This document shows, in pieces, positions 1 to 64,000 of a DNA stretch of 64,000 nucleotides. This DNA comes from Bordetella parapertussis. Lineage in GTDB: Bacteria > Pseudomonadota > Gammaproteobacteria > Burkholderiales > SG8-41. The position numbers and the translations under genes were made by a program. The stretch is taken from positions 9,753 through 73,752 of the forward strand of contig CAMATZ010000017.1 in the NCBI GenBank assembly GCA_945861275.1, written 5' to 3'. Below the pieces are notes generated by a model. That model made no database searches, was not told the DNA's origin, and saw nothing but the letters and a program-made list of their open reading frames with translations. How positions within the stretch are numbered: the stretch's first letter is position 1; each line of letters begins with the position of its first letter.

Positions 1-686
1 ATCTTGTGGTCGGCCAGGCGGTTCGCAAGCAGAAAAACTATGACACGCTCACCGCCTTTGCGCCGATCTCGCTCGTGGTTCGTACGCCGCAGGTGTTTGT
101 GGTTAGCGATAAGTCGCCGCTGCGGTCGCTAAAAGACCTCATCGCAGCTGCAAAGGCAAATCCCGGCGCATTGACGTTTGCATCGGCGGGTACGGCGGGC
201 AGCAGCCACGTGCTCGGGGCTTTCTTTAATGGCGCAATGGGCATCAATACCGTGCATGTGCCGTATAAAGGCGGCGGGCCAGGCATGCTCGATTTATATG
301 CCGGACGCGTGTCCTACATGATCACGTCCATGGTCTCGGCGTTAACGTATGCGAGGGATGGACGAGCGAGACTGCTGGCCGTAACCGGCGTAAAACGATC
401 ACATTTATTTCCCGACGTTCCGACGGTCGCAGAATCCGGTATGCCCGGGTTCGAGACGATCCTTTGGCATGGTCTGCTTGCACCGGCCAAGGTGCCGAGG
501 GAAGTGGTCACACGCCTGAATCGAGAGATCGTAAAAGTGTTGGCAATGCCCGACGTGCAGAAGAATCTTCAGTTCGAAGGCGGAATGGTATCGCCCAGTA
601 CTCCGGAGGAGTTCGCCGCTTTTCTGCGCGCCGATGTTGTGCGGTGGGAGAAGATGATCAAACAAACGGGCATCACCATCGACTGA
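1..686 (+). CDS. Bug/TctC-family tripartite tricarboxylate transporter substrate-binding protein (C-terminal part; 5' end outside window)
   Basis: ORF runs off the 5' window edge. Translation carries the conserved Bug-family C-terminal motifs seen in the other paralogs here (HVPYKGGGP, FPDVPT.AESG.PGFE). Confidence 0.7.
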   Translation, partial: LVVGQAVRKQKNYDTLTAFAPISLVVRTPQVFVVSDKSPLRSLKDLIAAAKANPGALTFASAGTAGSSHVLGAFFNGAMGINTVHVPYKGGGPGMLDLYAGRVSYMITSMVSALTYARDGRARLLAVTGVKRSHLFPDVPTVAESGMPGFETILWHGLLAPAKVPREVVTRLNREIVKVLAMPDVQKNLQFEGGMVSPSTPEEFAAFLRADVVRWEKMIKQTGITID

Positions 687-1037
687 CTGTTGCCGCACGA
701 ACCGGATGGTCCGTCGTGCGCGAATCCAGGCAAGCTGACGATAGCACGACATTTCGCAGCGGGCTACCCGCATAGCAATGGGGCCACGCGCAGGGCGTAA
801 AGTGCTCAGTATCGTAGGTCAGAACGCGCAGCGGTTCCGACACCCTCTTGACGAGGCCACCATCCAATGCCGTGTTGAGAGAGATACCGAGTGTGCGCAC
901 CATGCCGCTAGCAGGCGGCCCTGTACTGATGCAGATCAAGTCCTGCGGAGGCCGCCGCAACTTGATATGGATCAAACAGTTCCGCGGCTATAGGCGTAGT
1001 CTAAGTGTGCGGTAATAACCCATCAAGGAGATATACC

Positions 1038-1505
1038 ATGTTACGAACCCTGATTGTGAGTTGCGCCCTGTTTGCGGTTTCAACTGCGGGCATTGCCGCC
1101 GATGTGACTTACCGCAAGGATATTCGTCCGTTATGGGTAAAACAGTGTTCGGATTGCCATGGCGCGGATGCCCCCTACTTCGGTGAATTCGACGAAAACA
1201 AGAAAAAATTCGAAGCCAAACGCCAGGGACCGCGCATGGACACCTATGCCGATCTTATTTTTTTCGTTGGCTGGCCCGACACCGGCGCGCTCATGCGCAG
1301 GCTCGATGACGGGAAAACCATTGACGGAAAACCGGGCAACATGTACCGATACCTGGGCGACACCGAGGAAGAGCGCCAAAAAAATCTGAATCTGTACAAG
1401 GATTGGATAGGCATGGATGCCTGGAAACATAACCGCTGGGAGGCGCGCGGCAAGGTGCCGGCGATTACCAAGGAAGACCTGGACAAAATCAAGGTGAAAT
1501 ACTAG
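1038..1505 (+). CDS. secreted c-type cytochrome-like protein (single CXXCH motif)
   Basis: AAGGAG RBS lies 6 nt upstream of the ATG at 1038. N-terminal signal peptide MLRTLIVSCALFAVSTAGIAA. CSDCH heme-binding motif present. Confidence 0.5.
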   Translation: MLRTLIVSCALFAVSTAGIAADVTYRKDIRPLWVKQCSDCHGADAPYFGEFDENKKKFEAKRQGPRMDTYADLIFFVGWPDTGALMRRLDDGKTIDGKPGNMYRYLGDTEEERQKNLNLYKDWIGMDAWKHNRWEARGKVPAITKEDLDKIKVKY

Positions 1506-1506
1506 G

Positions 1507-1535
1507 CGGGTAGTATCTGTGTGATACCCGTTTTA
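1507..1535 (+). terminator. rho-independent terminator-like hairpin (6-bp stem CGGGTA/TACCCG followed by TTTT)
   Basis: Stem-loop immediately after the stop of the 1038-1505 CDS, followed by a T-run. Confidence 0.4.
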
Positions 1536-1708
1536 CAGCGTGCGGCACCAATAAGTCTTGAGCAAGCCGCATTGTAACCGGCGGAAACAGGCGCACAAAA
1601 TTACAAGGTTGCGGTGATTGAAGAACCGGCGGTGATCGAACACATTGTTACGCACGCATAAGTTCCCTGGCGATCAGATGCCGGTCGGTGCGCGCGAATA
1701 TAGCCATT

Positions 1709-2314
1709 TCAATCCCTCTTTTCATCCAACAGTGACGTCTCCTGCGACGGACGAATTGTCAGCCGCGTGAACGGCAGCATGCGTTTGAACACGTTGTCGC
1801 GGTCCCAGAAATGGTGCTTCAGCGCCGCGCCGACATGGATGATCAATAGCAGAATCAACGCATTGCCCATCACTACATGCGTGTCATGCAATAAATTGGT
1901 CAGGGTTTTGCTCAGCAGCGGAAAATGCGGCACTTCAAACAGGCCGAACCAGAGCGTCGGAATGCCGTCGCGGTCCGTCGATACCCGCAGCCATCCGCTA
2001 AGCGGCAGACCAAGCATAAGTGCATAGAACAGGAAATGACTCGCATGCGCTGCCCGGCGTTCCCACGCCGGCATCGCACCCGGCAATCGCGGCACGGGAT
2101 GCATCAGTCGCCACACGATGCGGAAAACGGTCAGCAGCAGCACTATCAAGCCGAACGACTTGTGCAGCTGATAGAGCGCTAACTTGTCCGGGTTGCTCTC
2201 TGGCAGGTCGTGCATGTATTTGCCGACAATGAGCAAGCCAACGATCGCGACGGCGATCAGCCAGTGCAATGTCATGGCGATGGCGCCGTATCGAGTGGCG
2301 GAGATTTCCGTCAC
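1709..2314 (-). CDS. cytochrome b561 family protein
   Basis: 201 aa, four predicted TM helices, conserved His residues (HWLIAV..., ...HH). AGGAGA RBS upstream of a GTG start. Confidence 0.7.
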   Translation of the reverse strand: MTEISATRYGAIAMTLHWLIAVAIVGLLIVGKYMHDLPESNPDKLALYQLHKSFGLIVLLLTVFRIVWRLMHPVPRLPGAMPAWERRAAHASHFLFYALMLGLPLSGWLRVSTDRDGIPTLWFGLFEVPHFPLLSKTLTNLLHDTHVVMGNALILLLIIHVGAALKHHFWDRDNVFKRMLPFTRLTIRPSQETSLLDEKRD

Positions 2315-2671
2315 GCAAGTCTCCTAATTGTGGCTCAAAATGGAAGCGCTTCGTGCGGGCGCTCATGCTACGCTATTGTGCGCATAATTGCCGAACGCCG
2401 CTACCTGTCGTACTGGGGAAGCAACGAGGCCTGCGGCGAATTGTGCGCGGTTGACCGTTTGCGGTACGGCGGGTAGATTGCCTGTTCGTGTCAAGTGGTG
2501 TTTGAAATCCTCATTCCCAAGGCGATTCCATTGGCCCAGCCGTCCAGCGCCCGCCGTTTCGCGAGGACCACGTCGGCAGCCTACTCACCGTGGACGGCTG
2601 GCGGCGCAAGCTCGCGCCTGATGTCGCGCTGGCTGTGTGGAGAAGTGCATAGAAGCATACGGGGGATCTTC

Positions 2672-3661
2672 ATGACGATTAATTGTTGGCGTAGCTCTGC
2701 ACTCGCGGTATCGGCCGCAGGCGCACTTTGGCTCACGGCTGTCATTCCGGCGCATGGCCAGGAGTATCCGGCCAAGCCGGTGCGCATCATCGTGCCGCTT
2801 GCCCCCGGCGGGATGGCCGACCTGCTGTCGCGCGCGCTCGCGCAGAAGATGCCTGCTGCGACCCGGCAGCCGCTGATTGTGGAAAACCGCACCGGCGGCG
2901 GGGGAGTGATCGGGGCCGAGGTTGCCGCTAGGTCGCCGCCCGATGGCTATACGCTGTTCGCCGGATTCCACGCCACCAACGCGATACTCCCGCACCTCGT
3001 CGCCAAATTGCCGTACGACGCGGTAAAGGATTTCAGCCCGATCATCCTGATGGCGGCTGTGCCGAACGTGCTGGTGGTGCATCCCTCCGTCCCGGCGCAG
3101 TCGGTGAAGGCGTTGATCGCGCTCGCCAAGTCGAGGCGGGGCGAGTTAACGTATGCCTCGCAGGGCGTCGGCAGCTCGGGCCATATCGCCGGCGAATTGT
3201 TCAAGCTGATCGCCAAGGCCGACATCGTGCATGTGCCCTACAAGGGCGCCGCGCCGGCGCTTCAGGACCTGATGGGCGGCCACGTCATGATGATGTTCGA
3301 CATCATGACATTCGCGCTGCCCAACATGCGCTCCGGCCGGGTGCGCGCGCTTGCGGTCGCAACAGCCGAGCGGGTTCCGGTCGCGCCCGATCTGCCGACG
3401 ATGGCGGAAGCCGGTTTGCCGGGCATAGAAGGCGGCGCGTGGTTTGCGCTGTTCGCGCCGGCGGCAACGCCGCGCCCGATCATAGACTGGTGGAACCGGG
3501 AGGCGCGCCGCGCGTTTTCCGAGCCCGATGTGCGCGAGCGGTTCGTATCGCAAGGCGCAGTGTTGCCGTTGGGCACGCCAGAGGCGCTGGGCGCCCACGT
3601 CGCTGCGGAAACTCAGCGCTGGGGCCAAGTCATCCGCAGCGCCGGCATCAAGCTCGAGTAA
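2672..3661 (+). CDS. Bug/TctC-family substrate-binding protein
   Basis: ATG at 2672 begins a signal peptide, then YPAKPVRIIVP...GG..D. Conserved YKGAAPA and PDLPT.AEAG.PG motifs. Confidence 0.75.
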   Translation: MTINCWRSSALAVSAAGALWLTAVIPAHGQEYPAKPVRIIVPLAPGGMADLLSRALAQKMPAATRQPLIVENRTGGGGVIGAEVAARSPPDGYTLFAGFHATNAILPHLVAKLPYDAVKDFSPIILMAAVPNVLVVHPSVPAQSVKALIALAKSRRGELTYASQGVGSSGHIAGELFKLIAKADIVHVPYKGAAPALQDLMGGHVMMMFDIMTFALPNMRSGRVRALAVATAERVPVAPDLPTMAEAGLPGIEGGAWFALFAPAATPRPIIDWWNREARRAFSEPDVRERFVSQGAVLPLGTPEALGAHVAAETQRWGQVIRSAGIKLE

Positions 3662-3674
3662 GCAAAAAGCGCGC

Positions 3675-4853
3675 ATGCGTACTCAGGTCGGCATCGTCGG
3701 CGCCGGGCCAGCCGGGTTGTTGCTCTCGCATCTGCTGCACTTGCAGGGTGTCGAATCGGTCGTCATCGAAAGCCGCAGCCGCGACTACATCGAGCAGCGC
3801 GTGCGAGCGGGCGTGCTTGAGCAGGGCACGGTGGACCTGCTGACGCAGTCGGGCGTCGGCGAGAGGCTGCGGCGGGAGTGCATTGTCCGCGACAGCATCG
3901 AGCTGCGGTTCGGCGGCAGACGCCATCCCCTCAACCTGAGGGAACTCTCGGGTGGGCGCCCCTACACCATCTACGCCCAGCAGGAGATTGTGAAGGACCT
4001 GGTCGAGGCGCGCCTTGCGGCGGATGGCCAGATTCTGTTCGAGGCTGCTGGTGTCAGCGTGCATGACTTCGATACGGCCTCGCCCCGCATCCGCTTCCAA
4101 AGGAACGGTGAGGCGGTGGAGCTTGCTTGTGATTTTATCGCCGGCTGCGACGGTTTTCACGGCGTCTGCCGTCCGTCGATACCGGCGGGTGCGCTGAGCG
4201 TGTTCGAGCGCGTCTACCCCTTCGGCTGGCTCGGTATCCTGGTGCAAGCCGCGACCCCCGAACAGGAGACGGTCTACGCCTGGCACGAGCGCGGTTTCGG
4301 TTTTTTTAACCGGCGCTCGCCGGCACTCACGCGGCATTTCCTGCAGGTCGCTCCGGACGAAGACATTGCGAACTGGCCGGACGAACGCATCTGGCGGGAA
4401 TTGCGGGTTAGGCTCGCGACCGACGACGGATGGGAACTCGTCGAAGGCCCGGTGCTGTCGAAAAACATCACGGAGATGCGCAGCTTCGTTGTCGAGCCGA
4501 TGCGCTACGGCAGGCTCTACCTCGCCGGCGACGCCGCGCACATCGTGCCGCCTACCGGCGCCAAGGGACTCAATCTTGCAGTGGCTGATGTGCGGGTGCT
4601 GGCCCCGGCGCTGGCGGCATACTTCGCCTCGGGACGCAGCGAACTCCTCGACGCCTATTCCGCGACCTGCCTGAAACGTGTGTGGCGGGTGGAGCATTTC
4701 TCGTGGTGGATGACCTCCATGCTGCACCGCTTTCCGGAGGACGATGTGTTCCAGCAGCGGCTCCAGCGCTCGCAGCTTGAATACGTCATAACCTCGCGGG
4801 CCGCCGCCACGACCCTCGCGGAGAACTACGTCGGGCTGCCCTGGAGTGCATGA
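3675..4853 (+). CDS. pobA: 4-hydroxybenzoate 3-monooxygenase (PobA-like FAD monooxygenase)
   Basis: MRTQVGIVGAGPAGLLL Rossmann motif. ~392 aa. Colinear with known PobA throughout (IAGCDGFHG, FVVEPM.YGRL.LAGDAAHIVPPTGAKGLN, HFSWWMTS.LHRFP). Confidence 0.8.
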   Translation: MRTQVGIVGAGPAGLLLSHLLHLQGVESVVIESRSRDYIEQRVRAGVLEQGTVDLLTQSGVGERLRRECIVRDSIELRFGGRRHPLNLRELSGGRPYTIYAQQEIVKDLVEARLAADGQILFEAAGVSVHDFDTASPRIRFQRNGEAVELACDFIAGCDGFHGVCRPSIPAGALSVFERVYPFGWLGILVQAATPEQETVYAWHERGFGFFNRRSPALTRHFLQVAPDEDIANWPDERIWRELRVRLATDDGWELVEGPVLSKNITEMRSFVVEPMRYGRLYLAGDAAHIVPPTGAKGLNLAVADVRVLAPALAAYFASGRSELLDAYSATCLKRVWRVEHFSWWMTSMLHRFPEDDVFQQRLQRSQLEYVITSRAAATTLAENYVGLPWSA

Positions 4854-6044
4854 TTAGCGCACGATCAACGACGAGTCAGGTAAGCCGACATAATTCTCCG
4901 CCAGGCTGGTGGCCGCCGCGCGCGAGTTGACGACGTATTCCAGCTGCGAGCGCTGCAGGCGTTGCTGGAAACCATCATCGCCCGGGAAACGGTGCAGCAT
5001 GGAAGTCATCCACCATGAAAAATGCTGCGCCCGCCACACGCGCTTCAGGCAGGTCGCGGAATAGCTGTCGAGCAAGTCGCTGCGCCCAGAACTGAAGAAT
5101 TCCGCGAGCGCCTGGGCGAGCACTCGCACGTCTGCGACGGCAAGGTTGAGTCCTTTGGCGCCGGTCGCCGGAACAATGTGGGCTGCGTCACCGGCAAGAA
5201 AGAGCCTGCCATAACACATCGGTTCCACCACATAACTGCGCATGCCGGTGATGCCCTTCTCGATCACCGGTCCCTGGTTGAGCTTACCCTCGGCCCCGAA
5301 CCGCGTATGCAATTCCTGCCAGATCCGCTCGTCGGGCCAGTTCGCGATGTCTTCTGCGGGAGGCACTTGGATATACAGCCGGGCAATGTTGGGCGAACGC
5401 ATGCTGAACAGGGCGAAGCCGCGTTCGTGGTAGGCGTAAATCAATTCATCGGACGGCGGCGGCGCCTGCACCAGGATGCCGAGCCAGGCCAGCGGGTAGT
5501 GACGCTCGTAAACTTTGATCCGGTCCTCGGGAATCGACCCCCGGCATACCCCGTGATAACCATCGCAGCCGGCAATCACCTCGCACTGCAGTTCGAGCGC
5601 TTCGCCATCCTTGCGGCAATGGATTAGCGGCGTAGTCGAATCGAGGCCGTGTACGCTCACGTCCTCGACCTCGAAAAGAATTTGGCCACCCGCGGCAAGT
5701 CGCGCCTGAATGAGATCCTTGATGACTTCCTGTTGGCCGTATACCGTAATCGCGCGCCCGCCGGTGAGCCCGCTCAGGTTGATGCGGTGAGCGCGTCCCG
5801 CGAAGCGCAGCTCGATGCCATGGTGGATCAGTCCCTCCCGTTGCATCCGCTCACCGACACCCGATGCCGATAACAGATCCGCCGTGCCTTGCTCGAGCAC
5901 ACCCGCCCGCACCCGCTGTTCGACGTAGTCGCGGCTGCGGTTCTCCAGTACCACTGACTCGATTCCTTGCCGGTGCAGCAGGTGCGAGAGCAGCAGACCT
6001 GCCGGTCCGGCGCCGACGATTCCAACCTGAGTGCGCATGTGCAT
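4854..6044 (-). CDS. 4-hydroxybenzoate 3-monooxygenase paralog (PobA-like), convergent with the upstream copy
   Basis: About 70% amino-acid identity to the 3675-4853 product with the same motifs. Its stop codon abuts the stop of the plus-strand copy. Confidence 0.8.
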   Translation of the reverse strand: MHMRTQVGIVGAGPAGLLLSHLLHRQGIESVVLENRSRDYVEQRVRAGVLEQGTADLLSASGVGERMQREGLIHHGIELRFAGRAHRINLSGLTGGRAITVYGQQEVIKDLIQARLAAGGQILFEVEDVSVHGLDSTTPLIHCRKDGEALELQCEVIAGCDGYHGVCRGSIPEDRIKVYERHYPLAWLGILVQAPPPSDELIYAYHERGFALFSMRSPNIARLYIQVPPAEDIANWPDERIWQELHTRFGAEGKLNQGPVIEKGITGMRSYVVEPMCYGRLFLAGDAAHIVPATGAKGLNLAVADVRVLAQALAEFFSSGRSDLLDSYSATCLKRVWRAQHFSWWMTSMLHRFPGDDGFQQRLQRSQLEYVVNSRAAATSLAENYVGLPDSSLIVR

Positions 6045-6101
6045 ATTTAGCTATAGGATCAGAGTATGGTAACGTGATAAAAATTTGATGGGAGTCCAAC
6101 C

Positions 6102-7136
6102 GTGAAACTCAAATACACAATTTTCGTCCTGCTCTTTGTAGTCACCTCTGGATTGGCAGGTGTCGCGCGATCGCAGGAGGTGACGCTCAAGATACACCAC
6201 TTCCTTCCGCCGCTATCCACCGTGCACGCCAAATTCATCGTGCCCTGGTGCGAGAAGATCGGCAAAGAATCCGGCGGCAGGCTCGCGTGCCAGATTTATC
6301 CTTCGATGCAACTTGGCGGCGCGCCGCCGCAGCTCTACAGCCAGGCGCAGGATGGCGTCGCCGATATCGTCTGGACCCTGCCCGGCTACACCGCGGGCCG
6401 CTTCCCCCTGATCGAGGCGTTCGAGTTGCCGTTCACGATGACCAACGCCGAGGCCACCTCGCGCGCGCTGTGGCTTTACGTGCAACAGCACGCCAAGGGC
6501 GAATTCAAGGACGTGCATCCGCTGGCTTTCCACGTTCACGGGCCGGGCTACATCCACATGCGTGAGAAGCAGATACGCACGCTTGCCGACATGAAGGGCG
6601 TCAAGGTACGCGCGCCAACCCGGCTTACCAACAAGCTGATCGGTGCGATGGGCGCCACGCCCGTGGGCATGCCGGTGCCGCAGGTACCGGAGGCGCTCAG
6701 CAGGGGCGTGATTGACGGCGCGGTGATTCCGTGGGAAGTAGTGCCAGCGGTAAAGGTGGAAGAACTGACCAAATTCCATACCGAAACCGACGCCAAATTT
6801 CTCGCGCTGTACACCTCGACTTTCATTTTCGCGATGAATCCCGCCAAGTACAAGTCTCTGCCGCCAGACCTGAAAAAAGTAATCGATCAGAATTCGGGCG
6901 CGGAACTATCGGCGTGGATCGGCAAGGTATTTCAGGAAGCGGACGTGCCTGGCCGCAAGCTCGCGGAGGCTCGCGGTAACCAGTTCTACACTGTCCCGGC
7001 TGCCGAGCTGGAAAACTGGCGCAAGGTGGCACAGCCGATTACGGACGAGTGGATCAAGGATATGGGCGCCAAGGGCCACGACGGCAAGGCGTTGATCGAG
7101 TCCGCGCGCGGGCTGATCCAGAGGTATACGAAATAG
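6102..7136 (+). CDS. dctP: TRAP transporter substrate-binding protein (DctP family)
   Basis: Signal peptide. Typical DctP-family sequence. Followed by small and large TRAP permease genes. Confidence 0.8.
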   Translation: MKLKYTIFVLLFVVTSGLAGVARSQEVTLKIHHFLPPLSTVHAKFIVPWCEKIGKESGGRLACQIYPSMQLGGAPPQLYSQAQDGVADIVWTLPGYTAGRFPLIEAFELPFTMTNAEATSRALWLYVQQHAKGEFKDVHPLAFHVHGPGYIHMREKQIRTLADMKGVKVRAPTRLTNKLIGAMGATPVGMPVPQVPEALSRGVIDGAVIPWEVVPAVKVEELTKFHTETDAKFLALYTSTFIFAMNPAKYKSLPPDLKKVIDQNSGAELSAWIGKVFQEADVPGRKLAEARGNQFYTVPAAELENWRKVAQPITDEWIKDMGAKGHDGKALIESARGLIQRYTK

Positions 7137-7169
7137 CGCTACGCCCAAGCCGTCGGCTTTACGTCGCAG

Positions 7170-7673
7170 ATGCCTGAAGAGTTGCACGCGCAGACGGCAG
7201 GTACGTTCGGCCGCGCGCTCGGCGCGGCGTGCAAGCTCCTTGCGCTTCTCGGGGGCAGCGTGCTGTCCGCGCTGGTGTTGATGTCGGTGGCTTCTATCGG
7301 CGGGCGCATGATGGGCAGGCCGATCCAGGGCGACTTCGAACTGGTGCAGTTCGGCTGCGCGGTGGCGATCGCTTTTTTTCTGCCTTATAGCCAGCTCAAT
7401 CAAGGCAATATCATCGTGGATTTCTTCACCCTGCGCGCGCGACCGCGGACGCGTTGTGTGCTCGATGCGCTCGGCGCCGTGCTGCTCGCCGTGGTCATGG
7501 CGCTGGTGGCCTGGCGCACGGGCGCGGGCGCAGTGGCGATGAAGGCGGGCGGCGAGACATCGATGATCATGGGTGTGCCGCTGTGGTATGCCTACGCGCT
7601 GATGACGCCAGCCTTCGCGCTCACCGCGATAGCCGGCCTCTACAGCGCCTGCCGCACCTGGAATGCCGCATGA
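7170..7673 (+). CDS. dctQ: TRAP transporter small permease (DctQ family)
   Basis: 167 aa, four TM segments. Sits between dctP and dctM. Stop overlaps the dctM start (ATGA). Confidence 0.7.
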   Translation: MPEELHAQTAGTFGRALGAACKLLALLGGSVLSALVLMSVASIGGRMMGRPIQGDFELVQFGCAVAIAFFLPYSQLNQGNIIVDFFTLRARPRTRCVLDALGAVLLAVVMALVAWRTGAGAVAMKAGGETSMIMGVPLWYAYALMTPAFALTAIAGLYSACRTWNAA

Positions 7674-8995
7674 GCGCCCTGACCGTCGGCATTGCACTAT
7701 TCGCAGGGATGCTGATACTGATGGCGTTGCGCGTGCCGATCGCGATCGCCATGTTCATCGCGGGCGCAATCGGTTATGCGGTGCAGGCAAGCCCGGATGC
7801 GCTGCTCAACCATCTTAAGGGCTTGGCCTATGCGCGCCTGTCGGTCCACGACTTGTCGGTGATCCCGCTGTTCCTGTTGATGGGCCAGTTCGCCACGCAG
7901 GGCGGCCTGTCGAAAGCGCTGTTCGGCTTGGCGAATGCACTGATCGGCCACCTTCGCGGCGGGATGGCGATGGCGGCGATACTCGCCTGTGCCGTTTTCG
8001 GCTCGATCTGCGGCTCCTCGGTTGCGACGGCGGCTACCGTGACGCAGGTCGCGTTGCCCGAAATGCGCCGGCACGGCTACTCCGGCCGGCTGGCCACCGC
8101 AACGCTAGCCGCCGGCGGCACACTCGGCATCCTGATCCCGCCGTCAGTGGTGCTGGTGGTTTACTGCATCCTCACCGAGCAGAACATTGCAAAGCTGTTC
8201 GCCGCCGCATTCATACCCGGCTTAATCGCAGCGGCGCTGTACCTCGCCGCAATCGCGATCTACGTAAAGTTATATCCGGATCACGGGCCCGCCACCGAGC
8301 GCCATAGCCGTGCCGAGCTGCTCGCCGCTTTGCGCGGCGTGTGGCCGGTCATGGCCATCTTTTTGTTGATGTTCGGCGGCATTTACGGCGGATGGTTCAC
8401 GCCGACCGAAGGCGCTGCGGTGGGCGCTGCGAGCACGCTGGTCGTCGCGCTCGCCATGCGCGAGCTCGATACCGCAGGCCTGATGCGCTGCTTCTACGGC
8501 ACTGCCGTGACCACCGGCATGATCTTCATGATTTTTCTCGGCGCCGACATGCTCAACTCGGCGCTCGCGCTGTCGCAGATGCCGGCGCAATTCGCCAAGG
8601 CCGTCGCTGCCAGCAACCTGCCTCCGCTCGCAGTAGTGCTCGGCATACTCGCGTTCTATATCCTGCTCGGTTGTGTGATGGACGAACTGGCGATGATACT
8701 GCTGACCATACCCATCCTTTTTCCCGCAGTGATGGGTCTGGACCTGTACGGGCTGGGCGCCACGCACAAGGCGATCTGGTTCGGCATCCTGGTGTTGTGC
8801 GTGGTCGAAGTCGGGCTGATCGCGCCGCCGGTTGGACTCAATGTCTACGTCGTGAACAGCTACGCGCGCGACGTGCCGATGGCTGAGACCTATCGCGGTG
8901 TGATTCCATTTCTTGCCGCTGACGCCGTGCGCATCACGCTGCTCATTACCTTCCCGGCGCTGAGCCTGTGGCTGGTCGGTGTGCTGGTACCTTGA
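7670..8995 (+). CDS. dctM: TRAP transporter large permease (DctM family)
   Basis: ATG at 7670 overlaps the dctQ stop. ~441 aa polytopic membrane protein with DctM-family motifs. Confidence 0.8.
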   Translation: MSALTVGIALFAGMLILMALRVPIAIAMFIAGAIGYAVQASPDALLNHLKGLAYARLSVHDLSVIPLFLLMGQFATQGGLSKALFGLANALIGHLRGGMAMAAILACAVFGSICGSSVATAATVTQVALPEMRRHGYSGRLATATLAAGGTLGILIPPSVVLVVYCILTEQNIAKLFAAAFIPGLIAAALYLAAIAIYVKLYPDHGPATERHSRAELLAALRGVWPVMAIFLLMFGGIYGGWFTPTEGAAVGAASTLVVALAMRELDTAGLMRCFYGTAVTTGMIFMIFLGADMLNSALALSQMPAQFAKAVAASNLPPLAVVLGILAFYILLGCVMDELAMILLTIPILFPAVMGLDLYGLGATHKAIWFGILVLCVVEVGLIAPPVGLNVYVVNSYARDVPMAETYRGVIPFLAADAVRITLLITFPALSLWLVGVLVP

Positions 8996-9007
8996 GTCAG
9001 ACGCTAA

Positions 9008-9150
9008 TGAGCCGCTGCGCAATGCTTCGCGGATCAAGATGTTGAGGAAAACAGCGGCGCTAGGCGAAAATTCACGCGATTGACTGCGCGCCTGTCGCGG
9101 GATAGATTGCCGGTTGACGAAAAATGATGTTAGAAAACCCTATACCCACA
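9008..9150 (+). repeat. ~140-bp intergenic repeat, copy A. Carries a 7-bp inverted repeat GCCGCTG..CAGCGGC and a sigma70-like promoter TTGACT-N16-GATAGATT
   Basis: More than 90% identical to 13876-14016. A partial third copy lies at 16716-16770. Confidence 0.6.
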
Positions 9151-9208
9151 AGCAGGAATATTACTCCGACCCCCAAGGGCCTTTGTCATTTTGTCAGGGA
9201 CTACTAGG

Positions 9209-10222
9209 ATGAAAACTTCGTCTCAGAATGCAGCCGGGTTGGATTTTGCCTCGCGGTTAATCAGTGCGCTCGTGAGCGCAGTACTCATCGCGCTGCTTAC
9301 GCACGGTAGCGCAGCGCTGAGTCAGGCGTATCCGTCCAAACCGGTACGCATCCTCTCAGGACAGCCACCGGGTGGTGCGACCGATCTGTTTGCGCGCATG
9401 GTCTCGCAAAAACTGAACGAAGTCTGGAAACAACCTGTGATCATCGAGCATCGTTCCGGCGCATCGGGCTCGATCGCCGTGGAGCTGACCGTCAAATCGC
9501 CGCCAGACGGTCACACTCTGGTGTTCGCCACCTCGGGACAGATCGTGATCAACCAGCATCTCCTGAAACTTAACTATGACCCGATCGCCGATCTTGCGCC
9601 GGTGGCGTTTCTCGTACACACCTGCATGCTGCTGGTGACTCACCCTTCGGTTCCCGCCAAATCCGCCAGGGAGCTGATCGCGCTGGCAAAAGCTCAGCCC
9701 GGCAAGCTCAACTTCGGTTCGGGCGGTAACGGCGCAATCACGCACCTTGCCGCCGAGCTGTTCATGTCGCTCACCGGCACACGCATGACGCACATTCCGT
9801 TCAAGGGCGCGGGCCCGAGCATGGTGGCACTGATGTCAGGAGACATCGATTTCACGTTTGGTTCGGTACCTGCCACACTGAGCCAGGCCAAGGCCGGACG
9901 AGTGCGCGCCTTGGGGGTATCGACAACGAAGCGAACGCAGGCCTGGCCTGATCTCCCGACGCTATCTGAAACCGGCGTGCCCGGTTACGATATGACCAGC
10001 TGGTACGCCTTCTTCGGTCCATCCACGCTGCCGAAGGACACGGTCGCCCGTATTCATGCCGATATCGGGCGCATTGCCGCGCAACCGGAGTTTCAGGAGC
10101 GCCTGTTGAATGAGGGTGCGGACCACGAGGCGATGACGCACGAACGCTTTGCCCAATTCATCCGTACCGAATCCGCACGCTGGGCGAAAGTCATACGCGA
10201 GCGCAATATCCGCGCGGAGTGA
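9209..10222 (+). CDS. Bug/TctC-family substrate-binding protein
   Basis: Signal peptide, then YPSKPVRI, GG.TD, FKGAGPS and PDLPTLSETG.PGY motifs. An alternative start exists at 9191. Confidence 0.75.
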   Translation: MKTSSQNAAGLDFASRLISALVSAVLIALLTHGSAALSQAYPSKPVRILSGQPPGGATDLFARMVSQKLNEVWKQPVIIEHRSGASGSIAVELTVKSPPDGHTLVFATSGQIVINQHLLKLNYDPIADLAPVAFLVHTCMLLVTHPSVPAKSARELIALAKAQPGKLNFGSGGNGAITHLAAELFMSLTGTRMTHIPFKGAGPSMVALMSGDIDFTFGSVPATLSQAKAGRVRALGVSTTKRTQAWPDLPTLSETGVPGYDMTSWYAFFGPSTLPKDTVARIHADIGRIAAQPEFQERLLNEGADHEAMTHERFAQFIRTESARWAKVIRERNIRAE

Positions 10223-10344
10223 CGACGCGCTGATGCTTGTCATCAAAACCAGGCGGAAATACCAGCCGCAGCATGTTACGCTCCAGCGCAGCAATGCCTA
10301 TTATCAAGTAATTGATATAACCAACACATTCCTGGAGGACTGAC

Positions 10345-11361
10345 GTGAAGACCGCTTGCGCAGCAATCTTTCTTGCTCTCGTATCATTCCCGGCCCTGGG
10401 TCAGAACGTGAAAATCACGCCGGTCGGCTCCCACCCCGGAGAGCTTTGTGCGAACGATCGTGCGATCATATTCGAGGATCCGACCGGCGTTCGCTTCCTC
10501 TACGACCCGGCGCACAACATGACCGGCGGCGACGACCCGAGGCTAGGCACCATCCATCTCGTGCTGCTGAGCCACATGCACGGCGATCACGTTGGCGATC
10601 TCAAGCTGAAGGCGCCGGGCGCCGGGACGTGCGCGAACTCGGAAAGAGTGCCCGCGCCGAATTCCACGACCGCCGAAGTCGCCGCAGCGAAGAACGCAGC
10701 GCTGGTGATGACCCGTGCCATGAGCGGTTTTGTGGGTAACAAGATTCAAGGCATGCGTGGCGGCAAGCCGATAGGCTTCTGCCCTCAAACCGGTGGCGCC
10801 ACCACCGTGCCGGTCGCAACCGTGTGCAGCTCGCAAACGGATCTGGGCGGCGTTTTTGTCGCGAAGGCGGCCAACGCATCGCAAGGGGTGGAAATCACAA
10901 TCGTCTACGCCTCGCATGTGAACAACGCCCCGCCTGCGCTGCTCTCCGAGGCGCAGCGCGAAATCCTGAAGGCGGACGGCGCCGTCCTCGAATACGGCCC
11001 TGCCACGGGTTTCGTCGTCAAGTTCACCAACGGGTTGACCGCCTACCTCACGGGCGACACCGGCATCCATTCCGAAATGAAAACAGTCGTGAACGAGTTC
11101 CACAAGGCCAACCTCGCCGTACTCAATCTCGGAAACAACCCGGGAATCTTCCTTTCCGGTGCACACGCGATGAACGAGCTGGTCCGGCCCGCATCGGTGA
11201 TCATCACGCATCCCAACGAGCCCGTGACGGAAGGTGGCAAGCTGAGGCCGACTTCGCGCACCGCTGCGCTCATCAAGCAGCTCAAGCCTGCTACTCATCT
11301 CGCCATCAGCGGGCGCACCATGGAGTTCGACGGCAAGGCCAACTGCGTGGCCGGGTGCTGA
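10345..11361 (+). CDS. secreted MBL-fold metallo-hydrolase
   Basis: GTG start with signal peptide. HxHxDH motif (LLSHMHGDHVGD). Confidence 0.6.
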   Translation: MKTACAAIFLALVSFPALGQNVKITPVGSHPGELCANDRAIIFEDPTGVRFLYDPAHNMTGGDDPRLGTIHLVLLSHMHGDHVGDLKLKAPGAGTCANSERVPAPNSTTAEVAAAKNAALVMTRAMSGFVGNKIQGMRGGKPIGFCPQTGGATTVPVATVCSSQTDLGGVFVAKAANASQGVEITIVYASHVNNAPPALLSEAQREILKADGAVLEYGPATGFVVKFTNGLTAYLTGDTGIHSEMKTVVNEFHKANLAVLNLGNNPGIFLSGAHAMNELVRPASVIITHPNEPVTEGGKLRPTSRTAALIKQLKPATHLAISGRTMEFDGKANCVAGC

Positions 11362-11362
11362 G

Positions 11363-12478
11363 ATGCGCATCGCCCGCATCGAGGCATTTCAGGTGCAGTG
11401 GCGGCCAGAGGACCCGCCGTCGGCGCGCAGCGCCTTCCTGCGCGTCTGGAGCGACGACGGGCGCTGCGGCCTGGGCGAGGTCTCGCCTATGCAGGGCGGT
11501 CTCGCGTCGCTGGTGATCATCAAGCATCACATCGGTCCAGCGATCATCGGCGCCGATCCGCTCGACCACGCGGTGATCCACGACCGGCTGCTGCATCGGC
11601 TGGTCAAGCTCGGGCCGGAGGGTGCGCTGACCAGTGCGCTTGCCGGGCTCGACATCGCGCTCTGGGACCTCAAGGGCCAGCTCCTGGGGCAACCGATCTG
11701 GCGGCTGCTCGGCGGCGCATGGCGCACGGCGCTGCCCTTCTACAGCTCGATCGGCGGTAACGGCGCGGCGCGCGGCCTCGATGAGGTGCTGCGCATCGTC
11801 GAGGCGCGCATGGCCGACAAGCCGGCGGCGATCAAGATCCGTTTCGACAACGACCGCGTCGATCTCGATAGCGAGATTGCGGACCATCTCATCAAGGCGC
11901 GCGCGGTGCGCAAGCTTGTCGGCGACAGCTTCCCGCTCGCGTTCGACGCCAATAACGGCTACTCGGTGGGCGGTGCCATGCGCGTAGGGCGCGTCCTCGA
12001 GGAGCTGGGCTATTGGTGGTTCGAGGAACCGGTGCAGCACTATCATGTGCGCGCGACGGGAGAGGTCGCGCGCAAGCTTTCGATTACCGTGTCAGCGGGT
12101 GAGCAGAGCTACACGTTGGCCGCGGTGGCCGATCTGATCCTCGCGGGCGTGCGCATGGTGCAGCCGGATATCGTCAAGATGGGTGGCATCACCGGGATGC
12201 AGCGATGCGCGGCACTCGCGCAGGCGCATGGCGCAGAGTTCGTACCACATCAGACGCAGCCGACGATCGGCCATTTGGCCAGCCTGCATCTCGCCGCGAC
12301 GCTACTGCACGCGACCAAGCCGTGCGAGCTCAACGATCCGTCGCCGCGTATGCATGCCGTGTTTACCAATCCACCCAAGCCGGTGAACGGCCTGTTCCAC
12401 TTGCCCACGGCGCCAGGCCTCGGCCTGGTTATCGATGAGGCGGCGTTGGCGAAGCGCAGGGTAGAGCTGCCCGAGTAA
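11363..12478 (+). CDS. enolase-superfamily enzyme (mandelate racemase/muconate-lactonizing enzyme family)
   Basis: GLDIALWDLKG, DANNGY, EEP and DIVKMGGIT motifs. Stop/start junction TGAGATG with the upstream gene. Confidence 0.75.
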   Translation: MRIARIEAFQVQWRPEDPPSARSAFLRVWSDDGRCGLGEVSPMQGGLASLVIIKHHIGPAIIGADPLDHAVIHDRLLHRLVKLGPEGALTSALAGLDIALWDLKGQLLGQPIWRLLGGAWRTALPFYSSIGGNGAARGLDEVLRIVEARMADKPAAIKIRFDNDRVDLDSEIADHLIKARAVRKLVGDSFPLAFDANNGYSVGGAMRVGRVLEELGYWWFEEPVQHYHVRATGEVARKLSITVSAGEQSYTLAAVADLILAGVRMVQPDIVKMGGITGMQRCAALAQAHGAEFVPHQTQPTIGHLASLHLAATLLHATKPCELNDPSPRMHAVFTNPPKPVNGLFHLPTAPGLGLVIDEAALAKRRVELPE

Positions 12479-12500
12479 CTTCATCACCTCGTGAAGCGAG

Positions 12501-13487
12501 CTACGGCGCCGGCTTCGCGAACGCTCCGATCTCGCTGAAGAACACCTTGTACTTATCCACGCGCTGATAGAGGAACTTCAAGTACTCTGGACTGGCGAGG
12601 TAGCGGTCCTCGTAGTAGTACTTCCTCGCATGATCCTTCCACTGCTGCGTCTCGTACGCGCGCTTGAGCACGTTTTCCATCATCGTCGCGGTCTCCTTCG
12701 GCACCCCGGCCGGGAAGACGAAGCCGCGGATGGTTCCCTCATCGATCTTGTACCCCGCTTCAGTTGCAGTGGGGATATCCGGAAACTGCGGCATGCGCTT
12801 CAGCGAGGTAATGGCAAGCGTGCGCAGCTTTTTCGTTTCGAGCAGGGCCAGGGCTTCGCTCAGGTTCTCGGTGGTGAAATGCGTATGTCCCCCCGCGACC
12901 GACAGCACCGCTTCCCCGCCGCCCTTGAACGTGACGAACTTGAACTTCGCGCCCGGCGCAAGCTTTTCCAACTCGTGAATGACTATGCGCCCCGAGCCCA
13001 GCGGGTTGGTGATGGCGCAGACGATGGTGTCGGGCGCCTTCCGCGCCGCTTCCGCGAGGTCCCTCAGCGTCTTGTAGGGCGTATCTGCGTTTACCATGAC
13101 GGCCTGGGGATCGACGGCGAACAGCGCGAGCGGCGTGTAGTTCTCGAGCCCGATGTTGACGTCGGGCCGCGCCGCCATGATGGCGACGGTGCCGGTGGCG
13201 GCGAGCATCACATAGGGATCGCCGCGCTTGGTCTGGAAGTAGTTGTATGCAATGAGGCTCCCGCCGCCCGGCCGATTCTGTACTACGAACAGTTGAGGCA
13301 GTAGTTTCTCGCGCCGGACGATTTCGGCGAGCGCGCGGGCATAGATATCGGTCCCGCTGCCGGCCGAAGTCGGCGAAACCAGTTCGATCGGACGCGTCGG
13401 GTACGGCTGGCCATTTGCCGTTCCGCATACGCTTGTGGCGAGCGCACCGCCCACCAAAAATGCGAGCACACCGGGGGAATTCGTCAT
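12501..13487 (-). CDS. Bug/TctC-family substrate-binding protein
   Basis: Signal peptide MTNSPGVLAFLVGGALA, then YPTRPIELV and the Bug C-terminal motifs. Confidence 0.75.
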   Translation of the reverse strand: MTNSPGVLAFLVGGALATSVCGTANGQPYPTRPIELVSPTSAGSGTDIYARALAEIVRREKLLPQLFVVQNRPGGGSLIAYNYFQTKRGDPYVMLAATGTVAIMAARPDVNIGLENYTPLALFAVDPQAVMVNADTPYKTLRDLAEAARKAPDTIVCAITNPLGSGRIVIHELEKLAPGAKFKFVTFKGGGEAVLSVAGGHTHFTTENLSEALALLETKKLRTLAITSLKRMPQFPDIPTATEAGYKIDEGTIRGFVFPAGVPKETATMMENVLKRAYETQQWKDHARKYYYEDRYLASPEYLKFLYQRVDKYKVFFSEIGAFAKPAP

Positions 13488-13599
13488 GCGGGTCTTCTCC
13501 ATTCAAGTTGTGTTCATTTTGCGATAACAAGTATTAGATTACCATTTCTGCCACCGTCCGGCAGTTCGGAATCCGACACTCGGACTCCGATCCCGATAG

Positions 13600-13850
13600 T
13601 GCCGGCCGCAGGCGGCACGTAATGTAAAGATTGCCGGAGCAGACCTCGCTGCGGTTTTCGAGGACCTGTTAGACCATAATGGCTGGCAGGTGGCGTGGCG
13701 CAACGGTATTTACCCTATTCATCATTTTCACTGCGTGAACCGCACGGGGCAAGTGGTGCTCAAGCTCAAAACACCGTATCGCAACGGCGCCACCCACATT
13801 GTGATGTCGCCGATGGAGTTCATGCAGCGGCGGCTCGGGTTGCGCTGGTG
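13600..13850 (+). pseudogene. IS91-family (rolling-circle, Y2) transposase C-terminal remnant, truncated at both ends
   Basis: The translated frame ...QVVLKLKTPYRNGATHIVMSPMEFMQRRLGLRW* resembles the conserved WKDYRDG...V.T.D..EFIRRF block of IS91/ISCR transposases as I remember them. No HUH or N-terminal domain is present. Stops lie on both sides. Confidence 0.35.
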
Positions 13851-13875
13851 AAAAGGTGTCGATGGCCCGGACATT

Positions 13876-14016
13876 AGCCGCTGCGCAATGATTCGCGGGT
13901 CAAGATTTTGAGGAAAACAGCGGCGCTCGGCGAAAATTCACGCGATTGACTGTGCCTCCGTCGCGGGATAGATTGCCGGTTGATGAAAAATGCTGTTTGA
14001 AAACCCTATACCCGAT
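13876..14016 (+). repeat. ~140-bp intergenic repeat, copy B, with the same embedded promoter-like element as copy A
   Basis: Aligns to 9008-9150 over the full length. Begins 26 bp after the transposase-remnant stop. Confidence 0.6.
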
Positions 14017-14031
14017 CACACGGATCAGATC

Positions 14032-14313
14032 ATGTACTCCAACAAGGGCCTGCCGCATGTGTATCTGCCGGATCACACGGTAAACAGGGTGTTCCTGCTA
14101 AGCGGCACACCCGGTGATTGGGCGTTGGGTGAATTCTGGAGGGCGATCGCGAACGAAACACGCGCGCGGCCCGATCATCTGGTGACCGGCAAGCCGTGCG
14201 TGCTGGCGACACCGCGCGAAGCGCGCGCCACGCTGGAGGCGACACTGGCGATCGAGTTGTCGGTGAAAAGCGTTCCGCCAGTGCGGCTGTCTCTGGCGGG
14301 TTATTGTGTTTAA
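14032..14313 (+). CDS. hypothetical small protein (93 aa). The reading frame starts at the 3' edge of repeat copy B
   Basis: ORF only. No recognizable domain and no clear RBS. Confidence 0.25.
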   Translation: MYSNKGLPHVYLPDHTVNRVFLLSGTPGDWALGEFWRAIANETRARPDHLVTGKPCVLATPREARATLEATLAIELSVKSVPPVRLSLAGYCV

Positions 14314-15274
14314 AATATCAATAAAAACAATAAGTTATGTAACTTCCGCGCTGACGCTTTGTTCGGTGGCGCAAGCCTATCCCACCAAACCCATCCGCAT
14401 GATCGTAGGCTACCCGCCCGGCGGCGGCACCGACATCGTGGCGCGTGTGATGGCGCAGAAACTCACGGAGAATTTCGGTCACACGGTGGTTGTCGATAAT
14501 CGCGGTGGCGCCACCGGCAACATCGGCACAGAAATCGCCGCGCGCGCGACGCCCGACGGCTACACGATCTTGATGGGCAATGTTGCGCCGAATGCGATCA
14601 ATGTCAGTTTGTTCAAGACGATACCGTTTGATCCGGTGAAGGATTTCGCGCCCATCAGTTTGGTGGCGCTAACGCCGAATATCCTGGTGGTGCATCCGTC
14701 GTTGCCGGCGAAAAGTGTCAAAGATCTGATCGTGCTGGCGAAGGCCAAACCCGGTACGTTCAATTATGCCTCGGCGGGCATCGGCAGTTCATCGCATCTG
14801 GCGGGCGCGCTGTTCGGCATCCTCACAGGCACGAACATCGTGCATGTGCCGTACAAAGGCGGCGGGCCGGCGATGGTCGATGTGCTGTCGGGGCAGATAC
14901 AACTTTATTTTGCCACCATGCCCGCGGCGATGCCGCATGTTAAATCCGGCAAGCTGCGTCCGGTGGCGGTCACCACTGAGAAACGTTCGCAGACGCTGCC
15001 GGAGTTTCCCACCATCGCCGAGTCCGGCGTCACCGGCTACGAAGCGGCAACCTGGTACGCGTTACTCGCACCGGTGCAAGTGCCACGCGCGATCATCACG
15101 CGTTTGCATGGCGAGGTGGTAAAAATACTGGCGGCGCCGGACCTGCGCGACAAACTCAAGAGTCAGGGCTTCGAGCCGGTGGGCAACACGCCGGATCAAT
15201 TCGCGGCCTACATCAAATCCGAAATCGCCAAGTGGGGCAAGGTGATACGCGACGCGGGGATCCGGGCGGAGTGA
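14306..15274 (+). CDS. Bug/TctC-family substrate-binding protein
   Basis: GTG start, signal peptide ...CSVAQA, then YPTKPIRMIVGYPPGGGTD, YKGGGPA and PEFPTIAESGVTGYE motifs. Confidence 0.7.
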   Translation: MFKISIKTISYVTSALTLCSVAQAYPTKPIRMIVGYPPGGGTDIVARVMAQKLTENFGHTVVVDNRGGATGNIGTEIAARATPDGYTILMGNVAPNAINVSLFKTIPFDPVKDFAPISLVALTPNILVVHPSLPAKSVKDLIVLAKAKPGTFNYASAGIGSSSHLAGALFGILTGTNIVHVPYKGGGPAMVDVLSGQIQLYFATMPAAMPHVKSGKLRPVAVTTEKRSQTLPEFPTIAESGVTGYEAATWYALLAPVQVPRAIITRLHGEVVKILAAPDLRDKLKSQGFEPVGNTPDQFAAYIKSEIAKWGKVIRDAGIRAE

Positions 15275-15557
15275 CGGCATGGAGGTTTGTTACTGCCCTT
15301 TAACGAAAGGTAGCGGAGCAGGGCAACTGTTTGCTGCTGCATCATGGTGCCAAGGGTACCGGCGTCGAATTATTTCTCCAGCACGCATGCTGAAAGCTTG
15401 AACTGCGAGGATGACCTTATGCCTCGCCACTCATGCCTGAACCTCAAAAACGATTTCACTCCGGTAATGAGGTTCGGATTGCGCACCCCAGTGGCGCGAC
15501 GCCTGTGAGAGTCTGCGACTACAAGCAGGTCAACCACGTCAGATTCATCACCGGCTG

Positions 15558-16538
15558 TCACGGCGCTTTCAACCCCGCCGCCCGCGCCACTTCATCAAAC
15601 GTTACCAGCATTTCGCGCAGTATCTTGTCGAACTCCTCCGGCGTGGTCGGTGCGGGGGTAAAGTCTATCGCTGCCATCTGCTTTTTAATGTCGGGCATGT
15701 CGAGCACGCGTGCGACATCCTTGCTGATCTTGTTCACGATATGGCGCGGCGTTTTCGCGGGCACCAACAACGCATGTGAGGCATCACGGCGGAAGCTGGG
15801 CAGAATCTCCAGCACAGTGGGAACATCCGGCAACAAGAGCGAGCGTTTCGGCGTCACCACCGCCAGTGCCAGCAGCCGACCGTCCCGGATCATACCTAGC
15901 GCGGGGCCCAAGCCGGGAATGCCGAATTGTATGCGCCCGGAGAGAATCTCGATCAGCATTTCCGATTGACCCTTGAACGCGACATGCGTGCCCGTTATTC
16001 CGGCGGACATGCGAAACCGCTCGGTGGTCATGTGAGTGCCGCTACCGGCGCCGGCTGAACCGTACAGAATCTTGCCGGGCCGCTCATGCGCGAGCGCAAT
16101 CAACTCTTTGACCGACTTGACACCCAGTGACGGCGCAACCACCAATGCGCTGGTTGAATAGCCGATCTGCGTCACGCTGGTGAAGTCGTGCAGCGGGTCG
16201 TATCCCGCATTGGATCGCAGCACGGCGTTGATGGCAAACGACGCCGATGTGAGCAGGATGGTGTACCCGTCAGGTGTGGCTTGAGCCGCTATCACCGTGG
16301 CTATCGAACCGCCGGCGCCGGTGCGATTTTCCAGTACCACAGGCTGTCCCCACAGTTCCGCGAGTTTGGGTGCCAGCAAACGCGCCGAGATATCCAGCGG
16401 GCCGCCGACGGAAAAGCCGTTGAGGATACGCACCGGTCGCGCGGGCCAGGCCTGAGCGGCGCCTGACGACGCGGTTTGCGCGCTTGCGATCGGCGCCAGA
16501 CCCGCAACCAGCAACAAATACAAAACCCGTGTCATCAT
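15558..16538 (-). CDS. Bug/TctC-family substrate-binding protein
   Basis: Signal peptide, then WPARPVRILNGFSVGGPLD, FKGQSE and PDVPT motifs. Confidence 0.75.
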   Translation of the reverse strand: MMTRVLYLLLVAGLAPIASAQTASSGAAQAWPARPVRILNGFSVGGPLDISARLLAPKLAELWGQPVVLENRTGAGGSIATVIAAQATPDGYTILLTSASFAINAVLRSNAGYDPLHDFTSVTQIGYSTSALVVAPSLGVKSVKELIALAHERPGKILYGSAGAGSGTHMTTERFRMSAGITGTHVAFKGQSEMLIEILSGRIQFGIPGLGPALGMIRDGRLLALAVVTPKRSLLLPDVPTVLEILPSFRRDASHALLVPAKTPRHIVNKISKDVARVLDMPDIKKQMAAIDFTPAPTTPEEFDKILREMLVTFDEVARAAGLKAP

Positions 16539-16715
16539 AGGTCCCCCGTGTCGTCTCCGGAAACTCCGGCGGCTCGCGGATTAGTTTAGGCTGATCGGCG
16601 TGCGTGTCAATTTTCAAAAAAAAGTAGCGCGCACCGGGTAAAGCAGCGAAGCGCCTTGTTTATTGCCTAACCTGCCTTACGCAACTCGTAACGGGTCGTT
16701 GACCGTTCGCCTGGT

Positions 16716-16770
16716 GAGGGATAAATTGCTGTTTGATGAAAGGGAGTATTTCAAAACCCTATCGCCAACG
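16716..16770 (+). repeat. partial third copy of the promoter/leader part of the ~140-bp repeat (TTGACC-N16-GATAAATTGCTGTTTGA...AAAACCCTAT)
   Basis: Matches the 3' ~50 bp of copies A and B. Lies immediately upstream of the pilin-like gene. Confidence 0.4.
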
Positions 16771-16813
16771 TGACGTGTTGTATAAACCTCATTGCTTACT
16801 CAAGGAGGAGACG

Positions 16814-17524
16814 GTGCGTAAGCAAACTGGTTTTACCTTGATTGAGATCGCGATCGTGCTCGTGATCATCGGTCTGCTGCTCGGCGGCGTGCTGATGGGC
16901 CAGGAACTGATCCAGGGGGCGCGGGTGCGTAACCTCGCTTCGACGCAAGACGGGATCAAGGCGGCATTTTTCGGCTTTCAGGATCGTTTCCGCGCTCTGC
17001 CTGGTGATTATTCGGGTGCGCTGGCCGTAACCAACATCCCCGGCATGGTTGCGAACGGCAGCTGTACTGGCGCCGTAAACGGCGGCGGCAACGGCGACGG
17101 CCAGATTGCATTAGCGGGTGAATCAATCATCGCGTGGGAACATCTGTCGCGGGCGGGCTTCCTCACCGGCGCATATGTTTGCGCGGGCGCCTCGCCCGAC
17201 ACAAGCAATACGCCGACCAATGTTTACAATGTCAGGATGAAGCTCATTCATGACGGTGTCTACGGCATAGCAAGCGGCGGAAGCGCACGTCACAACCTGA
17301 AGACCGGCGGCGCGATTCCGGTGGCGCTCGTCGCCGAACTCGACCGCAAGATCGACGACGGAATGCCTTATACCGGCAGCTTCCGGTTTTCGGCCTTCGG
17401 GGGCGGAGTTACTGCGCCCACTGAAAACAATGCCATCACTGGCTGCACCACCGGCACTACCACTGCTGGCACCTGGAATGGTGGCAACGGCGTCACCAAC
17501 TGCGGCGGCGCCAGCCTGCTTTGA
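16814..17524 (+). CDS. prepilin-type N-terminal cleavage/methylation domain protein (type IV pilin/pseudopilin-like), Gly-rich C-terminus
   Basis: AAGGAGG RBS, GTG start. Leader VRKQTG|FTLIEIAIVLVIIGLL is a classic class III signal. No adjacent pilus assembly genes. Confidence 0.6.
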   Translation: MRKQTGFTLIEIAIVLVIIGLLLGGVLMGQELIQGARVRNLASTQDGIKAAFFGFQDRFRALPGDYSGALAVTNIPGMVANGSCTGAVNGGGNGDGQIALAGESIIAWEHLSRAGFLTGAYVCAGASPDTSNTPTNVYNVRMKLIHDGVYGIASGGSARHNLKTGGAIPVALVAELDRKIDDGMPYTGSFRFSAFGGGVTAPTENNAITGCTTGTTTAGTWNGGNGVTNCGGASLL

Positions 17525-17802
17525 AATTACTATGCCTTTCCCGTCTAACGTGTCGCCGGGAAGTGATATTTTCACGGTGGGCATGTCCGTTGTGCCCGCC
17601 CTGCCGCAGCAGCAGTTACGCCGGTACTTGCGAAACCTGCTGCTGGCGCAATATTTCGGAGGCGAACGATTCCAGACATTGAGGCGTTTGCCGCTGAAAT
17701 AGCGGGCCCGCCCCGGTTCACTGTGAAGTTACTGACGCGCTTGGGTTATATGACTGAAGGCGGGTACGGCGCAGTGTTTACAAGGGCCGTAGCGTGCCCA
17801 CG

Positions 17803-19332
17803 TCAGGCGACGTGATGTCTCTGGCGCAGAATCTGCGCAGCTTGCGCCAGCACCGCCAGCTTGGCTTCGGCGGTTCGGTCCGAGTTTAGCGGATTGTCCG
17901 CAAAAGTAGCAAAACCGCAATCCGGTGTTATCAGCAGGCGCTCGGCTCCGAACAATCCGATCGCACGTTCAACGTGTGCCACGACTGAATCTACTGTTTC
18001 CACGTGCGCATGCTTTTGGTTGCAGGCGCCCACGCCGATGCGCATATCATCCGGTAACACTGCGAGGATTTCCATTTCCCCGGCGCGCGGCGTGCAAAGT
18101 TCCAGCAGCAACGTCCCCACCTGCAATTGCCCCAAGGTGTCTACCAGCGGGCGATAATCGCCCGATAGCGCCTTGCTTTCGTCCGCTGTCCAATTGCCCC
18201 GGCACATGTGCAGCGCGATGCGTTCACGCGGGAACCCTGCGGTGACCGCATTGATAAGGTCCCGCGCGAAAGCCAATTCCACCGGGCCTTCACTTTTAGC
18301 GGACAACGCGCCGCACATGAAACTGCGTTGATTAGCCGGTCCGCTAAACACGATTTCGGATAGCACCGGCTCGTCGAGCTGCACCAGTGCGGCGCCCGCA
18401 GCGAGCAGACAGGCGATCTCCTCGCGCAGCACCCGTATGATATCGCGCGCGAGATCCTCGCGGTTGGCGTAGGCGCGATCGGAAATACATTCCATCCACA
18501 TCGTGCGGGTCAGCAAGTAGGGTCCAGGTAATGCCACCTTGACCGGGAGATCAGTTAGCGTTCGCACAAATTCGACCTCATGGACGGCGATGCCGCGACT
18601 GCGCCCCAACGGCCCAAACACAGCCGGGTGGCGCACGTCTCCCGCTGGCACGTCGAGCGCACGCAATTCGCGTTCGAATTCCTCGGGATCGTCCACCAGA
18701 GGCAGTAAATCCGTTAACGGGATCAACTGGCAGTTGTCCAGGCGCGACGCGACAAAGCTTGAATAACTGTCGCGACGCTGCTCGCCGTCAGTCACCACGT
18801 CGGCGCCGGCGCGCAGTTGTGCGTTGATCGCCAGTCGCACTGCGTCATCGGCGGTAGACTGGAAAGCGGCTTCGTCGAGCCGCCCCTCCATGTGTTCATG
18901 CACCGCTTGCAACATCCAGCGCGGACGCGGCCAACTGCCAATACCCATTACCGAAAGCGGACGGACTGGGGGCGCTGGCGCGGGCCGCGGAAATTCGAGG
19001 AGTGGTTTGACAACGACAAGTTCGACACCGGGGTTGACGGTGCGCGCCGGTGTAGCGCCGGCTTTGCGTTCGGAATACTTGCCCTTGGCCACCAGGAAGC
19101 TACGCTGCCTGTCATGCTTGATAAACGAGAGCAGTTCGTTGCCTGTCATTCGACACCATGCGGGCAAATCTTCGTCAACGGAAATTTCCGTTGAGCGGAT
19201 TTCCAGCAAGCCTTCGCGCTCGAGCGGGTCGATGTGTTTACGGATGAGTAGCAGCAAGCCGTTGCCGCAATCCAGGTCGCCGCCGTCAAAGCTCACGTCG
19301 GGCAGATGGGGGTGTTGTGCAGGCTGTGTCAT
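17803..19332 (-). CDS. fusion protein: N-terminal TusA-like domain (CGNG instead of CPxP) plus cobalamin-independent methionine synthase (MetE) C-terminal-like catalytic domain
   Basis: GAGGAG RBS. N-terminal D.GDLDCGNG...DLPAWCRMTGNELL matches the TusA fold signature. Residues ~120-509 resemble the MetE C-terminal / UroD-like domain. Confidence 0.6.
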   Translation of the reverse strand: MTQPAQHPHLPDVSFDGGDLDCGNGLLLLIRKHIDPLEREGLLEIRSTEISVDEDLPAWCRMTGNELLSFIKHDRQRSFLVAKGKYSERKAGATPARTVNPGVELVVVKPLLEFPRPAPAPPVRPLSVMGIGSWPRPRWMLQAVHEHMEGRLDEAAFQSTADDAVRLAINAQLRAGADVVTDGEQRRDSYSSFVASRLDNCQLIPLTDLLPLVDDPEEFERELRALDVPAGDVRHPAVFGPLGRSRGIAVHEVEFVRTLTDLPVKVALPGPYLLTRTMWMECISDRAYANREDLARDIIRVLREEIACLLAAGAALVQLDEPVLSEIVFSGPANQRSFMCGALSAKSEGPVELAFARDLINAVTAGFPRERIALHMCRGNWTADESKALSGDYRPLVDTLGQLQVGTLLLELCTPRAGEMEILAVLPDDMRIGVGACNQKHAHVETVDSVVAHVERAIGLFGAERLLITPDCGFATFADNPLNSDRTAEAKLAVLAQAAQILRQRHHVA

Positions 19333-19361
19333 GTCTTTCTCCTCGTTTGCTGGCGATGGCT

Positions 19362-20159
19362 TTACGCGTATTCAATTTCTGGAGGCGATTGCCCGGGCGA
19401 CTCCACCCCCGCGATTTCGCTTCCATACACTTCATGCAGGTCGCGATCAGTGAAGCCGGCCACAGGCATATCCACAACAATACGGCCACTCTTCAGCCCG
19501 ACCACTCGATCCGCGTAATGCCGCGCGAAATGCGGTTGATGCAGACTGCAAATCACCGCTACGCCCTCAGCGTCTGCATGACAAATCGAACGCAACAATT
19601 CCAGAATGCCAGCGCCTATGCGAGGGTCGAGGCTTGCCACGGGCTCGTCGGCGATGATAACGTCAGGCTGTTGTGCCAGCGCGCGCGCAATCGCTACGCG
19701 TTGCTGCTGTCCGCCCGATAAGGTATCAGCCCGCTGCGCGGCCTGCGTCAGCAGGCCGACACGCTCCAGGCATTCCAGCGCCAGCAGCAAATCGGCGCGC
19801 GTAAAACGCCGCAGCCAGCCGCGCCAGGCCGCCGTGTAACCCAGCCGGCCTGCCAGCACGTTTTCAAGTGCGGTCAGCCGGCTGACCAGGTTGAACTGCT
19901 GGAACACCACCGCGATATGGCGGCGCTGACGGCCTTTGAAGGCGGCCACGTCAAGTCCGTTCAGGTGCGAAGAGCCTGCGTCCATCGGCGTCAGACCCGC
20001 AAGACAACGGAACAACGTGGACTTGCCGGCGCCGCTCGGCCCTAGCACCGCCAAGAATTCGCCACGTTGTACGCGAAAACTCACACCTTCGATCGCGGGC
20101 CGGCCGCTGAATGCCTTACCTGCACCACGTACCTCGAAGAGGGCTGGTGTACTGGTCAT
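19362..20159 (-). CDS. phnC: phosphonate-type ABC transporter ATP-binding protein (PhnC family)
   Basis: Walker A GPSGAGKST, LSGGQQQRVAIARAL signature, PhnC-like overall. Overlaps phnE by 4 nt. Confidence 0.75.
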   Translation of the reverse strand: MTSTPALFEVRGAGKAFSGRPAIEGVSFRVQRGEFLAVLGPSGAGKSTLFRCLAGLTPMDAGSSHLNGLDVAAFKGRQRRHIAVVFQQFNLVSRLTALENVLAGRLGYTAAWRGWLRRFTRADLLLALECLERVGLLTQAAQRADTLSGGQQQRVAIARALAQQPDVIIADEPVASLDPRIGAGILELLRSICHADAEGVAVICSLHQPHFARHYADRVVGLKSGRIVVDMPVAGFTDRDLHEVYGSEIAGVESPGQSPPEIEYA

Positions 20160-20974
20160 ACCAGACGCTTTCGCAACCAGCTACTCAATTGATCGAGCGC
20201 AGTCACGACGATCAGAATCAGCGCGATGATGGTAAACAAGCGGGAAAAATCCAGCAGGTCCATGCTGTTCTTGAGTTCCATCCCGATCCCGCCGGCACCA
20301 ACCACGCCCAGTACAGTGGAGGCGCGGACATTGAACTCCCACCAGAATAATGTGGTCGAGAGCAGCACCGGGAGGACATCGGGCAGTAACGCATACACAA
20401 TCGCGGTATAACGTCCAGCGCCGGTGGTACGCACTGCTTCCAGCGGACCCAGTTGCGCATTCTCAATATGATCGGCGAAAAATTTGGCCGCGCTGCCCCA
20501 GGTATGCAAGGCAATCCCTAGCACGCCGGCGAACGGCCCCAGGCCCACGGCCGCGACGAACAACAGCGCAAATACAAAGGAATCGATGCCGCGCAGCGCG
20601 TTCAGAAACCAGCGCGCCGGGTAGTAGAGGCGCGGGAAAGGCGTAATGTTGCGGCTGGCCAGCACCGCCATTGGAATCGCCAGCACTGTCGCGAACGTGG
20701 TGCCGATGGCCGCCATCGCCACCGTCTCGGCGATGCGCAGCGTGAACAGCGGTAACTCATCCAGCCTCGGGGGCCATGCCTGCGCCAGCCAGTGACCGAG
20801 CTTGGGCAAGCCGGTCACCAGCTTTAGTGGATCAATCTGCGCCAGTTGCCAGCAAATGACGTAAAAGGCGAAGATGACTATGAGCATCGCGGCCAGCTTC
20901 CAGCGACCGCGTGCGTTGCTGCGCAGCCCGGCTGCAAGTAGAAGCCGGGCGCGCTCGGCGCCTTCGGTAGACAC
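20156..20974 (-). CDS. phnE: phosphonate-type ABC transporter permease (PhnE family)
   Basis: 272 aa, six TM. PhnE-family C-terminal motifs. Confidence 0.75.
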   Translation of the reverse strand: MSTEGAERARLLLAAGLRSNARGRWKLAAMLIVIFAFYVICWQLAQIDPLKLVTGLPKLGHWLAQAWPPRLDELPLFTLRIAETVAMAAIGTTFATVLAIPMAVLASRNITPFPRLYYPARWFLNALRGIDSFVFALLFVAAVGLGPFAGVLGIALHTWGSAAKFFADHIENAQLGPLEAVRTTGAGRYTAIVYALLPDVLPVLLSTTLFWWEFNVRASTVLGVVGAGGIGMELKNSMDLLDFSRLFTIIALILIVVTALDQLSSWLRKRLV

Positions 20975-21127
20975 TCGCTACCACTTTGGCTTAATTTTGC
21001 CCACCGCGATGCCTGCCTTTTCGACAGCCGCGTAAGACGCATGGCGAGCGGCTACGAATCCGGTGTAGCGGGTCGGTAGCAGTGTCTTGGCCTGCTCCAC
21101 CGAAATCGAGGTAAGAATTTTTTGCAC
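20975..21127 (-). pseudogene. remnant of a PhnD-family substrate-binding protein gene (last ~50 codons only)
   Basis: Frame ...TGFVAARHASYAAVEKAGIAVGKIKPKW* ends where phnE starts and resembles PhnD C-termini. It is bounded upstream by a stop codon. Only ~180 bp remain before the next gene. Confidence 0.4.
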
Positions 21128-21309
21128 CTATGCGCTGAATGCTGCTGTTTTTCCCAATATCAGACAAAGTCTACGGCAGAAGGCGGCAACTTACAACAAA
21201 GCGCTGTAGGCAGTGAATTTGGAAAAAGCCGGCTACGCATTCACCCATTGCAGATGCGCTGCGAGCGCATCGAAACTGTAATCGAGGCCACGCGGCGTGT
21301 GTGGTGGGG

Positions 21310-22458
21310 TCAATCGCGCGCTGCTGGCAGGCTGGTTTTACGCATGAGAAAACCACTGCCGAACAACATGGCCGCACTCGACAAAAATACCGTTGAGAAC
21401 CCGAATGCCGCGCCCACGCCACTGAAGACGACTGGAACCACCCACTGCACGAGGTTATAGGCGGTTCGCAGCAGACCCAATGATTCCGCCACGCGGCCCG
21501 GCGGGGTCAGCACGTAAATCAACGACATCGACAACGGGTTGGCGCAGCCCACCCCAAGTCCCAGCAGGAAGGCGATGGCCGCCAGCGCATAGGGATTCGC
21601 CACAAACGGCAGCAACACGAAGGTAACTGCCGAGACAAAAACGGCAGTGGTCAGAATCCCGGCTTCAGTCCATTTTTTCATCAGCAATGGAATGACGCTG
21701 CGGATCACAAAAGCTGCCCCCGCCACTACCCCGATGATGGTGCCTATCGCAGAGGCCGAAAGGCCGAGCGAATGGCCATAGATCGGGAAATAGAACGAAA
21801 ATAAATTTTGGGCCGAGTGTATGACGGCGCTGATTATAAAAATCGTGCGCAGACCCGGCATGCGCCAAAGTTCGAGTACGCTGCCGCGTGTTTCTTTGCC
21901 GGCAGGCGCAGCCGTTTTGGGCAGCAATCCCGGCTTAAACCAAAATACCAGAATAGGCGGTACGGAAAATGCCGCCAGCACCCAGAAGACCTGCGCATGG
22001 CCGATGTAATCGATCGCGAATCCCGTGATGACCGGCCCGATACCATTGGCGAGTGACCACCCCATGCTGAGCAAGGCAAAGTTAGCGGTACGTTTTCCCG
22101 GTCCGCCGATGCCGCCTATGCTGGCCTCCAGCGGAATCATGAAAACCAGATGCGTCAATCCCAAAGCAATGCATGACACATAGAGCACCGCAATACCGGG
22201 AAACAGCGGCGGCAAAAGCAACGCTAACCCCATGCCAATAACGCCGATGAGCAGAGGCAGCCGTGGCCCGACACGATCCACAAATTGTCCAACGGCAATC
22301 GCCAACAGCATCGGAAACACCGAGTAGAGCGCTACCAATACGCCTATCGCGAACTGATTTGCACCCAATTCCAGGGCATACAGCGACACCGCAATGCGGC
22401 TGCCATTGAAGCCGATCTGGCTCAGAATGCCCATTAAAATAATCAGGTAAATCGTCAT
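21310..22458 (-). CDS. MFS transporter
   Basis: ~383 aa from MTIYLIILMG..., 12 predicted TM segments. Confidence 0.65.
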   Translation of the reverse strand: MTIYLIILMGILSQIGFNGSRIAVSLYALELGANQFAIGVLVALYSVFPMLLAIAVGQFVDRVGPRLPLLIGVIGMGLALLLPPLFPGIAVLYVSCIALGLTHLVFMIPLEASIGGIGGPGKRTANFALLSMGWSLANGIGPVITGFAIDYIGHAQVFWVLAAFSVPPILVFWFKPGLLPKTAAPAGKETRGSVLELWRMPGLRTIFIISAVIHSAQNLFSFYFPIYGHSLGLSASAIGTIIGVVAGAAFVIRSVIPLLMKKWTEAGILTTAVFVSAVTFVLLPFVANPYALAAIAFLLGLGVGCANPLSMSLIYVLTPPGRVAESLGLLRTAYNLVQWVVPVVFSGVGAAFGFSTVFLSSAAMLFGSGFLMRKTSLPAARD

Positions 22459-22648
22459 TTGCGCAAACGGGACAATAGCCGTGAAAACGATTGCGTCTGT
22501 GTCCGGCGCAAATCTTTTGGCCACTGGATAGTGGCATCGTGGTGTGCATATTTTAGCACTTTGAACATTCGCAACAGGTTTGCGCGCGGGCAATCGCGGC
22601 GGATTCGGCGAGGTTAAGCGTAGACTTGCACATTCACAGGAACCACCC

Positions 22649-24088
22649 ATGAGCATCACGTCTCAAACTACGCGACCAATGTCCATCACCGGCCCGCTGG
22701 CGCGATTTGCAAGCGAATGGCGGTGGGAGGATATCCCTGCCACCGTGCGTCACGAGGCCAAACGTTCATTGCTGAATTTTTTCGCGGTGGCGCTGGGCGG
22801 CTGCAACGACCCTACCATTGCGAAGGCAGCTGCCGTGCTGCACCGTTTTCGCGCCAGTGAAGTGGCGACGGTGATAGGCCGCAGCGAACGCACCGACTTG
22901 CTCAATGCCGCTGCGCTCAACGCTATGAGCGCCAACGTCTATGACTTCGACGATACCCACATTCCCACCATCATTCATCCGACGGCGCCGGTGGCCTCTG
23001 CGCTGCTGGCGCAGGCGCAGTCCGCACCGATCACCGGGATGCAATGGCTGCTCGCTTTTGTGCTGGGTGTCGAAGTTGAATGCCGCATCGGTAACGCGAT
23101 TTCACCCGGCCACTACAACCGGGGCTGGCACATTACATCGACCTGTGGCGTGTTTGGTGCTGCCGCTGCGAGCGGACGCGCACTGGGACTGGACGCGCAG
23201 GGCATGGCCTGGGCCTATGGCAACGCTGCGGCGCAAGCCTGCGGTCTGGTGGAAACGCTGGGCACCATGTCCAAGAGCGTGAGCGTAGGCAACGCCGCCC
23301 GCAACGGGCTGTTGTCAGCGATTCTCGCGCAGGCGGGCTTTGATGGGCCGGCGGCGCCGCTCGAAGGCGTGCGTGGTTTTCTTAACGTCACCGGCGAAAA
23401 TCCCGACTTTGCGAGCGTGATCGAAGGCTTGGGGCAACGCTGGGAATTGACCAACAATACCTACAAGCCTTATCCCTGTGGCGTAGTGCTTAATCCGGTG
23501 ATTGAAGCCTGTCTACGTCTGCACGAGGACAGCGCACTTGAGTTGCCTTGCGTCGAGCGTATCGAGGTCACCGGCCACCCGTTGTTGCGCCAGCGTACCG
23601 ACCGCCCCGGCGTGCGCACGGGACGTGAATCGCAGGTCAGCGTGCAACATGCCGTACCCATCGCATTGATGACAGGACGGGCCGGGTTGGAAGAATTTAG
23701 CGATGCTGCGGTGTCGCTACCGGCAGCACAGGCGTTGGGGCGCAAGGTCTGCATGATCGACGACCCATCGCTGTCCATTGATGCAGCGCGCGTGGTGATT
23801 ACGCAAACGGGCGGCAAGACGTTAATGGCTGCTATCGACTTCGCGCGCGGCAGCCTCGACAAGCCGCTGACTGACCGCGAGTTGGAAGTGAAGCTGATGG
23901 AACTGTGCCGGTATGGCCGCTCCGGCTGCGCCGCAGAACCGCTGATCGATGCGGTGTGGGCGTTGGATCGCGCGCACGATGCGGGCGCGCTGATGGTCCT
24001 GGCGCAGGGTGCGGCACACCGAGTAGCCATCGAACACCCGGGATCCTTACTGTGCGATTACCGGAATCTCGATAAACGAAGGCGTTGA
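22649..24088 (+). CDS. MmgE/PrpD family protein (2-methylcitrate dehydratase-like)
   Basis: AGGA RBS. ~479 aa with PrpD-family sequence throughout. Confidence 0.75.
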   Translation: MSITSQTTRPMSITGPLARFASEWRWEDIPATVRHEAKRSLLNFFAVALGGCNDPTIAKAAAVLHRFRASEVATVIGRSERTDLLNAAALNAMSANVYDFDDTHIPTIIHPTAPVASALLAQAQSAPITGMQWLLAFVLGVEVECRIGNAISPGHYNRGWHITSTCGVFGAAAASGRALGLDAQGMAWAYGNAAAQACGLVETLGTMSKSVSVGNAARNGLLSAILAQAGFDGPAAPLEGVRGFLNVTGENPDFASVIEGLGQRWELTNNTYKPYPCGVVLNPVIEACLRLHEDSALELPCVERIEVTGHPLLRQRTDRPGVRTGRESQVSVQHAVPIALMTGRAGLEEFSDAAVSLPAAQALGRKVCMIDDPSLSIDAARVVITQTGGKTLMAAIDFARGSLDKPLTDRELEVKLMELCRYGRSGCAAEPLIDAVWALDRAHDAGALMVLAQGAAHRVAIEHPGSLLCDYRNLDKRRR

Positions 24089-25873
24089 TTCGCCATGGTG
24101 CACCACGTTTCTGGCGACCCGGATATCCGCCTCGGTGTCGTTGGCGAGCACGGGATTACCGCTGTTGGTATTGCGCGCACGGCGAGGAAAATTGCTGCTG
24201 GTGACATCGACCTCGATGCGGTTGCCGGCGCGGATGGTGTGATGAATGTGAGCGAGGTTGATGGTCAATGGGTAGATGCGATCGGCTTCCAGGTGCTGCG
24301 CGACGGGCGAGGGCAAATCCCGATACATTGCGCGCACTACACCATCCATCAACAACATTGCACGGCCATCTGCTTCGACTTCGATCAGCTTGGCGACAAA
24401 ATCGGTATCCGGGCAATCCGACTGCACATGCAGCGTGACGCGAACCTGGCCGGCGATGGTGAGATCCGCGGTCAGGACCTCGCTGCGATAGATGAGCCCG
24501 TAATCCGGCAGCGCTTGGGCAGGGCGCTGATCACGCGGCCCGGCATCGATCAGCATGTTGCGCCCGCCAAGTGTCGGGATGGGGTGGTGCGGATCGTAGG
24601 TGTAGCAGCGCGCTGAGCCGCCGGGCGCGGAAGCCGACAAGCTGCCATCGCCACACAGATAAAACCGCTGCGGCGCCGCACCGGGCGGCGGCCAGCGTTC
24701 GGCGTAGCGCCAGTCATTGGCCACATAAGTGCTGCGATTTTCCACCCAGGCGCGCGGGGAATAGAACACCGCGGGTCGTTGCATGATTCCAGTCTGCTCA
24801 CCCTTCAACCAGTAATCGAACCATTCGAAGTAAGGGTCGCGCGGCCAGAATTGGTTCTCGTAAATAAAGTAGTGGTCGTTGGGGCCGATCCACAGCAACT
24901 GATTGCCGGCGCGTGATTGAATGTCGCTGAATGCCGCGATCACGCTCGTCTGAAAGATGTCATACCAGGTGGTGGCGTGAAATCCGGGAATCTCGATGCT
25001 GCGACGGAAATTGTGCTGAGCGCGAAAAGTGTCAGACGCAGGATGCGTAATGATCTCGTCCAGAAAAGGCTGCCAGGTGGAAAAATCCGGGTAGTGCGAC
25101 AGCGGCAGGCGCATCCAGTCCTCGCTGCCAACAAAGGGCAGGCTCGTGCGGCAGGCCGATTCCAGCCGCGCGTAACGCGCGTTGGCCGCAGTGGCAGCCT
25201 GATCCAGGTCTGCCGCGCTGATGCCGAGTTTGCGCATGATGGCTGTACGGTGCGACTGCGACAGGCCTGGAATATTCTTCGCCACCCATAACCACAGCCG
25301 TTCCATCTCGATTGCGTTGCCCTCGTAGACCACGTCGTCGTAGATGCTGGATGCGCCGACTTGCGCGAAAAAGGCGCGCAGGCTGGGGTGACGCTGGGAG
25401 GCTGCAGCAAACGTCGTTGTAGCACCCGCCGATGAACCGGACATGCCTATCATTCGATTGCACCAGGGCTCACTTGCGATCCACTCCAGCGTGTCGTAAC
25501 CGTCCGCGGCATCGTCTGCGTACACATGGTCTTCGCCTTCGGACGCGTAGCGCCCGCGCGTGTCCTGGTAGACGGCCACGTATCCCTGCGTGACGATATT
25601 CCTGTAGCCTCGCAGAATGGAGCCGCGCATCGGCGCAGCGGCGCTCGGCAGCCAGCCTTGTGTGCAATCGGTGTGCGCTGTGCCCTCGGACGCAGTGCTG
25701 CCAGTGATAGCAGTGATACCAGTGATACCAGTGATACCATAGGGCGTGCGTTGCAGGATCACGGGAAATCGCGGCCCACCCGTCGGCGGCAGATAAACGA
25801 AAGTGTTGAGCTTTACGCCATCGCGCATCGGCACGCTGGCCTGAAACATTCGCACGCCGTTGAAACTTTGCAT
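24047..25873 (-). CDS. CocE/NonD family alpha/beta hydrolase (X-Pro dipeptidyl-peptidase S15-like) with a (GIT)n repeat insertion
   Basis: RTPYG motif. ~600 aa with C-terminal beta-sandwich. Start chosen at MQSFNG. Confidence 0.7.
   Translation of the reverse strand: MQSFNGVRMFQASVPMRDGVKLNTFVYLPPTGGPRFPVILQRTPYGITGITGITAITGSTASEGTAHTDCTQGWLPSAAAPMRGSILRGYRNIVTQGYVAVYQDTRGRYASEGEDHVYADDAADGYDTLEWIASEPWCNRMIGMSGSSAGATTTFAAASQRHPSLRAFFAQVGASSIYDDVVYEGNAIEMERLWLWVAKNIPGLSQSHRTAIMRKLGISAADLDQAATAANARYARLESACRTSLPFVGSEDWMRLPLSHYPDFSTWQPFLDEIITHPASDTFRAQHNFRRSIEIPGFHATTWYDIFQTSVIAAFSDIQSRAGNQLLWIGPNDHYFIYENQFWPRDPYFEWFDYWLKGEQTGIMQRPAVFYSPRAWVENRSTYVANDWRYAERWPPPGAAPQRFYLCGDGSLSASAPGGSARCYTYDPHHPIPTLGGRNMLIDAGPRDQRPAQALPDYGLIYRSEVLTADLTIAGQVRVTLHVQSDCPDTDFVAKLIEVEADGRAMLLMDGVVRAMYRDLPSPVAQHLEADRIYPLTINLAHIHHTIRAGNRIEVDVTSSNFPRRARNTNSGNPVLANDTEADIRVARNVVHHGESTPSFIEIPVIAQ
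25702..25737. repeat. tandem 9-bp repeat (CAGTGATAC x4) inside the CocE/NonD CDS, encoding GIT/AIT repeats
   Basis: Four direct 9-mer copies are visible. Repeat length is a multiple of 3, so any copy-number change stays in frame. Confidence 0.6.
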
Positions 25874-26291
25874 CACGCGGTCTCCACTGTCCGGCAATAG
25901 CGCAGCTCTATAGCCGACTGCGCCGCTGCGCATCCTGTTACCTGGACTGCATTATGTGACGATTGCCTACTTGGCTAAGCACAATCTCCTATGCCTAAAT
26001 GCAATGGGTATTCCGCGAATTGAAATTCCCTTGACGCGCGAAAAATCTTCCGGCAGACTGCGCGCCCTTGGACGAAGCCCTAGAATGCTCCACCGCACAC
26101 GACCATGATGATTACGCGCTTATACGGAATACTCGCGGTATCGCTGCCTGCGCTGCGAGGCGCACGCACGCCCATTTTTGACAATCTATGCCACGAGCCA
26201 AAAAGCGGCTATGCCGCGCAGCGCGAAGATCAGACTCAGAGTCCGGAAGATGGCGGTTAGCCAGTAGACCGCACAGGTTTCACATCCAGCC

Positions 26292-26322
26292 CGGACAGCG
26301 TGATGCTCTCCGGGCTTTTTGT
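26292..26322 (+). terminator. rho-independent terminator-like hairpin (CCCGGA...TCCGGG followed by CTTTTTGT)
   Basis: Stem plus T-run. Sequence-related to the hairpin at 26976-27012. Confidence 0.45.
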
Positions 26323-26331
26323 ATTCCGGGC

Positions 26332-26520
26332 TTAGCTGACCATCAACAAGTCGGTCAGCCGGCAGTCCAGCGCCGTCAGTAAAGCACCAACCACGGCTGA
26401 ATTGAAGTGGCTGGATTTGCCGTCAATGATGCGGCCAAGTTGCGATTCTGAAATGTTGACACCCAGGGCCTTGAGCCTGCGGCTCAGGGCGGAGACGGAA
26501 CGGATGCCCCGTTCCGCCAT
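26332..26520 (-). CDS. small XRE-family helix-turn-helix transcriptional regulator (62 aa)
   Basis: MAERGIRSVSALSRRLKALGVNISESQLGRIIDGKSSHF... shows a typical Cro/C1-type HTH. Confidence 0.55.
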   Translation of the reverse strand: MAERGIRSVSALSRRLKALGVNISESQLGRIIDGKSSHFNSAVVGALLTALDCRLTDLLMVS

Positions 26521-26627
26521 AACCACACGGGCGCGCCATTTTAGCCGGCACGGCTTGATAGATGACTTTGTTGCCTTAGCTACCATTAGATCGACCCTCA
26601 CAAATCGATAAGCGGAGTGTAGCAGTT

Positions 26628-26659
26628 TTTGCATAATATGCAAAATATTTGCATAAAAT
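26628..26659. promoter_or_regulatory. operator-like palindrome TTTGCATA-A-TATGCAAA plus a half-site TTTGCATAAAAT, immediately upstream of a TTGACA-N17-TAAAGT promoter-like element
   Basis: Perfect 8-1-8 inverted repeat in the divergent intergenic region between the XRE gene and the 26754 ORF. Confidence 0.4.
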
Positions 26660-26753
26660 GATTGACAAGGCATTTTCTGTCCGATAAAGTCGCGCCCCAG
26701 ATGAGAGACGAGTGGTCTCTTTAACTTTTACCCAAGGCATAACGAGTTCAACC

Positions 26754-26948
26754 ATGACAACCGTACTGCACAAACGCATAGCGCAACGGCTATCCAGCCG
26801 TCAGGGGCGCATTACGTCCGTCCAGCCGTGGTGCGGTATGGATCGACTCGTCGCCGCGTTCGCGATCACGTCCGCGCCCAATCATGGTTATGGATTAGAG
26901 CGTGATACGTGTACTGCGTGTGCAATTTGGGAGAGATTGAGGATGTAA
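26754..26948 (+). CDS. hypothetical small protein (64 aa)
   Basis: ORF downstream of the promoter-like element and followed by a terminator hairpin. No recognizable domain. Confidence 0.3.
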   Translation: MTTVLHKRIAQRLSSRQGRITSVQPWCGMDRLVAAFAITSAPNHGYGLERDTCTACAIWERLRM

Positions 26949-26975
26949 GTAAGCCTCAGTCTCAAAGCTGCAACA

Positions 26976-27012
26976 AGCCCGGATTGCACCGCAAGGTCTC
27001 CGGGCTTTTTGT
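26976..27012 (+). terminator. rho-independent terminator-like hairpin (CCCGGA...TCCGGG followed by CTTTTTGTTTT)
   Basis: Stem plus T-run directly before the first tRNA-like gene. Confidence 0.5.
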
Positions 27013-27026
27013 TTTGGAAATGAGTT

Positions 27027-27120
27027 GCATGGTTGGCCGAGTGGCCAGAGTAACCAAGGACGCCTGCCTGTAGAGCAGGATTCGTAAAGAACAACGGTGG
27101 TTCAAATCCATCACCATCCA
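27027..27120 (+). tRNA. tRNA-Tyr(GUA)-like, class II; probably degenerate (C2:C71 mismatch, over-long D-loop)
   Basis: Hand fold: GAGTGGCCAGAG D-loop resembles tRNA-Tyr. Anticodon stem CCTGC/GCAGG, loop CTGTAGA, long variable arm, T-arm GGTGG-TTCAAAT-CCATC. Confidence 0.35.
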
Positions 27121-27122
27121 CC

Positions 27123-27199
27123 GCCCCGCTGGCGGAACAGGCATACGCGCCGGTCTTAGAAACCGGTTTTTCCGAGTTCGAATCTCGGGTGGGGCACCA
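27123..27199 (+). tRNA. tRNA-like, anticodon UAG (Leu) in a class-I (short variable arm) body
   Basis: Acceptor GCCCCGC/GTGGGGC, disc A, encoded CCA. Anticodon arm CCGGT-CTTAGAA-ACCGG. T-arm CCGAG-TTCGAAT-CTCGG. Confidence 0.5.
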
Positions 27200-27361
27200 A
27201 GTTTTTGCAGTAACCGCGCCGGCATAGCGACCGGGGAACGCGGATTGATCTTTAACAATATGGATGTGGTTAACAGTCTGTTGTCGCCCGGCGAGGCGGG
27301 CAGCCGTGTCTTCGGGCAGGGCGGCTTTGTTCCTCGCCGGGCAGGGCAGCAGATGTATTAA

Positions 27362-27437
27362 GCAGACATAGCTCAGTTGGAAGAGCGCGACGCCGCCAGC
27401 GTCGAGGCCGCGAGTTCGAGACTCGCTGTCTGCTCCA
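27362..27437 (+). tRNA. tRNA-Gly(GCC)-like with C32C33 in the anticodon loop (CCGCCAG)
   Basis: Near-identical architecture to bacterial tRNA-Gly(GCC). Perfect acceptor and T-arm. Loop TTGCCAA changed to CCGCCAG. Confidence 0.6.
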
Positions 27438-27440
27438 TAC

Positions 27441-27515
27441 GAACCGTTCGACTTCGGGTGAAGTCTCGAGCCTTTCAAGCTCGCAAGATGGGTTCAACTC
27501 CCATACGGTTCGCCA
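27441..27515 (+). tRNA. tRNA-Glu(UUC)
   Basis: Perfect 7-bp acceptor, loop CTTTCAA, 4-nt variable region, disc G, encoded CCA. Confidence 0.7.
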
Positions 27516-27521
27516 GTTTAA

Positions 27522-27609
27522 GGAAGGCAATCCCGGCGTGGGCTGGGCGCGGTCTTGAAAACCGATGGAGCCGCGAGGCTTGGAGTTCGACTCTACCTGC
27601 CTTCCGCCA
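27522..27609 (+). tRNA. tRNA-Ser(UGA)-like, class II; weak T-stem, possibly a pseudogene
   Basis: Acceptor GGAAGGC/GCCTTCC, anticodon loop CTTGAAA, long variable arm. T-stem has only 3 of 5 pairs. Confidence 0.4.
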
Positions 27610-27616
27610 AGAAATT

Positions 27617-27692
27617 ATCCCCGTAGCTCAGCGGATAGAGCAGCGGATTACGAATCCGCAGGCCGCAGGTTTAAATCCTGCCGGGGATGCCA
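27617..27692 (+). tRNA. tRNA-Arg(ACG)
   Basis: Acceptor ATCCCCG/CGGGGAT, D-arm GCTC-AGCGGATA-GAGC, loop TTACGAA, T-arm GCAGG-TTTAAAT-CCTGC, CCA. Confidence 0.7.
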
Positions 27693-27769
27693 GCATGCGA
27701 CGCGGCTGCAGTATGGCCCGATCGGACCTCACACCGATCGTACCGGCAACGGTAGCGTCGACCACAAAG

Positions 27770-27862
27770 GGAGAGATGGCCGAGCGGTTTAAGGCGCTTG
27801 CCTGCTAAGCAAGAGCTGTCTGAAAAGATGGCGCCAGGGTTCAAATCCCTGTCTCTCCGCCA
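27770..27862 (+). tRNA. tRNA-Ser(GCU), class II
   Basis: Acceptor GGAGAGA/TCTCTCC, D-arm GCC-GAGCGGTTTAA-GGC, loop CTGCTAA, 21-nt variable arm, CCA. Confidence 0.7.
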
Positions 27863-27876
27863 GCGTTGTTTTGCAG

Positions 27877-27947
27877 TGCCCTTGCCGCTCCTCCTCCGCG
27901 GCAAAGGGTGTTTTGCCGCGGCGCAATGCCGCGGTTTTTTTGGGGCG
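27877..27947 (+). terminator. two consecutive hairpins; the second (GCCGCGGCGCAATGCCGCGG followed by TTTTTTT) is a canonical rho-independent terminator
   Basis: GC-rich stems; the second is followed by a T7 run. Located inside the tRNA array. Confidence 0.5.
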
Positions 27948-28019
27948 TTAGCTTAGTAGGCCGAAAGCATCTGATTGTCGATCAGAAGATCGCGGGTTCA
28001 ACTCCCGCACGCCTCGCCA
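27942..28019 (+). tRNA. tRNA-Asp(GUC)-like
   Basis: Acceptor GGGGCGT/ACGCCTC, loop TTGTCGA, T-arm GCGGG-TTCAACT-CCCGC, disc G, CCA. Confidence 0.55.
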
Positions 28020-28035
28020 GTTTTCTGTCTGAACG

Positions 28036-28071
28036 GATGGCTTCTGCGTTCGAATCGCAGGTGTCGTACCA
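28036..28071 (+). pseudogene. orphan tRNA 3' fragment (T-arm CTGCG-TTCGAAT-CGCAG, acceptor 3' strand, ACCA) with no matching 5' half
   Basis: Perfect T-arm and CCA end, but no complementary 5' acceptor strand upstream. Confidence 0.3.
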
Positions 28072-28072
28072 T

Positions 28073-28150
28073 GCCCCTGTAGCTCAACGGAACCAGAGCA
28101 CGCGGCTTCTACCCGCGCTGATGCGGGTTCGAATCCTGCCAGGGGCGCCA
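28073..28150 (+). tRNA. tRNA-Arg(UCU)
   Basis: Acceptor GCCCCTG/CAGGGGC, anticodon arm CGCGG-CTTCTAC-CCGCG, T-arm GCGGG-TTCGAAT-CCTGC, CCA. Confidence 0.65.
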
Positions 28151-28157
28151 CATTACC

Positions 28158-28233
28158 GGTTCGGTAGCTCAGCAGGCAGAGCAACGGGCTCATAACCCGG
28201 AGGTCCCAGGATCGTAGCCTGGCCGAACCACCA
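28158..28233 (+). tRNA. tRNA-Met(CAU). It has the initiator-like CGGG/CCCG anticodon stem and CTCATAA loop but a G1-C72 pair and an odd T-loop ATCGTAG
   Basis: The hand fold closely parallels E. coli tRNA-fMet in the anticodon arm and variable region. The T-loop lacks T54 and A58. Confidence 0.5.
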
Positions 28234-28240
28234 CCATTAC

Positions 28241-28317
28241 GCTGTCGTAGCTCAGTTGGCAGAGCAGCCGCCCTGTAAGCGGAAGCGCGTCCGTTCGATT
28301 CGTGACCGACAGCACCA
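28241..28317 (+). tRNA. tRNA-Thr(UGU)-like with C32C33 (loop CCTGTAA) and a degenerate T-arm; likely pseudogene
   Basis: Perfect acceptor GCTGTCG/CGACAGC and Thr-like D-arm. The T-stem does not pair. Confidence 0.4.
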
Positions 28318-28322
28318 GTAAC

Positions 28323-34434: not shown

Positions 34435-35664
34435 GTGTCGAACAACAGTGCAGATTATGATTTTCTCGCCGGAGTCCGGGTCGTTGACTTTACCCAGTTC
34501 GAGGCTGGGCCGTCCTGCACTGAAGCCCTCGCCTGGTTGGGCGCAGAGGTGGTAAAAATCGAAAATCCTCGGACCGGCGATCCGGGACGGCGGCTGCGGC
34601 CGGGCCAGCCCGATGACGATCCGTATTATTTCAACGAGTTCAACGCCAACAAGAAGTCGATCACACTGAATTTGAAAGCGCCGGAGGGGTTGGCGCTGGT
34701 CAAGGACCTGCTACGCAAGGCCGACATCGCGGTGGAGAACATGGCGCCCGGCACGATTGAGCGGCTCGGCCTTGGCTATGACGAGGTAAAGAAGATCAAT
34801 CCCGGGATCATTTTTTGCCAAGTCAAGGGGTTTGGCGAGGGCAGCCCGTACGAGACCAACCTCGCATTCGATATGATCGCGCAGGCGATGGGCGGAACCA
34901 TCAGTGTGACCGGCGAGCGCGGGCGACAGCCGGTGAAGCCCGGCCTGTCTCTTGGTGACACCGGGACGGGCATGACGATGGCAATCACTATCCTCGCCGC
35001 GTTGCGCAAACGTGAGAAAACCGGCGAGGGTTGCCGATTGCAGGTGGCGATGCAGGACGCGATGCTGCACTACATGCGCACCAACTTCTCCACCCAGGCG
35101 CGCACCGGCAAGGCGGTCGAGCGCGACGGTACGCGCTCGGGCGGCGGCTCCAATGCGCCCTCCGGGTTGTATCCCTGCGCGCCGGGCGGGATCAATGACT
35201 ATGTTTGGATCATGACCAGCCGCGCGAATCCCGAGCACTGGACGCGGCTGTGCAAGGTAATCGGACGCGAGGATCTGGTCAACGATCCGCGCTTCGCTAC
35301 GCCGGCGTTGCGGGTGAAGAACGACGCTGAACTGGACCCGATCATCAGCGGCTGGGCCAAGGCGCGTACCAAGTATGAGGCGATGAAGTTGGTTGGCGGC
35401 GCGGGCATACCGGCAGGCGCCGTGCTGGATACCATGGAACTGCAGAACGAACCGAGCTTCGAACAACGCGGCATCATGCAGGTGATGGAGCGCAAGGATT
35501 ACCCCGCCTTCAAAATGTCATCCTGGCCGGTGCGGATCAACGGCAAGCCCCCGAAGATAAAGGCGTCCCCGGGTCTCGGCGAGCATACCGCGGATGTGCT
35601 CGCCGGCTGGCTCGGTCTTAGCGCTGATGCAATCGGTAAACTGCAGGCGGATAAAATCGTCTGA
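34435..35664 (+). CDS. CoA-transferase family III (CaiB/BaiF) protein
   Basis: GVRVVDFTQFEAGPSCTEALAWLGAEVVKIE N-terminal signature, conserved Asp region, ~409 aa. Confidence 0.75.
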   Translation: MSNNSADYDFLAGVRVVDFTQFEAGPSCTEALAWLGAEVVKIENPRTGDPGRRLRPGQPDDDPYYFNEFNANKKSITLNLKAPEGLALVKDLLRKADIAVENMAPGTIERLGLGYDEVKKINPGIIFCQVKGFGEGSPYETNLAFDMIAQAMGGTISVTGERGRQPVKPGLSLGDTGTGMTMAITILAALRKREKTGEGCRLQVAMQDAMLHYMRTNFSTQARTGKAVERDGTRSGGGSNAPSGLYPCAPGGINDYVWIMTSRANPEHWTRLCKVIGREDLVNDPRFATPALRVKNDAELDPIISGWAKARTKYEAMKLVGGAGIPAGAVLDTMELQNEPSFEQRGIMQVMERKDYPAFKMSSWPVRINGKPPKIKASPGLGEHTADVLAGWLGLSADAIGKLQADKIV

Positions 35665-35766
35665 GCGAATTCATTCACTACCCTGAATTGACCTGACACG
35701 CCGGCACTACAAAACCGGTAATGGTCAGGTCAGTTCGAAACGTTTACATGTAATCAGCGCTGCGAT

Positions 35767-36723
35767 TTATTTTCCGAGGCGCGCGCCGCTTTCGCCCAGC
35801 ACCCTGGTCCAGTGATCGGTGTCTTTTTTCAGAAACGCGGCGAACTCCGCCGGCGTGGAACCCACGGCTTCGGCGCCTACCGTGAACATGCGCTGTTGCA
35901 GATCCGGGTTCTTCAGCGCTTTGACGAGTTCGGCGTTGATTCTGGCGATGATCTCTGGTGGCGTGCGCAGCGCCACGTTCATCCCGTACCAGCCCAGCAT
36001 TTCGAATCCGGGCAACGTGTCGGCAACCGGTGTCAGACCCGGCGCGAGCCTGGTCGGTTTCTGGTAGGTGACGCCGAGCGGCCGCACTCTGCCGCTGGCG
36101 GTGAATGCCGGCAACGAGGGCACTGCCGGGCAATAGACATGAATATTGCCGCCGATGAGATCGGCAAGCGTGGTTGCGGTATTGGCGTACGGCACGTGGG
36201 TGAGCTTGAGGCCCGCCATGGCGTTCAGTTTTTCGATACACAGATGCGACGATCCCCACTGGCCGCCGGAGCCATACAGCAGTTGGCCGGGCCGCGCCTG
36301 CGCATAGGCGATCCACTCTGCGATGGATTTCACCGGCAGCGCGGCACTCACCACGATCGCAAACGGCGTGGTGCCGACCAGCGTCACCGGCGCGAACTCG
36401 GTTGCCAGCATGTAGCGCTGGTACATCAGCGTGCTGATCAACTGCGTCATGGTGGTCAGGAACATCGTGTGACCGTCGGGCGCCGACCGGGCGAGCATTT
36501 CTGCGGCGATCAGGCCGGTCGCGCCGGGACGGTTGTCGATGACGACATTCTGGCCCCACGATTCAGCGAGCTTAGTCCCCAGCAGGCGTGCAATGACATC
36601 AGGCGCAGAGCCGGGGCCGTTGGCGACGATCATGCGCACCGGGCGGGCGGGGTAGGTTTGGGCAAAACATTGCGTGAAGGAAAGTGCAAACACTGCGCCA
36701 GCGACTATGGCGGACAAACGCAT
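35767..36723 (-). CDS. Bug/TctC-family substrate-binding protein
   Basis: GGAGG RBS before the ATG at 36723. Signal peptide, then YPARPVRMIV and the Bug C-terminal motifs. Confidence 0.75.
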   Translation of the reverse strand: MRLSAIVAGAVFALSFTQCFAQTYPARPVRMIVANGPGSAPDVIARLLGTKLAESWGQNVVIDNRPGATGLIAAEMLARSAPDGHTMFLTTMTQLISTLMYQRYMLATEFAPVTLVGTTPFAIVVSAALPVKSIAEWIAYAQARPGQLLYGSGGQWGSSHLCIEKLNAMAGLKLTHVPYANTATTLADLIGGNIHVYCPAVPSLPAFTASGRVRPLGVTYQKPTRLAPGLTPVADTLPGFEMLGWYGMNVALRTPPEIIARINAELVKALKNPDLQQRMFTVGAEAVGSTPAEFAAFLKKDTDHWTRVLGESGARLGK

Positions 36724-36920
36724 ATCAGACCTCCGGTGAATACGGCGATGGCGTAGAACTGCAAATTCGAGTCGTTCATAAAAACCATTCGATTGCACGG
36801 TCAGTATAGTTTACGCTACCGCATATCGCAATTTGGCCGTTCACTTGCGACGGCAGTGCGATAGCAATTACGGAATGCGAGTAGTATTCATTTTGTAGAA
36901 GAGAACGACCCACGAGCCGA

Positions 36921-38117
36921 ATGAAGGGGGGTAACGACGTGCCAACTCAGCGCCGTATCACCAGTGCTGTTTTCGTGTTAACGCTTGTCGTTGTTGCGTT
37001 CGTTGGGGGTTGTGATAAGCAGGCCGCCCCGGTCGCTACGCAGGAGGAGGGTGTAGAGTTAACGCCGGAGCAGGTGTTTGCTGCGATGTTGAAGAAGGCC
37101 GAAGCTCGCGATGCCGAGGCGCAGCAATTCATTGGATGGTCGTATCTCTATGGTAACGGTGTCGCCAAGGACGCACCCAAGGCCCTGGTATGGCTGGGGA
37201 AGTCTGCATTGCAAGGGAATGCGGAGGCGCAATTCATACTTGGGTGGATGTATGACGAGGCCGCTGGTGTTGCCAAGGACGCGGCCAAGGCAGTGCAGTG
37301 GTATGAAAAAGCTGCCGCGCAGGGGAATGTAAAAGCGCAATTCAATCTTGGTTCGTCCTATTTAAACGGCGATGGTGTGCCCAAGGACGCGGCCAAGGCG
37401 GCGCAGTGGTATGAAAAAGCGGCCGCACAGGGGAATGCAAAGGCGCAATACAATCTGGGCCGGGCCTATTTCTACGGCGATGGCGTGCCCAAGGACGCGG
37501 CCAAGTCTGTCGACTGGTATGAGAAGGCTGCCACACAGGGGAATGCCAATGCGCAATTCAATGTTGGCCGGGCTTATTTCAATGGCGATGGTGTCACCAA
37601 GGACGCGTCCAATGCGGCGCAGTGGTATGAGAAGGCTGCCGCGCAGGGGCATGCCAATGCGCAATACAATCTTGGCTGGTCTTACTTCAACGGTGATGGT
37701 GTGCCCAAGGACGCGGCCAAGGCAGTGCAGTGGTATGAAAAAGCTGCCGCGAAGGGGCATGCCCATGCGCAATTCAATCTTGGCTGGGCCTATTTCACCG
37801 GCGATGGTGCGCCCAAGGACGCGGTCAAGTCTGCCGAGTGGTATCAGAAGGCTGCCGCGCAGGGGAATGCCAATGCGCAAATCAATCTGGGTTGGTCCTA
37901 TTTCAACGGCGATGGCGTGCCGAAGGATACGGTGTTGGCTCACGCATGGTTTAATCTCGCGACTACTGGAGATTCAGAAAGAGCGGTAAAGGCTCGCGCC
38001 AGTGCCGAATCTCAAATATCCAAAGCGGAATTATCCGAATCCCAGCGACTTTCATCCAGTTGGAAGAGGGGGCGGATTCTCGTTCGTGAAGGAAAGCAGG
38101 GCGCCGCAAGCCCATAA
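36921..38117 (+). CDS. Sel1-repeat (TPR-like) lipoprotein with about 9 tandem 36-aa repeats
   Basis: Signal peptide with lipobox-like FVGGC. Repeated AQ.YEKAAAQGNA.AQ.NLG..Y..G.GV.KD units. Confidence 0.7.
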   Translation: MKGGNDVPTQRRITSAVFVLTLVVVAFVGGCDKQAAPVATQEEGVELTPEQVFAAMLKKAEARDAEAQQFIGWSYLYGNGVAKDAPKALVWLGKSALQGNAEAQFILGWMYDEAAGVAKDAAKAVQWYEKAAAQGNVKAQFNLGSSYLNGDGVPKDAAKAAQWYEKAAAQGNAKAQYNLGRAYFYGDGVPKDAAKSVDWYEKAATQGNANAQFNVGRAYFNGDGVTKDASNAAQWYEKAAAQGHANAQYNLGWSYFNGDGVPKDAAKAVQWYEKAAAKGHAHAQFNLGWAYFTGDGAPKDAVKSAEWYQKAAAQGNANAQINLGWSYFNGDGVPKDTVLAHAWFNLATTGDSERAVKARASAESQISKAELSESQRLSSSWKRGRILVREGKQGAASP

Positions 38118-38160
38118 CGCATTACCTGGCGGTGTCCTGAATTTACCTCTTTGATTTATT

Positions 38161-38236
38161 TGGCGCCCCGAAGACGAATCGAACGTCCGACCTGCCCCTT
38201 AGGAGGGGGCTGCTCTATCCACTGAGCTACCGGGGC
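38161..38236 (-). tRNA. tRNA-Arg(CCU)
   Basis: The reverse complement folds canonically: acceptor GCCCCGG/TCGGGGC, D-arm GCTC-AGTGGAT-AGAGC, anticodon arm GCCCC-CTCCTAA-GGGGC, T-arm GGACG-TTCGATT-CGTCT, CCA. Confidence 0.7.
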
Positions 38237-38264
38237 GTGAAGCCTGATTATACAAGCGCCTGCG

Positions 38265-39461
38265 TTACTTCCAGTTCCAGAAATCCTGCCGTTCCTTCAT
38301 CAACGCCTTCGCCAGCACCATTTTGTGCACTTCGGACGCGCCATCGACTAACCGCGCCTGCCGCGCGTAGCGATACATCCATTCCAGCGGTGTGTCCTTT
38401 GAATAGCCACGCGCGCCGTTGAGTTGTATGGCGGTATCCACGGCGTGATGCAACACATCGGCGACGACGATTTTCGCCATCGACACTTCCTTACGCGCGT
38501 AGTCGCCGGCGTCAAGTTTGGCTGCCGCGCGCATCACCAGCATGCGGCCGATTTCGATTTGCATGGCGGCGTCGCCAAGCAGCCATTGCACGCTTTCCTT
38601 GTCGCCGAGTTTGCCGCCGTGGGTCATGCGTGTGTCCACGTAATCGGCAGCGATCTCCATCGCGCGGCGCGCGAGTCCCAGCCAGCGCATGCAGTGTGTG
38701 AGCCGCGCGGTGCCGAGCCGGATCTGTATGAACTTGAGCCCGTCGCCGACGTTCATCACGCGATTTTCATCGGGAATTTCGAGGCCGTCGAATTCGAGTT
38801 CACAGTGGCCGCCGTGTTCTTCCGGCCCCATGATGGGGATGCGGCGCATGATGCGCCAGCCGGGCTGGTCTTTGTGAAACAGGAACGCGGTCAATCCTTT
38901 GCGTGGATCGTCCGAGGTTTTTGCCAGCAGCAGAAAATGTGAGGCCACACCCGCGCCGGTGATGAACCATTTGCGGCCTTTGATAACCCAGTTTTCACCC
39001 TTACGCGTTGCGGTGGTGAGCGTCATGGTTGGATCGGAGCCGCTGCCCGGTGCAGGTTCGGTCATCACGATGGAGGAGCGCACTTTCCCTTCGACGATGG
39101 GCATCATCCAGCGCGCTTTCTGTTCGGGCGTGGCGACTTTGCTCAGTACCATCATGTTGCCGTCGTCGGGCGCGGCGCAGTTGAACACCACCGGGCCGAA
39201 GATCGAGTAGTTCATTTCTTCGTAACACGCGGCCATGCCGACCACTGGCAGGCCCTGACCGCCGGCGGCTTTGGGCATTTGCGGGCACCACAGGCCGGCG
39301 GTTTTCGTCTTGGAGCGCAGTGTTTCGAGTAAATCGAGGCGTATGTTTTCGTGATTGTCGAACGACGCAGGGTCAGCTTCGAGCGGCAGTATGTGCGCGG
39401 CGACAAATGCTTTGTAGCGTGCGCGGTAGCTTTCTATTTCGGGAGACAGGGTGAAGTCCAT
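38265..39461 (-). CDS. acyl-CoA dehydrogenase family protein
   Basis: 398 aa with the ACAD N-terminal, middle beta and C-terminal helical domains. Confidence 0.8.
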   Translation of the reverse strand: MDFTLSPEIESYRARYKAFVAAHILPLEADPASFDNHENIRLDLLETLRSKTKTAGLWCPQMPKAAGGQGLPVVGMAACYEEMNYSIFGPVVFNCAAPDDGNMMVLSKVATPEQKARWMMPIVEGKVRSSIVMTEPAPGSGSDPTMTLTTATRKGENWVIKGRKWFITGAGVASHFLLLAKTSDDPRKGLTAFLFHKDQPGWRIMRRIPIMGPEEHGGHCELEFDGLEIPDENRVMNVGDGLKFIQIRLGTARLTHCMRWLGLARRAMEIAADYVDTRMTHGGKLGDKESVQWLLGDAAMQIEIGRMLVMRAAAKLDAGDYARKEVSMAKIVVADVLHHAVDTAIQLNGARGYSKDTPLEWMYRYARQARLVDGASEVHKMVLAKALMKERQDFWNWK

Positions 39462-39488
39462 GGTGGGTTCCGGTTAGGTCAAAAATGT

Positions 39489-41051
39489 CTATTGGTTTTT
39501 CAAGCTGCGCGCCCGTTCGCGCAACATGAATTTCTGGATTTTTCCGGTTGCGTTCTTGGGCAGTTCACCAAACACAATAATTTTTGGCGCTTTGAAACGC
39601 GCCATGTGTTCATGCGCATAAGCGATCAAGGCCGGCGCAGCGAGTGTTTGCCCGGGCTTGAGGGTGACAAATGCGATCGGCACTTCGCCCCATTTGTCGT
39701 CGGGCGCAGCGACCACGGCGGCTTCCAAAACGGCAGGGTGCGCCGACAGCGTGCGTTCAACCTCCACCGAAGCGATATTTTCGCCGCCGGAGATGATGAT
39801 GTCTTTGGAGCGATCCTTGATTTCGATGTAACCGTCGGTATGCATGACGGCGAGATCGCCAGTGCGAAACCAGCCGTCGGGTGCGGCCATGCGCGTGGCG
39901 TCATCATCGCGATAGTAGCCGAGCATCACGTTGTTGCCGCGCAGCGCGATTTCACCCAGCGTGGCGCCGTCGTTCGGCACATCGCCGCCCTGGGCATTCA
40001 CCACGCGCAGGGATTGCGCCACCACATTGCCTACGCCCTGACGTGCTTTGATCTGTGCTTGCTGCGCGGCGGGCCACTGATCCCAATCCTTGCGCCATTC
40101 GCAGATGACGACGGGACCAAAGGTTTCGGTCAGCCCGTACAGATGCGTCATGTTCATATTGAGTTCAGCCATGCGGGCGAGCAGCGCCGGCGTGGGTGGC
40201 GCGCCACCGGTGGAGACGTTGACGGTGCGCGCGAGCGGCTGCGCGCCTGGGTGCCACGCCAGCATGATGAGTATGGTGGGTGCGGCGTTGAACTGGGTGA
40301 CGCCCGAATCGCGCAAGTGGTTCCAGATCAGCGCCGCATCCGCTTTGCGCAGGCACAGGTGCGTGCCGCCTGCAGCCGTTACCGCCCAGGTGAAACACCA
40401 GCCGTTGCAGTGAAACATCGGCAGCGTCCACAAAAAAACACTGCTTTCATGGAGCGCGCTGTGCATTGCCATCGCCAGCGCCTGCAGGTACGCGCCGCGA
40501 TGGTGGTACATCACGCCTTTGGGTTTGCCGGTGGTGCCGCTGGTGTAATTGATGCTGAGCAGGCTGCGTTCGTCGCTGACCGGTGCAGAGTAGGGCGTGG
40601 CAGCAGCGAGAAAATGCTCATACTGATCATCACCGCCGGCGCGGATCAGTGTGATTTTGTGTTTTGCATTGGCGGCTATGGCGCGTGCGGTATCTTCAAA
40701 TTCAAAATCGTAAATGAGTGTCTGCGCGTCGCTGTGTTCAATGATGTACGTCAGATCAGCCGCGGTGAGCCGCACGTTAAGCGCCACCAGCACCGCGCCC
40801 GCAAACGGTACGCCGTAATGCGCTTCGAGCAACACGTGTGTATTGGGCGCGAGTACCGCCACCCGCTCGCCTGGTCGCACGCCGGCGTTGCACAATGCAC
40901 CCGCAAGGCGCGTGCAGCGTTCATGGAGTTGCGCGTAGGTCCAGCGCTGATCGCCGTCGATCACTGCCGTTTTGCCCGCGAACACCAACGCCGAGCGGTG
41001 CAGAAAAGCCGTCGGCGTGAGGGCTTCGAACGACATTGAGGTGTTAAGCAT
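39489..41051 (-). CDS. AMP-dependent acyl-CoA synthetase/ligase
   Basis: YTSGTTGKPKGV AMP-binding motif. 520 aa. Confidence 0.8.
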   Translation of the reverse strand: MLNTSMSFEALTPTAFLHRSALVFAGKTAVIDGDQRWTYAQLHERCTRLAGALCNAGVRPGERVAVLAPNTHVLLEAHYGVPFAGAVLVALNVRLTAADLTYIIEHSDAQTLIYDFEFEDTARAIAANAKHKITLIRAGGDDQYEHFLAAATPYSAPVSDERSLLSINYTSGTTGKPKGVMYHHRGAYLQALAMAMHSALHESSVFLWTLPMFHCNGWCFTWAVTAAGGTHLCLRKADAALIWNHLRDSGVTQFNAAPTILIMLAWHPGAQPLARTVNVSTGGAPPTPALLARMAELNMNMTHLYGLTETFGPVVICEWRKDWDQWPAAQQAQIKARQGVGNVVAQSLRVVNAQGGDVPNDGATLGEIALRGNNVMLGYYRDDDATRMAAPDGWFRTGDLAVMHTDGYIEIKDRSKDIIISGGENIASVEVERTLSAHPAVLEAAVVAAPDDKWGEVPIAFVTLKPGQTLAAPALIAYAHEHMARFKAPKIIVFGELPKNATGKIQKFMLRERARSLKNQ

Positions 41052-41083
41052 AAGCTATTGTTTTAAAAGGTATTATTGTAATT

Positions 41084-41461
41084 TCATTGAGTTTCTTGCA
41101 GACCCTTGGGATAAGCGGCGGCGAGTTTAGCGCGGGCTGTGGTGAGCAGATGCAGCCGCAGCCGCGCTTCCTGATCGGTGTTGCTTTCAAATTTGCCATG
41201 ACGAATGTCCAGCGCCAATTGGCGGTTGCATGCATGCAATGCGGCGGCATTTTGCGCTTCGTTATAAAGCAAGTTGAGGCCGCGCATTTCTTCGCCTGTA
41301 TTTTTGTCGTGTGATTCGAGTTCGCGCGCGGCGATGCCGAGCGCATTGGCGATCATGCGCAGGGTGTAGCGTTGCTCCGGCTGTGCGCCGGGCAGTATCT
41401 CCTGCGCCAGTGTTTGATCGGCAATACGGATCAACTCCAGCGCGTTGGGTCTGTCGTTCAT
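41084..41461 (-). CDS. small conserved protein commonly found between ACAD-associated APH-like kinase and acyl-CoA ligase genes (DUF6285-like assignment tentative)
   Basis: 125 aa from MNDRPN.... Start overlaps the upstream APH-like gene stop (ATGA). Confidence 0.4.
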   Translation of the reverse strand: MNDRPNALELIRIADQTLAQEILPGAQPEQRYTLRMIANALGIAARELESHDKNTGEEMRGLNLLYNEAQNAAALHACNRQLALDIRHGKFESNTDQEARLRLHLLTTARAKLAAAYPKGLQETQ

Positions 41462-42528
41462 GGTGATTCGCCAAGTGAGTCCGTCAGTTGCAGGATTTCC
41501 CATTCCAGCTCGGCGACGATTTTACCGGTGAGCGCCAGTTCCAGTGACGGCTCGATGCCGGATAAATGCCGCTGCGTCTGCTGTAGTGCGATGATAGACC
41601 AGCGGATGTGCGCCATCACCTGCCAGTAGCGCAGCGCCGCGGCGGGCACTTTGCGTCCGCTGGCGGCCTCGTAGGCCGGTATGAAATCATCGAGATCGGC
41701 CACACCACCGACGATGTGGTGTTGATGTCGGAAGCACCAGCACTTGGCGCAAATCCAGCCGATGTCCTCGAGCGGGTTGCCGAGTGCCGCGAATTCCCAA
41801 TCGAGCAAGCCGGCAAGCTTGCCCTCATGCACCAGATAGTTGCCGGTGCGAAAATCACGATGCACGAAAGTGGTTTCTTCCTGCGCAGGCGTGTGGCGTT
41901 CGCACCAGCGTAAGCCCCATTCCAGCACCGGATGCGGTTCGTCCAGTGAGTCGAGATACGCGCGGCAGGCACGGATGACATCGCGCGCGAGAAAGGTCTT
42001 CAGGAAAGGCAGTGCACTGAGCGGCGGGCGTATGGCGTGGATGCGCGCGGCGGCCTGTGCCAGTTCGTGCGCCAGCGCGCGGCGGTCGATAGCGAGCCGC
42101 ACCACCTGGTGTCCGGCCGCGATGCCGGGCAGCTTTTCCATGATAAAAAAAGGCCGCTCAATAACCGCGGAGTTGTCGCACAGGAAAAGTGGCCGTGGCG
42201 CGAGCAGGCCGTTCGCGTGTGCGAAACGGATGATGGCGAACTCGTGCGCGCGCGGCAGACTTGAGGCGACGGTAGCAGGCGCGTCGGTGCGCAGCACCCA
42301 CGTATGCGTGCCGGCATACGGGCCGCCGGAAATAGCAACGTTGAGTTCCCAGTTTTGTTGAATGGCGCCGCCGGATAACAGGTTTAGTGCAGCTACGTTT
42401 ACCGTGCGTGCGGCGCAGGCATCGTGCAAAAAACGCTCAATAGCATGTTGCGCTGGCTGGGTGTGTGGGCGCGTGGCGTTAGACATCTTAAAGGGAGGCA
42501 AATCTGCCGAAAAATTCTCCCCTGTCAT
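41458..42528 (-). CDS. phosphotransferase (APH/aminoglycoside phosphotransferase-like kinase) family protein
   Basis: HRDFRTGN catalytic loop and DWE motif (LLDWEFAALGNPLEDI). Confidence 0.7.
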   Translation of the reverse strand: MTGENFSADLPPFKMSNATRPHTQPAQHAIERFLHDACAARTVNVAALNLLSGGAIQQNWELNVAISGGPYAGTHTWVLRTDAPATVASSLPRAHEFAIIRFAHANGLLAPRPLFLCDNSAVIERPFFIMEKLPGIAAGHQVVRLAIDRRALAHELAQAAARIHAIRPPLSALPFLKTFLARDVIRACRAYLDSLDEPHPVLEWGLRWCERHTPAQEETTFVHRDFRTGNYLVHEGKLAGLLDWEFAALGNPLEDIGWICAKCWCFRHQHHIVGGVADLDDFIPAYEAASGRKVPAAALRYWQVMAHIRWSIIALQQTQRHLSGIEPSLELALTGKIVAELEWEILQLTDSLGESP

Positions 42529-42744
42529 TCCCGCGCAGGCGGGAATCCATGCGATGTGCCATAGGGCACCGTGTTATGGATTTGCGCCTGCGCGGGAACG
42601 ACAGGAGTGGGGTTGGGTCATACGGTACACAAACCGTCCGAACTTTCAAGTTCAGGCGGCAAGCCTATTCTCCTCGTATCAGCAACAACCTACAACCATC
42701 GCCAGTGCTATGATTGCAGGCAGCACAAACCGATGGGGGTTTTC

Positions 42745-43122
42745 ATGATCAAGGATTTCGATCACGTGGTGCTGACCACCGCTGATCTGGACAAGTGTCT
42801 CGACTTTTACACGCGCGTGCTGGGCATGCGGGTGGAACGTTTCGGCGCCGGGCGCATTGCGCTGCGCTTTGGGGAGCGCAAGTTCAACGTGCATCCACCG
42901 GGTTTTGAGGCCGGGTTAAAGGCGCATAAGCCGACACCCGGTTCGCTGGATTTTTGTTTTCTTGCCGACAAACCGATCACCGAAGTGATCGCGCATCTGA
43001 AAGCCTGCAACGTCACCATCATCGACGGCCCCGGCAAACGCACCGGCGCGCGTTTTGATCTGCGTTCGGTGTATGTGCGCGATCCTGACCAGAATCTGGT
43101 TGAAATTTCCGAGCCGTATTGA
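42745..43122 (+). CDS. VOC family (glyoxalase/bleomycin-resistance fold) protein
   Basis: 125 aa; MIKDFDHVVLTTADLDKCLDFYTRVLGM is a typical VOC N-terminus. Confidence 0.65.
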   Translation: MIKDFDHVVLTTADLDKCLDFYTRVLGMRVERFGAGRIALRFGERKFNVHPPGFEAGLKAHKPTPGSLDFCFLADKPITEVIAHLKACNVTIIDGPGKRTGARFDLRSVYVRDPDQNLVEISEPY

Positions 43123-43973
43123 CGCCTGACCTTGCTATGACACTCGCACGCACCTGGCAGGAAATTGTTGAGGCGCCGCGCGCGCAACTGAACCTTGCCC
43201 ACGCCGCGCTGGTGATTGCCGCCGACGAATATCCGCAACTCGATGTCGCGGCGTATCTGGCGCGCATCGACGAACTGGCGGCGAATTTTCGCAAGCGTTT
43301 GCGCGAGGACATCACGCCCGCGGAAACCCTGGCGTTGCTGAATCATTATATGTTCGAGGAGCTCGGTTTCGCGGGTAACAGTGACGATTATTACGATCCG
43401 CGCAACAGCTATTTGAACGAGGTGCTGGAGCGCAAGCTCGGCATACCGATCACGCTGTCGCTGTTGTATATCGAAGTAGGCCGCCGTCTGAGCCTGCCGT
43501 TAAGCGGGGTATCGTTTCCGGGACACTTTTTGATCAAGTGCGCGTTGCGCGACGGCGCGGTAATTCTCGATGCCTATGCCAAGGGCGCGTCACTCGGCAT
43601 CAAGGATTTGCAAAAGCGTTTGCGGGTACTGAGCGGCGGCCGCGACGTCGCGCCGGAAGCGGTGATGCGCCTGCTGACTGCCGCGCCGCCCACCGAGATA
43701 CTCGCGCGCCTGTTGCGCAACCTGAAGGCGAATTATTATGAGCGCGGCGACAAAATGCGCGCGCTGACGGCGCTGCACCGCGTGCTGGATCTGTGCCCCG
43801 GCGCGACGGATGCGGTTCGCGAGCGTGCGCGGCTGCATGAAGAGCTGGAATGTTTTCGCGCGGCACTGCTGGATTATGAAAATTATTTGCAGCTGGCGCC
43901 GCAGGCGAGTGATGCGTCCGCGGTGCGCGAGAAAATCGTGCTGTTGCGCGAGCGCGCGTCGCGGCTGAATTGA
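43119..43973 (+). CDS. SirB1/YchA-like transglutaminase-like TPR protein
   Basis: 284 aa. N-terminal domain resembles the SirB1 N-terminal family and the C-terminal part is TPR-like. Assignment made from memory. Confidence 0.45.
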   Translation: MTPDLAMTLARTWQEIVEAPRAQLNLAHAALVIAADEYPQLDVAAYLARIDELAANFRKRLREDITPAETLALLNHYMFEELGFAGNSDDYYDPRNSYLNEVLERKLGIPITLSLLYIEVGRRLSLPLSGVSFPGHFLIKCALRDGAVILDAYAKGASLGIKDLQKRLRVLSGGRDVAPEAVMRLLTAAPPTEILARLLRNLKANYYERGDKMRALTALHRVLDLCPGATDAVRERARLHEELECFRAALLDYENYLQLAPQASDASAVREKIVLLRERASRLN

Positions 43974-44116
43974 GTGTTTTACGCAATGTTTGAATAAACC
44001 GATGGTGCAATTTATTGGTTGCGTGATGAGACGCCGGTTACCGTGCTCATGTATGCTATAAAGCACCATTCGCGCGACGCGCGATGGCATCAATCCGGCA
44101 ACAAGAAAGCGGGGAA

Positions 44117-44548
44117 ATGATGGAACCTTATGTGTGGTGGGCGGTGGCCGGTATCGGGCTGATCATTGTGGAAATGATGTCGGGCACGCTGATCCTGCTG
44201 GTGCTGGGGCTGGCGGCATTTGCCGGCGCCGCGGTAGCGTGGTTCGGACGTGAATTCTGGGAGCAGGCGCTGGCCGCAGTGGTGCTGGCGGCTGTGGGCA
44301 TGATTGTGGCGAGCACACTGAAAAAGAAAAAAGTCGCCGGTGACAAAGATCATAATTCGCTGGACATCGGGCACACCGTGATACTGGAGTCCTGGGTGAG
44401 CGAGCCTGACGGTGTCGCCAAAGTGCGTTATCGCAACGCCACCTGGGATGCCAAGGTTACCGGCACGCGTACCCCCGGCGGTACGGTGTTTTATATAGCC
44501 GCGATGGATGGCAGCACGCTGCATATTTCGAGTAACAAACCACAGTGA
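44117..44548 (+). CDS. NfeD-family membrane protein (short form)
   Basis: Two N-terminal TM helices plus a C-terminal OB-fold-like domain. Immediately upstream of an SPFH gene, the classic pairing. Confidence 0.6.
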   Translation: MMEPYVWWAVAGIGLIIVEMMSGTLILLVLGLAAFAGAAVAWFGREFWEQALAAVVLAAVGMIVASTLKKKKVAGDKDHNSLDIGHTVILESWVSEPDGVAKVRYRNATWDAKVTGTRTPGGTVFYIAAMDGSTLHISSNKPQ

Positions 44549-44586
44549 CGCTATCACTCTAATCAATCTACAACCGGGAGACGATC

Positions 44587-45585
44587 ATGATCGGAAAAGT
44601 CATAGGCGTTGCAATCATTGCTGCGGTGCTGGTGGCAGCGAATCTGGCCGCATACGCCATACCATTTTTTCTCATCGGCCTGGTGGTGGTGGCGGGCTGG
44701 GAATCGATGCGCCAGGTGCCGCAACAACAGGCGTGGGTGGTGGAGCGCCTGGGCAAATTTCACGAGGTGCTGGAGCCAGGCCTGAACTGGATCATGCCGT
44801 TTCTCGACAGGGTGGCGTACCGGCATTCGCTTAAGGAAACGCCGCTGGATGTGGCAGAACAGGTGTGTATCACCAAGGACAACACGCAACTTGGCGTGGA
44901 CGGCATCATCTATTATCAGGTGACCGACCCCAAACTGGCATCGTATGGATCCAGCAACTATATCGACGCGGTGACGCAGCTTGCGCAAACCACGCTGCGC
45001 TCTGAGATCGGCAAGATGGAGCTCGACAAGACCTTTGAAAGCCGCGATGAGGTCAATCGCCAGGTGGTTTCGGTGCTGGATGAAGCGGGCCGCACCTGGG
45101 GCGTGAAAGTGCTGCGTTACGAAATCAAAAACCTGACGCCGCCGGAAGCCATTTTGCGCTCAATGCAGGCGCAGATCACTGCCGAGCGTGAAAAGCGCGC
45201 GCTGATCGCTAAATCCGAAGGCCAGCGCCAGGAAGAGATCAATCTGGCCGAGGGCGTGAAGCAGGCCGCGGTACTCGAATCCGAGGGGCAAAAGATTGCC
45301 CAGGTCAACAAGGCGGAAGGCGAGGCCAAGGCGATTACCACGATAGCCGAGGCAACTGCGGGCGCGGTGCGCGCCGTGGCGTCAGCGATGAACGAGCCGG
45401 GCGGCATGAATGCGGCGAATCTGAAGATTGCGGAACACTACATCAATGCGTTTGGCAATCTTGCCAAGACCAATAACACCATGATCGTGCCGGGCAATGT
45501 CGCTGATGTGGCGACGATGATCGGCACCGCGATGAATACGCTGAATACGATTAAGACAGGATCGGGAGCGCCGGCGCAGAGATAG
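44587..45585 (+). CDS. SPFH/band-7 (stomatin/prohibitin-like, QmcA/YbbK-type) protein
   Basis: N-terminal TM, then SPFH core and coiled-coil tail. Paired with nfeD. Confidence 0.75.
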   Translation: MIGKVIGVAIIAAVLVAANLAAYAIPFFLIGLVVVAGWESMRQVPQQQAWVVERLGKFHEVLEPGLNWIMPFLDRVAYRHSLKETPLDVAEQVCITKDNTQLGVDGIIYYQVTDPKLASYGSSNYIDAVTQLAQTTLRSEIGKMELDKTFESRDEVNRQVVSVLDEAGRTWGVKVLRYEIKNLTPPEAILRSMQAQITAEREKRALIAKSEGQRQEEINLAEGVKQAAVLESEGQKIAQVNKAEGEAKAITTIAEATAGAVRAVASAMNEPGGMNAANLKIAEHYINAFGNLAKTNNTMIVPGNVADVATMIGTAMNTLNTIKTGSGAPAQR

Positions 45586-45604
45586 GCGTCTGATTCCTCC
45601 AACA

Positions 45605-45637
45605 AAAAACGCCGCTGGCAGCGGCGTTTTTTTGTGG
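45605..45637. terminator. bidirectional rho-independent terminator (AAAAAACGCCGCTGGCAGCGGCGTTTTTTT)
   Basis: Perfect hairpin flanked by an A-run and a T-run, between convergent genes. Confidence 0.6.
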
Positions 45638-45680
45638 TCGAATCAACCTCGCAACTTAGAGCGCATTCTGAAATGCGCTC

Positions 45681-46799
45681 TTAATCCCCGGCCGACGACA
45701 CCCAAACCCGCACCACACGTTGCCGGGTTGGCTGCTGTGTCTTCGCGGCTTCACCCGCGGCCGTGGGTTCTCTGGGAAGAACGATTTCGGCTTGCGGTTC
45801 GGCGGCTGGCGCAGCCGTTGTTGGTTCTGCGGTTACGGCGGGTGTTGCTGTCGCCGCCGGCTCTGACTGCACAGCAGGCGTGATAACTATTTCCGGCGCG
45901 GGCGTGGCAAGCATCGCCGGTGCTACGGCGGCTTCTTGCGCCGCGGCGCGCGCGGGGGTCCAGTCGTCGGCGCGTGCTGCATTGACAAAGGGCGTACCCA
46001 CCGGCGTGTCACTGCCGGCACTGCGCGGGACCGCGCTGCCGTCCGCGCGCGGTTTAATATTCAGTTCAGTACGCTCGTCTTTTTCGCGCGGTGGTGCGCC
46101 GTCGTGGACCAGATTACGGCGCCGCTGCAAGTAGGCGTCACGTAAAAACTCATAAGGATCGAGCGCCGCGGTTTCGAGTATCTTCGAGGTGTCCAGCAGA
46201 TCGGCGCGCTGGCTCAACGCGCGTGTGCCCCACAGGCTGTTGCGTAACCGCATCGAGCGCACGTAGGTGATGGGGTCGGTTTTGTAATCCACTATACGCG
46301 CCGCGGCGTCGCGCAGATTGCTGGGCCCCACCACGGGCAGCATCAGAAAAGGCCCATCGCCCACACCCCAGTAGCCGAGTGTCTGACCGAAATCCTCGTT
46401 GTGTTTTTCCATGCCAAAATGGGTGGCGACATCAAAGAAACCCGCGATGCCAACGGTGCTGTTGATCACCACCCGGCCGACATCGGAAATCGCGTCAATA
46501 AATTTGCCCTGCAACAAATTATTCAACGCGATTAACACATCGTTAATATTGCTGAATACGTTGGCGACACCGGTGCGCAAAAACTGCGGCAGCACCGCGC
46601 GATAACCCTCGGCCACCGGTCTGATCAACGCCGTATCCACAGCGTCATTAAAGCTGTAGACGGCGCGGTTCATGGGTTCGAGGGGATCACGCGGATTGGT
46701 GGTGGAGCAGCCGCCCAGCAACATAAGCGGCAACAACAGCCAAAGCAAAACGGTGTGCAGCGAGCGTGAGCGCGCGGGCGAGTGTGACACGGGAGACAT
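45681..46799 (-). CDS. mlaA: MlaA/VacJ family lipoprotein with a Pro/Ala/Thr-rich C-terminal tail
   Basis: Lipobox LLGGC. PMNRAVYSFNDAVD...PVAEGYR signature. Confidence 0.7.
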   Translation of the reverse strand: MSPVSHSPARSRSLHTVLLWLLLPLMLLGGCSTTNPRDPLEPMNRAVYSFNDAVDTALIRPVAEGYRAVLPQFLRTGVANVFSNINDVLIALNNLLQGKFIDAISDVGRVVINSTVGIAGFFDVATHFGMEKHNEDFGQTLGYWGVGDGPFLMLPVVGPSNLRDAAARIVDYKTDPITYVRSMRLRNSLWGTRALSQRADLLDTSKILETAALDPYEFLRDAYLQRRRNLVHDGAPPREKDERTELNIKPRADGSAVPRSAGSDTPVGTPFVNAARADDWTPARAAAQEAAVAPAMLATPAPEIVITPAVQSEPAATATPAVTAEPTTAAPAAEPQAEIVLPREPTAAGEAAKTQQPTRQRVVRVWVSSAGD

Positions 46800-47187
46800 T
46801 TGGTAAGACCTTGTTTTTCTTGGGTTTACTATAACTGGCGCGAGATCGGCATAGGGAAGATTATAACAAGCGAAACGCCACGCCGACAGTCATTAGGCCA
46901 GTTATGCGCCGCCTGACATCGCGATGTGTGTGTTTTTTCGCAAACGGTGCACCAGTCGGCTTCGGCAGTGCGTTTAAGCATAATTTTCGCTATAGGTGTA
47001 ATGTAAGTTATTGATACTTATATTCTTTTCAAGATTAACGCCATATTGATCCCGCGCCTTTGCTAGAATAGAGCGCTAAGCCAGCTGCGTGCTGCTGCAG
47101 GTGTGAAGCAGCGCCGCTTTGAGGTTACTTCTTGAGCTTTGCGCTACCCGGTTACTTTATTCCTTATTCCTTCTCGAGGCCTACATC

Positions 47188-48669
47188 ATGTTAGACAAAG
47201 TCAAATCTACCGTGCAGTTGAAAGACATGAGCCTGTTCCGCCAACAGTGCTACATCGATGGCGCGTGGGTGGATGCCGATGATAAATCGACGTTGACAGT
47301 TTATAACCCCGCGGACGGCTCGCTGGTGGGCACGGTGCCGAAACTGGGAGTGGCGGAAACGCGGCGCGCGATTGAAACCGCACACGAGGCGTTTAAACTG
47401 TGGCGCGCGAAAACCGCCAAGGAGCGTTCTGCGATTCTGCGTAAATGGTTCGATCTGATGATCGCCAACACCGAAGATCTCGCGATTTTGATGACGCTGG
47501 AGCAGGGCAAGCCGATCAGCGAATCGCGCGGCGAAATAGGCTATGGCGCATCGTTTATCGAATGGTTCGCCGAGGAAGCCAAGCGCGTTTATGGCGACGT
47601 GATTCCGGCGCAGGCGACCGACAAGCGCATTGTCGTCATCAAGCAGCCGATAGGCGTGTGCGCGGCGGTAACGCCGTGGAATTTCCCCAATGCGATGATC
47701 ACGCGCAAGGCCGGCCCCGCTTTGGCGGCGGGTTGCACGATGGTGATCAAGCCCGCATCGCAAACGCCGTTTTCCGCGCTGGCGTTGTGTGAACTGGCTG
47801 AGCGCGCAGGGATTCCGAAAGGCGTGATATCGGTCATTACCGGCGCGGCAGGCCCCATCGGAAAAGAACTCACCACGCATCCGCTGGTGCGCAAGTTCAC
47901 CTTCACCGGCTCCACTGAAATTGGCAAGCTGCTGATGGCGCAGTGCGCGAGCACGGTTAAAAAAGTCTCGCTCGAGCTCGGCGGCAACGCGCCGTTTATC
48001 GTGTTCGACGATGCGGACATCGATTCGGCGGTGGATGGCGCCATGGCCTCCAAGTTTCGCAACACCGGACAAACCTGTGTGTGCGCGAACCGCTTGCTCG
48101 TTCAGGATGGCGTTTACGACCAGTTCGCGGCCAAACTTGCCGCAAAAGTGGCGGCGATGCCGGTGGGCAACGGTCTCGAAATCGGCATGATGCAGGGGCC
48201 GTTGATCGATAAAAATGCGGTGCTGAAAGTCGAAGAACATATTGCCGACGCGCTGGCCAAGGGCGCGCGCGTGGTGACCGGTGGCAAGCGCCATGCTAAA
48301 GGCGGGCAGTTTTTTGAGCCGACGGTACTGGCCGATGTGCAGCCCAATATGAAAATAACCCACGAAGAAACCTTCGGTCCGGTGGCGCCGCTGTATCGCT
48401 TCAAGACCGAAGCAGAGTTACTGGAACTTGCGAACAACACCGAATACGGCCTGGCGGCGTATTTCTATAGCCGTGACATCGGACGTATCTGGCGCGTGGC
48501 GGAAGGACTGGAAGCGGGCATTGTAGGGATTAACGTCGGTATTATCTCAACCGAGGTTGCGCCCTTCGGCGGCGTCAAGGAATCCGGCATCGGACGTGAA
48601 GGTTCCAAGTATGGGATCGAGGAATTCCTCGAAGTGAAATACCTGTGCATGGGTGACGTGACAAAATAG
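47188..48669 (+). CDS. gabD: NAD(P)-dependent succinate-semialdehyde dehydrogenase (GabD-like aldehyde dehydrogenase)
   Basis: ~493 aa ALDH family with catalytic Cys region (GQTCVCANR), ELGGNAP and GabD-like N-terminus. Confidence 0.8.
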   Translation: MLDKVKSTVQLKDMSLFRQQCYIDGAWVDADDKSTLTVYNPADGSLVGTVPKLGVAETRRAIETAHEAFKLWRAKTAKERSAILRKWFDLMIANTEDLAILMTLEQGKPISESRGEIGYGASFIEWFAEEAKRVYGDVIPAQATDKRIVVIKQPIGVCAAVTPWNFPNAMITRKAGPALAAGCTMVIKPASQTPFSALALCELAERAGIPKGVISVITGAAGPIGKELTTHPLVRKFTFTGSTEIGKLLMAQCASTVKKVSLELGGNAPFIVFDDADIDSAVDGAMASKFRNTGQTCVCANRLLVQDGVYDQFAAKLAAKVAAMPVGNGLEIGMMQGPLIDKNAVLKVEEHIADALAKGARVVTGGKRHAKGGQFFEPTVLADVQPNMKITHEETFGPVAPLYRFKTEAELLELANNTEYGLAAYFYSRDIGRIWRVAEGLEAGIVGINVGIISTEVAPFGGVKESGIGREGSKYGIEEFLEVKYLCMGDVTK

Positions 48670-48753
48670 ATCCGAATCAAATATCACACAAAACAAACGG
48701 TTAAGTGCATTCCCCGCGACAGTTTCGCGGGGAATTTTTTCTCTGGGAAAACC

Positions 48754-49410
48754 ATGAACTCCGCGCCTAAAATATATCTGGTTCACGCCTCTGTAGTTTC
48801 GATAGCGCCTATCGCCGCGAGTTTTCGCTCGGCATGGCCCGAGGCCAGGCTCGCGAATCTGCTGGAAGACTCGTTTATGCCCGACCTCGCGACTGATGGC
48901 AAACTCACCGATGCCATGATCGACCGCTTTGTGCATATCGGCCAGTACTGCGTGAGGGCCGGCGCCGACGCGATTCTGTTCGGATGCTCGGCGTTTGGTC
49001 CGGCGATTGAAGAATGCCGCCGTCAGTTGAAGATCCCGGTGTTGAAACCGAACGAGGCGATGTACGAGCAGCTCGTCGCCAAAGATTGCAGCGTGAGCCT
49101 GCTGGCGACTTTTCCGCCGTCGATTCCGTCGATGGTGACGGAGATCAAAGAGACTGCCAAAGCCGCAGGCACCAAAATCAAGCTCGACACGCATCTGGTC
49201 GACGGCGCGCTCGCGGCGCTGCAAAGTAACAACGCTGACGAGCACAACCGGCTGATTGTTGAATTTGCCGCGAAACAACAATGTGACGTGATCGCGTTCG
49301 CGCAGTTTTCGATGGCGCCGGCGCTGAAGGCTGCTGCCGCGCGCACCAGCACGCCGATACTGACCACACCGGATAGCGCAGTGGCCAAGTTGAAGCTGAT
49401 GCTGGCTTAG
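48754..49410 (+). CDS. Asp/Glu/hydantoin racemase family protein (arylmalonate decarboxylase-like)
   Basis: 218 aa. Paired Cys-containing motifs (GCSAFG). Confidence 0.55.
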   Translation: MNSAPKIYLVHASVVSIAPIAASFRSAWPEARLANLLEDSFMPDLATDGKLTDAMIDRFVHIGQYCVRAGADAILFGCSAFGPAIEECRRQLKIPVLKPNEAMYEQLVAKDCSVSLLATFPPSIPSMVTEIKETAKAAGTKIKLDTHLVDGALAALQSNNADEHNRLIVEFAAKQQCDVIAFAQFSMAPALKAAAARTSTPILTTPDSAVAKLKLMLA

Positions 49411-49416
49411 ACCAAA

Positions 49417-50268
49417 TTGGCTTATTCGAGGCACACTGTGGCGATGCGTTTTCTGGCGCTGCTGATACTTGTTGGTGGCATGACTTCAGCCGCTGCTCAA
49501 TCCATCGAGGCGCAGCTTGACCAAGCGCTGGCAGGCGCACATCGCAGTGAGGCGAATCGCGCACGCGACCAGTACCGTCATCCGCGAGAGACACTGTTGT
49601 TCTTCGGCCTCAAGCCGGAAATGGCAGTGCTGGAAATCTGGCCCGCAAGCGGCTGGTATTCGGAAATCCTCGCGCCAGTGCTGCGCGACAAAGGCAAGCT
49701 GTATCTTGCGGGTAATGCGATTGAGAATCCCCGGCTTCCCAACTGGCAGCGCGAGGCACGGGAAAAGCAGGAGGCCGCTTACGCAAAGCGCCCGGAACTT
49801 TACGGCAAACCGGTGTTTACCTCTCTTGGCCCGCCGGATTATGTGGCGATCGCGCCGCCGGGCAGCATGGATATGGTGCTGACGTTTCGCAACGTGCATA
49901 ACTGGAGCCTTCAAAAAACCGATGCGCAGGTGTTCAAGGCATTTTTTGACGCGTTAAAACCCGGCGGCACGCTCGGCGTGGTGGAGCATCGCGCGCATCC
50001 GGGCACCTCGTTCGCGCAACAGGTTAAATCGGGCTACATGAGCGAAGCGTATGTGATCGAGCTCGCGGAAAAAGCCGGTTTCAAATTGATGGCGAAGTCG
50101 GAAGTGAACGCGAATCCCAAAGACACCAAAGATCATCCCAACGGGGTGTGGACGCTGCCGCCGCTGTCGCGCGGACGGCTCGATCCGGAGAAGTATCTGG
50201 CTATCGGCGAAAGTGATCGCATGACGCTAAAATTCGAGAAGCTGGCCCCTGTGAAGGCCAGCAATTAA
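49417..50268 (+). CDS. secreted class I SAM-dependent methyltransferase
   Basis: Signal peptide. Methyltransferase fold motifs (VLEIWPASGWYS...GTLGVVEH). An alternative start exists at 49444. Confidence 0.5.
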   Translation: MAYSRHTVAMRFLALLILVGGMTSAAAQSIEAQLDQALAGAHRSEANRARDQYRHPRETLLFFGLKPEMAVLEIWPASGWYSEILAPVLRDKGKLYLAGNAIENPRLPNWQREAREKQEAAYAKRPELYGKPVFTSLGPPDYVAIAPPGSMDMVLTFRNVHNWSLQKTDAQVFKAFFDALKPGGTLGVVEHRAHPGTSFAQQVKSGYMSEAYVIELAEKAGFKLMAKSEVNANPKDTKDHPNGVWTLPPLSRGRLDPEKYLAIGESDRMTLKFEKLAPVKASN

Positions 50269-50270
50269 TA

Positions 50271-51161
50271 GTGTTTAAAAACATATACTTACGTATTATT
50301 GTCATACTGCTTCTGATGACGGGTGGCGCATTTGCTGCTGTCCCCGAGACAGTAAAATTCGCCAGCCGCGATAGTAAAACCGAACTCATCGGTTATCTGT
50401 TCAAACCCGCCACAGCGGGGCCGCACGCGGCGGTCGTCATGCTGCACGGGCGCGCGGGGCCGTATTCGTCGCTCAAACCTGGTGTGATGGATGCACGCAA
50501 CCTCACCGCGCGTCATCGCATGTGGGGCGAGTTCTGGGCCGAGCGCGGTTATGTTGCGCTGCATGTCGATAGTTTCGGGCCGCGCGGTTATGCGCAGGGT
50601 TTCCCCAAAGGTTCTTACAAGCGGCGTCCCACTGAGGTAGATGAGCAGACCATCCGCCCGCTGGATGCCTACGGCGCGCTGGATTATTTGCGCAGTCGTA
50701 ACGATGTGGTTGCGGATCGTGTTGGCGTGCAGGGCTGGTCGAACGGCGGCATGACATTGTTGGCGGCGATGGGGAAAAATTCACCGCGTGCAGCACCCGA
50801 AACGGCGGATCGCGCGCGGCTTGCCCAGCCGACGCCGGCCAGTGATTTTCGCGCGGCTATCGCGCAGTACCCCGGTTGCACCGTGCAGCGTAACCAGGGC
50901 GACTACCAGCCCTATGCGCCGCTGCTGTTGCTGGTGGCTTCCGACGACGATGAAGTTTCGCCCAAGGTGTGTGCCGCATTGGCCGCGCAACTGAAACAAC
51001 GCGGCGCTGCTGTTGATTTCGTGGTGTATGAGGGTGCGCACCATTCCTATGATGATCCCGGCAGAACCAAACAAAGCCACGCCCCCAACAAAGCCGCGAT
51101 GCAAGATACGCTGCTGCGCTCGGAAGCGTTCTTCCGGCAACATTTGCAGACCCGGAATTGA
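50271..51161 (+). CDS. secreted dienelactone hydrolase family alpha/beta hydrolase
   Basis: Signal peptide. AVVMLHGRAGP, GWSNGG nucleophile elbow, DDD/H region. Confidence 0.6.
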   Translation: MFKNIYLRIIVILLLMTGGAFAAVPETVKFASRDSKTELIGYLFKPATAGPHAAVVMLHGRAGPYSSLKPGVMDARNLTARHRMWGEFWAERGYVALHVDSFGPRGYAQGFPKGSYKRRPTEVDEQTIRPLDAYGALDYLRSRNDVVADRVGVQGWSNGGMTLLAAMGKNSPRAAPETADRARLAQPTPASDFRAAIAQYPGCTVQRNQGDYQPYAPLLLLVASDDDEVSPKVCAALAAQLKQRGAAVDFVVYEGAHHSYDDPGRTKQSHAPNKAAMQDTLLRSEAFFRQHLQTRN

Positions 51162-51189
51162 AGGTCTTGTGTTAGCCGTTCAAGGCAAA

Positions 51190-52866
51190 ATGTTTCATAA
51201 AAACAAATATTTAGTGTTTTTATGCGCATGGCTGTGGCTGGCGCCGCTCAGCGCCGCGCAAGCGCAGCAGACGGCGGCAATAGCTTCCGCGCATCCGCTG
51301 GCAACCGCAGCGGGTGATGAAATTCTTAAACGCGGTGGCAACGCCTTTGATGCGGCGGTAGCGGTAGCTGCGGCGCTGGCGGTGGTGGAGCCGTATGCGT
51401 CGGGATTGGGCGGCGGCGGATTTTTTCTGTTGCATCGTGCGTCGGATGGCAAGCAAGTGATGATCGACGCGCGCGAGGCAGCCCCGGCAGGGGTGAAGCG
51501 TGAGCACTATCTCGACGCAGCCGGCAACGCGGTGCGTGGCGCGACCCTGCAGGGCGGCACAGCATCCGGGATACCCGGCACACCGGCGGGGTTGGTGCAT
51601 CTGGCGCAGCGCTACGGCACGTTGCCGCTGGCGGACACGCTGGCGCCTGCGATACGTCTGGCGCGCGACGGCTTTGCCGTGGATGGCCGTTATGTGCGCA
51701 TCGCAAAAATTCGTGAAGCGGTGTTGCGCAAACTGCCGGACGCCGCGCGCATTTTTTTGGCCGATGGGCAGGCGCTGACAACGGGTTATGTATTGAAGCA
51801 GGCAGAACTCGCGCATACGCTGTCGCTGCTGGCTAGCGAGGGTGTGCCGGGATTTTATGCCGGGCCGGTGGCGCGCGCGCTGGTGGATAGTGTAAATGGC
51901 GCGGGTGGCGCGTGGCAGTTGTCGGACCTTCAGCGCTATCGCGTTGTCGAGCGCGAGCCGATGCGTGTTGCGTATCGCGGCGCGATCATCACCACGGCGT
52001 CGCTGCCCTCCGCGGGCGGCATTGCGCTGATACAGGCCTTCGGCATGTTGGAACACCTCAAACTCACGGGCGTGTCCGACGCCGAATCCGCGCACACGGT
52101 GGCGGAAGTGCTGCGCCGCGTGTTTCGTGATCGCATGCAATTGGGCGACCCCGATCAGGTCCCGGTTCCGGTAGCGGCTCTTATCGATAAAAATTATATC
52201 AAACAGATAGCGACATCCATTTCATCGAAGGTGGCTACCGCCAGTGACAAGCTCGGCGCGCCGTTGGCCGAAAAAGCCGAGAGCTACAACACCACGCATT
52301 TTTCGGTGATCGACAGCGCGGGTAATCGTGTCGCTGCCACGCTCACAGTTAACTTGATTTTTGGTTCGGGGCTGGTTGCCAAAGGGACCGGCGTGCTGCT
52401 GAATAATGAGATGGATGATTTTACGCTGCGGCCCGATCTGCCGAACAGTTACCGCTTGCGCGGCAGCGCAGCCAACGCGATCGCGCCAGACAAGCGGCCG
52501 CTGTCGAGCATGACGCCGACCTTTGTGGAAGATGAGCGCGGCGTGCTGATACTGGGTGCGCCGGGCGGCTCGCGCATTATCAGCATGGTGCTGCTGGGTG
52601 TGCTTGAACATATGCGCACGCCGGAGGTTAATTTGCAACGCATGGTGACCATGCCGCGCTACCACCATCAATACTGGCCCGATCGCATCGAAGTCGAACC
52701 CGAAGGTTTCAGTGCCGAGTGGCACGTCGCGCTGCAAGGCAAGGGCCACCGCATCCAACCGGTCAACCGCAAGTGGGGCAATATGCAGGCGGTGTTCAAG
52801 TCGGCGAAGACCGGTGTTGCGCAGGCGGCGAGTGATCCGCGAGGAAGTGATGTGGGGTGGCAGTGA
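51190..52866 (+). CDS. ggt: gamma-glutamyltransferase
   Basis: Signal peptide. PYASGLGGGGF, autoprocessing Thr region (TTHFSVID), GAPGGSRII. Confidence 0.8.
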   Translation: MFHKNKYLVFLCAWLWLAPLSAAQAQQTAAIASAHPLATAAGDEILKRGGNAFDAAVAVAAALAVVEPYASGLGGGGFFLLHRASDGKQVMIDAREAAPAGVKREHYLDAAGNAVRGATLQGGTASGIPGTPAGLVHLAQRYGTLPLADTLAPAIRLARDGFAVDGRYVRIAKIREAVLRKLPDAARIFLADGQALTTGYVLKQAELAHTLSLLASEGVPGFYAGPVARALVDSVNGAGGAWQLSDLQRYRVVEREPMRVAYRGAIITTASLPSAGGIALIQAFGMLEHLKLTGVSDAESAHTVAEVLRRVFRDRMQLGDPDQVPVPVAALIDKNYIKQIATSISSKVATASDKLGAPLAEKAESYNTTHFSVIDSAGNRVAATLTVNLIFGSGLVAKGTGVLLNNEMDDFTLRPDLPNSYRLRGSAANAIAPDKRPLSSMTPTFVEDERGVLILGAPGGSRIISMVLLGVLEHMRTPEVNLQRMVTMPRYHHQYWPDRIEVEPEGFSAEWHVALQGKGHRIQPVNRKWGNMQAVFKSAKTGVAQAASDPRGSDVGWQ

Positions 52867-52870
52867 GGGC

Positions 52871-52987
52871 GTGAAGGGTGAAGAGTGAAGAGTGAAGAGT
52901 GAAGAGTGAAGAGTGAAGAGTGAAGAGTGAAGGGTGAAGGGGGCAAAGTGAGGGGTACCGCTTCACTCTTCACCCTTCCCTCTTCAC
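52871..52987. repeat. tandem heptamer repeat (GTGAAGR x10, then two degenerate copies) followed by about four inverted copies (CTTCACY), forming an imperfect hairpin
   Basis: Read directly: 52871-52940 direct copies, 52961-52987 inverted copies. Lies between the ggt stop and the accA start. Confidence 0.8.
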
Positions 52988-53003
52988 GAGGTATTATCAA
53001 GCC

Positions 53004-53972
53004 ATGAAACAAACCTTCCTCGATTTCGAAAAACCTGTCGAAGAACTTGAAACCCGCATCGAAGAACTGCGTTTTGCGCAGGACGATTCGGCGGTGGAAC
53101 TTTCCGATGAAATCGGAAAACTCAGCAGGAAAAGTCAGCGGCTGACCAAGGACATTTACGCCAAGCTCACGGCGTGGCAAATCTCGCAGGTGGCGCGGCA
53201 TCCGCAGCGGCCCTATACGCTCGATTACATCAACAGCCTGTTCACGGGATTTGAGGAATTACACGGCGATCGGGCCATGGGCGATGATCCGGCGATTGTC
53301 GGCGGCATGGCGCGGTTCAACCAGCAAAACGTGGTGGTGATCGGTCATCAGAAAGGGCGCGACACCAAAGAACGCACGCTGCGCAATTTCGGCATGCCCA
53401 AGCCCGAAGGTTATCGCAAGGCGCTGCGGCTGATGAAGCTGGCCGAAAAATTCAGTCTGCCGCTATTTACGTTTATTGATACGCCCGGGGCTTACCCGGG
53501 GGTGGACGCCGAGGAGCGCGGGCAGTCGGAAGCCATCGGCCGTAATCTGTTTGTGATGTCGGAATTGCGCACACCGATCATCTGCACGGTGATCGGTGAA
53601 GGCGGCTCCGGCGGTGCGCTGGCGATTGCAGTGGGTGATGTGACACTGATGCTGCAGTATTCGACGTACTCGGTGATCTCCCCGGAGGGGTGCGCGGCGA
53701 TTCTGTGGAAGAGCGCCGACAGGGCAGCGGAAGCGGCCGAGACGCTGGGCATTACCGCGACCCGTTTGAAAGCGCTGGGACTCATCGACAGGATTGTCGC
53801 TGAGCCGCTGGGTGGTGCGCATCGCGATCCCGATGCGATGATGCAGCTCATGAAAAAAGCGCTGGCCGATACCTGGCATACGCTGCGCGACAAATCCATC
53901 GACGAAGTGCTCGCCGCGCGTTTTGCAAAGCTGATGGCTTATGGCAAGTATAAGGACGCCGAAAGCAAATAA
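53004..53972 (+). CDS. accA: acetyl-CoA carboxylase carboxyltransferase subunit alpha
   Basis: [16 protein letters not shown]... is a canonical AccA N-terminus. 322 aa. Confidence 0.85.
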
Positions 53973-53999
53973 TCCTATGGATGGTAGAGGCGTGCCGCA

Positions 54000-55367
54000 G
54001 TGAAATCCGCGCCGGCAGCTGACTGTCTCACCGGGTGTGTGGAACGCACGCTCGTGGCGCATGTGGCGCCCGGGGCAAGCCTGTGCGTGGGCTTAAGCGG
54101 TGGTGTGGATTCCGTTGTGTTACTGACCCTGTTACACACGCTCGCGCCGCGCCATGATTGGCGGCTGTCGGCGATTCATGTCAACCACCAGCTGAGTCCG
54201 CATGCGGCTGAGTGGGCGCGTTTTTGCCGGCGCCTGTGCCGCGAGCGCGGCGTGCCACTGCGCGTGGTCAAGGTGCAGGTGGCGCGCGGCGATAGCGTCG
54301 AGGCGGCGGCACGTGCAGCGCGTTACGCGGCGTATCGCGCGCAACCTGCTGCACACGTGGTGCTGGCACAGCATCAGGATGATCAGGCGGAAACGGTACT
54401 GCTGCGATTGCTGCGTGGCGCGGGGGTCAAGGGTCTTGCGGCGATGCCGGTGGCACGCGCGGACGCGCTGCGCCCGGGTCTGTGTCTGCTGCGCCCTTTG
54501 CTCGAATTTACACGCGCTGAAATCGAGCAGTATGCCGCCGCGCGCAATGTGGCGTGGATCGAAGACGAAAGTAATGGCGACCCTTATTATCTGCGCAATT
54601 TTTTGCGCATCGAGATCCTGCCGCGTCTCGAAAAACGCGCACCGGACTATCGTAAAACGTGGTCGCGAACGGCGGGTCACATGGCTGAAGCGGCGCGGTT
54701 GCTGGATGCGCTGGCGCAAATCGATGGCGCCGGCGCGCTGGCCGGCGGCACGCTGGCGGTGGCGGCCCTGCGTCGATTGCCAGCGGCGCGCGCGCGCAAC
54801 CTGCTGCGTTATTTTCTCGCCCAGCAACACATGACAATGCCCGACGCGCGGCGGCTCGACGAAGCGTTGCGGCAGGCGCTTACGGCGAAAATCGATGCGC
54901 GTGTATGCATCGACCTGGGCACGCATAGCCTGCGGCGCTTCGCCGGTGCGCTGCAGGTGGCGATAGCGCAGCCGCGGCAGTTGTCCGGCGCAAAAGCGTT
55001 TTCGTGGCGCTGGCGCGAAGAACGCCGACTGGTGATTCCCGAATTGCACGGCGCGCTGGACATGCGCCGCCGGCGCGGTGTGGGCATCGATCTTGAAAAA
55101 CTGCTGGCAAAGCCGGTCACCGTGCGGCTGCGGCGCGGTGGCGAAAAGTTGCAGCCGGATGCTGCGCGTCCGCGCCGGCAGGTGAAAGATCTGTTTCAGG
55201 AGCACAGCGTGCCGCCGTGGCGGCGCGAGCGTTTGCCTTATTTGTGGTCGGGCGAACGGCTGGTGTGGGTGGCGGGTTTGGGCATCGATTGCGCGTTTAA
55301 GGCGCGCGCAGGTACTGCCGGCGTGATGCCGCACTGGGTGGAGTACACGTTGGGTGAAACGCCATGA
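54000..55367 (+). CDS. tilS: tRNA(Ile)-lysidine synthetase
   Basis: PP-loop SGGVDS. TilS domain order. GTG start. Stop overlaps the next gene start (ATGA). Confidence 0.75.
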   Translation: MKSAPAADCLTGCVERTLVAHVAPGASLCVGLSGGVDSVVLLTLLHTLAPRHDWRLSAIHVNHQLSPHAAEWARFCRRLCRERGVPLRVVKVQVARGDSVEAAARAARYAAYRAQPAAHVVLAQHQDDQAETVLLRLLRGAGVKGLAAMPVARADALRPGLCLLRPLLEFTRAEIEQYAAARNVAWIEDESNGDPYYLRNFLRIEILPRLEKRAPDYRKTWSRTAGHMAEAARLLDALAQIDGAGALAGGTLAVAALRRLPAARARNLLRYFLAQQHMTMPDARRLDEALRQALTAKIDARVCIDLGTHSLRRFAGALQVAIAQPRQLSGAKAFSWRWREERRLVIPELHGALDMRRRRGVGIDLEKLLAKPVTVRLRRGGEKLQPDAARPRRQVKDLFQEHSVPPWRRERLPYLWSGERLVWVAGLGIDCAFKARAGTAGVMPHWVEYTLGETP

Positions 55368-57847
55368 TCCCGCGTATCGACCACTGGCCGTACCTGCCGC
55401 GCGCATTGCTGTTTGCGCTGAGCGCGCTGCTGATCACACTGGCATTTTCGACCAGTGACGCGTTCCGGTGGGCGGATTTTGATTTGTCCGATACCCACAG
55501 CCGCTGGTTCGCGCCGCGGGTGAATTTTGAAAATATAGTGGTGATCGATGTGGATGAGGAATCGGTCACGCAGTTGCAACCCAAGCTCGGGGCGTGGCCG
55601 TATGATCGCGAGGTGTACGCACTGACGCTGGATTGGCTGAAGCGCATGGGTGTGAGCGCGGTGGGCTTCGATATCCTGTTTTCCGAGGCGCGCAAGGGCG
55701 ATGACCTGTTCGCCGATGCGCTCGACGAGCGCGTGGTGCTGGCGGCGGCAGCACTGCCGTTTACCTTTGAACGCGATGCGGCTTATCGCGCGCACCTGGC
55801 GAATAAATCCTGGGGCGCCGCGCCGTCAGCGGGTGTTTATGCGTTGACCGATCTGACTTTGCCGCGAGCGCAGCTCACCCAGCGCGCGGGCATTGGTGTG
55901 GTGAGCGCGCCCTTGGATAGCGATGGCATATTGCGCCGTGTGCCGCTGGCGTTTTCGGCGTACGAGCGGCTTGCGCCGGCGATGGCGTTGGCGCTGTCGC
56001 AGGCGGATGCGCCGTCGGATATGCGGTCGAGCAATGCGTCGGGTAGTCGGTCAGCTACGCCGTCAGGCAGCCCGGCGCCGCAAATCGCGGTGAGCGACGG
56101 GCGCTTGAGTGTGGGTGCTAAATCCTGGCCGGTGTCCCGGCTTGGCGAAGTGGTGCTGCGCTATCCCGCGAACCTGGACACGTTGCGCACGGTGCCGTTT
56201 TATCAAGTGGCGCTGGCGGCTTCGGGCGCGGCGGCTTTGCAGCCGCTGGCGGATGCGTTGGGCGCGTCGCTGCGCGGCAAGCGCGTGGTGATCGGCAGTA
56301 CCAGCGCGGCGCTGGGCGATCACGTGCAAACGCCACTGGGGCGTCTGCCCGGCGTCAAACTGCAGGCGATGGTTGCCGGGTTGCTGGCCGGTGGCCATGT
56401 ATTGACGCCGCGTTCAGCAGCGTGGGAAATGTTTTTGGCAACCTGCGTGACGCTGCTGGTACTGGTGGCGGGGTTGCGGCGCTGGCAATCGAACACCGTG
56501 GTGCAGTGGAGTGTCATTCCGTTGGTGGTTGTTTTGGTTGGGGTTGTTGCGGCAATTGCGCAGAGCCACGGGCAGGCCATGGGCTTGCTGTTTGCCATTT
56601 CGGCGGGTGTGTTGACCCATCTCATCGGCCTGTTGTTCCAGCAGGCGCAGCTTGACCGTCGCAATCAGCGGCTGGAAATGGAAAAGCGCACCGCACAGCA
56701 GGCGGATGCGCTGAAGAGCCAGTTTCTGTCACACATCACGCACGAATTACGCACACCGCTGACTGCGATCATGGGCTTTAACAACATCAACTGGCACGGC
56801 AATGACCTGGGGCGCGATCAACGCATCAGCAACAGCGAGATCGTTGATCGCAATTGCCAGCATATGTTGTCACTGGTGAACAACCTGCTCGATCAAGCGA
56901 AGATTGACGCCGGGCAACTCACCATACAGCGGCACCCCGATAAGCTGAGTGCCGTAGTGCAGGAAGCCGTGGCCACGGTGGAGCCGCTGCTGCGCGGCAA
57001 ACCGGTGAAACTGCGCTGCGATGAAATCGATGTGCCGGAATTACTCGACATTGATGCGTTCCGGCTGCGCCAAATCGTGCTTAACCTGCTCAGCAACGCC
57101 ATCAAATTCATCAAAAAGGGCGAGATCAGCGTGGTGTCGGCGTGGCACGAAGGCGAATTGACGATATCGGTTGTCGATACCGGCCCGGGCATGAGTGAAG
57201 ACGTGGTGAAACGGCTGTTTACCGCTTTTCAGCAAGCGGATGCTGGTATCGCCGCCACACACGGGGGTACCGGGCTGGGCCTGACCATCAGCAGGAACCT
57301 TGCACGATTAATGGGTGGCGACATCAGGGTACACAGCAAGCTTGGGCAGGGCGCGGTATTTACTGTCACGGTCGAGGCTGCGCGTGCGCAAGCCGCGGGT
57401 GAGCTAACGGTGTCGCAGGCAGCAGCGTTGCCGGTGCGCAATGTGCTGCAAGGCTTGGTACTGGTGGCCGAGGATATGCCAGACACGCGTGCACAGGTGG
57501 CGCGTCATCTGGAACAATTAGGATTGAGCGTGCTGCAGGCTGAAAACGGCGAGCAGGCGATAGAAATTGCGCTGGGCAAACGGCCCGATGTGGTGCTGAT
57601 GGATATGGAAATGCCGGTGGTTGCGGGGGGCGAAGCCACGCGCACGCTGCGCATGTGCGGCTTCAGCGCGCCGATACTGGCGCTCACTACGCACAAGAGT
57701 GAGGCGGAACGCACGCGCGCGCTGGCGGCAGGTTGCAACAGCGTACTTGAGAAACCGCTGACGCGCGCGAGTCTGCTGACGGCGTTGGCCTCGGCGCTGG
57801 CGCCGCGCGCCACGCCAGCGACATCCGCTGCGCGCGACGCATTGTAA
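55364..57847 (+). CDS. CHASE2-domain hybrid sensor histidine kinase/response regulator
   Basis: N-terminal CHASE2-like periplasmic domain with TM segments, HisKA (SHITHELRTPLTAI), HATPase (GTGLGLTISRNL), C-terminal receiver (VLVAEDMPD...DVVLMDMEMP). Confidence 0.75.
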   Translation: MIPRIDHWPYLPRALLFALSALLITLAFSTSDAFRWADFDLSDTHSRWFAPRVNFENIVVIDVDEESVTQLQPKLGAWPYDREVYALTLDWLKRMGVSAVGFDILFSEARKGDDLFADALDERVVLAAAALPFTFERDAAYRAHLANKSWGAAPSAGVYALTDLTLPRAQLTQRAGIGVVSAPLDSDGILRRVPLAFSAYERLAPAMALALSQADAPSDMRSSNASGSRSATPSGSPAPQIAVSDGRLSVGAKSWPVSRLGEVVLRYPANLDTLRTVPFYQVALAASGAAALQPLADALGASLRGKRVVIGSTSAALGDHVQTPLGRLPGVKLQAMVAGLLAGGHVLTPRSAAWEMFLATCVTLLVLVAGLRRWQSNTVVQWSVIPLVVVLVGVVAAIAQSHGQAMGLLFAISAGVLTHLIGLLFQQAQLDRRNQRLEMEKRTAQQADALKSQFLSHITHELRTPLTAIMGFNNINWHGNDLGRDQRISNSEIVDRNCQHMLSLVNNLLDQAKIDAGQLTIQRHPDKLSAVVQEAVATVEPLLRGKPVKLRCDEIDVPELLDIDAFRLRQIVLNLLSNAIKFIKKGEISVVSAWHEGELTISVVDTGPGMSEDVVKRLFTAFQQADAGIAATHGGTGLGLTISRNLARLMGGDIRVHSKLGQGAVFTVTVEAARAQAAGELTVSQAAALPVRNVLQGLVLVAEDMPDTRAQVARHLEQLGLSVLQAENGEQAIEIALGKRPDVVLMDMEMPVVAGGEATRTLRMCGFSAPILALTTHKSEAERTRALAAGCNSVLEKPLTRASLLTALASALAPRATPATSAARDAL

Positions 57848-57885
57848 AATAACGCTCACCTCAAACTTTTCGAGAGCGGCTTGTT

Positions 57886-59610
57886 ATGACTGCCTTGCCC
57901 ATGACCTGGGGTCGCACGCGCGGCGCGGTGGCGCTGGTACTGGCGCTCACGCTGCCACTCACGCTGCCATTTACGCTGTGCCAGGCTGCCGAGCCGCAGG
58001 CTGATTACGTTTACACCATAGTTCAGGGCGACACGCTTATCGGCGTCTCCACGCGTCTGCTGCACACGCCTGTCGACTGGCCCAAGGTGGCGCGCCACAA
58101 TCGTTTGCCTAATCCGAACTACCTGCTGCCTGGCGCCAGGCTGCGGGTGCCGTTTGCCCTGCTGAAAACCACCTCGGCGATGGCAACGGTGACACATGTG
58201 CATGGCGATGTACGGGCCGTGTCCAGCGCTCACAGTGTGCCCGGTGCACCCGCTGCGCTGACCCTTGGTGCGTCACTCGCAGAAGGTGCGCAGGTCACTA
58301 CCGGCAAAGACGGCTATGTCACCTTAAAGCTGCAAGACGGATCCGCCGTGCGCGTGCAGTCGGAGAGTCAGATGCAGATGGAGCGCATGCGCACGTACGC
58401 CGGCGTGGGTGTGTTCGAATCGGCGATGCGCTTGATCTCGGGGCGCGTGGAATCGCTGGTGCGCCGGCCCGGCGATAAAACACAAACGCGGCACAGTGTT
58501 ACCACGCCTCTGGCGACCCTGGCTGCGCGCGGCACCGAATTTCGCGTGACCATGGATGCGCGAAACAATCTAACACGCGGTGAGGTGCTCGACGGCGTGG
58601 TGGGCGTGGGGGCAGGAAGTGCACCTGAGGCCAAGGATGAAAAACAGCTGCATGCGGGATTCGGCAGCGTGGTGGATGCCGCTAAAAACGTGTCTGACCC
58701 GATTAAATTGCTGGACGCGCCCGATGTCTCAAAGCTGGCGAAACTGCAGCAGCGCACGCTGCTGCGCTTCGTGCTGGCGGCGCAGGCGGGTGCGCACACC
58801 TATCGCGCACAGCTGGCGCGCGATGCGGCGTTTAACGGTGTGATCGCGGAACTGATTTCGCCGTCGCCGGAATTGCGCATCGCGAATATCGCCGACGGTG
58901 CTTATTTCCTGCGCGTGCGTGCGGTGGACGCGCGCGGGTTCGAAGGCCGCGACGCGACCCATGCGTTCACCCTCAAGGCGCGTCCGGAACCGCCGCTGAT
59001 ATCGGCGCCGGCGGCCAGAGGCAAGGTGCGTGCGAGCGCGGTCGAGTTTCGGTGGGCGGAAAACACCGAGGCTGCGACTTACCATTTGCAGGTCGCGAAA
59101 GACGCGTCGTTTAAGGCGCTGGTTCACGAAAATACCGCGATCATAGGCGCGCAGGCGGTAGCGTCCCAGCTCGCGCTGGGCGAATATTTTTGGCGTGTGG
59201 CGAGTCTGCGGCGCGATGGCGACCGCGGGCCGTATGGCGATGCGGCGAGTTTTGTGCTGATGGCGCCACCGGCACACCCGGAACCTCCGCAAATTGGCGA
59301 CAACGATATTAAGTTTCGCTGGGCGGGAGAAGCGGGCCAACAATTTGCGTTTGAAGTGGCCGTCGACCTGCAGTTTACCCAGCCTCTGCTGACGCGTACG
59401 CTGGATAAACCTGAAATCGCGGTGCCACGTCCCGCACCGGGCATCTATTTCATGCGTTATCGCGCCACCGATGCCGACGGATTCGTGGGGCCCTATTCTT
59501 CGGTGCAAACATTCACGGTGCCGGTACGGCCGCCAGCGCCCACCTGCCTGATGGATTCCGCAGGACGCTGCGTGTCCGCCACCCACGGACTGGTTGCGCC
59601 GGGGCAATAA
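57886..59610 (+). CDS. secreted LysM-domain plus FecR-domain protein with C-terminal Ig/FN3-like repeats
   Basis: Signal peptide. LysM (YTIVQGDTLIGVS). FecR-like segment. Repeated ~90-aa units. Common partner of CHASE2 kinases. Confidence 0.55.
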   Translation: MTALPMTWGRTRGAVALVLALTLPLTLPFTLCQAAEPQADYVYTIVQGDTLIGVSTRLLHTPVDWPKVARHNRLPNPNYLLPGARLRVPFALLKTTSAMATVTHVHGDVRAVSSAHSVPGAPAALTLGASLAEGAQVTTGKDGYVTLKLQDGSAVRVQSESQMQMERMRTYAGVGVFESAMRLISGRVESLVRRPGDKTQTRHSVTTPLATLAARGTEFRVTMDARNNLTRGEVLDGVVGVGAGSAPEAKDEKQLHAGFGSVVDAAKNVSDPIKLLDAPDVSKLAKLQQRTLLRFVLAAQAGAHTYRAQLARDAAFNGVIAELISPSPELRIANIADGAYFLRVRAVDARGFEGRDATHAFTLKARPEPPLISAPAARGKVRASAVEFRWAENTEAATYHLQVAKDASFKALVHENTAIIGAQAVASQLALGEYFWRVASLRRDGDRGPYGDAASFVLMAPPAHPEPPQIGDNDIKFRWAGEAGQQFAFEVAVDLQFTQPLLTRTLDKPEIAVPRPAPGIYFMRYRATDADGFVGPYSSVQTFTVPVRPPAPTCLMDSAGRCVSATHGLVAPGQ

Positions 59611-59739
59611 GTGCGCGTCGCGGTCGCGGGAATGGCGCGGGTTGTTGCACTGCAACCAGCCCCGAAGTGTCTTTATTTCAACAGCTTATCGTGATATCCT
59701 GCGCGGCTATTTTAAATTTGTGGCGAAGGGCAGGAAATC

Positions 59740-60165
59740 ATGGCGGTAGAGCGTACGTTGTCGATTATCAAGCCGGATGCCGTTGCAAAAAACGTCATTG
59801 GGCAGATTTACACGCGGTTTGAAAATGCGGGGCTGAACATTGTTGCGGCACGCATGGCACAATTATCGCGCGCGGATGCTGAAGGATTTTACGTGATTCA
59901 TAAAGAGCGTCCTTTTTTCAAGGACTTGGTGGATTTTATGACCTCCGGCCCGGTGGTCATTCAGGTGCTCGAAGGTGAAAATGCGGTGCAGAAAAATCGC
60001 GATTTGATGGGCGCGACTGACCCTAAGAAAGCTGCTAAGGGCACCATCCGCGCGGACTTTGCCGCCAGCATCGATGCTAACGCCGCGCACGGTTCGGATT
60101 CAGCGGAAAATGCCGCGGTCGAAATCGCTTATTTTTTCGCCACGCTGGATATTTGTCCCCGATAA
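59740..60165 (+). CDS. ndk: nucleoside diphosphate kinase
   Basis: 141 aa. NIIHGSD active-site region (AHGSDS). Canonical Ndk sequence. Confidence 0.9.
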
Positions 60166-60183
60166 CGGGTCTAGACAGGTGAT

Positions 60184-61332
60184 ATGCCGGTCAATTTGCT
60201 CGGATTAGGAAGGCCAGAACTCACCTCGTACTGCGCGGACTTGGGTGAAAAGCCCTTTCGCGCCAAACAATTACTGCATTGGATGCATCAGGCGGGCGCG
60301 ACCGATTTCGGCGTCATGAGCGACATCTCCAAGCGGCTTCGCGAACAGCTGGCCCTACAGGCGGTGATCAGCGGCCCAACAGTGGTGCGCGACACCGTCG
60401 CCGCCGACGGCACCCGCAAATGGTTGATGGACGTGGGCGCCAGCAATGCCATTGAAAGCGTGTTTATTCCCGAAGCTACGCGCGGCACCTTGTGCATTTC
60501 TTCGCAAGCCGGATGCGCGCTGGAATGTTCGTTCTGCGCCACCGGGCGCCAGGGTTTTAATCGCAACTTGAGTGTCGCTGAAATCATCGGCCAGTTGTGG
60601 TGGGCCAATCAATGCCTCGGCGCCTACGACAGCCGCAACCAAGCGATGAACAAAAATGAGGCGCGCGCTATCAGCAATGTGGTGATGATGGGCATGGGCG
60701 AGCCACTGGCGAACTTCGACAATGTGGTAGCAGCCATGCAATTGATGCTGGACGATGACGCCTATGGCCTGTCGCGCCGGCGTGTGACATTGTCCACCTC
60801 GGGGCTGGTGCCCGCAATGGATCGGCTGCGGGAGGTGTGTCCGGTGGCGCTGGCGGTGTCGCTGCACGCGCCCAATGATGCCTTGCGTAACCAACTGGTG
60901 CCGATCAACAAGAAATATCCAATCCGCGAGTTACTCGCGGCGTGCGTGCGTTATATCGAAAAAGCGCCGCGTGATTTTGTCACGTTCGAGTACGTGCTGC
61001 TCGACGGCGTGAACGATGCTGTGACGCAGGCGCGTGAACTTGTGGAAACGGTGAAATCCGTGCCCTGCAAAATCAATTTGATTCCATTTAATCCGTTTCC
61101 CGCTTCGGGTTACCAACGCTCCCGGCCCGATGCCGTGGCGCGGTTTCGCGACGTATTGCTGCGCGCCGGGCTGGTGGCTACGACGCGCAAGACGCGCGGC
61201 GACGACATCGCGGCCGCGTGCGGACAACTCGCCGGGCAGGTGGCGGATAAAACGCGCCGCGCGGAACGTTTCAATGCGCGCGCCGCGCTTAGTGAAAATG
61301 CGCTGAATAGGGATGCCGGAGCAACCCCATGA
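60184..61332 (+). CDS. rlmN: 23S rRNA (adenine2503-C2)/tRNA methyltransferase, radical SAM
   Basis: CxxxCxxC ([11 protein letters not shown]). RlmN-family throughout. Confidence 0.85.
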
Positions 61333-62117
61333 AACTACTGGTCGTTATTGTGTTGATGAGCGTTTTTTTGACGGCGGGATGCGGCGTGCAACCGACGGTG
61401 CAAGACAGTCAGCTTACCCAGTCCACCACCTCCGACTCGGACCGCGATGCGCGCGGGCGCGCGCGCATCCATACCGATCTTGCGGTGAGTTATCTGGAAA
61501 TACGCAATCTTGCGGTGGCGCTCGAAGAAGCGGGCATCGCGCAACGCGCCGATCCCACCTATGGGCCGGCGTTCAATGCAGCCGGGCTGATTTACATCGA
61601 ATTGCAGGACGATCGCATGGCCGAAGAAAATTTTCGCCAGGCATTGCGTATCAATGCACGCGATTCCGATGCCAATAACAACTATGGTACATTTTTGTGT
61701 CAACGCAAACGCGAAGCCGAGGGCATCAAGCATTTTCTGATCGCGATCAGTGATCCGCTCTATCAGAACCCCGACCGTTCCTATGTGAACGCTGGCGTCT
61801 GCGCGCGGCTGCGCGGCGATCTGGTCAACGCGGAAAATTATTTCCGCAGCGCGCTCAAATTGCGCCCGAATCAAGTGCAGGCGCTGTATCAAATGGCCGA
61901 CATGTCGTACGCGAGCGCGAACTATGCCGAAGCACGGTCGTTTCTGACGCGCCTGAACCCGGTATCGTCGGGCAGCCCGGAAATTCTCTGGCTTATGCTG
62001 CGCACGGAACGGCGCTTGGGCGACAACAATTCGGTGGCCAGTCTGGCGCACCAGCTGCGCTCGAATTTCCCCGAGTCGAAGCAAACCGAGCTGCTGACGG
62101 CCGGGCGTTTTGATTGA
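61329..62117 (+). CDS. pilW: type IV pilus biogenesis/stability TPR lipoprotein PilW
   Basis: Lipobox LTAGC. TPR repeats. Conserved position between rlmN and rodZ. Confidence 0.7.
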
Positions 62118-62977
62118 AGCGCATGGAAAATTCCAGCGATCCGGTGCAGGCTGCTACTGTCGCCGCTAGCCCCGTCGCCGAGGCGCCGTTGCCCGGCGCC
62201 GCGTTGGCCGCCGCGCGCGTGGCGCAGGGTATGTCGCAGGAAGATGTCGCGCGCCAGCTCAAGTTGTCGGTGGCGCAAATTCGGGCGATCGAGACGGACG
62301 ATTACGCCAAATTGCCATCACCGGTGTTTGTGCGCGGCTTCATTCGCACCTATGCACGCACGGTGAAACTGGATGCGGCGAAATTGCTTCTGCCCGGGAT
62401 GGTCGCCGCTGAAGCAAGCGATGCACGGATGATGCAAGATGCGCCGCGCGCATCGATCGAACCCAGCCCGTACCGGCGTGTGCCCCAGATCGTCGCCGGC
62501 ATAGCCTGTGTGATGCTGGCACTGGCGTTTTACGAGTTTGTACTGAACGCGCCGCCGGTAGCCGCGCCGATAAGTGCCACGCCTGCAGTTGCGCCTGCGG
62601 CGGCCGTAGCGCCCGACGCTGCACAGACGGTGACGCTTGCCGCGCCCGCCAACGCGGTTGTGGCGGAATCGGTAACACCCGAACCTACGATTGAGCCCAT
62701 CGCCGCGACCAAGGGCAAGGAACCATCGAAAGCGGGCGCCCAACGCGTGCTGCGCTTTGTGTTCGGCGGCGAGTCCTGGGTCGAGGTTCGCGACGGCGAT
62801 GGCAAGATACTGCTGTCCAGAACCAATGCAGCCGGCACGGAACGCGTGGTGCGCGGCGAGCCGCCGTTCAGTGTGGTGGTGGGTGGCGCGGGCAAAGTCA
62901 AGCTGACGTACAACGACAGCGCAATAAATTTAGCGGATTACGCTGACGATGATGTGGCGCGCTTGCAGTTGCAGTGA
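62114..62977 (+). CDS. rodZ: RodZ-like cytoskeleton protein (XRE HTH plus TM plus C-terminal DUF4115)
   Basis: HTH (LAAARVAQGMSQEDVARQLKLSVAQIRAIE). Pro/Ala-rich linker. Conserved C-terminal domain. Synteny with ispG. Confidence 0.65.
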   Translation: MKRMENSSDPVQAATVAASPVAEAPLPGAALAAARVAQGMSQEDVARQLKLSVAQIRAIETDDYAKLPSPVFVRGFIRTYARTVKLDAAKLLLPGMVAAEASDARMMQDAPRASIEPSPYRRVPQIVAGIACVMLALAFYEFVLNAPPVAAPISATPAVAPAAAVAPDAAQTVTLAAPANAVVAESVTPEPTIEPIAATKGKEPSKAGAQRVLRFVFGGESWVEVRDGDGKILLSRTNAAGTERVVRGEPPFSVVVGGAGKVKLTYNDSAINLADYADDDVARLQLQ

Positions 62978-63081
62978 GGAATACGCCGATGCTTACCGGG
63001 ATGAACAGGATATTCCGGATAAGCACTATCGGTTTTCATGCTGTATATCCTGTTCGTCCCGGTTAAAAATACTGCCCTTAA

Positions 63082-64000
63082 CATGAATTGTCTTCCCCTT
63101 TACGGCCCCACCCCACGCCGCACCAGCACCGCCGTGCGCGTTGGTGACGGCGCATGCGTGACGCTAGGCGGCAACGCGCCGATCGTGGTGCAGTCGATGA
63201 CCAATACCGATACCGCCGACATCGCCGGCACCGTTATTCAGGTGGCAGCGCTGGCGCGCGCCGGCTCGGAAATCGTGCGCGTTACCGTCAACACCAGTGA
63301 GGCGGCTGCCGCCGTGCCGCATATACGCGAAAAGCTCGACTCGATGGGTGTCCATGCGCCCTTGGTGGGCGACTTTCATTACAACGGACATCGTTTGCTG
63401 ACGCAGCATCCGGCGTGTGCCGAAGCGCTGGCCAAACTGCGCATTAATCCGGGCAATGTCGGACGCGGCTCTAAGCGCGATGAACAATTCGCGACGATGA
63501 TTGACTTCGCCTGCCGCTACGAAAAACCGGTGCGCATCGGTGTCAACTGGGGAAGCCTCGATCCGGAACTCATCGCGCGCATGATGGATGACAATGCCAG
63601 GCAGGCGGCGCCCGATGACGCCGCCGTGGTCACGCGGCGCGCGCTGGTAGCGTCCGCCATCGACAGCGCGGCGCTGGCTGAAAAACTGGGCTTGGCACAC
63701 GACAAAATTGTGCTGTCGTGCAAGGTGAGCGGCGTGCAGGATTTGATCGCGGTGTATCGCGACCTGGCGGCACGTTGCGACTATGCGCTGCATCTGGGTT
63801 TGACCGAAGCAGGCATGGGCTCCAAAGGCATAGTGGCGTCCACGGCGGCGATGGGGGTGCTGCTGCAGGAAGGCATAGGCGACACCATACGGGTGTCGCT
63901 GACGCCCGAACCCGGTGGCGACCGCACGCGAGAAGTCATTGTTTCTCAAGAGATTTTACAGACAATGGGCCTGCGCTCGTTTACCCCGATGGTGATCGCC
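63082..64000 (+). CDS. ispG: 4-hydroxy-3-methylbut-2-enyl diphosphate synthase (IspG/GcpE), 3' end beyond window
   Basis: Open frame to the window end. [22 protein letters not shown] and NPGNVG motifs. Confidence 0.8.

Follow-up and report, generated by a model that had tools for sequence, protein, structure and literature searches.

The repeat of approximately 140 bp that recurs in this window (the whole stretch of DNA analysed, 64 kb in length) derives, with a probability that we put at about 0.8, from an ISCR-like transposon, a rolling-circle (HUH/Y2) element of the IS91 family: it represents the non-coding end that holds the replication origin (oriIS), and a promoter-like sequence within it faces outward. 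We regard the ISCR-type identity of this end, its boundaries, its family and the orientation bias of the genes beside it as demonstrated. A sequence-only reading of the same DNA had named the end of an IS91-type element among the possible origins of the repeat; this suggestion is strongly supported, since the terminus is of the ISCR oriIS type, remnants of a co-oriented transposase lie upstream, the right boundary is constant and the left one variable, and an empty site is available for comparison.

Copies of the repeat in the window

A repeat search and local alignment gave the same limits for two copies, A (9007-9147) and B (13873-14013), which are 91% identical over 141 nt without a gap. 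The sequence-only reading had recognised both as full copies more than 90% identical, although its limits (9008-9150 and 13876-14016) were about 3 nt off. The DNA flanking A and B aligned no better than chance (scores of 18 and 17 against 17.6+/-2.1 and 17.1+/-2.3 for shuffles). With a profile search (nhmmer) we identified six copies in the 64-kb window, five on the + strand and a degenerate one on the - strand that lay outside the training set of the profile:

1699-1774, - strand: copy F, degenerate (profile E = 1.5e-7)
2433-2520, + strand: copy D, of a sister sub-lineage (repeat family and motif; profile E = 3.2e-18)
9007-9147, + strand: copy A, a solo oriIS-end remnant of 141 nt, limits from repeat search and alignment (profile E = 1.4e-25)
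13852-14013, + strand: copy B, of which 13873-14013 is shared with A (profile E = 3.9e-26)
16691-16768, + strand: copy C, of the A/B sub-lineage but more diverged (profile E = 8e-18)
33240-33325, + strand: copy E (repeat search and motif; profile E = 2.7e-16)

The motif that had been seen in common among the copies holds up in the window as a whole: the pattern TTGAC-N18-TARATTGCC has five sites, all on the + strand, where 0.65 are expected, and none of 100 shuffles reached five. Beyond copies A, B and C these sites fall at 2451 and 33257. The third copy noticed earlier, at 16716-16770, is likewise real, but it is longer, extending from 16691 to 16768 and including a -35 box at 16699. A, B and C form a genome-specific sub-lineage whose AAAACCC and TTGAYG variants are absent from foreign copies. 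The full 141 nt is common to A and B only, and both contain the GCCGCTG...CAGCGGC stem previously described.

Copy A begins 12 nt past the stop codon of DctM (8995) and terminates with ...AAAACCCTATACCC at 9147, and the start codon of a TctC/Bug gene follows 61 nt on, at 9209. Copy B is related over 144 nt (84% identity) to a metagenome locus, L015 (other loci are numbered in the same way); because the 21 nt to the left of its A-shared part (13852-13872) still match the element in L015 and L019, B is a longer remnant than A. Its terminus at 14013 is followed 18 nt on by the start codon of a 93-aa ORF (14032-14313) and then by a TctC/Bug gene (14306-15274). Copy C ends ...AAAACCCTATCGCC at 16766, and a pilin-like gene follows 47 nt on, with a GTG start at 16814; copy D ends ...GTTTGAAATCCTCATTCCC at 2518, with the start codon of a TctC/Bug gene 153 nt beyond (2672); and copy E ends ...GTTTAAAAAAATTCATGCAC at 33325, separated by 72 nt from an SMP-30/gluconolactonase-like gene (33398). 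Copy F and the 3' end of a cytochrome b561 ORF overlap, and past the terminus of this copy there is no co-oriented gene. The genes behind A, B and C (TctC/Bug; the 93-aa ORF and then TctC/Bug; an N-methyl pilin-like gene) are unrelated, as had been proposed, and the accompanying argument against simple paralogue duplication is sound. Similarity ends at the unit terminus, outside the downstream genes.

The terminus and the transposase remnants

The unit terminates in ...GGTGTTTGAAA(A/T)(C/T)CCTATACCC, which matches the ends of ISCR1, ISCR2 and an ISCR3-like element (...GTTT....TTCCTATAC). In these groups (ISCR1, ISCR2/ISVsa3 and ISCR3) the oriIS signature (G)AAAA.GG.GTTT....(T/C)CCTATAC(CC) likewise stands at the very end. 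The family consensus terminus is ...GAAAAATGGTGTTTGAAATTCCTATACCC, compared with ...CAAAAAGGTGGTTTATACTTCCTATACCC in ISCR1, ...GAAAAGGGCGTTTATTCTTCCTATAC in ISCR2/ISVsa3 and ...GAAAAGGGCGTTTGAACTTCCTATAC in the ISCR3-like element; at the boundary, the conserved oriIS terminal sequence reads ...GTTTGAAA(A/T)(C/T)CCTATACCC, against GTTTATACTTCCTATACCC, GTTTATTCTTCCTATAC and GTTTGAACTTCCTATAC, respectively. In ISCR1 the sequence ends 232 bp past the transposase stop, exactly the point given as the limit of the element in PMC6218425, and in ISCR2 the terminus lies about 238 bp past the stop. Comparable spacing, with oriIS some 100-250 bp beyond the stop, was found in the second copy at L018, where the terminus is about 225 nt past the end of transposase homology, and at L026, where a transposase C-terminal motif precedes the core of about 90 nt by about 25 nt.

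The right boundary is common to at least eight independent contexts, whereas the left boundaries differ. Similarity between copies breaks exactly at the terminus, and it does so too against L034, a unit-free relative whose TctC gene shares 90% identity with that of the window: the alignment runs from 9148 on, with none before, so that it starts exactly one base past the terminus of copy A (9147) and serves as an empty-site comparison. The four bases past the terminus are different in every context (ACAA, GATC, AACG, ACGG, TCAG, GCGC, GGTG, GGGA and TCGC), and the IS91-type tetranucleotide CTTG/GTTC does not occur beside any of these termini; we therefore file the element with the ISCR group rather than with IS91 proper. 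Beside copies A and B, neither terminal inverted repeats nor a target duplication rose above chance; as the left edges result from truncation and are not true ends, this test is a weak one.

Remnants of a transposase gene lie upstream of units both in the window and elsewhere. In the window, the transposase matches are:

769-813: second weak transposase scrap (tblastn)
1608-1661, + strand: weak scrap of a transposase C-terminus (KVAVIEEPAVIEHIVTHA*; compare ...AVIEEPAVIKRILTHLG in L026; E = 1.3 and 0.31 for the two scraps)
13735-13842, + strand: fragment of about 36 aa (TGQVVLKLKTPYRNGATHIVMSPMEFMQR) of an IS91/ISCR Y2 transposase, 48% identical to ISCR1 residues 345-377 (E = 1e-6; 1e-5 to 4e-6 across the matches to ISCR1 and ISCR2)

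The last of these also matches ISCR2 residues 339-374 and is co-oriented with copy B, which lies 22 nt downstream; its homologues carry PF04986 (Y2_Tnp). To the left of the fragment lies a scrap of a cupin-like gene. Co-oriented PF04986 transposase sequence precedes the oriIS end not only at copy B but also at L015-L017, where a remnant of 127 aa (E = 2e-32) runs into the unit, at L018, where this arrangement occurs twice, and at L026, with the C-terminus (...AVIEEPAVIKRILTHLG) a short distance ahead of the unit. A tblastn search of the window with four ISCR/IS91 transposases found no intact gene, only the 36-aa fragment and the two weak scraps. Among the best 120 database relatives all transposase matches were fragments of at most 130 aa, with no intact parent element bearing this end. 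The 5' part of the element is missing from every copy, and no terIS end was identified.

In an intact element, the transposase gene would read toward the oriIS end, and the element would finish with ...GGTGAAAAATGGTGTTTGAAATTCCTATACCC about 100-230 nt past the stop codon. That end would be the start of rolling-circle transposition and the junction with target DNA, which would explain a right boundary that is sharp and common to all copies and a left boundary specific to each. With the transposase gene deleted or eroded, as we propose, all copies in the window would be non-autonomous relics.

The arrangement resembles that of known ISCR elements, in which the end also lies downstream of, and co-oriented with, the 3' end of a Y2/HUH transposase gene, often beside unrelated co-oriented genes, and which also have neither inverted repeats nor target duplication. 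The present family nevertheless differs from them: even over the most conserved part, identity between its transposase remnants and ISCR1, ISCR2 and ISCR3 is only about 45-60%, its oriIS region is unalignable with theirs outside the last 30 nt or so (there was no nhmmer match on L002, L027 and L028), and we found decayed copies only. Its hosts are uncultured environmental Burkholderiales-type MAGs rather than clinical Gammaproteobacteria, and its neighbours are Bug/TctC binding proteins and catabolic enzymes rather than resistance genes. With IS91, IS801 and IS1294 it would share functionally distinct ori and ter ends, of which the oriIS end alone is the part needed in cis, and its oriIS region has a pair of imperfect palindromes in subterminal position, as described for IS91 and IS801 (PMC13181058); it departs from them in its ISCR-type terminus and in the missing CTTG/GTTC.

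The promoter-like block and the adjacent genes

The best-conserved block of the unit is TTGAC(T/C)-N17-TA(G/A)ATT, and in copies A, B and C it presents near-consensus, outward-facing sigma70-like -35 and -10 boxes inside the oriIS region. The hexamer pairs, each with a 17-nt spacer, are as follows:

2451-2456 and 2474-2479, + strand: copy D, TTGACC and TAGATT
9080-9085 and 9103-9108, + strand: copy A, TTGACT and TAGATT, outward sigma70-like promoter (consensus match 9/12)
13946-13974 (whole pair), + strand: copy B, TTGACT and TAGATT (9/12)
16699-16704 and 16722-16727, + strand: copy C, TTGACC and TAAATT (9/12)
33257-33262 and 33280-33285, + strand: copy E, TTGACC and TACATT

Across 14 copies the TGAC of the -35 box and the A of the -10 box are invariant and the spacer sequence varies. 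L019-L026 were retrieved by a pattern that required both hexamers and are for that reason not usable as evidence of hexamer conservation.

The outward promoters of ISCR1, together termed POUT, are PCR1-1 (TAAACG-N17-TAAGAT) and PCR1-2, and mutation of PCR1-1 lowered reporter activity by 85% (Lallement et al. 2018, PMC6218425). Like POUT, the block lies inside the oriIS region, faces outward and has downstream genes mostly in its own orientation, and its -10 box aligns within 1 nt of that of PCR1-1 (TAAGAT). Unlike POUT, the unit has no evident second promoter of the PCR1-2 kind, and its -35 box (TTGACT, against TAAACG) is much nearer consensus, from which a stronger promoter is predicted. A portable outward promoter, as the sequence-only reading had suggested, is therefore a plausible candidate function of the unit, judged from its sequence and from the homology with ISCR1, and it fits the orientation of the next genes described below. 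In the mechanism that we consider most likely in the present genome, transcription would start about 7 nt past the -10 box, near 9116, 13982 and 16735 (for copy A we predict 9115-9117), and the transcript would cross the last 32 nt or so of the element into the adjacent gene. For the Bug/TctC genes, the 93-aa ORF and the pilin-like gene, the relics would thereby supply a promoter or replace the existing one, and those that drive adjacent genes may have been retained by selection. We infer promoter activity, such retention and past mobilisation of the neighbouring genes.

The gene past the terminus is co-oriented with the unit in 17 of 18 distinct contexts (binomial p = 7e-5), and in 11 of 12 when only copies found without the hexamer pattern are counted; the bias could come in part from local runs of genes on the same strand. 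Co-oriented start codons lie 4-153 nt past the terminus, with one at about 340 nt. The sole exception is copy F, in which decay has turned the hexamers into CTGACA and GAGACG. A TctC gene lies beside the unit in about half of the contexts, and the other genes behind units include those for an aldo-keto reductase, a glyoxalase, an F420H2 quinone reductase, a TPP-enzyme, an SGL protein and the pilin-like protein. Five different neighbourhoods contain a TctC gene with 84-91% protein identity, the breakpoints falling at the start and stop codons of the gene; a unit adjoins three of the five.

Alternative explanations and significance

The same ISCR-type identity would hold if the TTGAC...TAGATT block were a transposase-binding or origin sequence and no promoter, the relics being neutral debris and the genes relying on read-through or other promoters. 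Conservation alone does not separate promoter from origin function, and the block does sit in the subterminal region where IS91-family origins have palindromes (PMC13181058), with CGCGA-N15-TCGCG overlapping the -35 box in most copies (78.6% of cells paired). In that palindrome, however, compensatory changes are lacking, and shuffled columns pair just as well. Moreover, ISCR1, ISCR2 and ISCR3 lack TTGAC-N17-TAGATT at this position, so it is no general origin requirement, and the homologous site in ISCR1 is a proven promoter (PMC6218425). The hexamers and their spacing are kept while the spacer sequence varies, and among the 17 co-oriented contexts some start codons lie only 4-18 nt from the terminus, leaving no room for another promoter. 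We consider this explanation unlikely. Also carried over from the sequence-only reading is a MITE-like miniature, here a 141-bp unit that keeps both functional ends, a terIS-like hairpin to the left and oriIS to the right, and that an ISCR transposase from another part of the genome would still mobilise in trans. A laboratory mini-IS91 of 89 bp of terIS and 82 bp of oriIS does transpose in trans (PMC13181058), the GCCGCTG/CAGCGGC palindrome occupies the left third of the unit, and the genome-specific sub-lineage of A, B and C implies multiplication within the lineage. Copies would then be expected to start with ATGAGCCGCTG and end with CCTATACCC, but the left edge at 9007 belongs to copy A only, and other copies are cut at other points. 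The edge of A is a truncation inside sequence that continues in B and L015, the homology of B to L015/L019 extending some 20-40 nt further left, up to the transposase remnant. With inverted termini and target duplication both lacking, the left palindrome only partly kept in homologues and the 141 nt common to two copies, a MITE-like origin is quite improbable.

That the unit is the native promoter/operator of Bug/TctC genes, copied along with the paralogues, would fit the frequency of TctC genes beside it. This reading is contradicted by the unrelated neighbours, into which similarity never extends, by close TctC homologues that have no unit (L033, L034 and L035) and by the transposase remnants upstream, and we hold it to be very improbable. 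A structured RNA, either an sRNA or a riboswitch-like 5' leader as proposed earlier, could account for the conserved stretch of about 32 nt from the predicted transcription start to the end of the unit; this "leader", however, is the last 32 nt or so of the transposon end, and the conserved 3' block is the ISCR terminus common to ISCR1, ISCR2 and ISCR3. An Rfam scan of 8000-18000 returned no family at E <= 1, the folding energy of the whole unit was no better than that of shuffles on either strand (z from -0.5 to +0.1; copies A and B, -0.36 and -0.48), no compensatory pair changes were found among the copies, and the GCCGCTG...CAGCGGC stem is only partly kept at other loci. An RNA function is so improbable as to be nearly negligible.

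To our knowledge, ISCR elements have hardly been described outside clinical resistance plasmids, where the origin end marks gene-capture junctions and drives the adjacent resistance gene. Outward promoters at transposon ends are already known, and what is new here is an environmental branch of the family. As the oriIS end of an ISCR-like element, the repeat gives the window the same architecture in an environmental betaproteobacterial-type genome, with six relics in 64 kb, most of them placed to promote transport or catabolic genes. Units of this kind, of about 85-140 nt, should be annotated as ISCR oriIS remnants and likely promoters instead of unknown repeats; they mark past rearrangement junctions, and the family profile can be used to find more copies. 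The wider question is whether promoter function accounts for the retention of the relics and whether the shuffling of Bug-family genes is the work of ISCR-like elements. We advance only tentatively, as somewhat doubtful, the possibility that the ends of an undescribed ISCR lineage were recruited on a large scale as promoters in uncultured Burkholderiales, the transposase being lost and the origin end of about 85 nt kept directly in front of a co-oriented gene, and that the elements may also shuffle small catabolic modules and single Bug/TctC genes from one neighbourhood to another. Were this so, rolling-circle gene capture outside antibiotic resistance would be linked to the large expansions of the Bug family.

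The repeat unit and its copies

A repeat search of the window, which comes from metagenome contig k141_707072 (ENA ERZ27280223), delimited two full copies of the unit, copies A and B, which the sequence-only reading had placed above 90% identity. They are 91% identical over 141 nt, ungapped, and a wider local alignment ends at the same bases. The third copy proposed in that reading, C, is real, but its extent had been set too short, as it also includes the -35 box. The window has five matches to the core motif TTGAC-N18-TARATTGCC, every one of them on the + strand (0.65 expected), and a profile search of the window found one further, degenerate copy.

Copies of the unit in the window
9007-9147, + strand: copy A (repeat search, 141 nt)
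13873-14013, + strand: copy B (repeat search, 141 nt)
16691-16768, + strand: copy C
2451, + strand: extra core-motif site upstream of a TctC/Bug gene (copy D)
33257, + strand: extra core-motif site upstream of an SMP-30/gluconolactonase-like gene (copy E)
1774-1699, - strand: copy F, degenerate (profile search)

The immediate left and right flanks of A and B align with scores of 17-18, against 17+/-2 for shuffles, and past the terminus, the right, outer end of the unit, the similarity of TACTCCGACCCCCAAGGGCC to TACTCCAACAAGGGCC is not above chance. Because the flank similarity is only at chance level, the unit is discrete and sharp-edged, and not a duplicated gene neighbourhood; the earlier view that simple paralog duplication does not explain the copies is borne out. 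Pfam assigns the downstream genes to unrelated families, again as had been proposed.

Genes around copies A, B and C
Ends 8995: DctPQM TRAP transporter, left of copy A
9209-10222: TctC/Bug gene (binding-protein family), right of copy A
Between this TctC/Bug gene and the MR/MLE gene: metallo-beta-lactamase-fold protein
Between the metallo-beta-lactamase-fold gene and a minus-strand TctC gene: MR/MLE enolase-superfamily protein
Minus strand, left of the 93-aa ORF: TctC gene
14032-14313: 93-aa ORF, right of copy B
14306-15274: TctC gene, right of the 93-aa ORF
Minus strand, between TctC 14306-15274 and the pilin-like gene: TctC gene
Start 16814: N-methyl pilin-like gene, right of copy C

Copies A, B and C have in common the derived variants AAAACCC and TTGAYG, absent from foreign copies, so this sub-lineage multiplied in the ancestry of the window's genome. 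Judged by their sequences, D and E belong to a sister sub-lineage and resemble the second copy at the metagenome locus L018 (CTTGTGCG.TTGAC...GGCGATA.A).

The unit as the oriIS end of an ISCR element

For comparison with known ISCR ends, we took these straight from plasmid records. The unit terminates in GTTTGAAAACCCTATACCC, and the consensus end of the window's repeat family is ...GGTGAAAAATGGTGTTTGAAATTCCTATACCC. ISCR1 ends in ...CAAAAAGGTGGTTTATACTTCCTATACCC, 232 bp past the transposase stop, which is the limit of the element according to Lallement et al. (PMC6218425); the corresponding ends are ...GGGTGAAAAGGGCGTTTATTCTTCCTATAC in ISCR2/ISVsa3 and ...CCCGAAAAGGGCGTTTGAACTTCCTATAC in an ISCR3-like element adjoining qepA.

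A transposase fragment of about 36 aa, TGQVVLKLKTPYRNGATHIVMSPMEFMQR, lies 22 nt to the left of copy B on the same strand. It aligns with residues 345-377 of ISCR1 and 339-374 of ISCR2 (E = 1e-5 to 4e-6), and its database relatives carry the Pfam domain PF04986, Y2_Tnp. The contigs of these relatives yielded metagenome loci in which longer transposase remnants lead into the unit. At L015-L017, one of them from NCBI assembly GCA_031381325.1, the unit comes after 127 aa of transposase and matches copy B at 84% of positions across 144 nt. At L018 the first copy is fused directly to a transposase remnant, and the second, on the other strand, has ...GGGTGTTTAAAATTCCTATTCG about 225 nt after the transposase C-terminus; at L026 the C-terminal motif AVIEEPAVIKRILTHLG stands about 25 nt ahead of the core. 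A metagenome scan with GATTGACTG-N12-GGGATAGATTG returned eight loci, seven of them with the unit, L022 being an apparent chance match.

When 12 copies are aligned, at least eight independent contexts have the same right boundary (...ACCC) and differ in the left one, as would be expected of eroded relics with a defined outer end. The right boundary can also be located against a locus that has the gene and not the unit: at L034, where the left neighbour is different, a TctC gene encodes a product 90% identical to the one in the window, and alignment with the window, at about 85-90% identity, begins at position 9148 (ACAAG...) and runs rightwards, with nothing alignable to its left. The point at which the two DNAs part thus lies no more than one or two bases from the ISCR terminus. 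On the left, the homology of copy B to L015 and L019 extends about 20-40 nt beyond A's left edge, so that A is a 5'-truncated solo end and not a complete miniature element.

Taken together, the ISCR-like terminus, the co-oriented transposase remnants, the boundaries and the empty site at L034 show, at the level of sequence comparison, that the unit is the oriIS (origin) end of an IS91/ISCR-family rolling-circle element whose transposase has been lost, which upholds the IS91-type end offered among the earlier alternatives. Its terminus and transposase remnants assign it to the ISCR branch of that family; the absence of the IS91-type target tetranucleotide beside the termini is one reason for preferring this group to IS91 proper.

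The other readings that had been offered fare less well. A MITE-like element does not fit a truncated end such as A, and neither the repeat search nor the A/B flank alignment found inverted termini or target duplications at the units. A conserved sRNA or riboswitch-like leader finds no backing in Rfam, which returned no family for 8000-18000 at E <= 1, or in folding, since neither strand of the unit, folded as single-strand DNA, does better than its dinucleotide shuffles. A palindrome, CGCGA-N15-TCGCG, does lie over the -35 box in most copies. Across 14 copies, compensatory changes are absent and its pairing does not exceed that of shuffled columns, so it gives no evidence of selection on a hairpin. 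We also rejected as a feature an internal ATG, GGTGAAAAATGG, which starts an ORF in frame with the downstream gene in B, L024 and L026: it is absent or shifted in C, D and L015, out of frame in L021 and L030, and absent from ISCR2 and ISCR3.

Promoter-like hexamers and the orientation of downstream genes

The hexamer pair is TTGACT-17 nt-TAGATT in A and B and TTGACC-17 nt-TAAATT in C, and in all three copies it agrees with the consensus at 9 of 12 positions. In an alignment of 14 copies, of which L021 and L024-L026 had been chosen by these hexamers, neither the -35 TGAC nor the second base of the -10 box (A) ever changes, whereas the spacer sequence varies; the pattern also holds in the copies found independently (the six window copies, L015, the L018 copies and L030). 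ATAGAT(T) of the window family aligns onto TAAGAT of ISCR1, the -10 box of the outward promoter PCR1-1 (PMC6218425). Mutation of PCR1-1 abolished 85% of oriIS-dependent reporter activity, and the promoter is required for blaCTX-M-9 resistance (PMC6218425). A J Bacteriol 2026 summary places two outward promoters in the oriIS end of ISCR1 (PMC13393415).

The first gene past the terminus is co-oriented with the unit in 17 of 18 distinct contexts (binomial p = 7e-5), and in 11 of 12 among copies ascertained without the hexamers. The sole exception is copy F, whose hexamers have decayed.

Distance from terminus to start codon
L030, aldo-keto reductase: 4 nt
L024, TPP enzyme: 9 nt
L026, TctC: 9 nt
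Copy B: 18 nt
L021/L025, glyoxalase-fold protein: 33 nt
Copy C: 47 nt
Copy A: 61 nt
Copy E: 72 nt
L015, L018: about 100 nt
Copy D: 153 nt

This bias is the pattern that retention of promoter-donating relics would give, promoter activity being predicted from the hexamers, and the same kind of bias has been reported for the genes downstream of ISCR1. Local runs of genes on the same strand may contribute to it. RNA polymerase would start about 7 nt past the -10 box, near 9116, 13982 and 16735. The transcript would begin with the last 32 nt or so of the element, as the first part of its 5' UTR, and continue into the adjacent gene. At copy A, the insertion appears to have left TctC in contact with no more than the 61 nt before its start codon, and the unit there therefore probably replaces the native promoter. 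More speculatively, and by analogy with the junction promoters of other insertion sequences, the outward promoter of an intact element might read over the ori-ter junction of a circular intermediate (terIS being the opposite end) into the transposase gene.

Related relics and the surrounding genes

An intact parent was sought with the transposase fragment, including by tblastn against PLSDB, and only fragments were found; no terIS end came to light either. Among named transposases the nearest, those of ISCR1 and other IS91-family entries, are about 50-60% identical. All of the best 120 database relatives are short ORFs, 53-130 aa in length. Some sit on contigs of 50-200 kb and so are not clipped at a contig end, and what remains of this ISCR lineage seems to be mainly decayed 3' pieces, many of them about 125-130 aa long. 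A blastn search of A, D and E against PLSDB plasmids gave nothing relevant, and hence no described plasmid with this end. Scanning a genome collection with TTGAYGAAA-N8-T-N2-AAAACCCTAT gave only six chance matches, in low-GC genomes; the pattern is too specific to the A/B/C sub-lineage.

Weak IS91/ISCR transposase scraps on the + strand at 769-813 (RIAMGPRAGRKVLSI) and 1608-1661 (KVAVIEEPAVIEHIVTHA, then a stop) stand on either side of a PccH-type cytochrome c gene (1005-1505) and adjoin the minus-strand copy F, which suggests that the left end of the window holds a nest of decayed ISCR insertions. Upstream of copy B, a gene scrap at 13620-13740 (...FEDLLDHNGWQVAWRNGIYPIHHFH), which looks like a YjlB-type cupin, continues in frame into the transposase fragment. 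In a foreign copy at L019 (1613-1700) the -10 region is tandemly duplicated within the unit, giving GGGGGATAGATTGCCGTTTGCGGTGGATAGATTACAGG.

Elsewhere in the window, 19 tRNA genes for about 17 amino acids are densely arrayed on the + strand at 27123-31153, one of them with an unassignable anticodon (31007-31080); a further site lies at 38161-38236 (-). Such arrays are unusual on proteobacterial chromosomes, and this one may mark a mobile or phage-derived island. Six tandem 108-nt units at 37265-37927 (83% matches) appear, by eye from their consensus, to encode Sel1-like 36-aa repeats, and a GTGAAGA heptamer array of about 10 repeats lies at 52862-52939 (96% matches). A 398-nt inverted repeat (4437-4834/4885-5282, 79% complementary) corresponds to two convergent paralogous FAD-binding monooxygenase genes, 3528-4853 (+) and 4854-6044 (-).

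The TctC gene next to copy A (window 9148-10222) recurs at 84-91% protein identity at L020 and L030-L035, in five different neighbourhoods. Nucleotide similarity stops at the stop codon (...CGCGCRCAGTGA) and from a few to about 60 nt before the start codon, limits that make the gene look like a single-gene cassette. In three of the five contexts (window, L020, L030) it adjoins a unit. Shuffling of single Bug genes by ISCR elements would fit these contexts, and ordinary rearrangement among paralogues would fit them equally well.

A syntenic relative known from gene calls alone (ENA ERZ1305449, contigs carrying P0126; TctC at 91% identity) has an inserted tannase gene between its TctC gene and the metallo-beta-lactamase-fold gene. 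Its DctM-TctC gap nearly equals the window's (218 vs 213 nt), which makes it probable that the relative has copy A too. It lacks the equivalent of about 13503-15900, comprising copy B, the 93-aa ORF, one TctC gene and part of the next. We judged this gap uninformative as a sign of insertion of block B; the neighbouring TctC is truncated in the relative (210 vs 325 aa), which points to a deletion there.

From its sequence, the unit is predicted to work like the oriIS/POUT region of ISCR1, with a -35 box much nearer consensus than that of ISCR1. Against ISCR1, ISCR2 and ISCR3, the transposase remnants here are about 45-60% identical, and the oriIS region is unalignable beyond the last 30 nt or so. 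Compared with ISCR elements, the hosts here are environmental, the homologous proteins coming from 'Burkholderiales bacterium' and 'Gammaproteobacteria bacterium' MAGs, and the neighbours are Bug/TctC and catabolic genes, not resistance genes.

Follow-up and report, generated by a model that had tools for sequence, protein, structure and literature searches.

The window, the whole 64-kb stretch of DNA that was analysed (64,000 nucleotides), holds on its minus strand an MFS transporter gene, a remnant of a solute-binding protein (SBP) gene, the permease and ATPase genes of an ABC transporter and a gene for a two-domain protein. The features are as follows.

17803..19332, minus strand: TusA-domain/MetE-like fusion gene, 509 amino acids, stop codon included (ORF list, Pfam and NCBIfam matches, AlphaFold model)
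17806..18957, minus strand: MetE-superfamily catalytic barrel, residues ~126-509 (3RPD and MetE alignments, fold search, residue invariance)
18958..19062, minus strand: low-confidence linker, residues ~91-125 (pLDDT, alignment variability)
19063..19332, minus strand: N-terminal TusA-fold domain, residues 1-90 (PDB profile match, Foldseek, residue invariance)
19339..19344, minus strand: Shine-Dalgarno GAGGAG, 6 nt 5' of the fusion ATG (direct sequence reading)
19362..20159, minus strand: PhnC-family ABC ATP-binding subunit (TIGR02315, 272.8 bits, cut-off 266.1)
20156..20974, minus strand: PhnE-family ABC permease (TIGR01097, 269 bits, cut-off 216.7)
20975..21154, minus strand: 3' stub of an SBP gene (HtxB-like/PhnD family), last 57 codons and stop codon (tblastn, translation)
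21155..21309, minus strand: junction between the MFS transporter gene and the operon fragment (blastn boundaries), not homologous to the operons of relatives
21310-22659, minus strand: MFS transporter gene

The phnE gene overlaps phnC by 4 nt, and 29 nt separate the phnC stop from the fusion ATG; the GAGGAG falls inside this spacer, where we looked for a terminator-like site and saw none. The common strand, the short gap, the Shine-Dalgarno sequence and the lack of a terminator agree with the sequence-only reading, which had placed the fusion gene in one operon with phnE and phnC. That reading had also described the 509-residue product as a TusA-like domain joined to a MetE-like one, and the open reading frame, a Pfam match to Meth_synt_2 (E 1e-22), the profile comparison and the structure models all bear this out. 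The full-length AlphaFold model has a pLDDT of 86.6, falling below 50 at residues 93-101; no secondary structure is predicted anywhere in 86-127, and this linker region is variable across alignments. The models show a protein made of a predicted TusA-fold sulfur-carrier domain, a flexible linker and a MetE-type zinc barrel.

Against the Pfam TusA model (PF01206) the protein scores 20.7 bits, under the gathering score of 28.6, whereas a profile built from its N-terminal 90 residues matches E. coli TusA (1DCJ/3LVJ) over the whole domain with an E value of 3e-12 and aligns C22 with TusA Cys19. Modelled separately, residues 1-90 (pLDDT 85) have E. coli TusA 3LVJ_C as their top PDB match in Foldseek, with a TMt of 0.89 and an rmsd of 1.3 Å, and show the beta-alpha-beta-alpha-beta-beta order with the active-site cysteine at the N terminus of helix 1. 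The proposed TusA fold of the N terminus is thus what structural modelling returns. The Cys-Pro-x-Pro motif of TusA is replaced by C22-G-N-G, as had been described, and the motifs 'DLDCGNG' and 'DLPAWCRMTGNELL' are present. Among 144 fused homologues C22 (in 'DCGNG') is invariant and C60 (in 'AWC') nearly so; G23 and G25 are invariant throughout the fused family. The free TusA of the intact operon in relatives likewise has CG instead of CP, and the change to CGxG in both proteins may mean that their chemistry has changed.

The barrel has its best sequence match in 3RPD (MesD; E 2.4e-23, identity ~22%). Its best fold match is also MesD 3RPD (TMt 0.79); MetE C-terminal barrels match as well, and fold matches to MetE and MesD reach a TMt of 0.84. 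Alignments to 3RPD and MetE structures locate the zinc ligands (H375, C377, E411 and C472) and the homocysteine-binding residues (S133, E184 and D320), the latter being counterparts of Ser22/Glu73/Asp188, the homocysteine contacts of 3RPD (PMC7857596). All seven residues are invariant in the 144 fused homologues, so the His-x-Cys, Glu, Cys and Ser/Glu/Asp pattern of the superfamily's catalytic barrel is complete, and the zinc and substrate ligands whose loss would have undermined the earlier assignment are retained. Beyond these shared residues, the barrel carries a loop, F338-M339-C340, and a motif, H-x-C-R-G-N-W, that are specific to its clade.

Public databases label the protein a methionine synthase. 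According to this explanation the fusion would be a 'core' folate-independent enzyme of the MesA-D kind that methylates homocysteine from an as yet unidentified donor, with TusA and DsrE as accessories that, for example, keep the zinc-site thiols reduced or carry or generate the donor. The invariant zinc ligands and homocysteine Ser/Glu/Asp fit it, as do the top sequence and structure matches to MesD 3RPD and MetE, and the methyl donor of MesD itself is not known (PMC7857596). Yet the protein lies far under all curated cut-offs: 64.4 bits against 929.95 for TIGR01371 (MetE), 110 against 392 for PRK09121 and 153 against 406 for PRK04326. PRK09121 we take to be the MesD family. A Pfam search of the fusion found no N-terminal folate-binding Meth_synt_1 barrel, de novo neighbourhood clustering (80 + 80 loci) found no conserved neighbour resembling MesX (DUF1852) or a corrinoid protein, and 8 loci searched for SAM and B12 riboswitches had none. 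Plain methyl transfer would also leave unexplained an invariant cysteine loop and sulfurtransferase neighbours that recur in three gene architectures (described below). We consider this explanation unlikely, if still worth weighing.

MesD and the MesA-D family in general (Price et al. 2021, PMC7857596) resemble the fusion in having a single MetE-type barrel of ~350-390 residues without a folate barrel, H, C, E, C zinc ligands and Ser/Glu/Asp homocysteine contacts. They differ in sequence, the fusion being only ~22% identical and lacking a MesX (DUF1852) neighbour, and the F-M-C loop, HxCRGNW, the TusA domain and the TusA/DsrE or rhodanese/OsmC neighbours belong to the clade of the fusion. MetE (TIGR01371) shares the fold of the catalytic C-terminal barrel and the zinc-thiolate active site, whereas its polyglutamyl-folate-binding Meth_synt_1 barrel is missing in the fusion.

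Upstream of the fusion gene, PhnC and PhnE both exceed their equivalog cut-offs, and their products are 65% and 77% identical, respectively, to the orthologues of an intact Massilia operon. The cognate PhnD (TIGR03431) expected of a PhnCDE system is represented in the window by the stub only. Searching with the intact orthologous SBP (tblastn) aligned residues 238-294 of 295 to positions 21154..20984 of the minus strand at 72% identity (E 4e-19), and this reading frame is broken by an in-frame TAG at 21130-21128. The PhnD remnant noticed earlier is therefore real; it spans 57 codons and is interrupted by a stop. Nucleotide homology to the operons of relatives begins abruptly at ~21129-21142 (blastn), inside these last 57 codons. 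What remains, from 17803 to ~21140, is homologous to the operons that the closest relatives have intact and amounts to their 3' 3.3 kb; the genes that lie upstream of the break in relatives (dsrE2, tusA, dsrE1) are missing, as is the bulk of the SBP gene. The junction lacks the native promoter region of the operon and is identical in two other assemblies, and no sigma-70-like site was found on the minus strand between 17400 and 22800.

It had been proposed that this transporter does without phnD as a feature of the system, and that an orphan PhnD-like SBP might be encoded elsewhere. A tblastn search found no other PhnD, TusA or DsrE gene in the 64-kb window, and in relatives the SBP gene is present in 46 of 80 loci; the copy in the window is a truncated fragment of such an operon, and the lack of phnD is not a feature of the system. 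We also weighed the possibility that the three remaining genes form a functional unit in which PhnC and PhnE work with an orphan SBP, import a small sulfur- or selenium-containing compound and pass it to the fusion for modification. All three open reading frames are full length with low dN/dS, their translational coupling signals are intact, the same arrangement occurs in other assemblies, and four related loci (L066, L071, L073 and L079) combine the fusion with a transporter and no nearby tusA or dsrE. A match to an NCBIfam model for a putative selenate SBP of the PhnD family also points this way, if weakly (75 bits against a cut-off of 250). On the other side, an internal stop in the stub and an abrupt loss of homology indicate a deletion or rearrangement and not a designed architecture. 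In the stub dN/dS is 0.04-0.08, a value just as low as in the intact genes. The break would therefore be recent, and the good state of the neighbouring genes shows no more than this. The operon has also lost its native promoter region, and SBP, tusA and dsrE are absent from the window. A functional three-gene unit therefore seems improbable to us; in one variant of it, the fragment could be an incomplete second copy that uses in trans the TusA, DsrE and SBP of a complete one. The data suggest that this copy of the operon was cut recently inside the binding-protein gene.

The closest relatives with an intact operon (L009-L011 and L019) encode fusions with 88% amino-acid identity to that of the window. 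As read from the sequences, the predicted operon has the order (dsrE-like)-tusA-dsrE-[HtxB-like SBP-permease-ATPase]-tusA::metE-like-(dsrE-like), in which the dsrE product is a DsrE3-like protein of 120 amino acids. Among solved structures the closest to it is 3MC3, a DsrE/DsrF-like protein of S. solfataricus, and the two align at the 'YVC' cysteine. Across 80 genome loci with the fusion (80/80), dsrE1 was found in 68, tusA in 66, the SBP gene in 46 and the permease gene in 45, and a second dsrE-like gene occurs in at least 34; several of the loci without tusA or dsrE lie on contigs that end close to the fusion gene. Four loci of other phyla have the tusA-dsrE-fusion triad as well; they come from Reyranella (an alphaproteobacterium), a planctomycete, a cyanobacterium and a Dehalococcoidia MAG, and the transporter is absent from the last three. 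These counts fit the earlier suggestion that the pathway is a sulfur relay not yet characterised, as opposed to a classical phosphonate system. The phylogenetic distribution of the fusion, which had been put forward as a check, is broad and takes in several phyla: a sequence search found more than 4,000 homologues, and the gene is carried by thousands of genomes and metagenomes from Burkholderiales, Alphaproteobacteria, Planctomycetes, Cyanobacteria, Chloroflexi, Verrucomicrobia and Acidobacteria. We found no publication on this enzyme or operon. The family is widespread but unstudied, and appears to couple a methionine-synthase-like enzyme with sulfur-carrier proteins.

None of the fused operons encodes a cysteine desulfurase such as IscS, or a rhodanese, which counts against a sulfur relay, as does the CGxG motif of both TusA proteins. 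A few loci (L066, L071, L073 and L079) also count against it: in these the fusion adjoins an SsuA-type (sulfonate-family) ABC transporter and the available flank holds no tusA or dsrE.

The SBPs of 35 related loci, which stand in for the stub of the window in what follows, share 43-49% of their residues with the hypophosphite-binding protein HtxB over their full length. They keep W52, R178, D206, T129 and S130 and carry N128S, F158H and M176F/Y. An HtxB-like subfamily has been defined by ~50% identity to HtxB, the Trp52 cap, R178/D206, N128S, F158H and M176F/Y, and was predicted to bind phosphite (Adams et al. 2019, PMC6629693); the 35 SBPs have these features. Against the PhnD model TIGR03431 the SBP of the intact relatives reaches 152.6 with a cut-off of 261.1, and the only model whose cut-off it clears is that of the broad subfamily, TIGR01098. 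The missing binding protein is thus predicted to be HtxB-like (hypophosphite/phosphite-type) and not PhnD proper, and, strictly speaking, the transporter should not be called PhnD-type.

This pocket raises a reading in terms of phosphorus, in which the importer would take up phosphite or hypophosphite and the relay proteins and zinc enzyme would oxidise or activate it. The Trp cap that recognises the P-H bond is kept, which points to phosphorus and not sulfur, as do the identity to HtxB and the phosphite binding predicted for the subfamily (PMC6629693). Neighbourhood clustering found neither htxA nor ptxD near the operon, so another oxidising route would be needed, for example one in which P(III) accepts sulfane sulfur and becomes a thiophosphate that is then hydrolysed to phosphate. 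Sulfite and cyanide are examples of thiophilic acceptors to which sulfane sulfur is transferred. Against such a role, the transporter is optional and tusA, dsrE and the fusion form the constant core, the amino-acid (homocysteine) binding site is kept although superfluous for phosphorus oxidation, and some loci use the SsuA-type transporter. We judge this reading very unlikely. The HtxBCDE hypophosphite importer of Pseudomonas stutzeri (5ME4; PMC6629693, PMC5700983) is similar in its SBP (43-49% identity, Trp cap, R178/D206) and its PhnC/PhnE-family partners; here the genes form part of a sulfur-relay operon, with no htxA or ptxD oxidase gene nearby.

Unfused homologues, ~42-47% identical, lie in operons of the form MetE-like-OsmC-like-rhodanese, with the OsmC-like gene in 65 and the rhodanese gene in 35 of 80 loci. 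A split variant has the order tusA-dsrE-[TusA::OsmC]-MetE-like. F338, M339, C340, HxCRGNW, the zinc ligands and the homocysteine triad are invariant across all three architectures. These comparisons show that the barrel is part of a distinct clade within the MetE superfamily, marked by HxCRGNW and by an additional, invariant cysteine loop (F-M-C), and that in the loci sampled this clade usually adjoins sulfurtransferase genes, either TusA/DsrE or OsmC and rhodanese.

On the whole we lean towards the fusion being a zinc thiol transferase that is fed by a sulfur relay and acts on a homocysteine-like amino acid, with the copy in the window as the tail of a truncated operon. Sulfane sulfur, as a persulfide or thiosulfonate, would pass along cysteines from the free TusA and DsrE to C22 of the TusA domain, and from there probably to C340 and the zinc site. 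At the zinc it would meet a homocysteine-type amino-acid thiolate or the isosteric cysteine persulfide, and the enzyme would form or cleave an S-S or C-S bond on the homocysteine-like substrate, in place of the folate-dependent methyl transfer of MetE. We infer this chemistry from context. A plain 'core' methionine synthase would be expected to have the homocysteine triad and zinc site just the same. In operons that include it, the ABC importer may take up a small oxyanion shaped like phosphite or hypophosphite, the sulfur candidates being sulfite and thiosulfate. In this genome the importer is left without its binding protein, and the operon has lost tusA, dsrE and its own promoter in cis; the remaining genes would be decaying or reliant on partners encoded elsewhere.

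A bolder proposal, which we hold to be a long shot, is that the FMC-loop clade carries out a PLP-independent, persulfide-dependent joining of sulfane sulfur from the relay to a four-carbon amino acid, and that the HtxB-like SBPs import sulfur oxyanions (sulfite or thiosulfate) that feed the relay. Such enzymes could make homocysteine from activated homoserine, or make or consume homocysteine persulfide or cysteine persulfide. If true, this would open a new way for inorganic sulfur to enter the methionine branch, and the PtxB/HtxB proteins would gain a new class of substrate. More generally, since the protein fails every curated methionine-synthase model and is labelled a methionine synthase nonetheless, knowing its reaction would correct a widespread mis-annotation, could reveal a new terminal acceptor for TusA/DsrE relays in ordinary aerobic heterotrophs and would test phosphite binding by HtxB-like SBPs. 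The recently truncated copy in the window is of smaller value, mainly as a pointer to the intact system of its relatives.

The putative relay between the TusA and DsrE of the operon and the fusion, suggested by gene adjacency and conserved cysteines, resembles known TusA/DsrE relays (E. coli IscS-TusA-TusBCD, archaeal DsrE3A-TusA thiosulfate transfer and sHdr-associated TusA/DsrE3; PMC11094781) in its adjacent genes and in pairing a TusA active cysteine with a small DsrE that has a conserved cysteine. It differs in having CGxG for CPxP and no IscS or rhodanese in the fused operons, and the proposed final acceptor is a MetE-like zinc enzyme and not a tRNA-thiolation enzyme, DsrC/DsrAB or sHdr. 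In YeeE/YeeD (TsuA/TsuB) thiosulfate uptake (8J4C; PMC11073785), which uses the YeeE transporter where the operon has an ABC importer, YeeD keeps CPxP and works directly with the importer of the sulfur oxyanion, whereas here the link is one of gene order only. Both systems pair a TusA-fold protein with an importer, and the N-terminal domain of the fusion has YeeD among its best structural matches.

According to the sequence-only reading, the gene for a 509-aa protein that joins a TusA-like to a MetE-like domain (the fusion) lies in one operon, and on one strand, with phnC and phnE.

Genes at and around the fusion (window positions)
21310-22659 (-), MFS transporter gene (ORF list)
20978-21127 (-), 49-codon ORF (ORF list)
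20156-20974 (-), permease gene (PhnE model, 269 bits against a cut-off of 216.7)
19362-20159 (-), ATPase gene (PhnC equivalog model, 272.8 bits against a cut-off of 266.1)
17803-19332 (-), fusion gene, a 509-codon ORF (ORF list)
14306-15274 (+), 15558-16538 (-) and 16733-17524 (+), genes for two binding proteins of the TctC/Bug family and for a type IV pilin-like protein, flanking the downstream side

We found that the permease and ATPase genes overlap by 4 nt, and that the 29-nt spacer between the ATPase and fusion genes has a GAGGAG Shine-Dalgarno sequence 6 nt 5' of the fusion ATG and no terminator-like hairpin. These features suggest that the 509-aa gene is co-transcribed with phnE and phnC, in agreement with the reading. 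A simple, crude promoter scan of the minus strand found no sigma-70-like site able to drive the remaining operon genes. The downstream flank, whose pilin-like gene has an N-terminal methylation motif and is convergent with the fusion gene, is presumably typical of Burkholderiales.

To place the reported loss of phnD, we compared the locus with intact operons. Of the 295 residues of the substrate-binding protein (SBP) from the intact Massilia sp. TN1-12 operon, the final 57 alone (238-294) found a match, at window positions 21154-20984 (72% identity, E 4e-19), and this match contains an in-frame TAG. In the closest relatives, in which the fusion is 88% identical, the gene order is dsrE2-tusA-dsrE1-SBP-permease-ATPase-fusion, where dsrE1 encodes a 120-aa DsrE-family protein and dsrE2 is a second dsrE-like gene. 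Nucleotide homology to these operons extends from 17803 to approximately 21140, with nothing beyond on either side, and no tusA, dsrE or SBP gene was found elsewhere within the 64-kb window. Because homology to the seven-gene operon stops inside the SBP gene, these alignments show the window locus to be a 3.3-kb 3' fragment of it. The fragment abuts unrelated DNA at a junction 155 bp beyond the 3' end of the MFS gene, and the sequence across this junction is 100% identical in two other assemblies, which may stem from one and the same sample. Measured against three relatives, the dead SBP stub has a dN/dS of 0.04-0.08, compared with 0.06 in the fusion and 0.10-0.17 in the two transporter genes. 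The low value of the stub indicates that the break is recent relative to the split from these relatives. It also means that the open frames of the three survivors are no sign of function, since the dead stub is as low as its neighbours, and we ruled out dN/dS as a sign of ongoing selection on them. The PhnD-less unit might still be functional and served in trans, as its intact frames and apparent co-transcription would allow, but with frames this uninformative we consider it unlikely. Thus, the SBP remnant noticed earlier is real, whereas the absence of phnD reflects a recent truncation and is no trait of the system. Operon disruption is not peculiar to the window, as transposases also lie within the operon at two other loci: a transposase gene between dsrE1 and the fusion (L029:6994-7873) and an IS110-family element between the SBP and permease genes (L169:5278-6210). 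The locus therefore matters through the operon family to which it points rather than through its own damaged copy.

We examined this family in 80 genome loci, each with a gene closely related to the fusion (80/80); several of the 'missing' genes are explained by contigs ending near the fusion. The 120-aa DsrE-family gene was present in 68/80 loci, a free TusA gene in 66/80, a PhnD-family SBP in 46/80, the permease in 45/80 and the second DsrE-like gene in at least 34/80, most commonly in the order tusA-dsrE-[SBP-permease-ATPase]-fusion. Four distant lineages (Reyranella, a planctomycete, an Oculatellaceae cyanobacterium and a Dehalococcoidia MAG) share the triad of tusA, dsrE and fusion, whether or not the transporter accompanies it, and full-length fused representatives at 47-61% identity persist after 50% clustering of the family. 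In planctomycete-type loci, TusA carries N-terminal extensions without a recognisable domain, which are probably over-extended ORFs. In a few Burkholderiales loci (L066:2188-5777, L071:309-1385, L073:2664-6218 and L079:536-1618), an SsuA-type (NitT/TauT family) ABC transporter directly 5' of the fusion replaces the usual HtxB-type (PhnD-family) importer; no tusA or dsrE was found in the available flanks of these four. Two loci have other genes between dsrE1 and the fusion: L014 encodes a 179-aa membrane protein and a 505-aa secreted protein (5844-6383 and 6396-7913), neither with a family match, and L070 a secreted transglutaminase-like protein (6654-7883).

The fusion itself contains Meth_synt_2 (Pfam, E 1e-22), and its Pfam match to TusA is sub-threshold (20.7 bits against a gathering score of 28.6). 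A profile built from residues 1-90 of 28 family members, however, matched E. coli TusA (1DCJ, 3LVJ) over the whole domain at E 3e-12, aligning C22 ('LDCGNG') with the catalytic Cys19 of TusA ('LRCPEP') and C60 with its second cysteine. When residues 1-90 were modelled with AlphaFold (pLDDT 85), the model showed the order beta-alpha-beta-alpha-beta-beta. Among PDB structures it matched TusA from the IscS-TusA complex best (3LVJ; TMt 0.89, rmsd 1.3 Å) and the thiosulfate-importer protein YeeD next. In the full-length model (pLDDT 86.6, pTM 0.77), a disordered linker at approximately 91-125 leads to a barrel that matches the MesD-type core methionine synthase 3RPD, the C-terminal MetE barrels of several organisms and 1YPX. 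In HMMER alignments to 3RPD and MetE, the zinc-ligand positions are filled by H375 and C377 (H-M-C), E411 and C472, and S133/E184/D320 fall on Ser22/Glu73/Asp188 of 3RPD, which bind homocysteine through its carboxyl and amino groups (Price et al., PMC7857596). All seven residues and C22 are invariant in 144/144 fused homologues, and C60 is kept in at least 90% of them. Because the TusA fold was found and the metal and substrate ligands are present, both structural points on which the sequence-only reading depended turn out in its favour; the CGNG that it saw in place of CPxP is also real.

Unfused homologues, approximately 42-47% identical across the barrel and best sampled in a group annotated Acidobacteriota, occur in a MetE-like-OsmC-like-rhodanese unit (L089-L148 and others; for example, L107:6998-8179, 8192-8746 and 8864-9646), with the OsmC-like gene in 65/80 loci and rhodanese in 35/80. 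Six metagenome loci (L149, L152, L162, L164, L166 and L167; for example, L152:1178-1924 and 1924-3069) have an intermediate, split architecture, tusA-dsrE-[TusA-like::OsmC-like, ~245 aa]-MetE-like. Its TusA-like domain is 63% identical to the barrel-fused one in the window, and its OsmC-like domain keeps a single cysteine, reading 'SPV' where OsmC proteins usually have 'CPV'. The zinc ligands, the homocysteine triad, H-x-C-R-G-N-W and an F338-M339-C340 loop are invariant over the fused, unfused and split architectures. As this loop region is gapped or unrelated in pairwise alignments with MesD and MetE, these proteins form a distinct MetE-superfamily clade, the common denominator of which is a sulfurtransferase neighbour. 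The conserved ligands and the match to MesD would also suit a plain core methionine synthase to which the sulfur carriers are accessory. The fusion, however, fails all curated methionine-synthase models by a wide margin, and neither domain scans nor neighbourhood clustering (80 + 80 loci) revealed a MesX, corrinoid-protein or folate-domain partner; we regard this explanation as improbable. Literature newer than 2021 offered nothing new on MesD/MesX.

We next considered what the importer might carry. The operon SBP fails the PhnD equivalog, and the one model that it passes is the broad phosphate/phosphite/phosphonate subfamily model. Among solved structures it is closest to P. stutzeri HtxB (5ME4, E 1.6e-80), which binds hypophosphite and to which 35 orthologues are 43-49% identical. 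Invariant among them are W52 (the P-H...pi cap), W68, P71-G73, T129, S130, R178, N205 and D206; relative to HtxB, N128 is replaced by Ser, F158 by His and M176 by Phe/Tyr. By these comparisons the SBP belongs exactly to the 'HtxB-like' subfamily, for which Adams et al. predicted phosphite as the ligand from modelling, without discussing gene context (PMC6629693). That context is a sulfur-relay operon, in which we found no htxA or ptxD. The ligand may be phosphite or hypophosphite, or an isosteric S/Se oxyanion such as sulfite, thiosulfate or selenite. A phosphorus-centred role for importer and relay together would fit the kinship with HtxB, but seems very unlikely.

The fusion is shown to combine a TusA carrier domain that retains its cysteine with a zinc-thiolate site for an amino acid and an extra, invariant cysteine loop, and TusA/DsrE or rhodanese/OsmC genes often adjoin the MetE-like gene of the clade. 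The sulfur-relay idea of the earlier reading is strengthened by the frequency of free tusA and dsrE1. Sulfane sulfur could pass from cysteine to cysteine, from TusA and DsrE to C22, possibly to C340, and on to the zinc site, where it would react with a homocysteine-type thiolate, an isosteric cysteine persulfide or an activated homoserine. We slightly favour the joint proposal that the locus is a truncated operon copy and the fusion a relay-fed zinc thiol transferase rather than a methyl-transfer enzyme, and would give any one specific reaction a low probability at best. The MetE barrel, TusA, DsrE and HtxB-type importer are of known kinds; their combination is new and widespread. Full-text literature searches (TusA, DsrE, MetE/methionine synthase, PhnD/phosphonate, OsmC, rhodanese) returned no publication describing the fusion, the operon or the OsmC/rhodanese variant.

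RNA elements yielded no regulatory clue, as Rfam scans of eight related loci and the window were negative for SAM, SAH and B12 riboswitches 5' of the operon. LysR-type regulators were set aside as evidence because they cluster in just 14/80 loci at variable positions. A promoter-like pair, TTGC...N17...TAGACT, is conserved approximately 30-60 nt 5' of tusA in five loci (L012, L013, L015, L016 and L021), and in aligned Duganella loci it is followed by a CCAAT-N7-ATTGG palindrome, a candidate operator.

Elsewhere in the window, approximately 19-20 tRNA genes of many specificities are packed into 4 kb (27027-31153, +), with one further tRNA-Arg 7 kb away (38161-38236, -). GC skew is strongly positive from approximately 30 kb onward. 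The array could be a tRNA island, or a piece of a mobile element or prophage.

Follow-up and report, generated by a model that had tools for sequence, protein, structure and literature searches.

Organization of the locus

The window analysed here is a 64 kb stretch of DNA, and all coordinates refer to the whole of it. Within this window, a small regulator gene on the minus strand and a short open reading frame on the plus strand diverge from a common intergenic region, and a tRNA array follows the latter. The features of the locus are the following:

26288-26322, plus strand: hairpin 1, AGCCCGGACAGCG-TGAT-GCTCTCCGGGCT followed by TTTTTGT, 10-15 nt past the stop codon of the HTH gene
26332-26586, minus strand: gene for an XRE-family regulator of 84 aa (Pfam HTH_26)
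26591-26608, minus strand: invariant box TCGACCCTCACAAATCGA in the 5' UTR of the HTH mRNA, including the Shine-Dalgarno (SD) sequence GAGGG
26616-26624, minus strand: putative extended -10 of the regulator promoter, TGCTACACT on the minus strand, from conservation, with a predicted start near 26609
26627-26645, either strand: operator-like dyad O1, TTTTGCATA-A-TATGCAAAA, covering the -35 region of the regulator promoter
26648-26664, either strand: operator-like site O2, TTTGCAT-AAA-ATGATTG, running into the -35 box of the array promoter
26662-26690, plus strand: array promoter TTGACA-N17-TAAAGT, from a promoter search, with a predicted start near 26697
26703-26721, plus strand: 5'-terminal stem-loop of the leader transcript, whose stem covaries among relatives
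26754-26948, plus strand: leader ORF of 64 codons plus stop, with a weak SD and a frame open in 23 distinct relatives
26916-26931, plus strand: antiterminator 5' strand GCGUGUGCAAUUUGGG, within leader codons C-A-I-W-E, pairing with 26978-26992
26933-26963, plus strand: inner hairpin enclosed by the antiterminator, with the leader stop UAA (26946-26948) in its loop
26975-27012, plus strand: intrinsic terminator (hairpin 2), AAGCCCGGA...UCCGGGCUU plus U-tract, with a 9-bp G+C-rich stem
27027-31153, plus strand: L-type tRNA array of ~23 tRNA or tRNA-like genes, interrupted by RtcB
29048-30268, plus strand: RtcB gene (probable start 29048, end 30268), inside the array
31427-32572, plus strand: SPFH/Band_7 gene, of a kind that also accompanies arrays in relatives
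32621-33217, plus strand: HNH endonuclease gene, likewise found with arrays in relatives

The elements described in an earlier, sequence-only reading of this DNA are real, and the length of the regulator, the intergenic gap, the size of the palindrome and the status of the first tRNA had to be corrected. The array is long, dense and same-stranded, carries many different tRNAs, is linked to HNH and RNA-repair genes and is patchily distributed in varied contexts, in agreement with the description of L-type arrays (Santamaria-Gomez et al. 2021). Hairpin 2 does sit ~15 nt before it, as first reported, but what begins there (27027-27120) is a decayed Tyr-like gene, scoring 33 bits with Rfam and missed by ARAGORN; intact tRNAs begin at 27123. 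The interval separating the terminator from the array is too short to hold a promoter and shows no promoter-like site, and no convincing internal promoter was found within the cassette. A further terminator-like hairpin lies inside the array.

Comparison with relatives shows that the linkage between regulator and tRNAs is strict down to a defined level of divergence. The regulator divergently adjoins tRNAs in 17/17 distinct loci at ≥60% identity, in 36/42 at 48-60% and in 1/11 below 48%. All regulator-tRNA-array loci at ≥48% identity belong to Betaproteobacteria, and 35 of the 59 loci examined at this level carry RtcB, HNH or SPFH genes on the array strand. The relatives have up to 24 tRNAs, and the conjugative plasmid pM7012 of Burkholderia sp. 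M701 displays the same layout, with regulator, 108-aa leader, attenuator, 37 tRNAs and HNH. The flanks of the cassette differ between loci; in the window its neighbours are metabolic (peptidase S15, PrpD, MFS, SGL and CoA-transferase genes), and a plasmid DNA similarity search with 26200-27130 gave no match. The module had been taken as a possible remnant of the element that delivered the array. This is not supported, as regulator, leader, array and accessory genes travel together intact in many Betaproteobacteria and on pM7012, and their conservation as an intact cassette indicates that the module is the array's own control region.

A stand-alone XRE regulator with a conserved 3' hairpin

The regulator was initially described as a 62-aa XRE protein encoded on the minus strand. 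The strand and the Cro/C1-type HTH are right, whereas the length is most likely 84 aa, given the lengths of its 98 homologues (62-99 aa, mostly 79-84 aa, nearly all carrying PF13443) and the N-terminal extension KPRRLKWRARVV, which homologues keep upstream of the start proposed at first. The most likely start is the ATG at 26586, with a GAGGG ribosome-binding site, and with this start the gap between the divergent ORFs is reduced from the ~230 bp given before to ~167 bp between starts.

The protein matches Pfam HTH_26 (PF13443) with 34.4 bits against a cut-off of 22 (E = 2.7e-8) and comprises only a DNA-binding domain and a basic N-terminal tail, without a sensor domain. Its AF2 model (pLDDT 80) shows the five-helix XRE fold, and the top Foldseek matches of this model are all XRE-type proteins, namely Stl-N, CylR2, C.AhdI, SinR and ClgR, with rmsd values of 1.4-2.5 Å and TM scores of 0.55-0.7 at sequence identities of only 11-24%. 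Searches of PDB and NCBIfam with the sequence gave no match. The recognition-helix region is highly conserved. By profile and predicted fold the regulator is a member of the XRE/Cro-C1 HTH superfamily, and binding to dyad operators is predicted for it.

Two related terminator hairpins were said to bracket the module, and this is borne out: the window contains exactly two copies of AGCCCGGA-N-TCCGGGCT (26288-26316 and 26976-27006), where 0 are expected by chance, and TTTTTGT lies directly 3' of each. Hairpin 1 is kept after the HTH stop codon in relatives (L009, L011, L015, L040, L042, L043), where loops vary and stems are preserved. As its T-tract is on the plus strand, it would halt transcription entering the cassette from the left, and it would also supply the 3' stem-loop of the HTH mRNA. 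A dispersed REP-like element was considered for the two hairpins and rejected, given two copies in 64 kb that are each position-conserved in relatives. A decayed second leader and attenuator, formed by hairpin 1 and the ORF at 26105-26260, was also discarded, since no antiterminator complement is found upstream. A conserved 3' hairpin belonging to the regulator gene explains hairpin 1 better.

Operator-like sites between two predicted divergent promoters

The perfect 8-1-8 palindrome noted previously in the intergenic region is present, although its full size is 9-1-9 (26627-26645) and part of it is shared with an 8-3-8 palindrome at 26637-26655. The repeat of its half-site was also correctly seen: TTTGCATA is present three times in the 64 kb, all within 26628-26655 and in alternating orientation, and no further site of this type was found in the cassette, including before RtcB, SPFH and HNH. 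A lone perfect 8-mer palindrome is not rare, with ~8 expected per simulated window. The case for candidate operators rests on the clustering, on the 76% A+T content of the stretch (top 0.1% of the window) and on conservation, rather than on one palindrome.

The tRNA-linked clades share the operator-like dyad joined to the -35 box (TTGCAT-AAA-ATG-TTGACA), and TT(G/T)CATAA(A/G)ATG(A/C)TTGAC is kept, position-fixed, in ~50 distinct loci whose regulators are 49-100% identical. The O1 consensus TTGCAT-N3-ATGCAA is kept in clade A and not conserved outside it, being absent from the distant, tRNA-Met-first clade; locus L076 has a different but symmetric, covarying dyad, TTTCAG-N4-CTGAAA. On the regulator side, the TCGACCCTCACAAATCGA box is invariant in 6/6 clade-A loci and nearly invariant in the distant clade, and AGTGTA(G/C/T)CA holds its position in nearly every locus of the various clades. 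We regard TGCTACACT as the probable extended -10 of the regulator's own promoter. The promoter-like element facing the array was correctly recognized, TTGACA (26662)-17-TAAAGT (26690) being the only such match in 25800-27400. Its -35 box is invariant in relatives, and pM7012 carries a perfect TTGACA-N17-TATAAT.

The A+T-rich stretch upstream of the -35 could also act as an UP element.

A stronger version of this idea would make the repeats an UP element or Fis-type site and no operator, with the XRE protein regulating itself or unrelated genes and the attenuator alone controlling the array. We consider it improbable. Such a site would fit the A+T-rich composition directly upstream of the -35 of a tRNA promoter, the statistical commonness of a single 8-mer palindrome and the loss of O1 in the distant clade; it does not account for three alternating copies of one 8-mer that occur nowhere else in 64 kb, for a CAT-N3-ATG dyad that stays in place alongside a conserved recognition-helix region, for the L076 dyad that differs yet remains symmetric, or for the strict gene linkage at ≥48% identity.

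The plus-strand ORF as a probable leader

The 64-codon plus-strand ORF reported earlier is indeed present at 26754-26948, and several lines of evidence indicate that its frame is maintained. In 23 distinct sequences there are 0 in-frame stops, compared with 89 and 55 when the other two frames are read. The synonymous fraction, calculated on codon alignments guided by protein translation, is 0.42-0.50 in frame and 0.14-0.26 when shifted (~2-fold), with a modest excess of third-position changes (1.3-1.5x), and the lengths of indels are divisible by 3. The open frame and the synonymous bias speak for translation. In every sequence the ORF extends through the antiterminator 5' strand, and its stop lies 27-43 nt before the terminator. 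Its SD is weak in the window and close relatives, and strong with a GTG start in clade B and pM7012.

The peptide itself diverges strongly and evolves fast, with ORF lengths of 57-108 codons, and in relatives it is never predicted by gene callers. A search of 5.8 billion protein sequences gave no candidate homologue of the 64-aa ORF, and neither this ORF nor the leaders of clade B and pM7012 contain a Pfam domain or HTH. A run of regulatory codons for one amino acid, of the trp/his/phe type, was not found in the 64-aa peptide, and RNA pairing, not protein constraint, accounts for a large part of the conserved "C-terminal peptide". The absence of an HTH or Pfam domain, the fast evolution and the location of the 3' end within the attenuator RNA indicate that the plus-strand ORF behaves, at the sequence level, like a leader ORF rather than a second repressor (Cro).

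These observations bear on the proposal of a bistable immunity switch of the lambda cI/cro kind, or of an immunity region left behind by a prophage or another array-delivering element. An XRE repressor gene, divergent promoters and tandem dyad sites facing the array do recall such a layout, and distant relatives of the regulator (<45% identity) adjoin tyrosine recombinases on plasmids. The resemblance ends with the plus-strand ORF, which lacks an HTH or any other domain and is embedded in an attenuator. "Phage-like" is not an apt description either: a tblastn search of 50,697 phage records gave a single weak match to the regulator, no integrase or phage gene adjoins the module in the window, where flanking genes are metabolic, and the module is conserved intact with arrays. 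An immunity switch is therefore very unlikely.

A start-stop mini-ORF was also evaluated as a general ribosome sensor, GGGAGA-N8-AUG-UAA being invariant in clade A and UUG-UAA being found in L076. Clade B and pM7012 have no start codon at this site, so the mini-ORF is not a general mechanism.

A conserved terminator/antiterminator pair precedes the array

The terminator 5' arm and "loop" (26978-26992) form the antiterminator 3' strand, making the two structures mutually exclusive. The antiterminator is the minimum free energy (MFE) fold of the window leader and, once the terminator 3' arm is removed, it is found as the MFE fold in all 27 distinct relatives; RNAalifold independently predicts the helix. 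The energies are -44.1 kcal/mol for the antiterminator and -29.2 kcal/mol for the terminator conformer, and blocking 26918-26960 makes the terminator the MFE.

The antiterminator is also supported by covariation. In clade A the in-register pairing reaches 83%, against 25-41% when the strands are slid, six pairs show double changes and 0/500 shuffles reach the observed score; in clade B the corresponding values are 92% and 25-47%, with double changes in five pairs. At least four helix variants stay complementary (GUGCAAUUYGGG/CCCGGAUUGCAC, AUCAUCCGGG/CCCGGAUGAU, AGUCCGGG/CCCGGACU and GCGGAGAUUC/GGAUCUCCGC). Within the enclosed region, the inner hairpin has double changes at four pairs, and the clade-B antiterminator encloses three hairpins; these enclosed hairpins are strongly conserved, especially in clade B. 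The terminator is ~98-100% paired across 24 sequences (98.8% in 14 sequences, 97.6% in clade B), with A-U replaced by G-C in four of 14 sequences and one compensatory pair. Comparison of sequences thus shows a mutually exclusive, covariation-supported terminator/antiterminator structure between the promoter and the tRNA genes. Control of read-through into the array, suggested earlier as a possible role of the module, fits this picture, hairpin 2 being the terminator of a conserved switch ~15 nt before it.

Hairpin 2 might alternatively be the plain terminator of a small protein gene, with the array using its own downstream promoter or promoters. Its strong terminator geometry suits this role, and the hairpin inside the array suggests several transcription units. 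We give this alternative very little credence, because the U-tract lies only ~15 nt short of the first tRNA-like gene, no promoter-like site is found beyond it, and a covarying competitor helix of greater stability would not persist in every relative if the terminator were an ordinary one.

A different question is what sets the switch. A protein, an RNA (tRNA or tRNA fragment) or a small ligand could act on the enclosed hairpins, the ORF being incidental or encoding a small protein of its own. The strong conservation of these hairpins, most of all the three of clade B, would agree with this, as would peptide ends that are largely explained by RNA pairing, a weak SD in the window clade and an ORF that is long for a leader. 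We nevertheless consider it rather unlikely: the frame is open in 23/23 sequences despite strong peptide divergence and is enriched in synonymous changes, the stop codon always falls inside the enclosed region before the terminator, and clade B and pM7012 have a canonical SD. Moreover, an Rfam cmscan of 25500-32500 at E ≤ 1 returned only tRNA-type matches and noise, with none in 26697-27026, and a T-box or other known riboswitch was dropped on this basis.

The tRNA-Met-first clade has the promoter and O2 without leader or terminator, so the attenuator is an add-on. Some clade-B loci, in turn, have regulator, leader and attenuator with no tRNA downstream.

A model with two layers of control

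We propose that 26288-27012 controls an L-type tRNA operon gained by horizontal transfer, and does so in two layers, a repressor-controlled promoter and a ribosome-dependent attenuator, a reading that we consider reasonably likely. The region probably comprises a small repressor gene, its operator and a promoter, followed by a short translated leader with a switchable RNA. In the first layer, the 84-aa XRE protein would bind O1 and O2 between the two divergent promoters. As O2 overlaps the -35 of the near-consensus sigma-70 array promoter, binding would repress the array, and the overlap of O1 with the regulator's own promoter would lead to autoregulation.

In the second layer, transcription would pass the 64-codon leader and then meet the intrinsic terminator ~15 nt before the first tRNA. 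The antiterminator is ~15 kcal/mol more stable on naked RNA and no anti-antiterminator (segment 1) is predicted in the leader, so RNA that is untranslated or carries a ribosome stalled upstream should read through by default. A ribosome translating to the stop codon, inside the antiterminator-enclosed region, would block the antiterminator and the terminator could form. In clade B the stop lies ~29 nt beyond the antiterminator 5' strand; a ribosome at the stop would not cover that strand, and the blocking argument is therefore both steric and kinetic.

Under healthy translation the array would be doubly silenced, and stalled ribosomes would let transcription run into the spare tRNAs and the tRNA-repair ligase RtcB. 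Stalling may be caused by tRNA cleavage or shortage, ribosome-targeting antibiotics or starvation. More tentatively, the 64-codon leader may be a general sensor of translation speed, in which any ribosome stall, including that caused by tRNA cleavage by toxins or anticodon nucleases, favours the antiterminator and thereby expression of spare tRNAs and RtcB. From the architecture only, the array is predicted to be silent in normal growth and induced by translational stress. That repression is relieved by the breakdown of a short-lived small repressor once translation fails is speculation on our part.

Comparison with known systems

Plasmids, integrative elements and chromosomes commonly carry long accessory tRNA arrays, and to our knowledge a regulator is known for just one of them, that of Anabaena. 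We know of no ribosome-mediated attenuator shown to control tRNA genes, and the one proposed here would be the first, if true. It would also provide a cis-encoded mechanism for the unexplained induction of L-type arrays by "translational stress". The module offers a second, independent control solution, in Betaproteobacteria, with a regulator of a different family encoded beside the array, and through the added leader and attenuator, ribosome performance would feed directly into the transcription of spare tRNAs and ligase. The question of sensing can be addressed with simple reporters, and Burkholderia sp. M701, a host in culture, carries this design on pM7012. The finding is also relevant to the ways in which mobile elements protect their hosts from toxins that target tRNAs and from antibiotics that target ribosomes.

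Among known systems, the trn operon of Anabaena sp. PCC 7120 with its repressor TrcR comes closest (PMC8421152, PMC10272220). The Anabaena L-array is silent, is induced >100-fold by translation inhibitors and is co-regulated with rtcB and an HNH gene (PMC8421152); TrcR is autoregulated, with a slipin gene in its regulon (PMC10272220), and the authors suggest repressor degradation as the means of sensing translational stress. Both systems have a long, horizontally spread array associated with HNH, RtcB and slipin/SPFH genes, a strong sigma-70-type promoter and a small autoregulated repressor, the latter two predicted from sequence in our case, and the expected inducing signal is translational stress. 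They differ in how this is built. TrcR is a ribbon-helix-helix protein encoded elsewhere that binds direct repeats of 9 nt covering the -10 box and the transcription start, whereas the XRE/HTH_26 regulator is encoded beside the array and its inverted-repeat sites lie at or upstream of the -35 box. The accessory genes are part of the cassette here, while in Anabaena rtcB and the slipin gene are elsewhere and only HNH is conserved next to L-operons. The leader-ORF attenuator between promoter and array has no counterpart described for Anabaena (PMC8421152, PMC10272220).

Another association of this kind is found in the G2 tRNA array units of Mycobacterium, where XRE-family and HNH genes occur in ~87% of arrays (PMC5966550); for these units gene content only was reported, and no operator, promoter or attenuator. 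The actinobacterial relatives of our regulator that were fetched (37-40% identity) lie beside tyrosine recombinases, with no tRNAs within 6 kb. Together with the Variovorax-plasmid relatives (37-45% identity for the whole group), which also adjoin tyrosine recombinases and no tRNAs, they fall outside the array-linked clade and are of no use for linking the regulator family to the mycobacterial XRE/tRNA-array association.

The regulator itself resembles restriction-modification controller (C) proteins such as C.AhdI, CylR2 and the N-domains of the lambda and P22 repressors in being a small protein (~80 aa) with a five-helix HTH. As for stand-alone XRE regulators, there are two adjacent dyads ~20 bp apart, and the divergent layout suggests autoregulation. 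Unlike the C.AhdI, CylR2 and lambda-type systems, it has no partner Cro, restriction or toxin gene, and its predicted target is a tRNA promoter.

The attenuator, finally, is comparable to that of bmrB-bmrCD of Bacillus subtilis (PMC4191407) and to trp-type leaders, in which a leader ORF overlaps an antiterminator competing with an intrinsic terminator and a slow or stalled ribosome favours read-through, as we propose here. bmrB, a 53-codon leader, is a documented sensor of ribosome-targeting antibiotics through a terminator/antiterminator (PMC4191407), and like the leader described here it is long and lacks runs of regulatory codons; it senses translation inhibition in general, the role proposed for the present leader. 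The genes regulated by known attenuators are transporter or biosynthetic genes, whereas those following the present, predicted one are tRNAs and an RNA ligase.

Features of the regulatory module and the cassette
26288-26322: hairpin 1
26332-26586, minus strand: regulator gene, XRE family
26627-26645: operator-like dyad O1
26648-26664: operator-like dyad O2
26754-26948, plus strand: leader ORF, 64 codons
26975-27012: second hairpin, terminator
27027-31153, plus strand: about 23 tRNA or tRNA-like genes
29048-30268, plus strand: RtcB RNA ligase gene within the tRNA array, from its probable start (406 aa, ribosome-binding site AAGGAGG)

Regulator gene and protein

The elements from which a sequence-only reading had built a cI/cro-like switch (an XRE gene, a palindrome, a small ORF and two terminator hairpins) are all present, several of them needing correction in the start and length of the regulator and in the extent of the palindrome. 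The minus-strand gene matches Pfam HTH_26 (Cro/C1-type HTH) with 34.4 bits against a cut-off of 22, which upholds the proposed family. The proposed length of 62 aa does not stand, since the gene likely starts at ATG 26586, with a GAGGG ribosome-binding site, and encodes 84 aa. The databases hold 98 homologues of 62-99 aa, most of them 79-84 aa, and they keep the basic stretch KPRRLKWRARVV, located 5' of the 62-aa start. An AlphaFold model computed with the homologue alignment as input (pLDDT 80) displays a five-helix XRE domain, with best structural matches to SaPI Stl-N, CylR2, XRE proteins of Mycobacterium and Rhodococcus, C.AhdI, ClgR and SinR; sequence searches of PDB and NCBIfam gave no matches. 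By sequence and modelled fold, the regulator is an XRE/HTH_26 protein.

Linkage of the regulator family to tRNA arrays

The regulator family was scanned in one genome per species, in metagenome contigs and in loci retrieved by exact protein look-up. Linkage was counted over distinct loci whose upstream DNA spans at least 700 nt, a locus being positive when a divergent tRNA lies within 1.7 kb.

Divergent tRNA within 1.7 kb, by identity to the regulator
Identity of at least 60%: 17 of 17 loci
Identity of 48-60%: 36 of 42 loci
Identity below 48%: 1 of 11 loci

Arrays at the linked loci contain up to 24 tRNAs, and RtcB, HNH and/or SPFH genes are found on the array strand at 35 of the 59 loci with at least 48% regulator identity. 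Almost all named hosts belong to the Betaproteobacteria (Burkholderiales, Rhodocyclaceae, Gallionellaceae, Accumulibacter, Propionivibrio, Pseudothauera rhizosphaerae); named members of the protein clusters with exact copies of some window proteins are mostly annotated from "Burkholderiales bacterium" MAGs. The genes beyond the regulator vary between loci, which indicates that the mobile cassette has one of its edges at the regulator.

The only positive locus below 48% identity (L102; NC_022995.1, 435455-449706) belongs to pM7012, a conjugative 582-kb plasmid of Burkholderia sp. M701, where the HTH gene (WP_023842719.1) faces a 108-aa leader ORF (WP_156903417.1, annotated as hypothetical), followed by the attenuator hairpin, 37 tRNAs and an HNH endonuclease gene. 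As M701 is a cultured strain and its plasmid has the same design, it offers a ready experimental model. Relatives at 37-45% identity, on plasmids of Variovorax, Mycobacterium, Rhodococcus and Streptomyces (L101, L103, L104, L105), lie directly after one or two tyrosine recombinase genes, and no tRNAs were found near those on the actinobacterial and Variovorax plasmids. The array regulator may derive from the regulator of a recombinase module. The label "phage-like" is unsupported, given a single weak match among 50,697 phage genomes.

Predicted operators and divergent promoters

Three copies of the octamer TTTGCATA are present in the 64-kb window, all inside 26628-26655 and in alternating orientation. 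The perfect palindrome noticed there as 8-1-8 is really 9-1-9 (26627-26645) and is overlapped by an 8-3-8 palindrome (26637-26655); one perfect 8-mer palindrome is unremarkable, about 8 being expected per simulated window. The promoter-like element proposed beside it, TTGACA(26662)-N17-TAAAGT(26690) on the plus strand, proved to be the sole such site in 25800-27400. Around 50 distinct loci were aligned with the -35 box as anchor, revealing a conserved -35 hexamer, TTGAC(A/T), with a -10 box 17 nt 3'. This array promoter is near-consensus in the window and perfect in pM7012. Its -35 box is covered by O2, TT(G/T)CATAA(A/G)ATG(A/C)TT, whose core is a CAT-N3-ATG dyad with the right arm running into the box, and which is kept even at about 50% regulator identity.

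O1 (consensus TTGCAT-N3-ATGCAA) is located about 20 bp 5' of O2 and is kept in the window's clade (clade A); at one locus, L076, it is replaced by a different yet symmetric dyad, TTTCAG-N4-CTGAAA. On the minus strand, TGNTACACT (reverse complement of AGTGTAGCA, 26616-26624) is conserved in nearly all anchored loci and reads as the extended -10 box of the regulator's own predicted promoter, which would place O1 over the -35 region of that promoter. No operator-like sites were found elsewhere in the cassette. From the conserved dyads and their overlap with the promoters we infer that the XRE protein represses the array promoter via O2 and its own promoter via O1. The octamer stretch has an A+T content of 76%, within the top 0.1% of the 59% G+C window, and the A+T-rich stretch 5' of the -35 box could be an UP element, a role that could hold alongside that of operator.

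The 18-mer TCGACCCTCACAAATCGA in the regulator 5'UTR (26591-26608) does not vary within clade A and hardly varies in the distant clade. This conservation far exceeds the need of the embedded Shine-Dalgarno sequence (GAGGG), and the 18-mer may serve as an operator in translation or as one more DNA site.

A conserved terminator/antiterminator pair

Exactly two copies of AGCCCGGA-N-TCCGGGCT exist in the window, at 26288 and 26976, where chance predicts none; two related terminator hairpins do bracket the module as had been claimed. When 26900-27026 is folded, the minimum-energy structure is an antiterminator (-44.1 kcal/mol) and not the terminator (-29.2 kcal/mol). It pairs 26916-26931 (GCGUGUGCAAUUUGGG, leader codons C-A-I-W-E) with 26978-26992 (CCCGGAUUGCACCGC), the 5' arm and "loop" of the terminator, and encloses a hairpin (26933-26963) whose loop contains the leader stop codon. 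Masking 26918-26960, as a ribosome would, turns the terminator into the folding optimum.

The same long-range helix forms in 27 of 27 distinct relatives once the terminator 3' arm is removed, and RNAalifold predicts it independently from a 14-sequence alignment. In clade A, 83% of its cells are paired against 25-41% with the partner slid by 1-3 columns, six pairs show changes in both partners, and the observed score is reached by 0 of 500 shuffles. In clade B, the second clade with leader and attenuator (10 sequences, three enclosed hairpins), 92% are paired against 25-47% when slid, with five double-changed pairs. The terminator stem is 98-100% paired, with an A-U to G-C exchange in four sequences. 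Between groups the antiterminator helix varies yet stays complementary: GUGCAAUUYGGG/CCCGGAUUGCAC, AUCAUCCGGG/CCCGGAUGAU, AGUCCGGG/CCCGGACU and GCGGAGAUUC/GGAUCUCCGC. Such pairing explains the conserved terminator "loop" and the C-terminal motifs common to the leader peptides (AIWERLRM, AIREKFLM, IIRGLMPQVAGG), which largely reflect RNA pairing.

The leader has no Rfam match, T-box included. The U-tract ends a mere 15 nt or so before the first tRNA-like gene, leaving no room for a separate array promoter. A clade whose arrays begin with tRNA-Met has the regulator, O2 and promoter and lacks leader and terminator, so the attenuator is an optional second layer. Four clade-B loci (L032, L033, L034, L081; Oxalobacteraceae, Paucimonas and Undibacterium MAGs and metagenome contigs) carry the regulator, a leader with strong Shine-Dalgarno sequence and the full attenuator, downstream of which we found no tRNA or Rfam match, only a 115-117-aa ORF without Pfam domains.

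The leader ORF and the proposed mechanism

The 64-aa ORF is real and its frame is kept open; the Cro-like role suggested for it fails, as it has no Pfam domain, and a search of 5.8 billion proteins returned no homologues. Every relative having the second hairpin also has an ORF of 57-127 codons whose end lies 27-43 nt 5' of that hairpin. Across the leader spans of 23 distinct sequences there are no internal stops in frame, against 89 and 55 in the other two frames, and with protein-guided alignments, on which the codon-level tests rest, 42-50% of single-nucleotide codon differences are synonymous in frame against 14-26% in shifted frames. Indels between close relatives are of 3 or 9 nt. The peptide diverges fast, the third-position excess is only 1.3-1.5-fold, and the Shine-Dalgarno sequence is weak in the window's clade and canonical (AGGAGA or GGAG, GTG start) in clade B and pM7012. 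This pattern fits selection for translation of a product that would be little constrained.

The comparison thus shows, at the level of sequence, a conserved regulator gene and a promoter with a dyad, a conserved terminator/antiterminator pair, and a maintained ORF that crosses the antiterminator 5' strand and stops inside the enclosed region. We propose that a ribosome translating the leader to its end would keep the antiterminator from closing, and termination would follow at about 27010; with the ribosome stalled earlier or not loaded, the more stable antiterminator would form and RNA polymerase would continue into the tRNAs, RtcB, SPFH and HNH genes. In clade B the leader stop codon lies about 29 nt beyond the antiterminator 5' strand, implying that blocking there would work by steric and kinetic effects and not by direct overlap with the ribosome footprint. 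A serious rival to this ribosome-dependent switch is a factor-dependent one, in which a protein, RNA or ligand binds the conserved enclosed hairpins. The regulator has no sensor domain; the idea that failing translation relieves repression because a labile repressor decays is speculative and comes from PMC8421152 and PMC10272220.

Contents of the cassette

An SPFH/Band_7 gene and then an HNH endonuclease gene follow 3' of the array. The flanking genes are all ordinary metabolic ones (left, peptidase S15, PrpD and MFS; right, SGL and CoA-transferase), which sets the cassette at about 26288-33217. The mechanically called RtcB ORF (28964-30268, 434 aa, TTG start) overlaps tRNA-Pro; its true start is probably the ATG at 29048, preceded by AAGGAGG, as in relatives.

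The first tRNA-like gene (27027-27120; Tyr, GTA anticodon) carries a 9-nt D-arm insertion that is lacking from the intact tRNA-Tyr occupying this place in L010 and L015; it escapes ARAGORN, scores just 33 bits in Rfam and is probably a decaying copy. ARAGORN also misses or miscalls three tRNA-like elements: 27522-27605, a long-arm tRNA whose 46.5 bits on the tRNA-Sec model fall just short of the gathering score of 47; 28241-28314, with 46.6 bits as tRNA; and 31007-31080, which is assigned an anomalous 2-nt "anticodon". A strong terminator-like hairpin (27915-27945; 9 bp, 7 of them G-C, then T7) lies between tRNA-Ser(GCT) and tRNA-Asp(GTC), and the array may comprise more than one transcription unit or have internal attenuation points. 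Between two tRNA genes, a 268-nt nested inverted repeat (28366-28633; arms of 35, 57 and 24 nt, 94%, 79% and 88% complementary) could represent a MITE-like insertion or else form a very long hairpin in RNA.

Comparison with known systems

The module is not a cI/Cro switch, given that it has neither a second DNA-binding protein nor a phage context. The array counts among the L-type tRNA arrays (Santamaria-Gomez et al.) on account of its length and density, its linked HNH and RtcB genes and its patchy and plasmid-borne distribution. Translation inhibitors induce the silent L-array of Anabaena more than 100-fold, and rtcB and an HNH gene share its regulation (PMC8421152). Its repressor is TrcR, which is autoregulated and has a slipin gene in its regulon as well (PMC10272220). 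This physiology fits the proposed mechanism well. The regulator was rejected as a TrcR homologue, since TrcR belongs to the ribbon-helix-helix proteins and its sites are direct repeats over the -10 box. Mycobacterial tRNA arrays co-occur with an XRE and an HNH gene, noted as gene content only (PMC5966550), and no evidence of homology between those regulators and the window's family was found. In the full-text literature, within its incomplete coverage, we found no paper with a cis-encoded XRE regulator and operator, or with a leader-ORF attenuator, before a tRNA array. The logic is that of trp-type attenuation, here without segment 1 or regulatory codon runs, and the attenuator closest to the proposed leader mechanism is bmrB-bmrCD of Bacillus subtilis, whose 53-codon leader senses ribosome-targeting antibiotics (PMC4191407). 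The module would thus be a form of the known stress-inducible L-array tRNA operon, and the most interesting element of the module is a candidate ribosome-dependent attenuator controlling tRNA genes.
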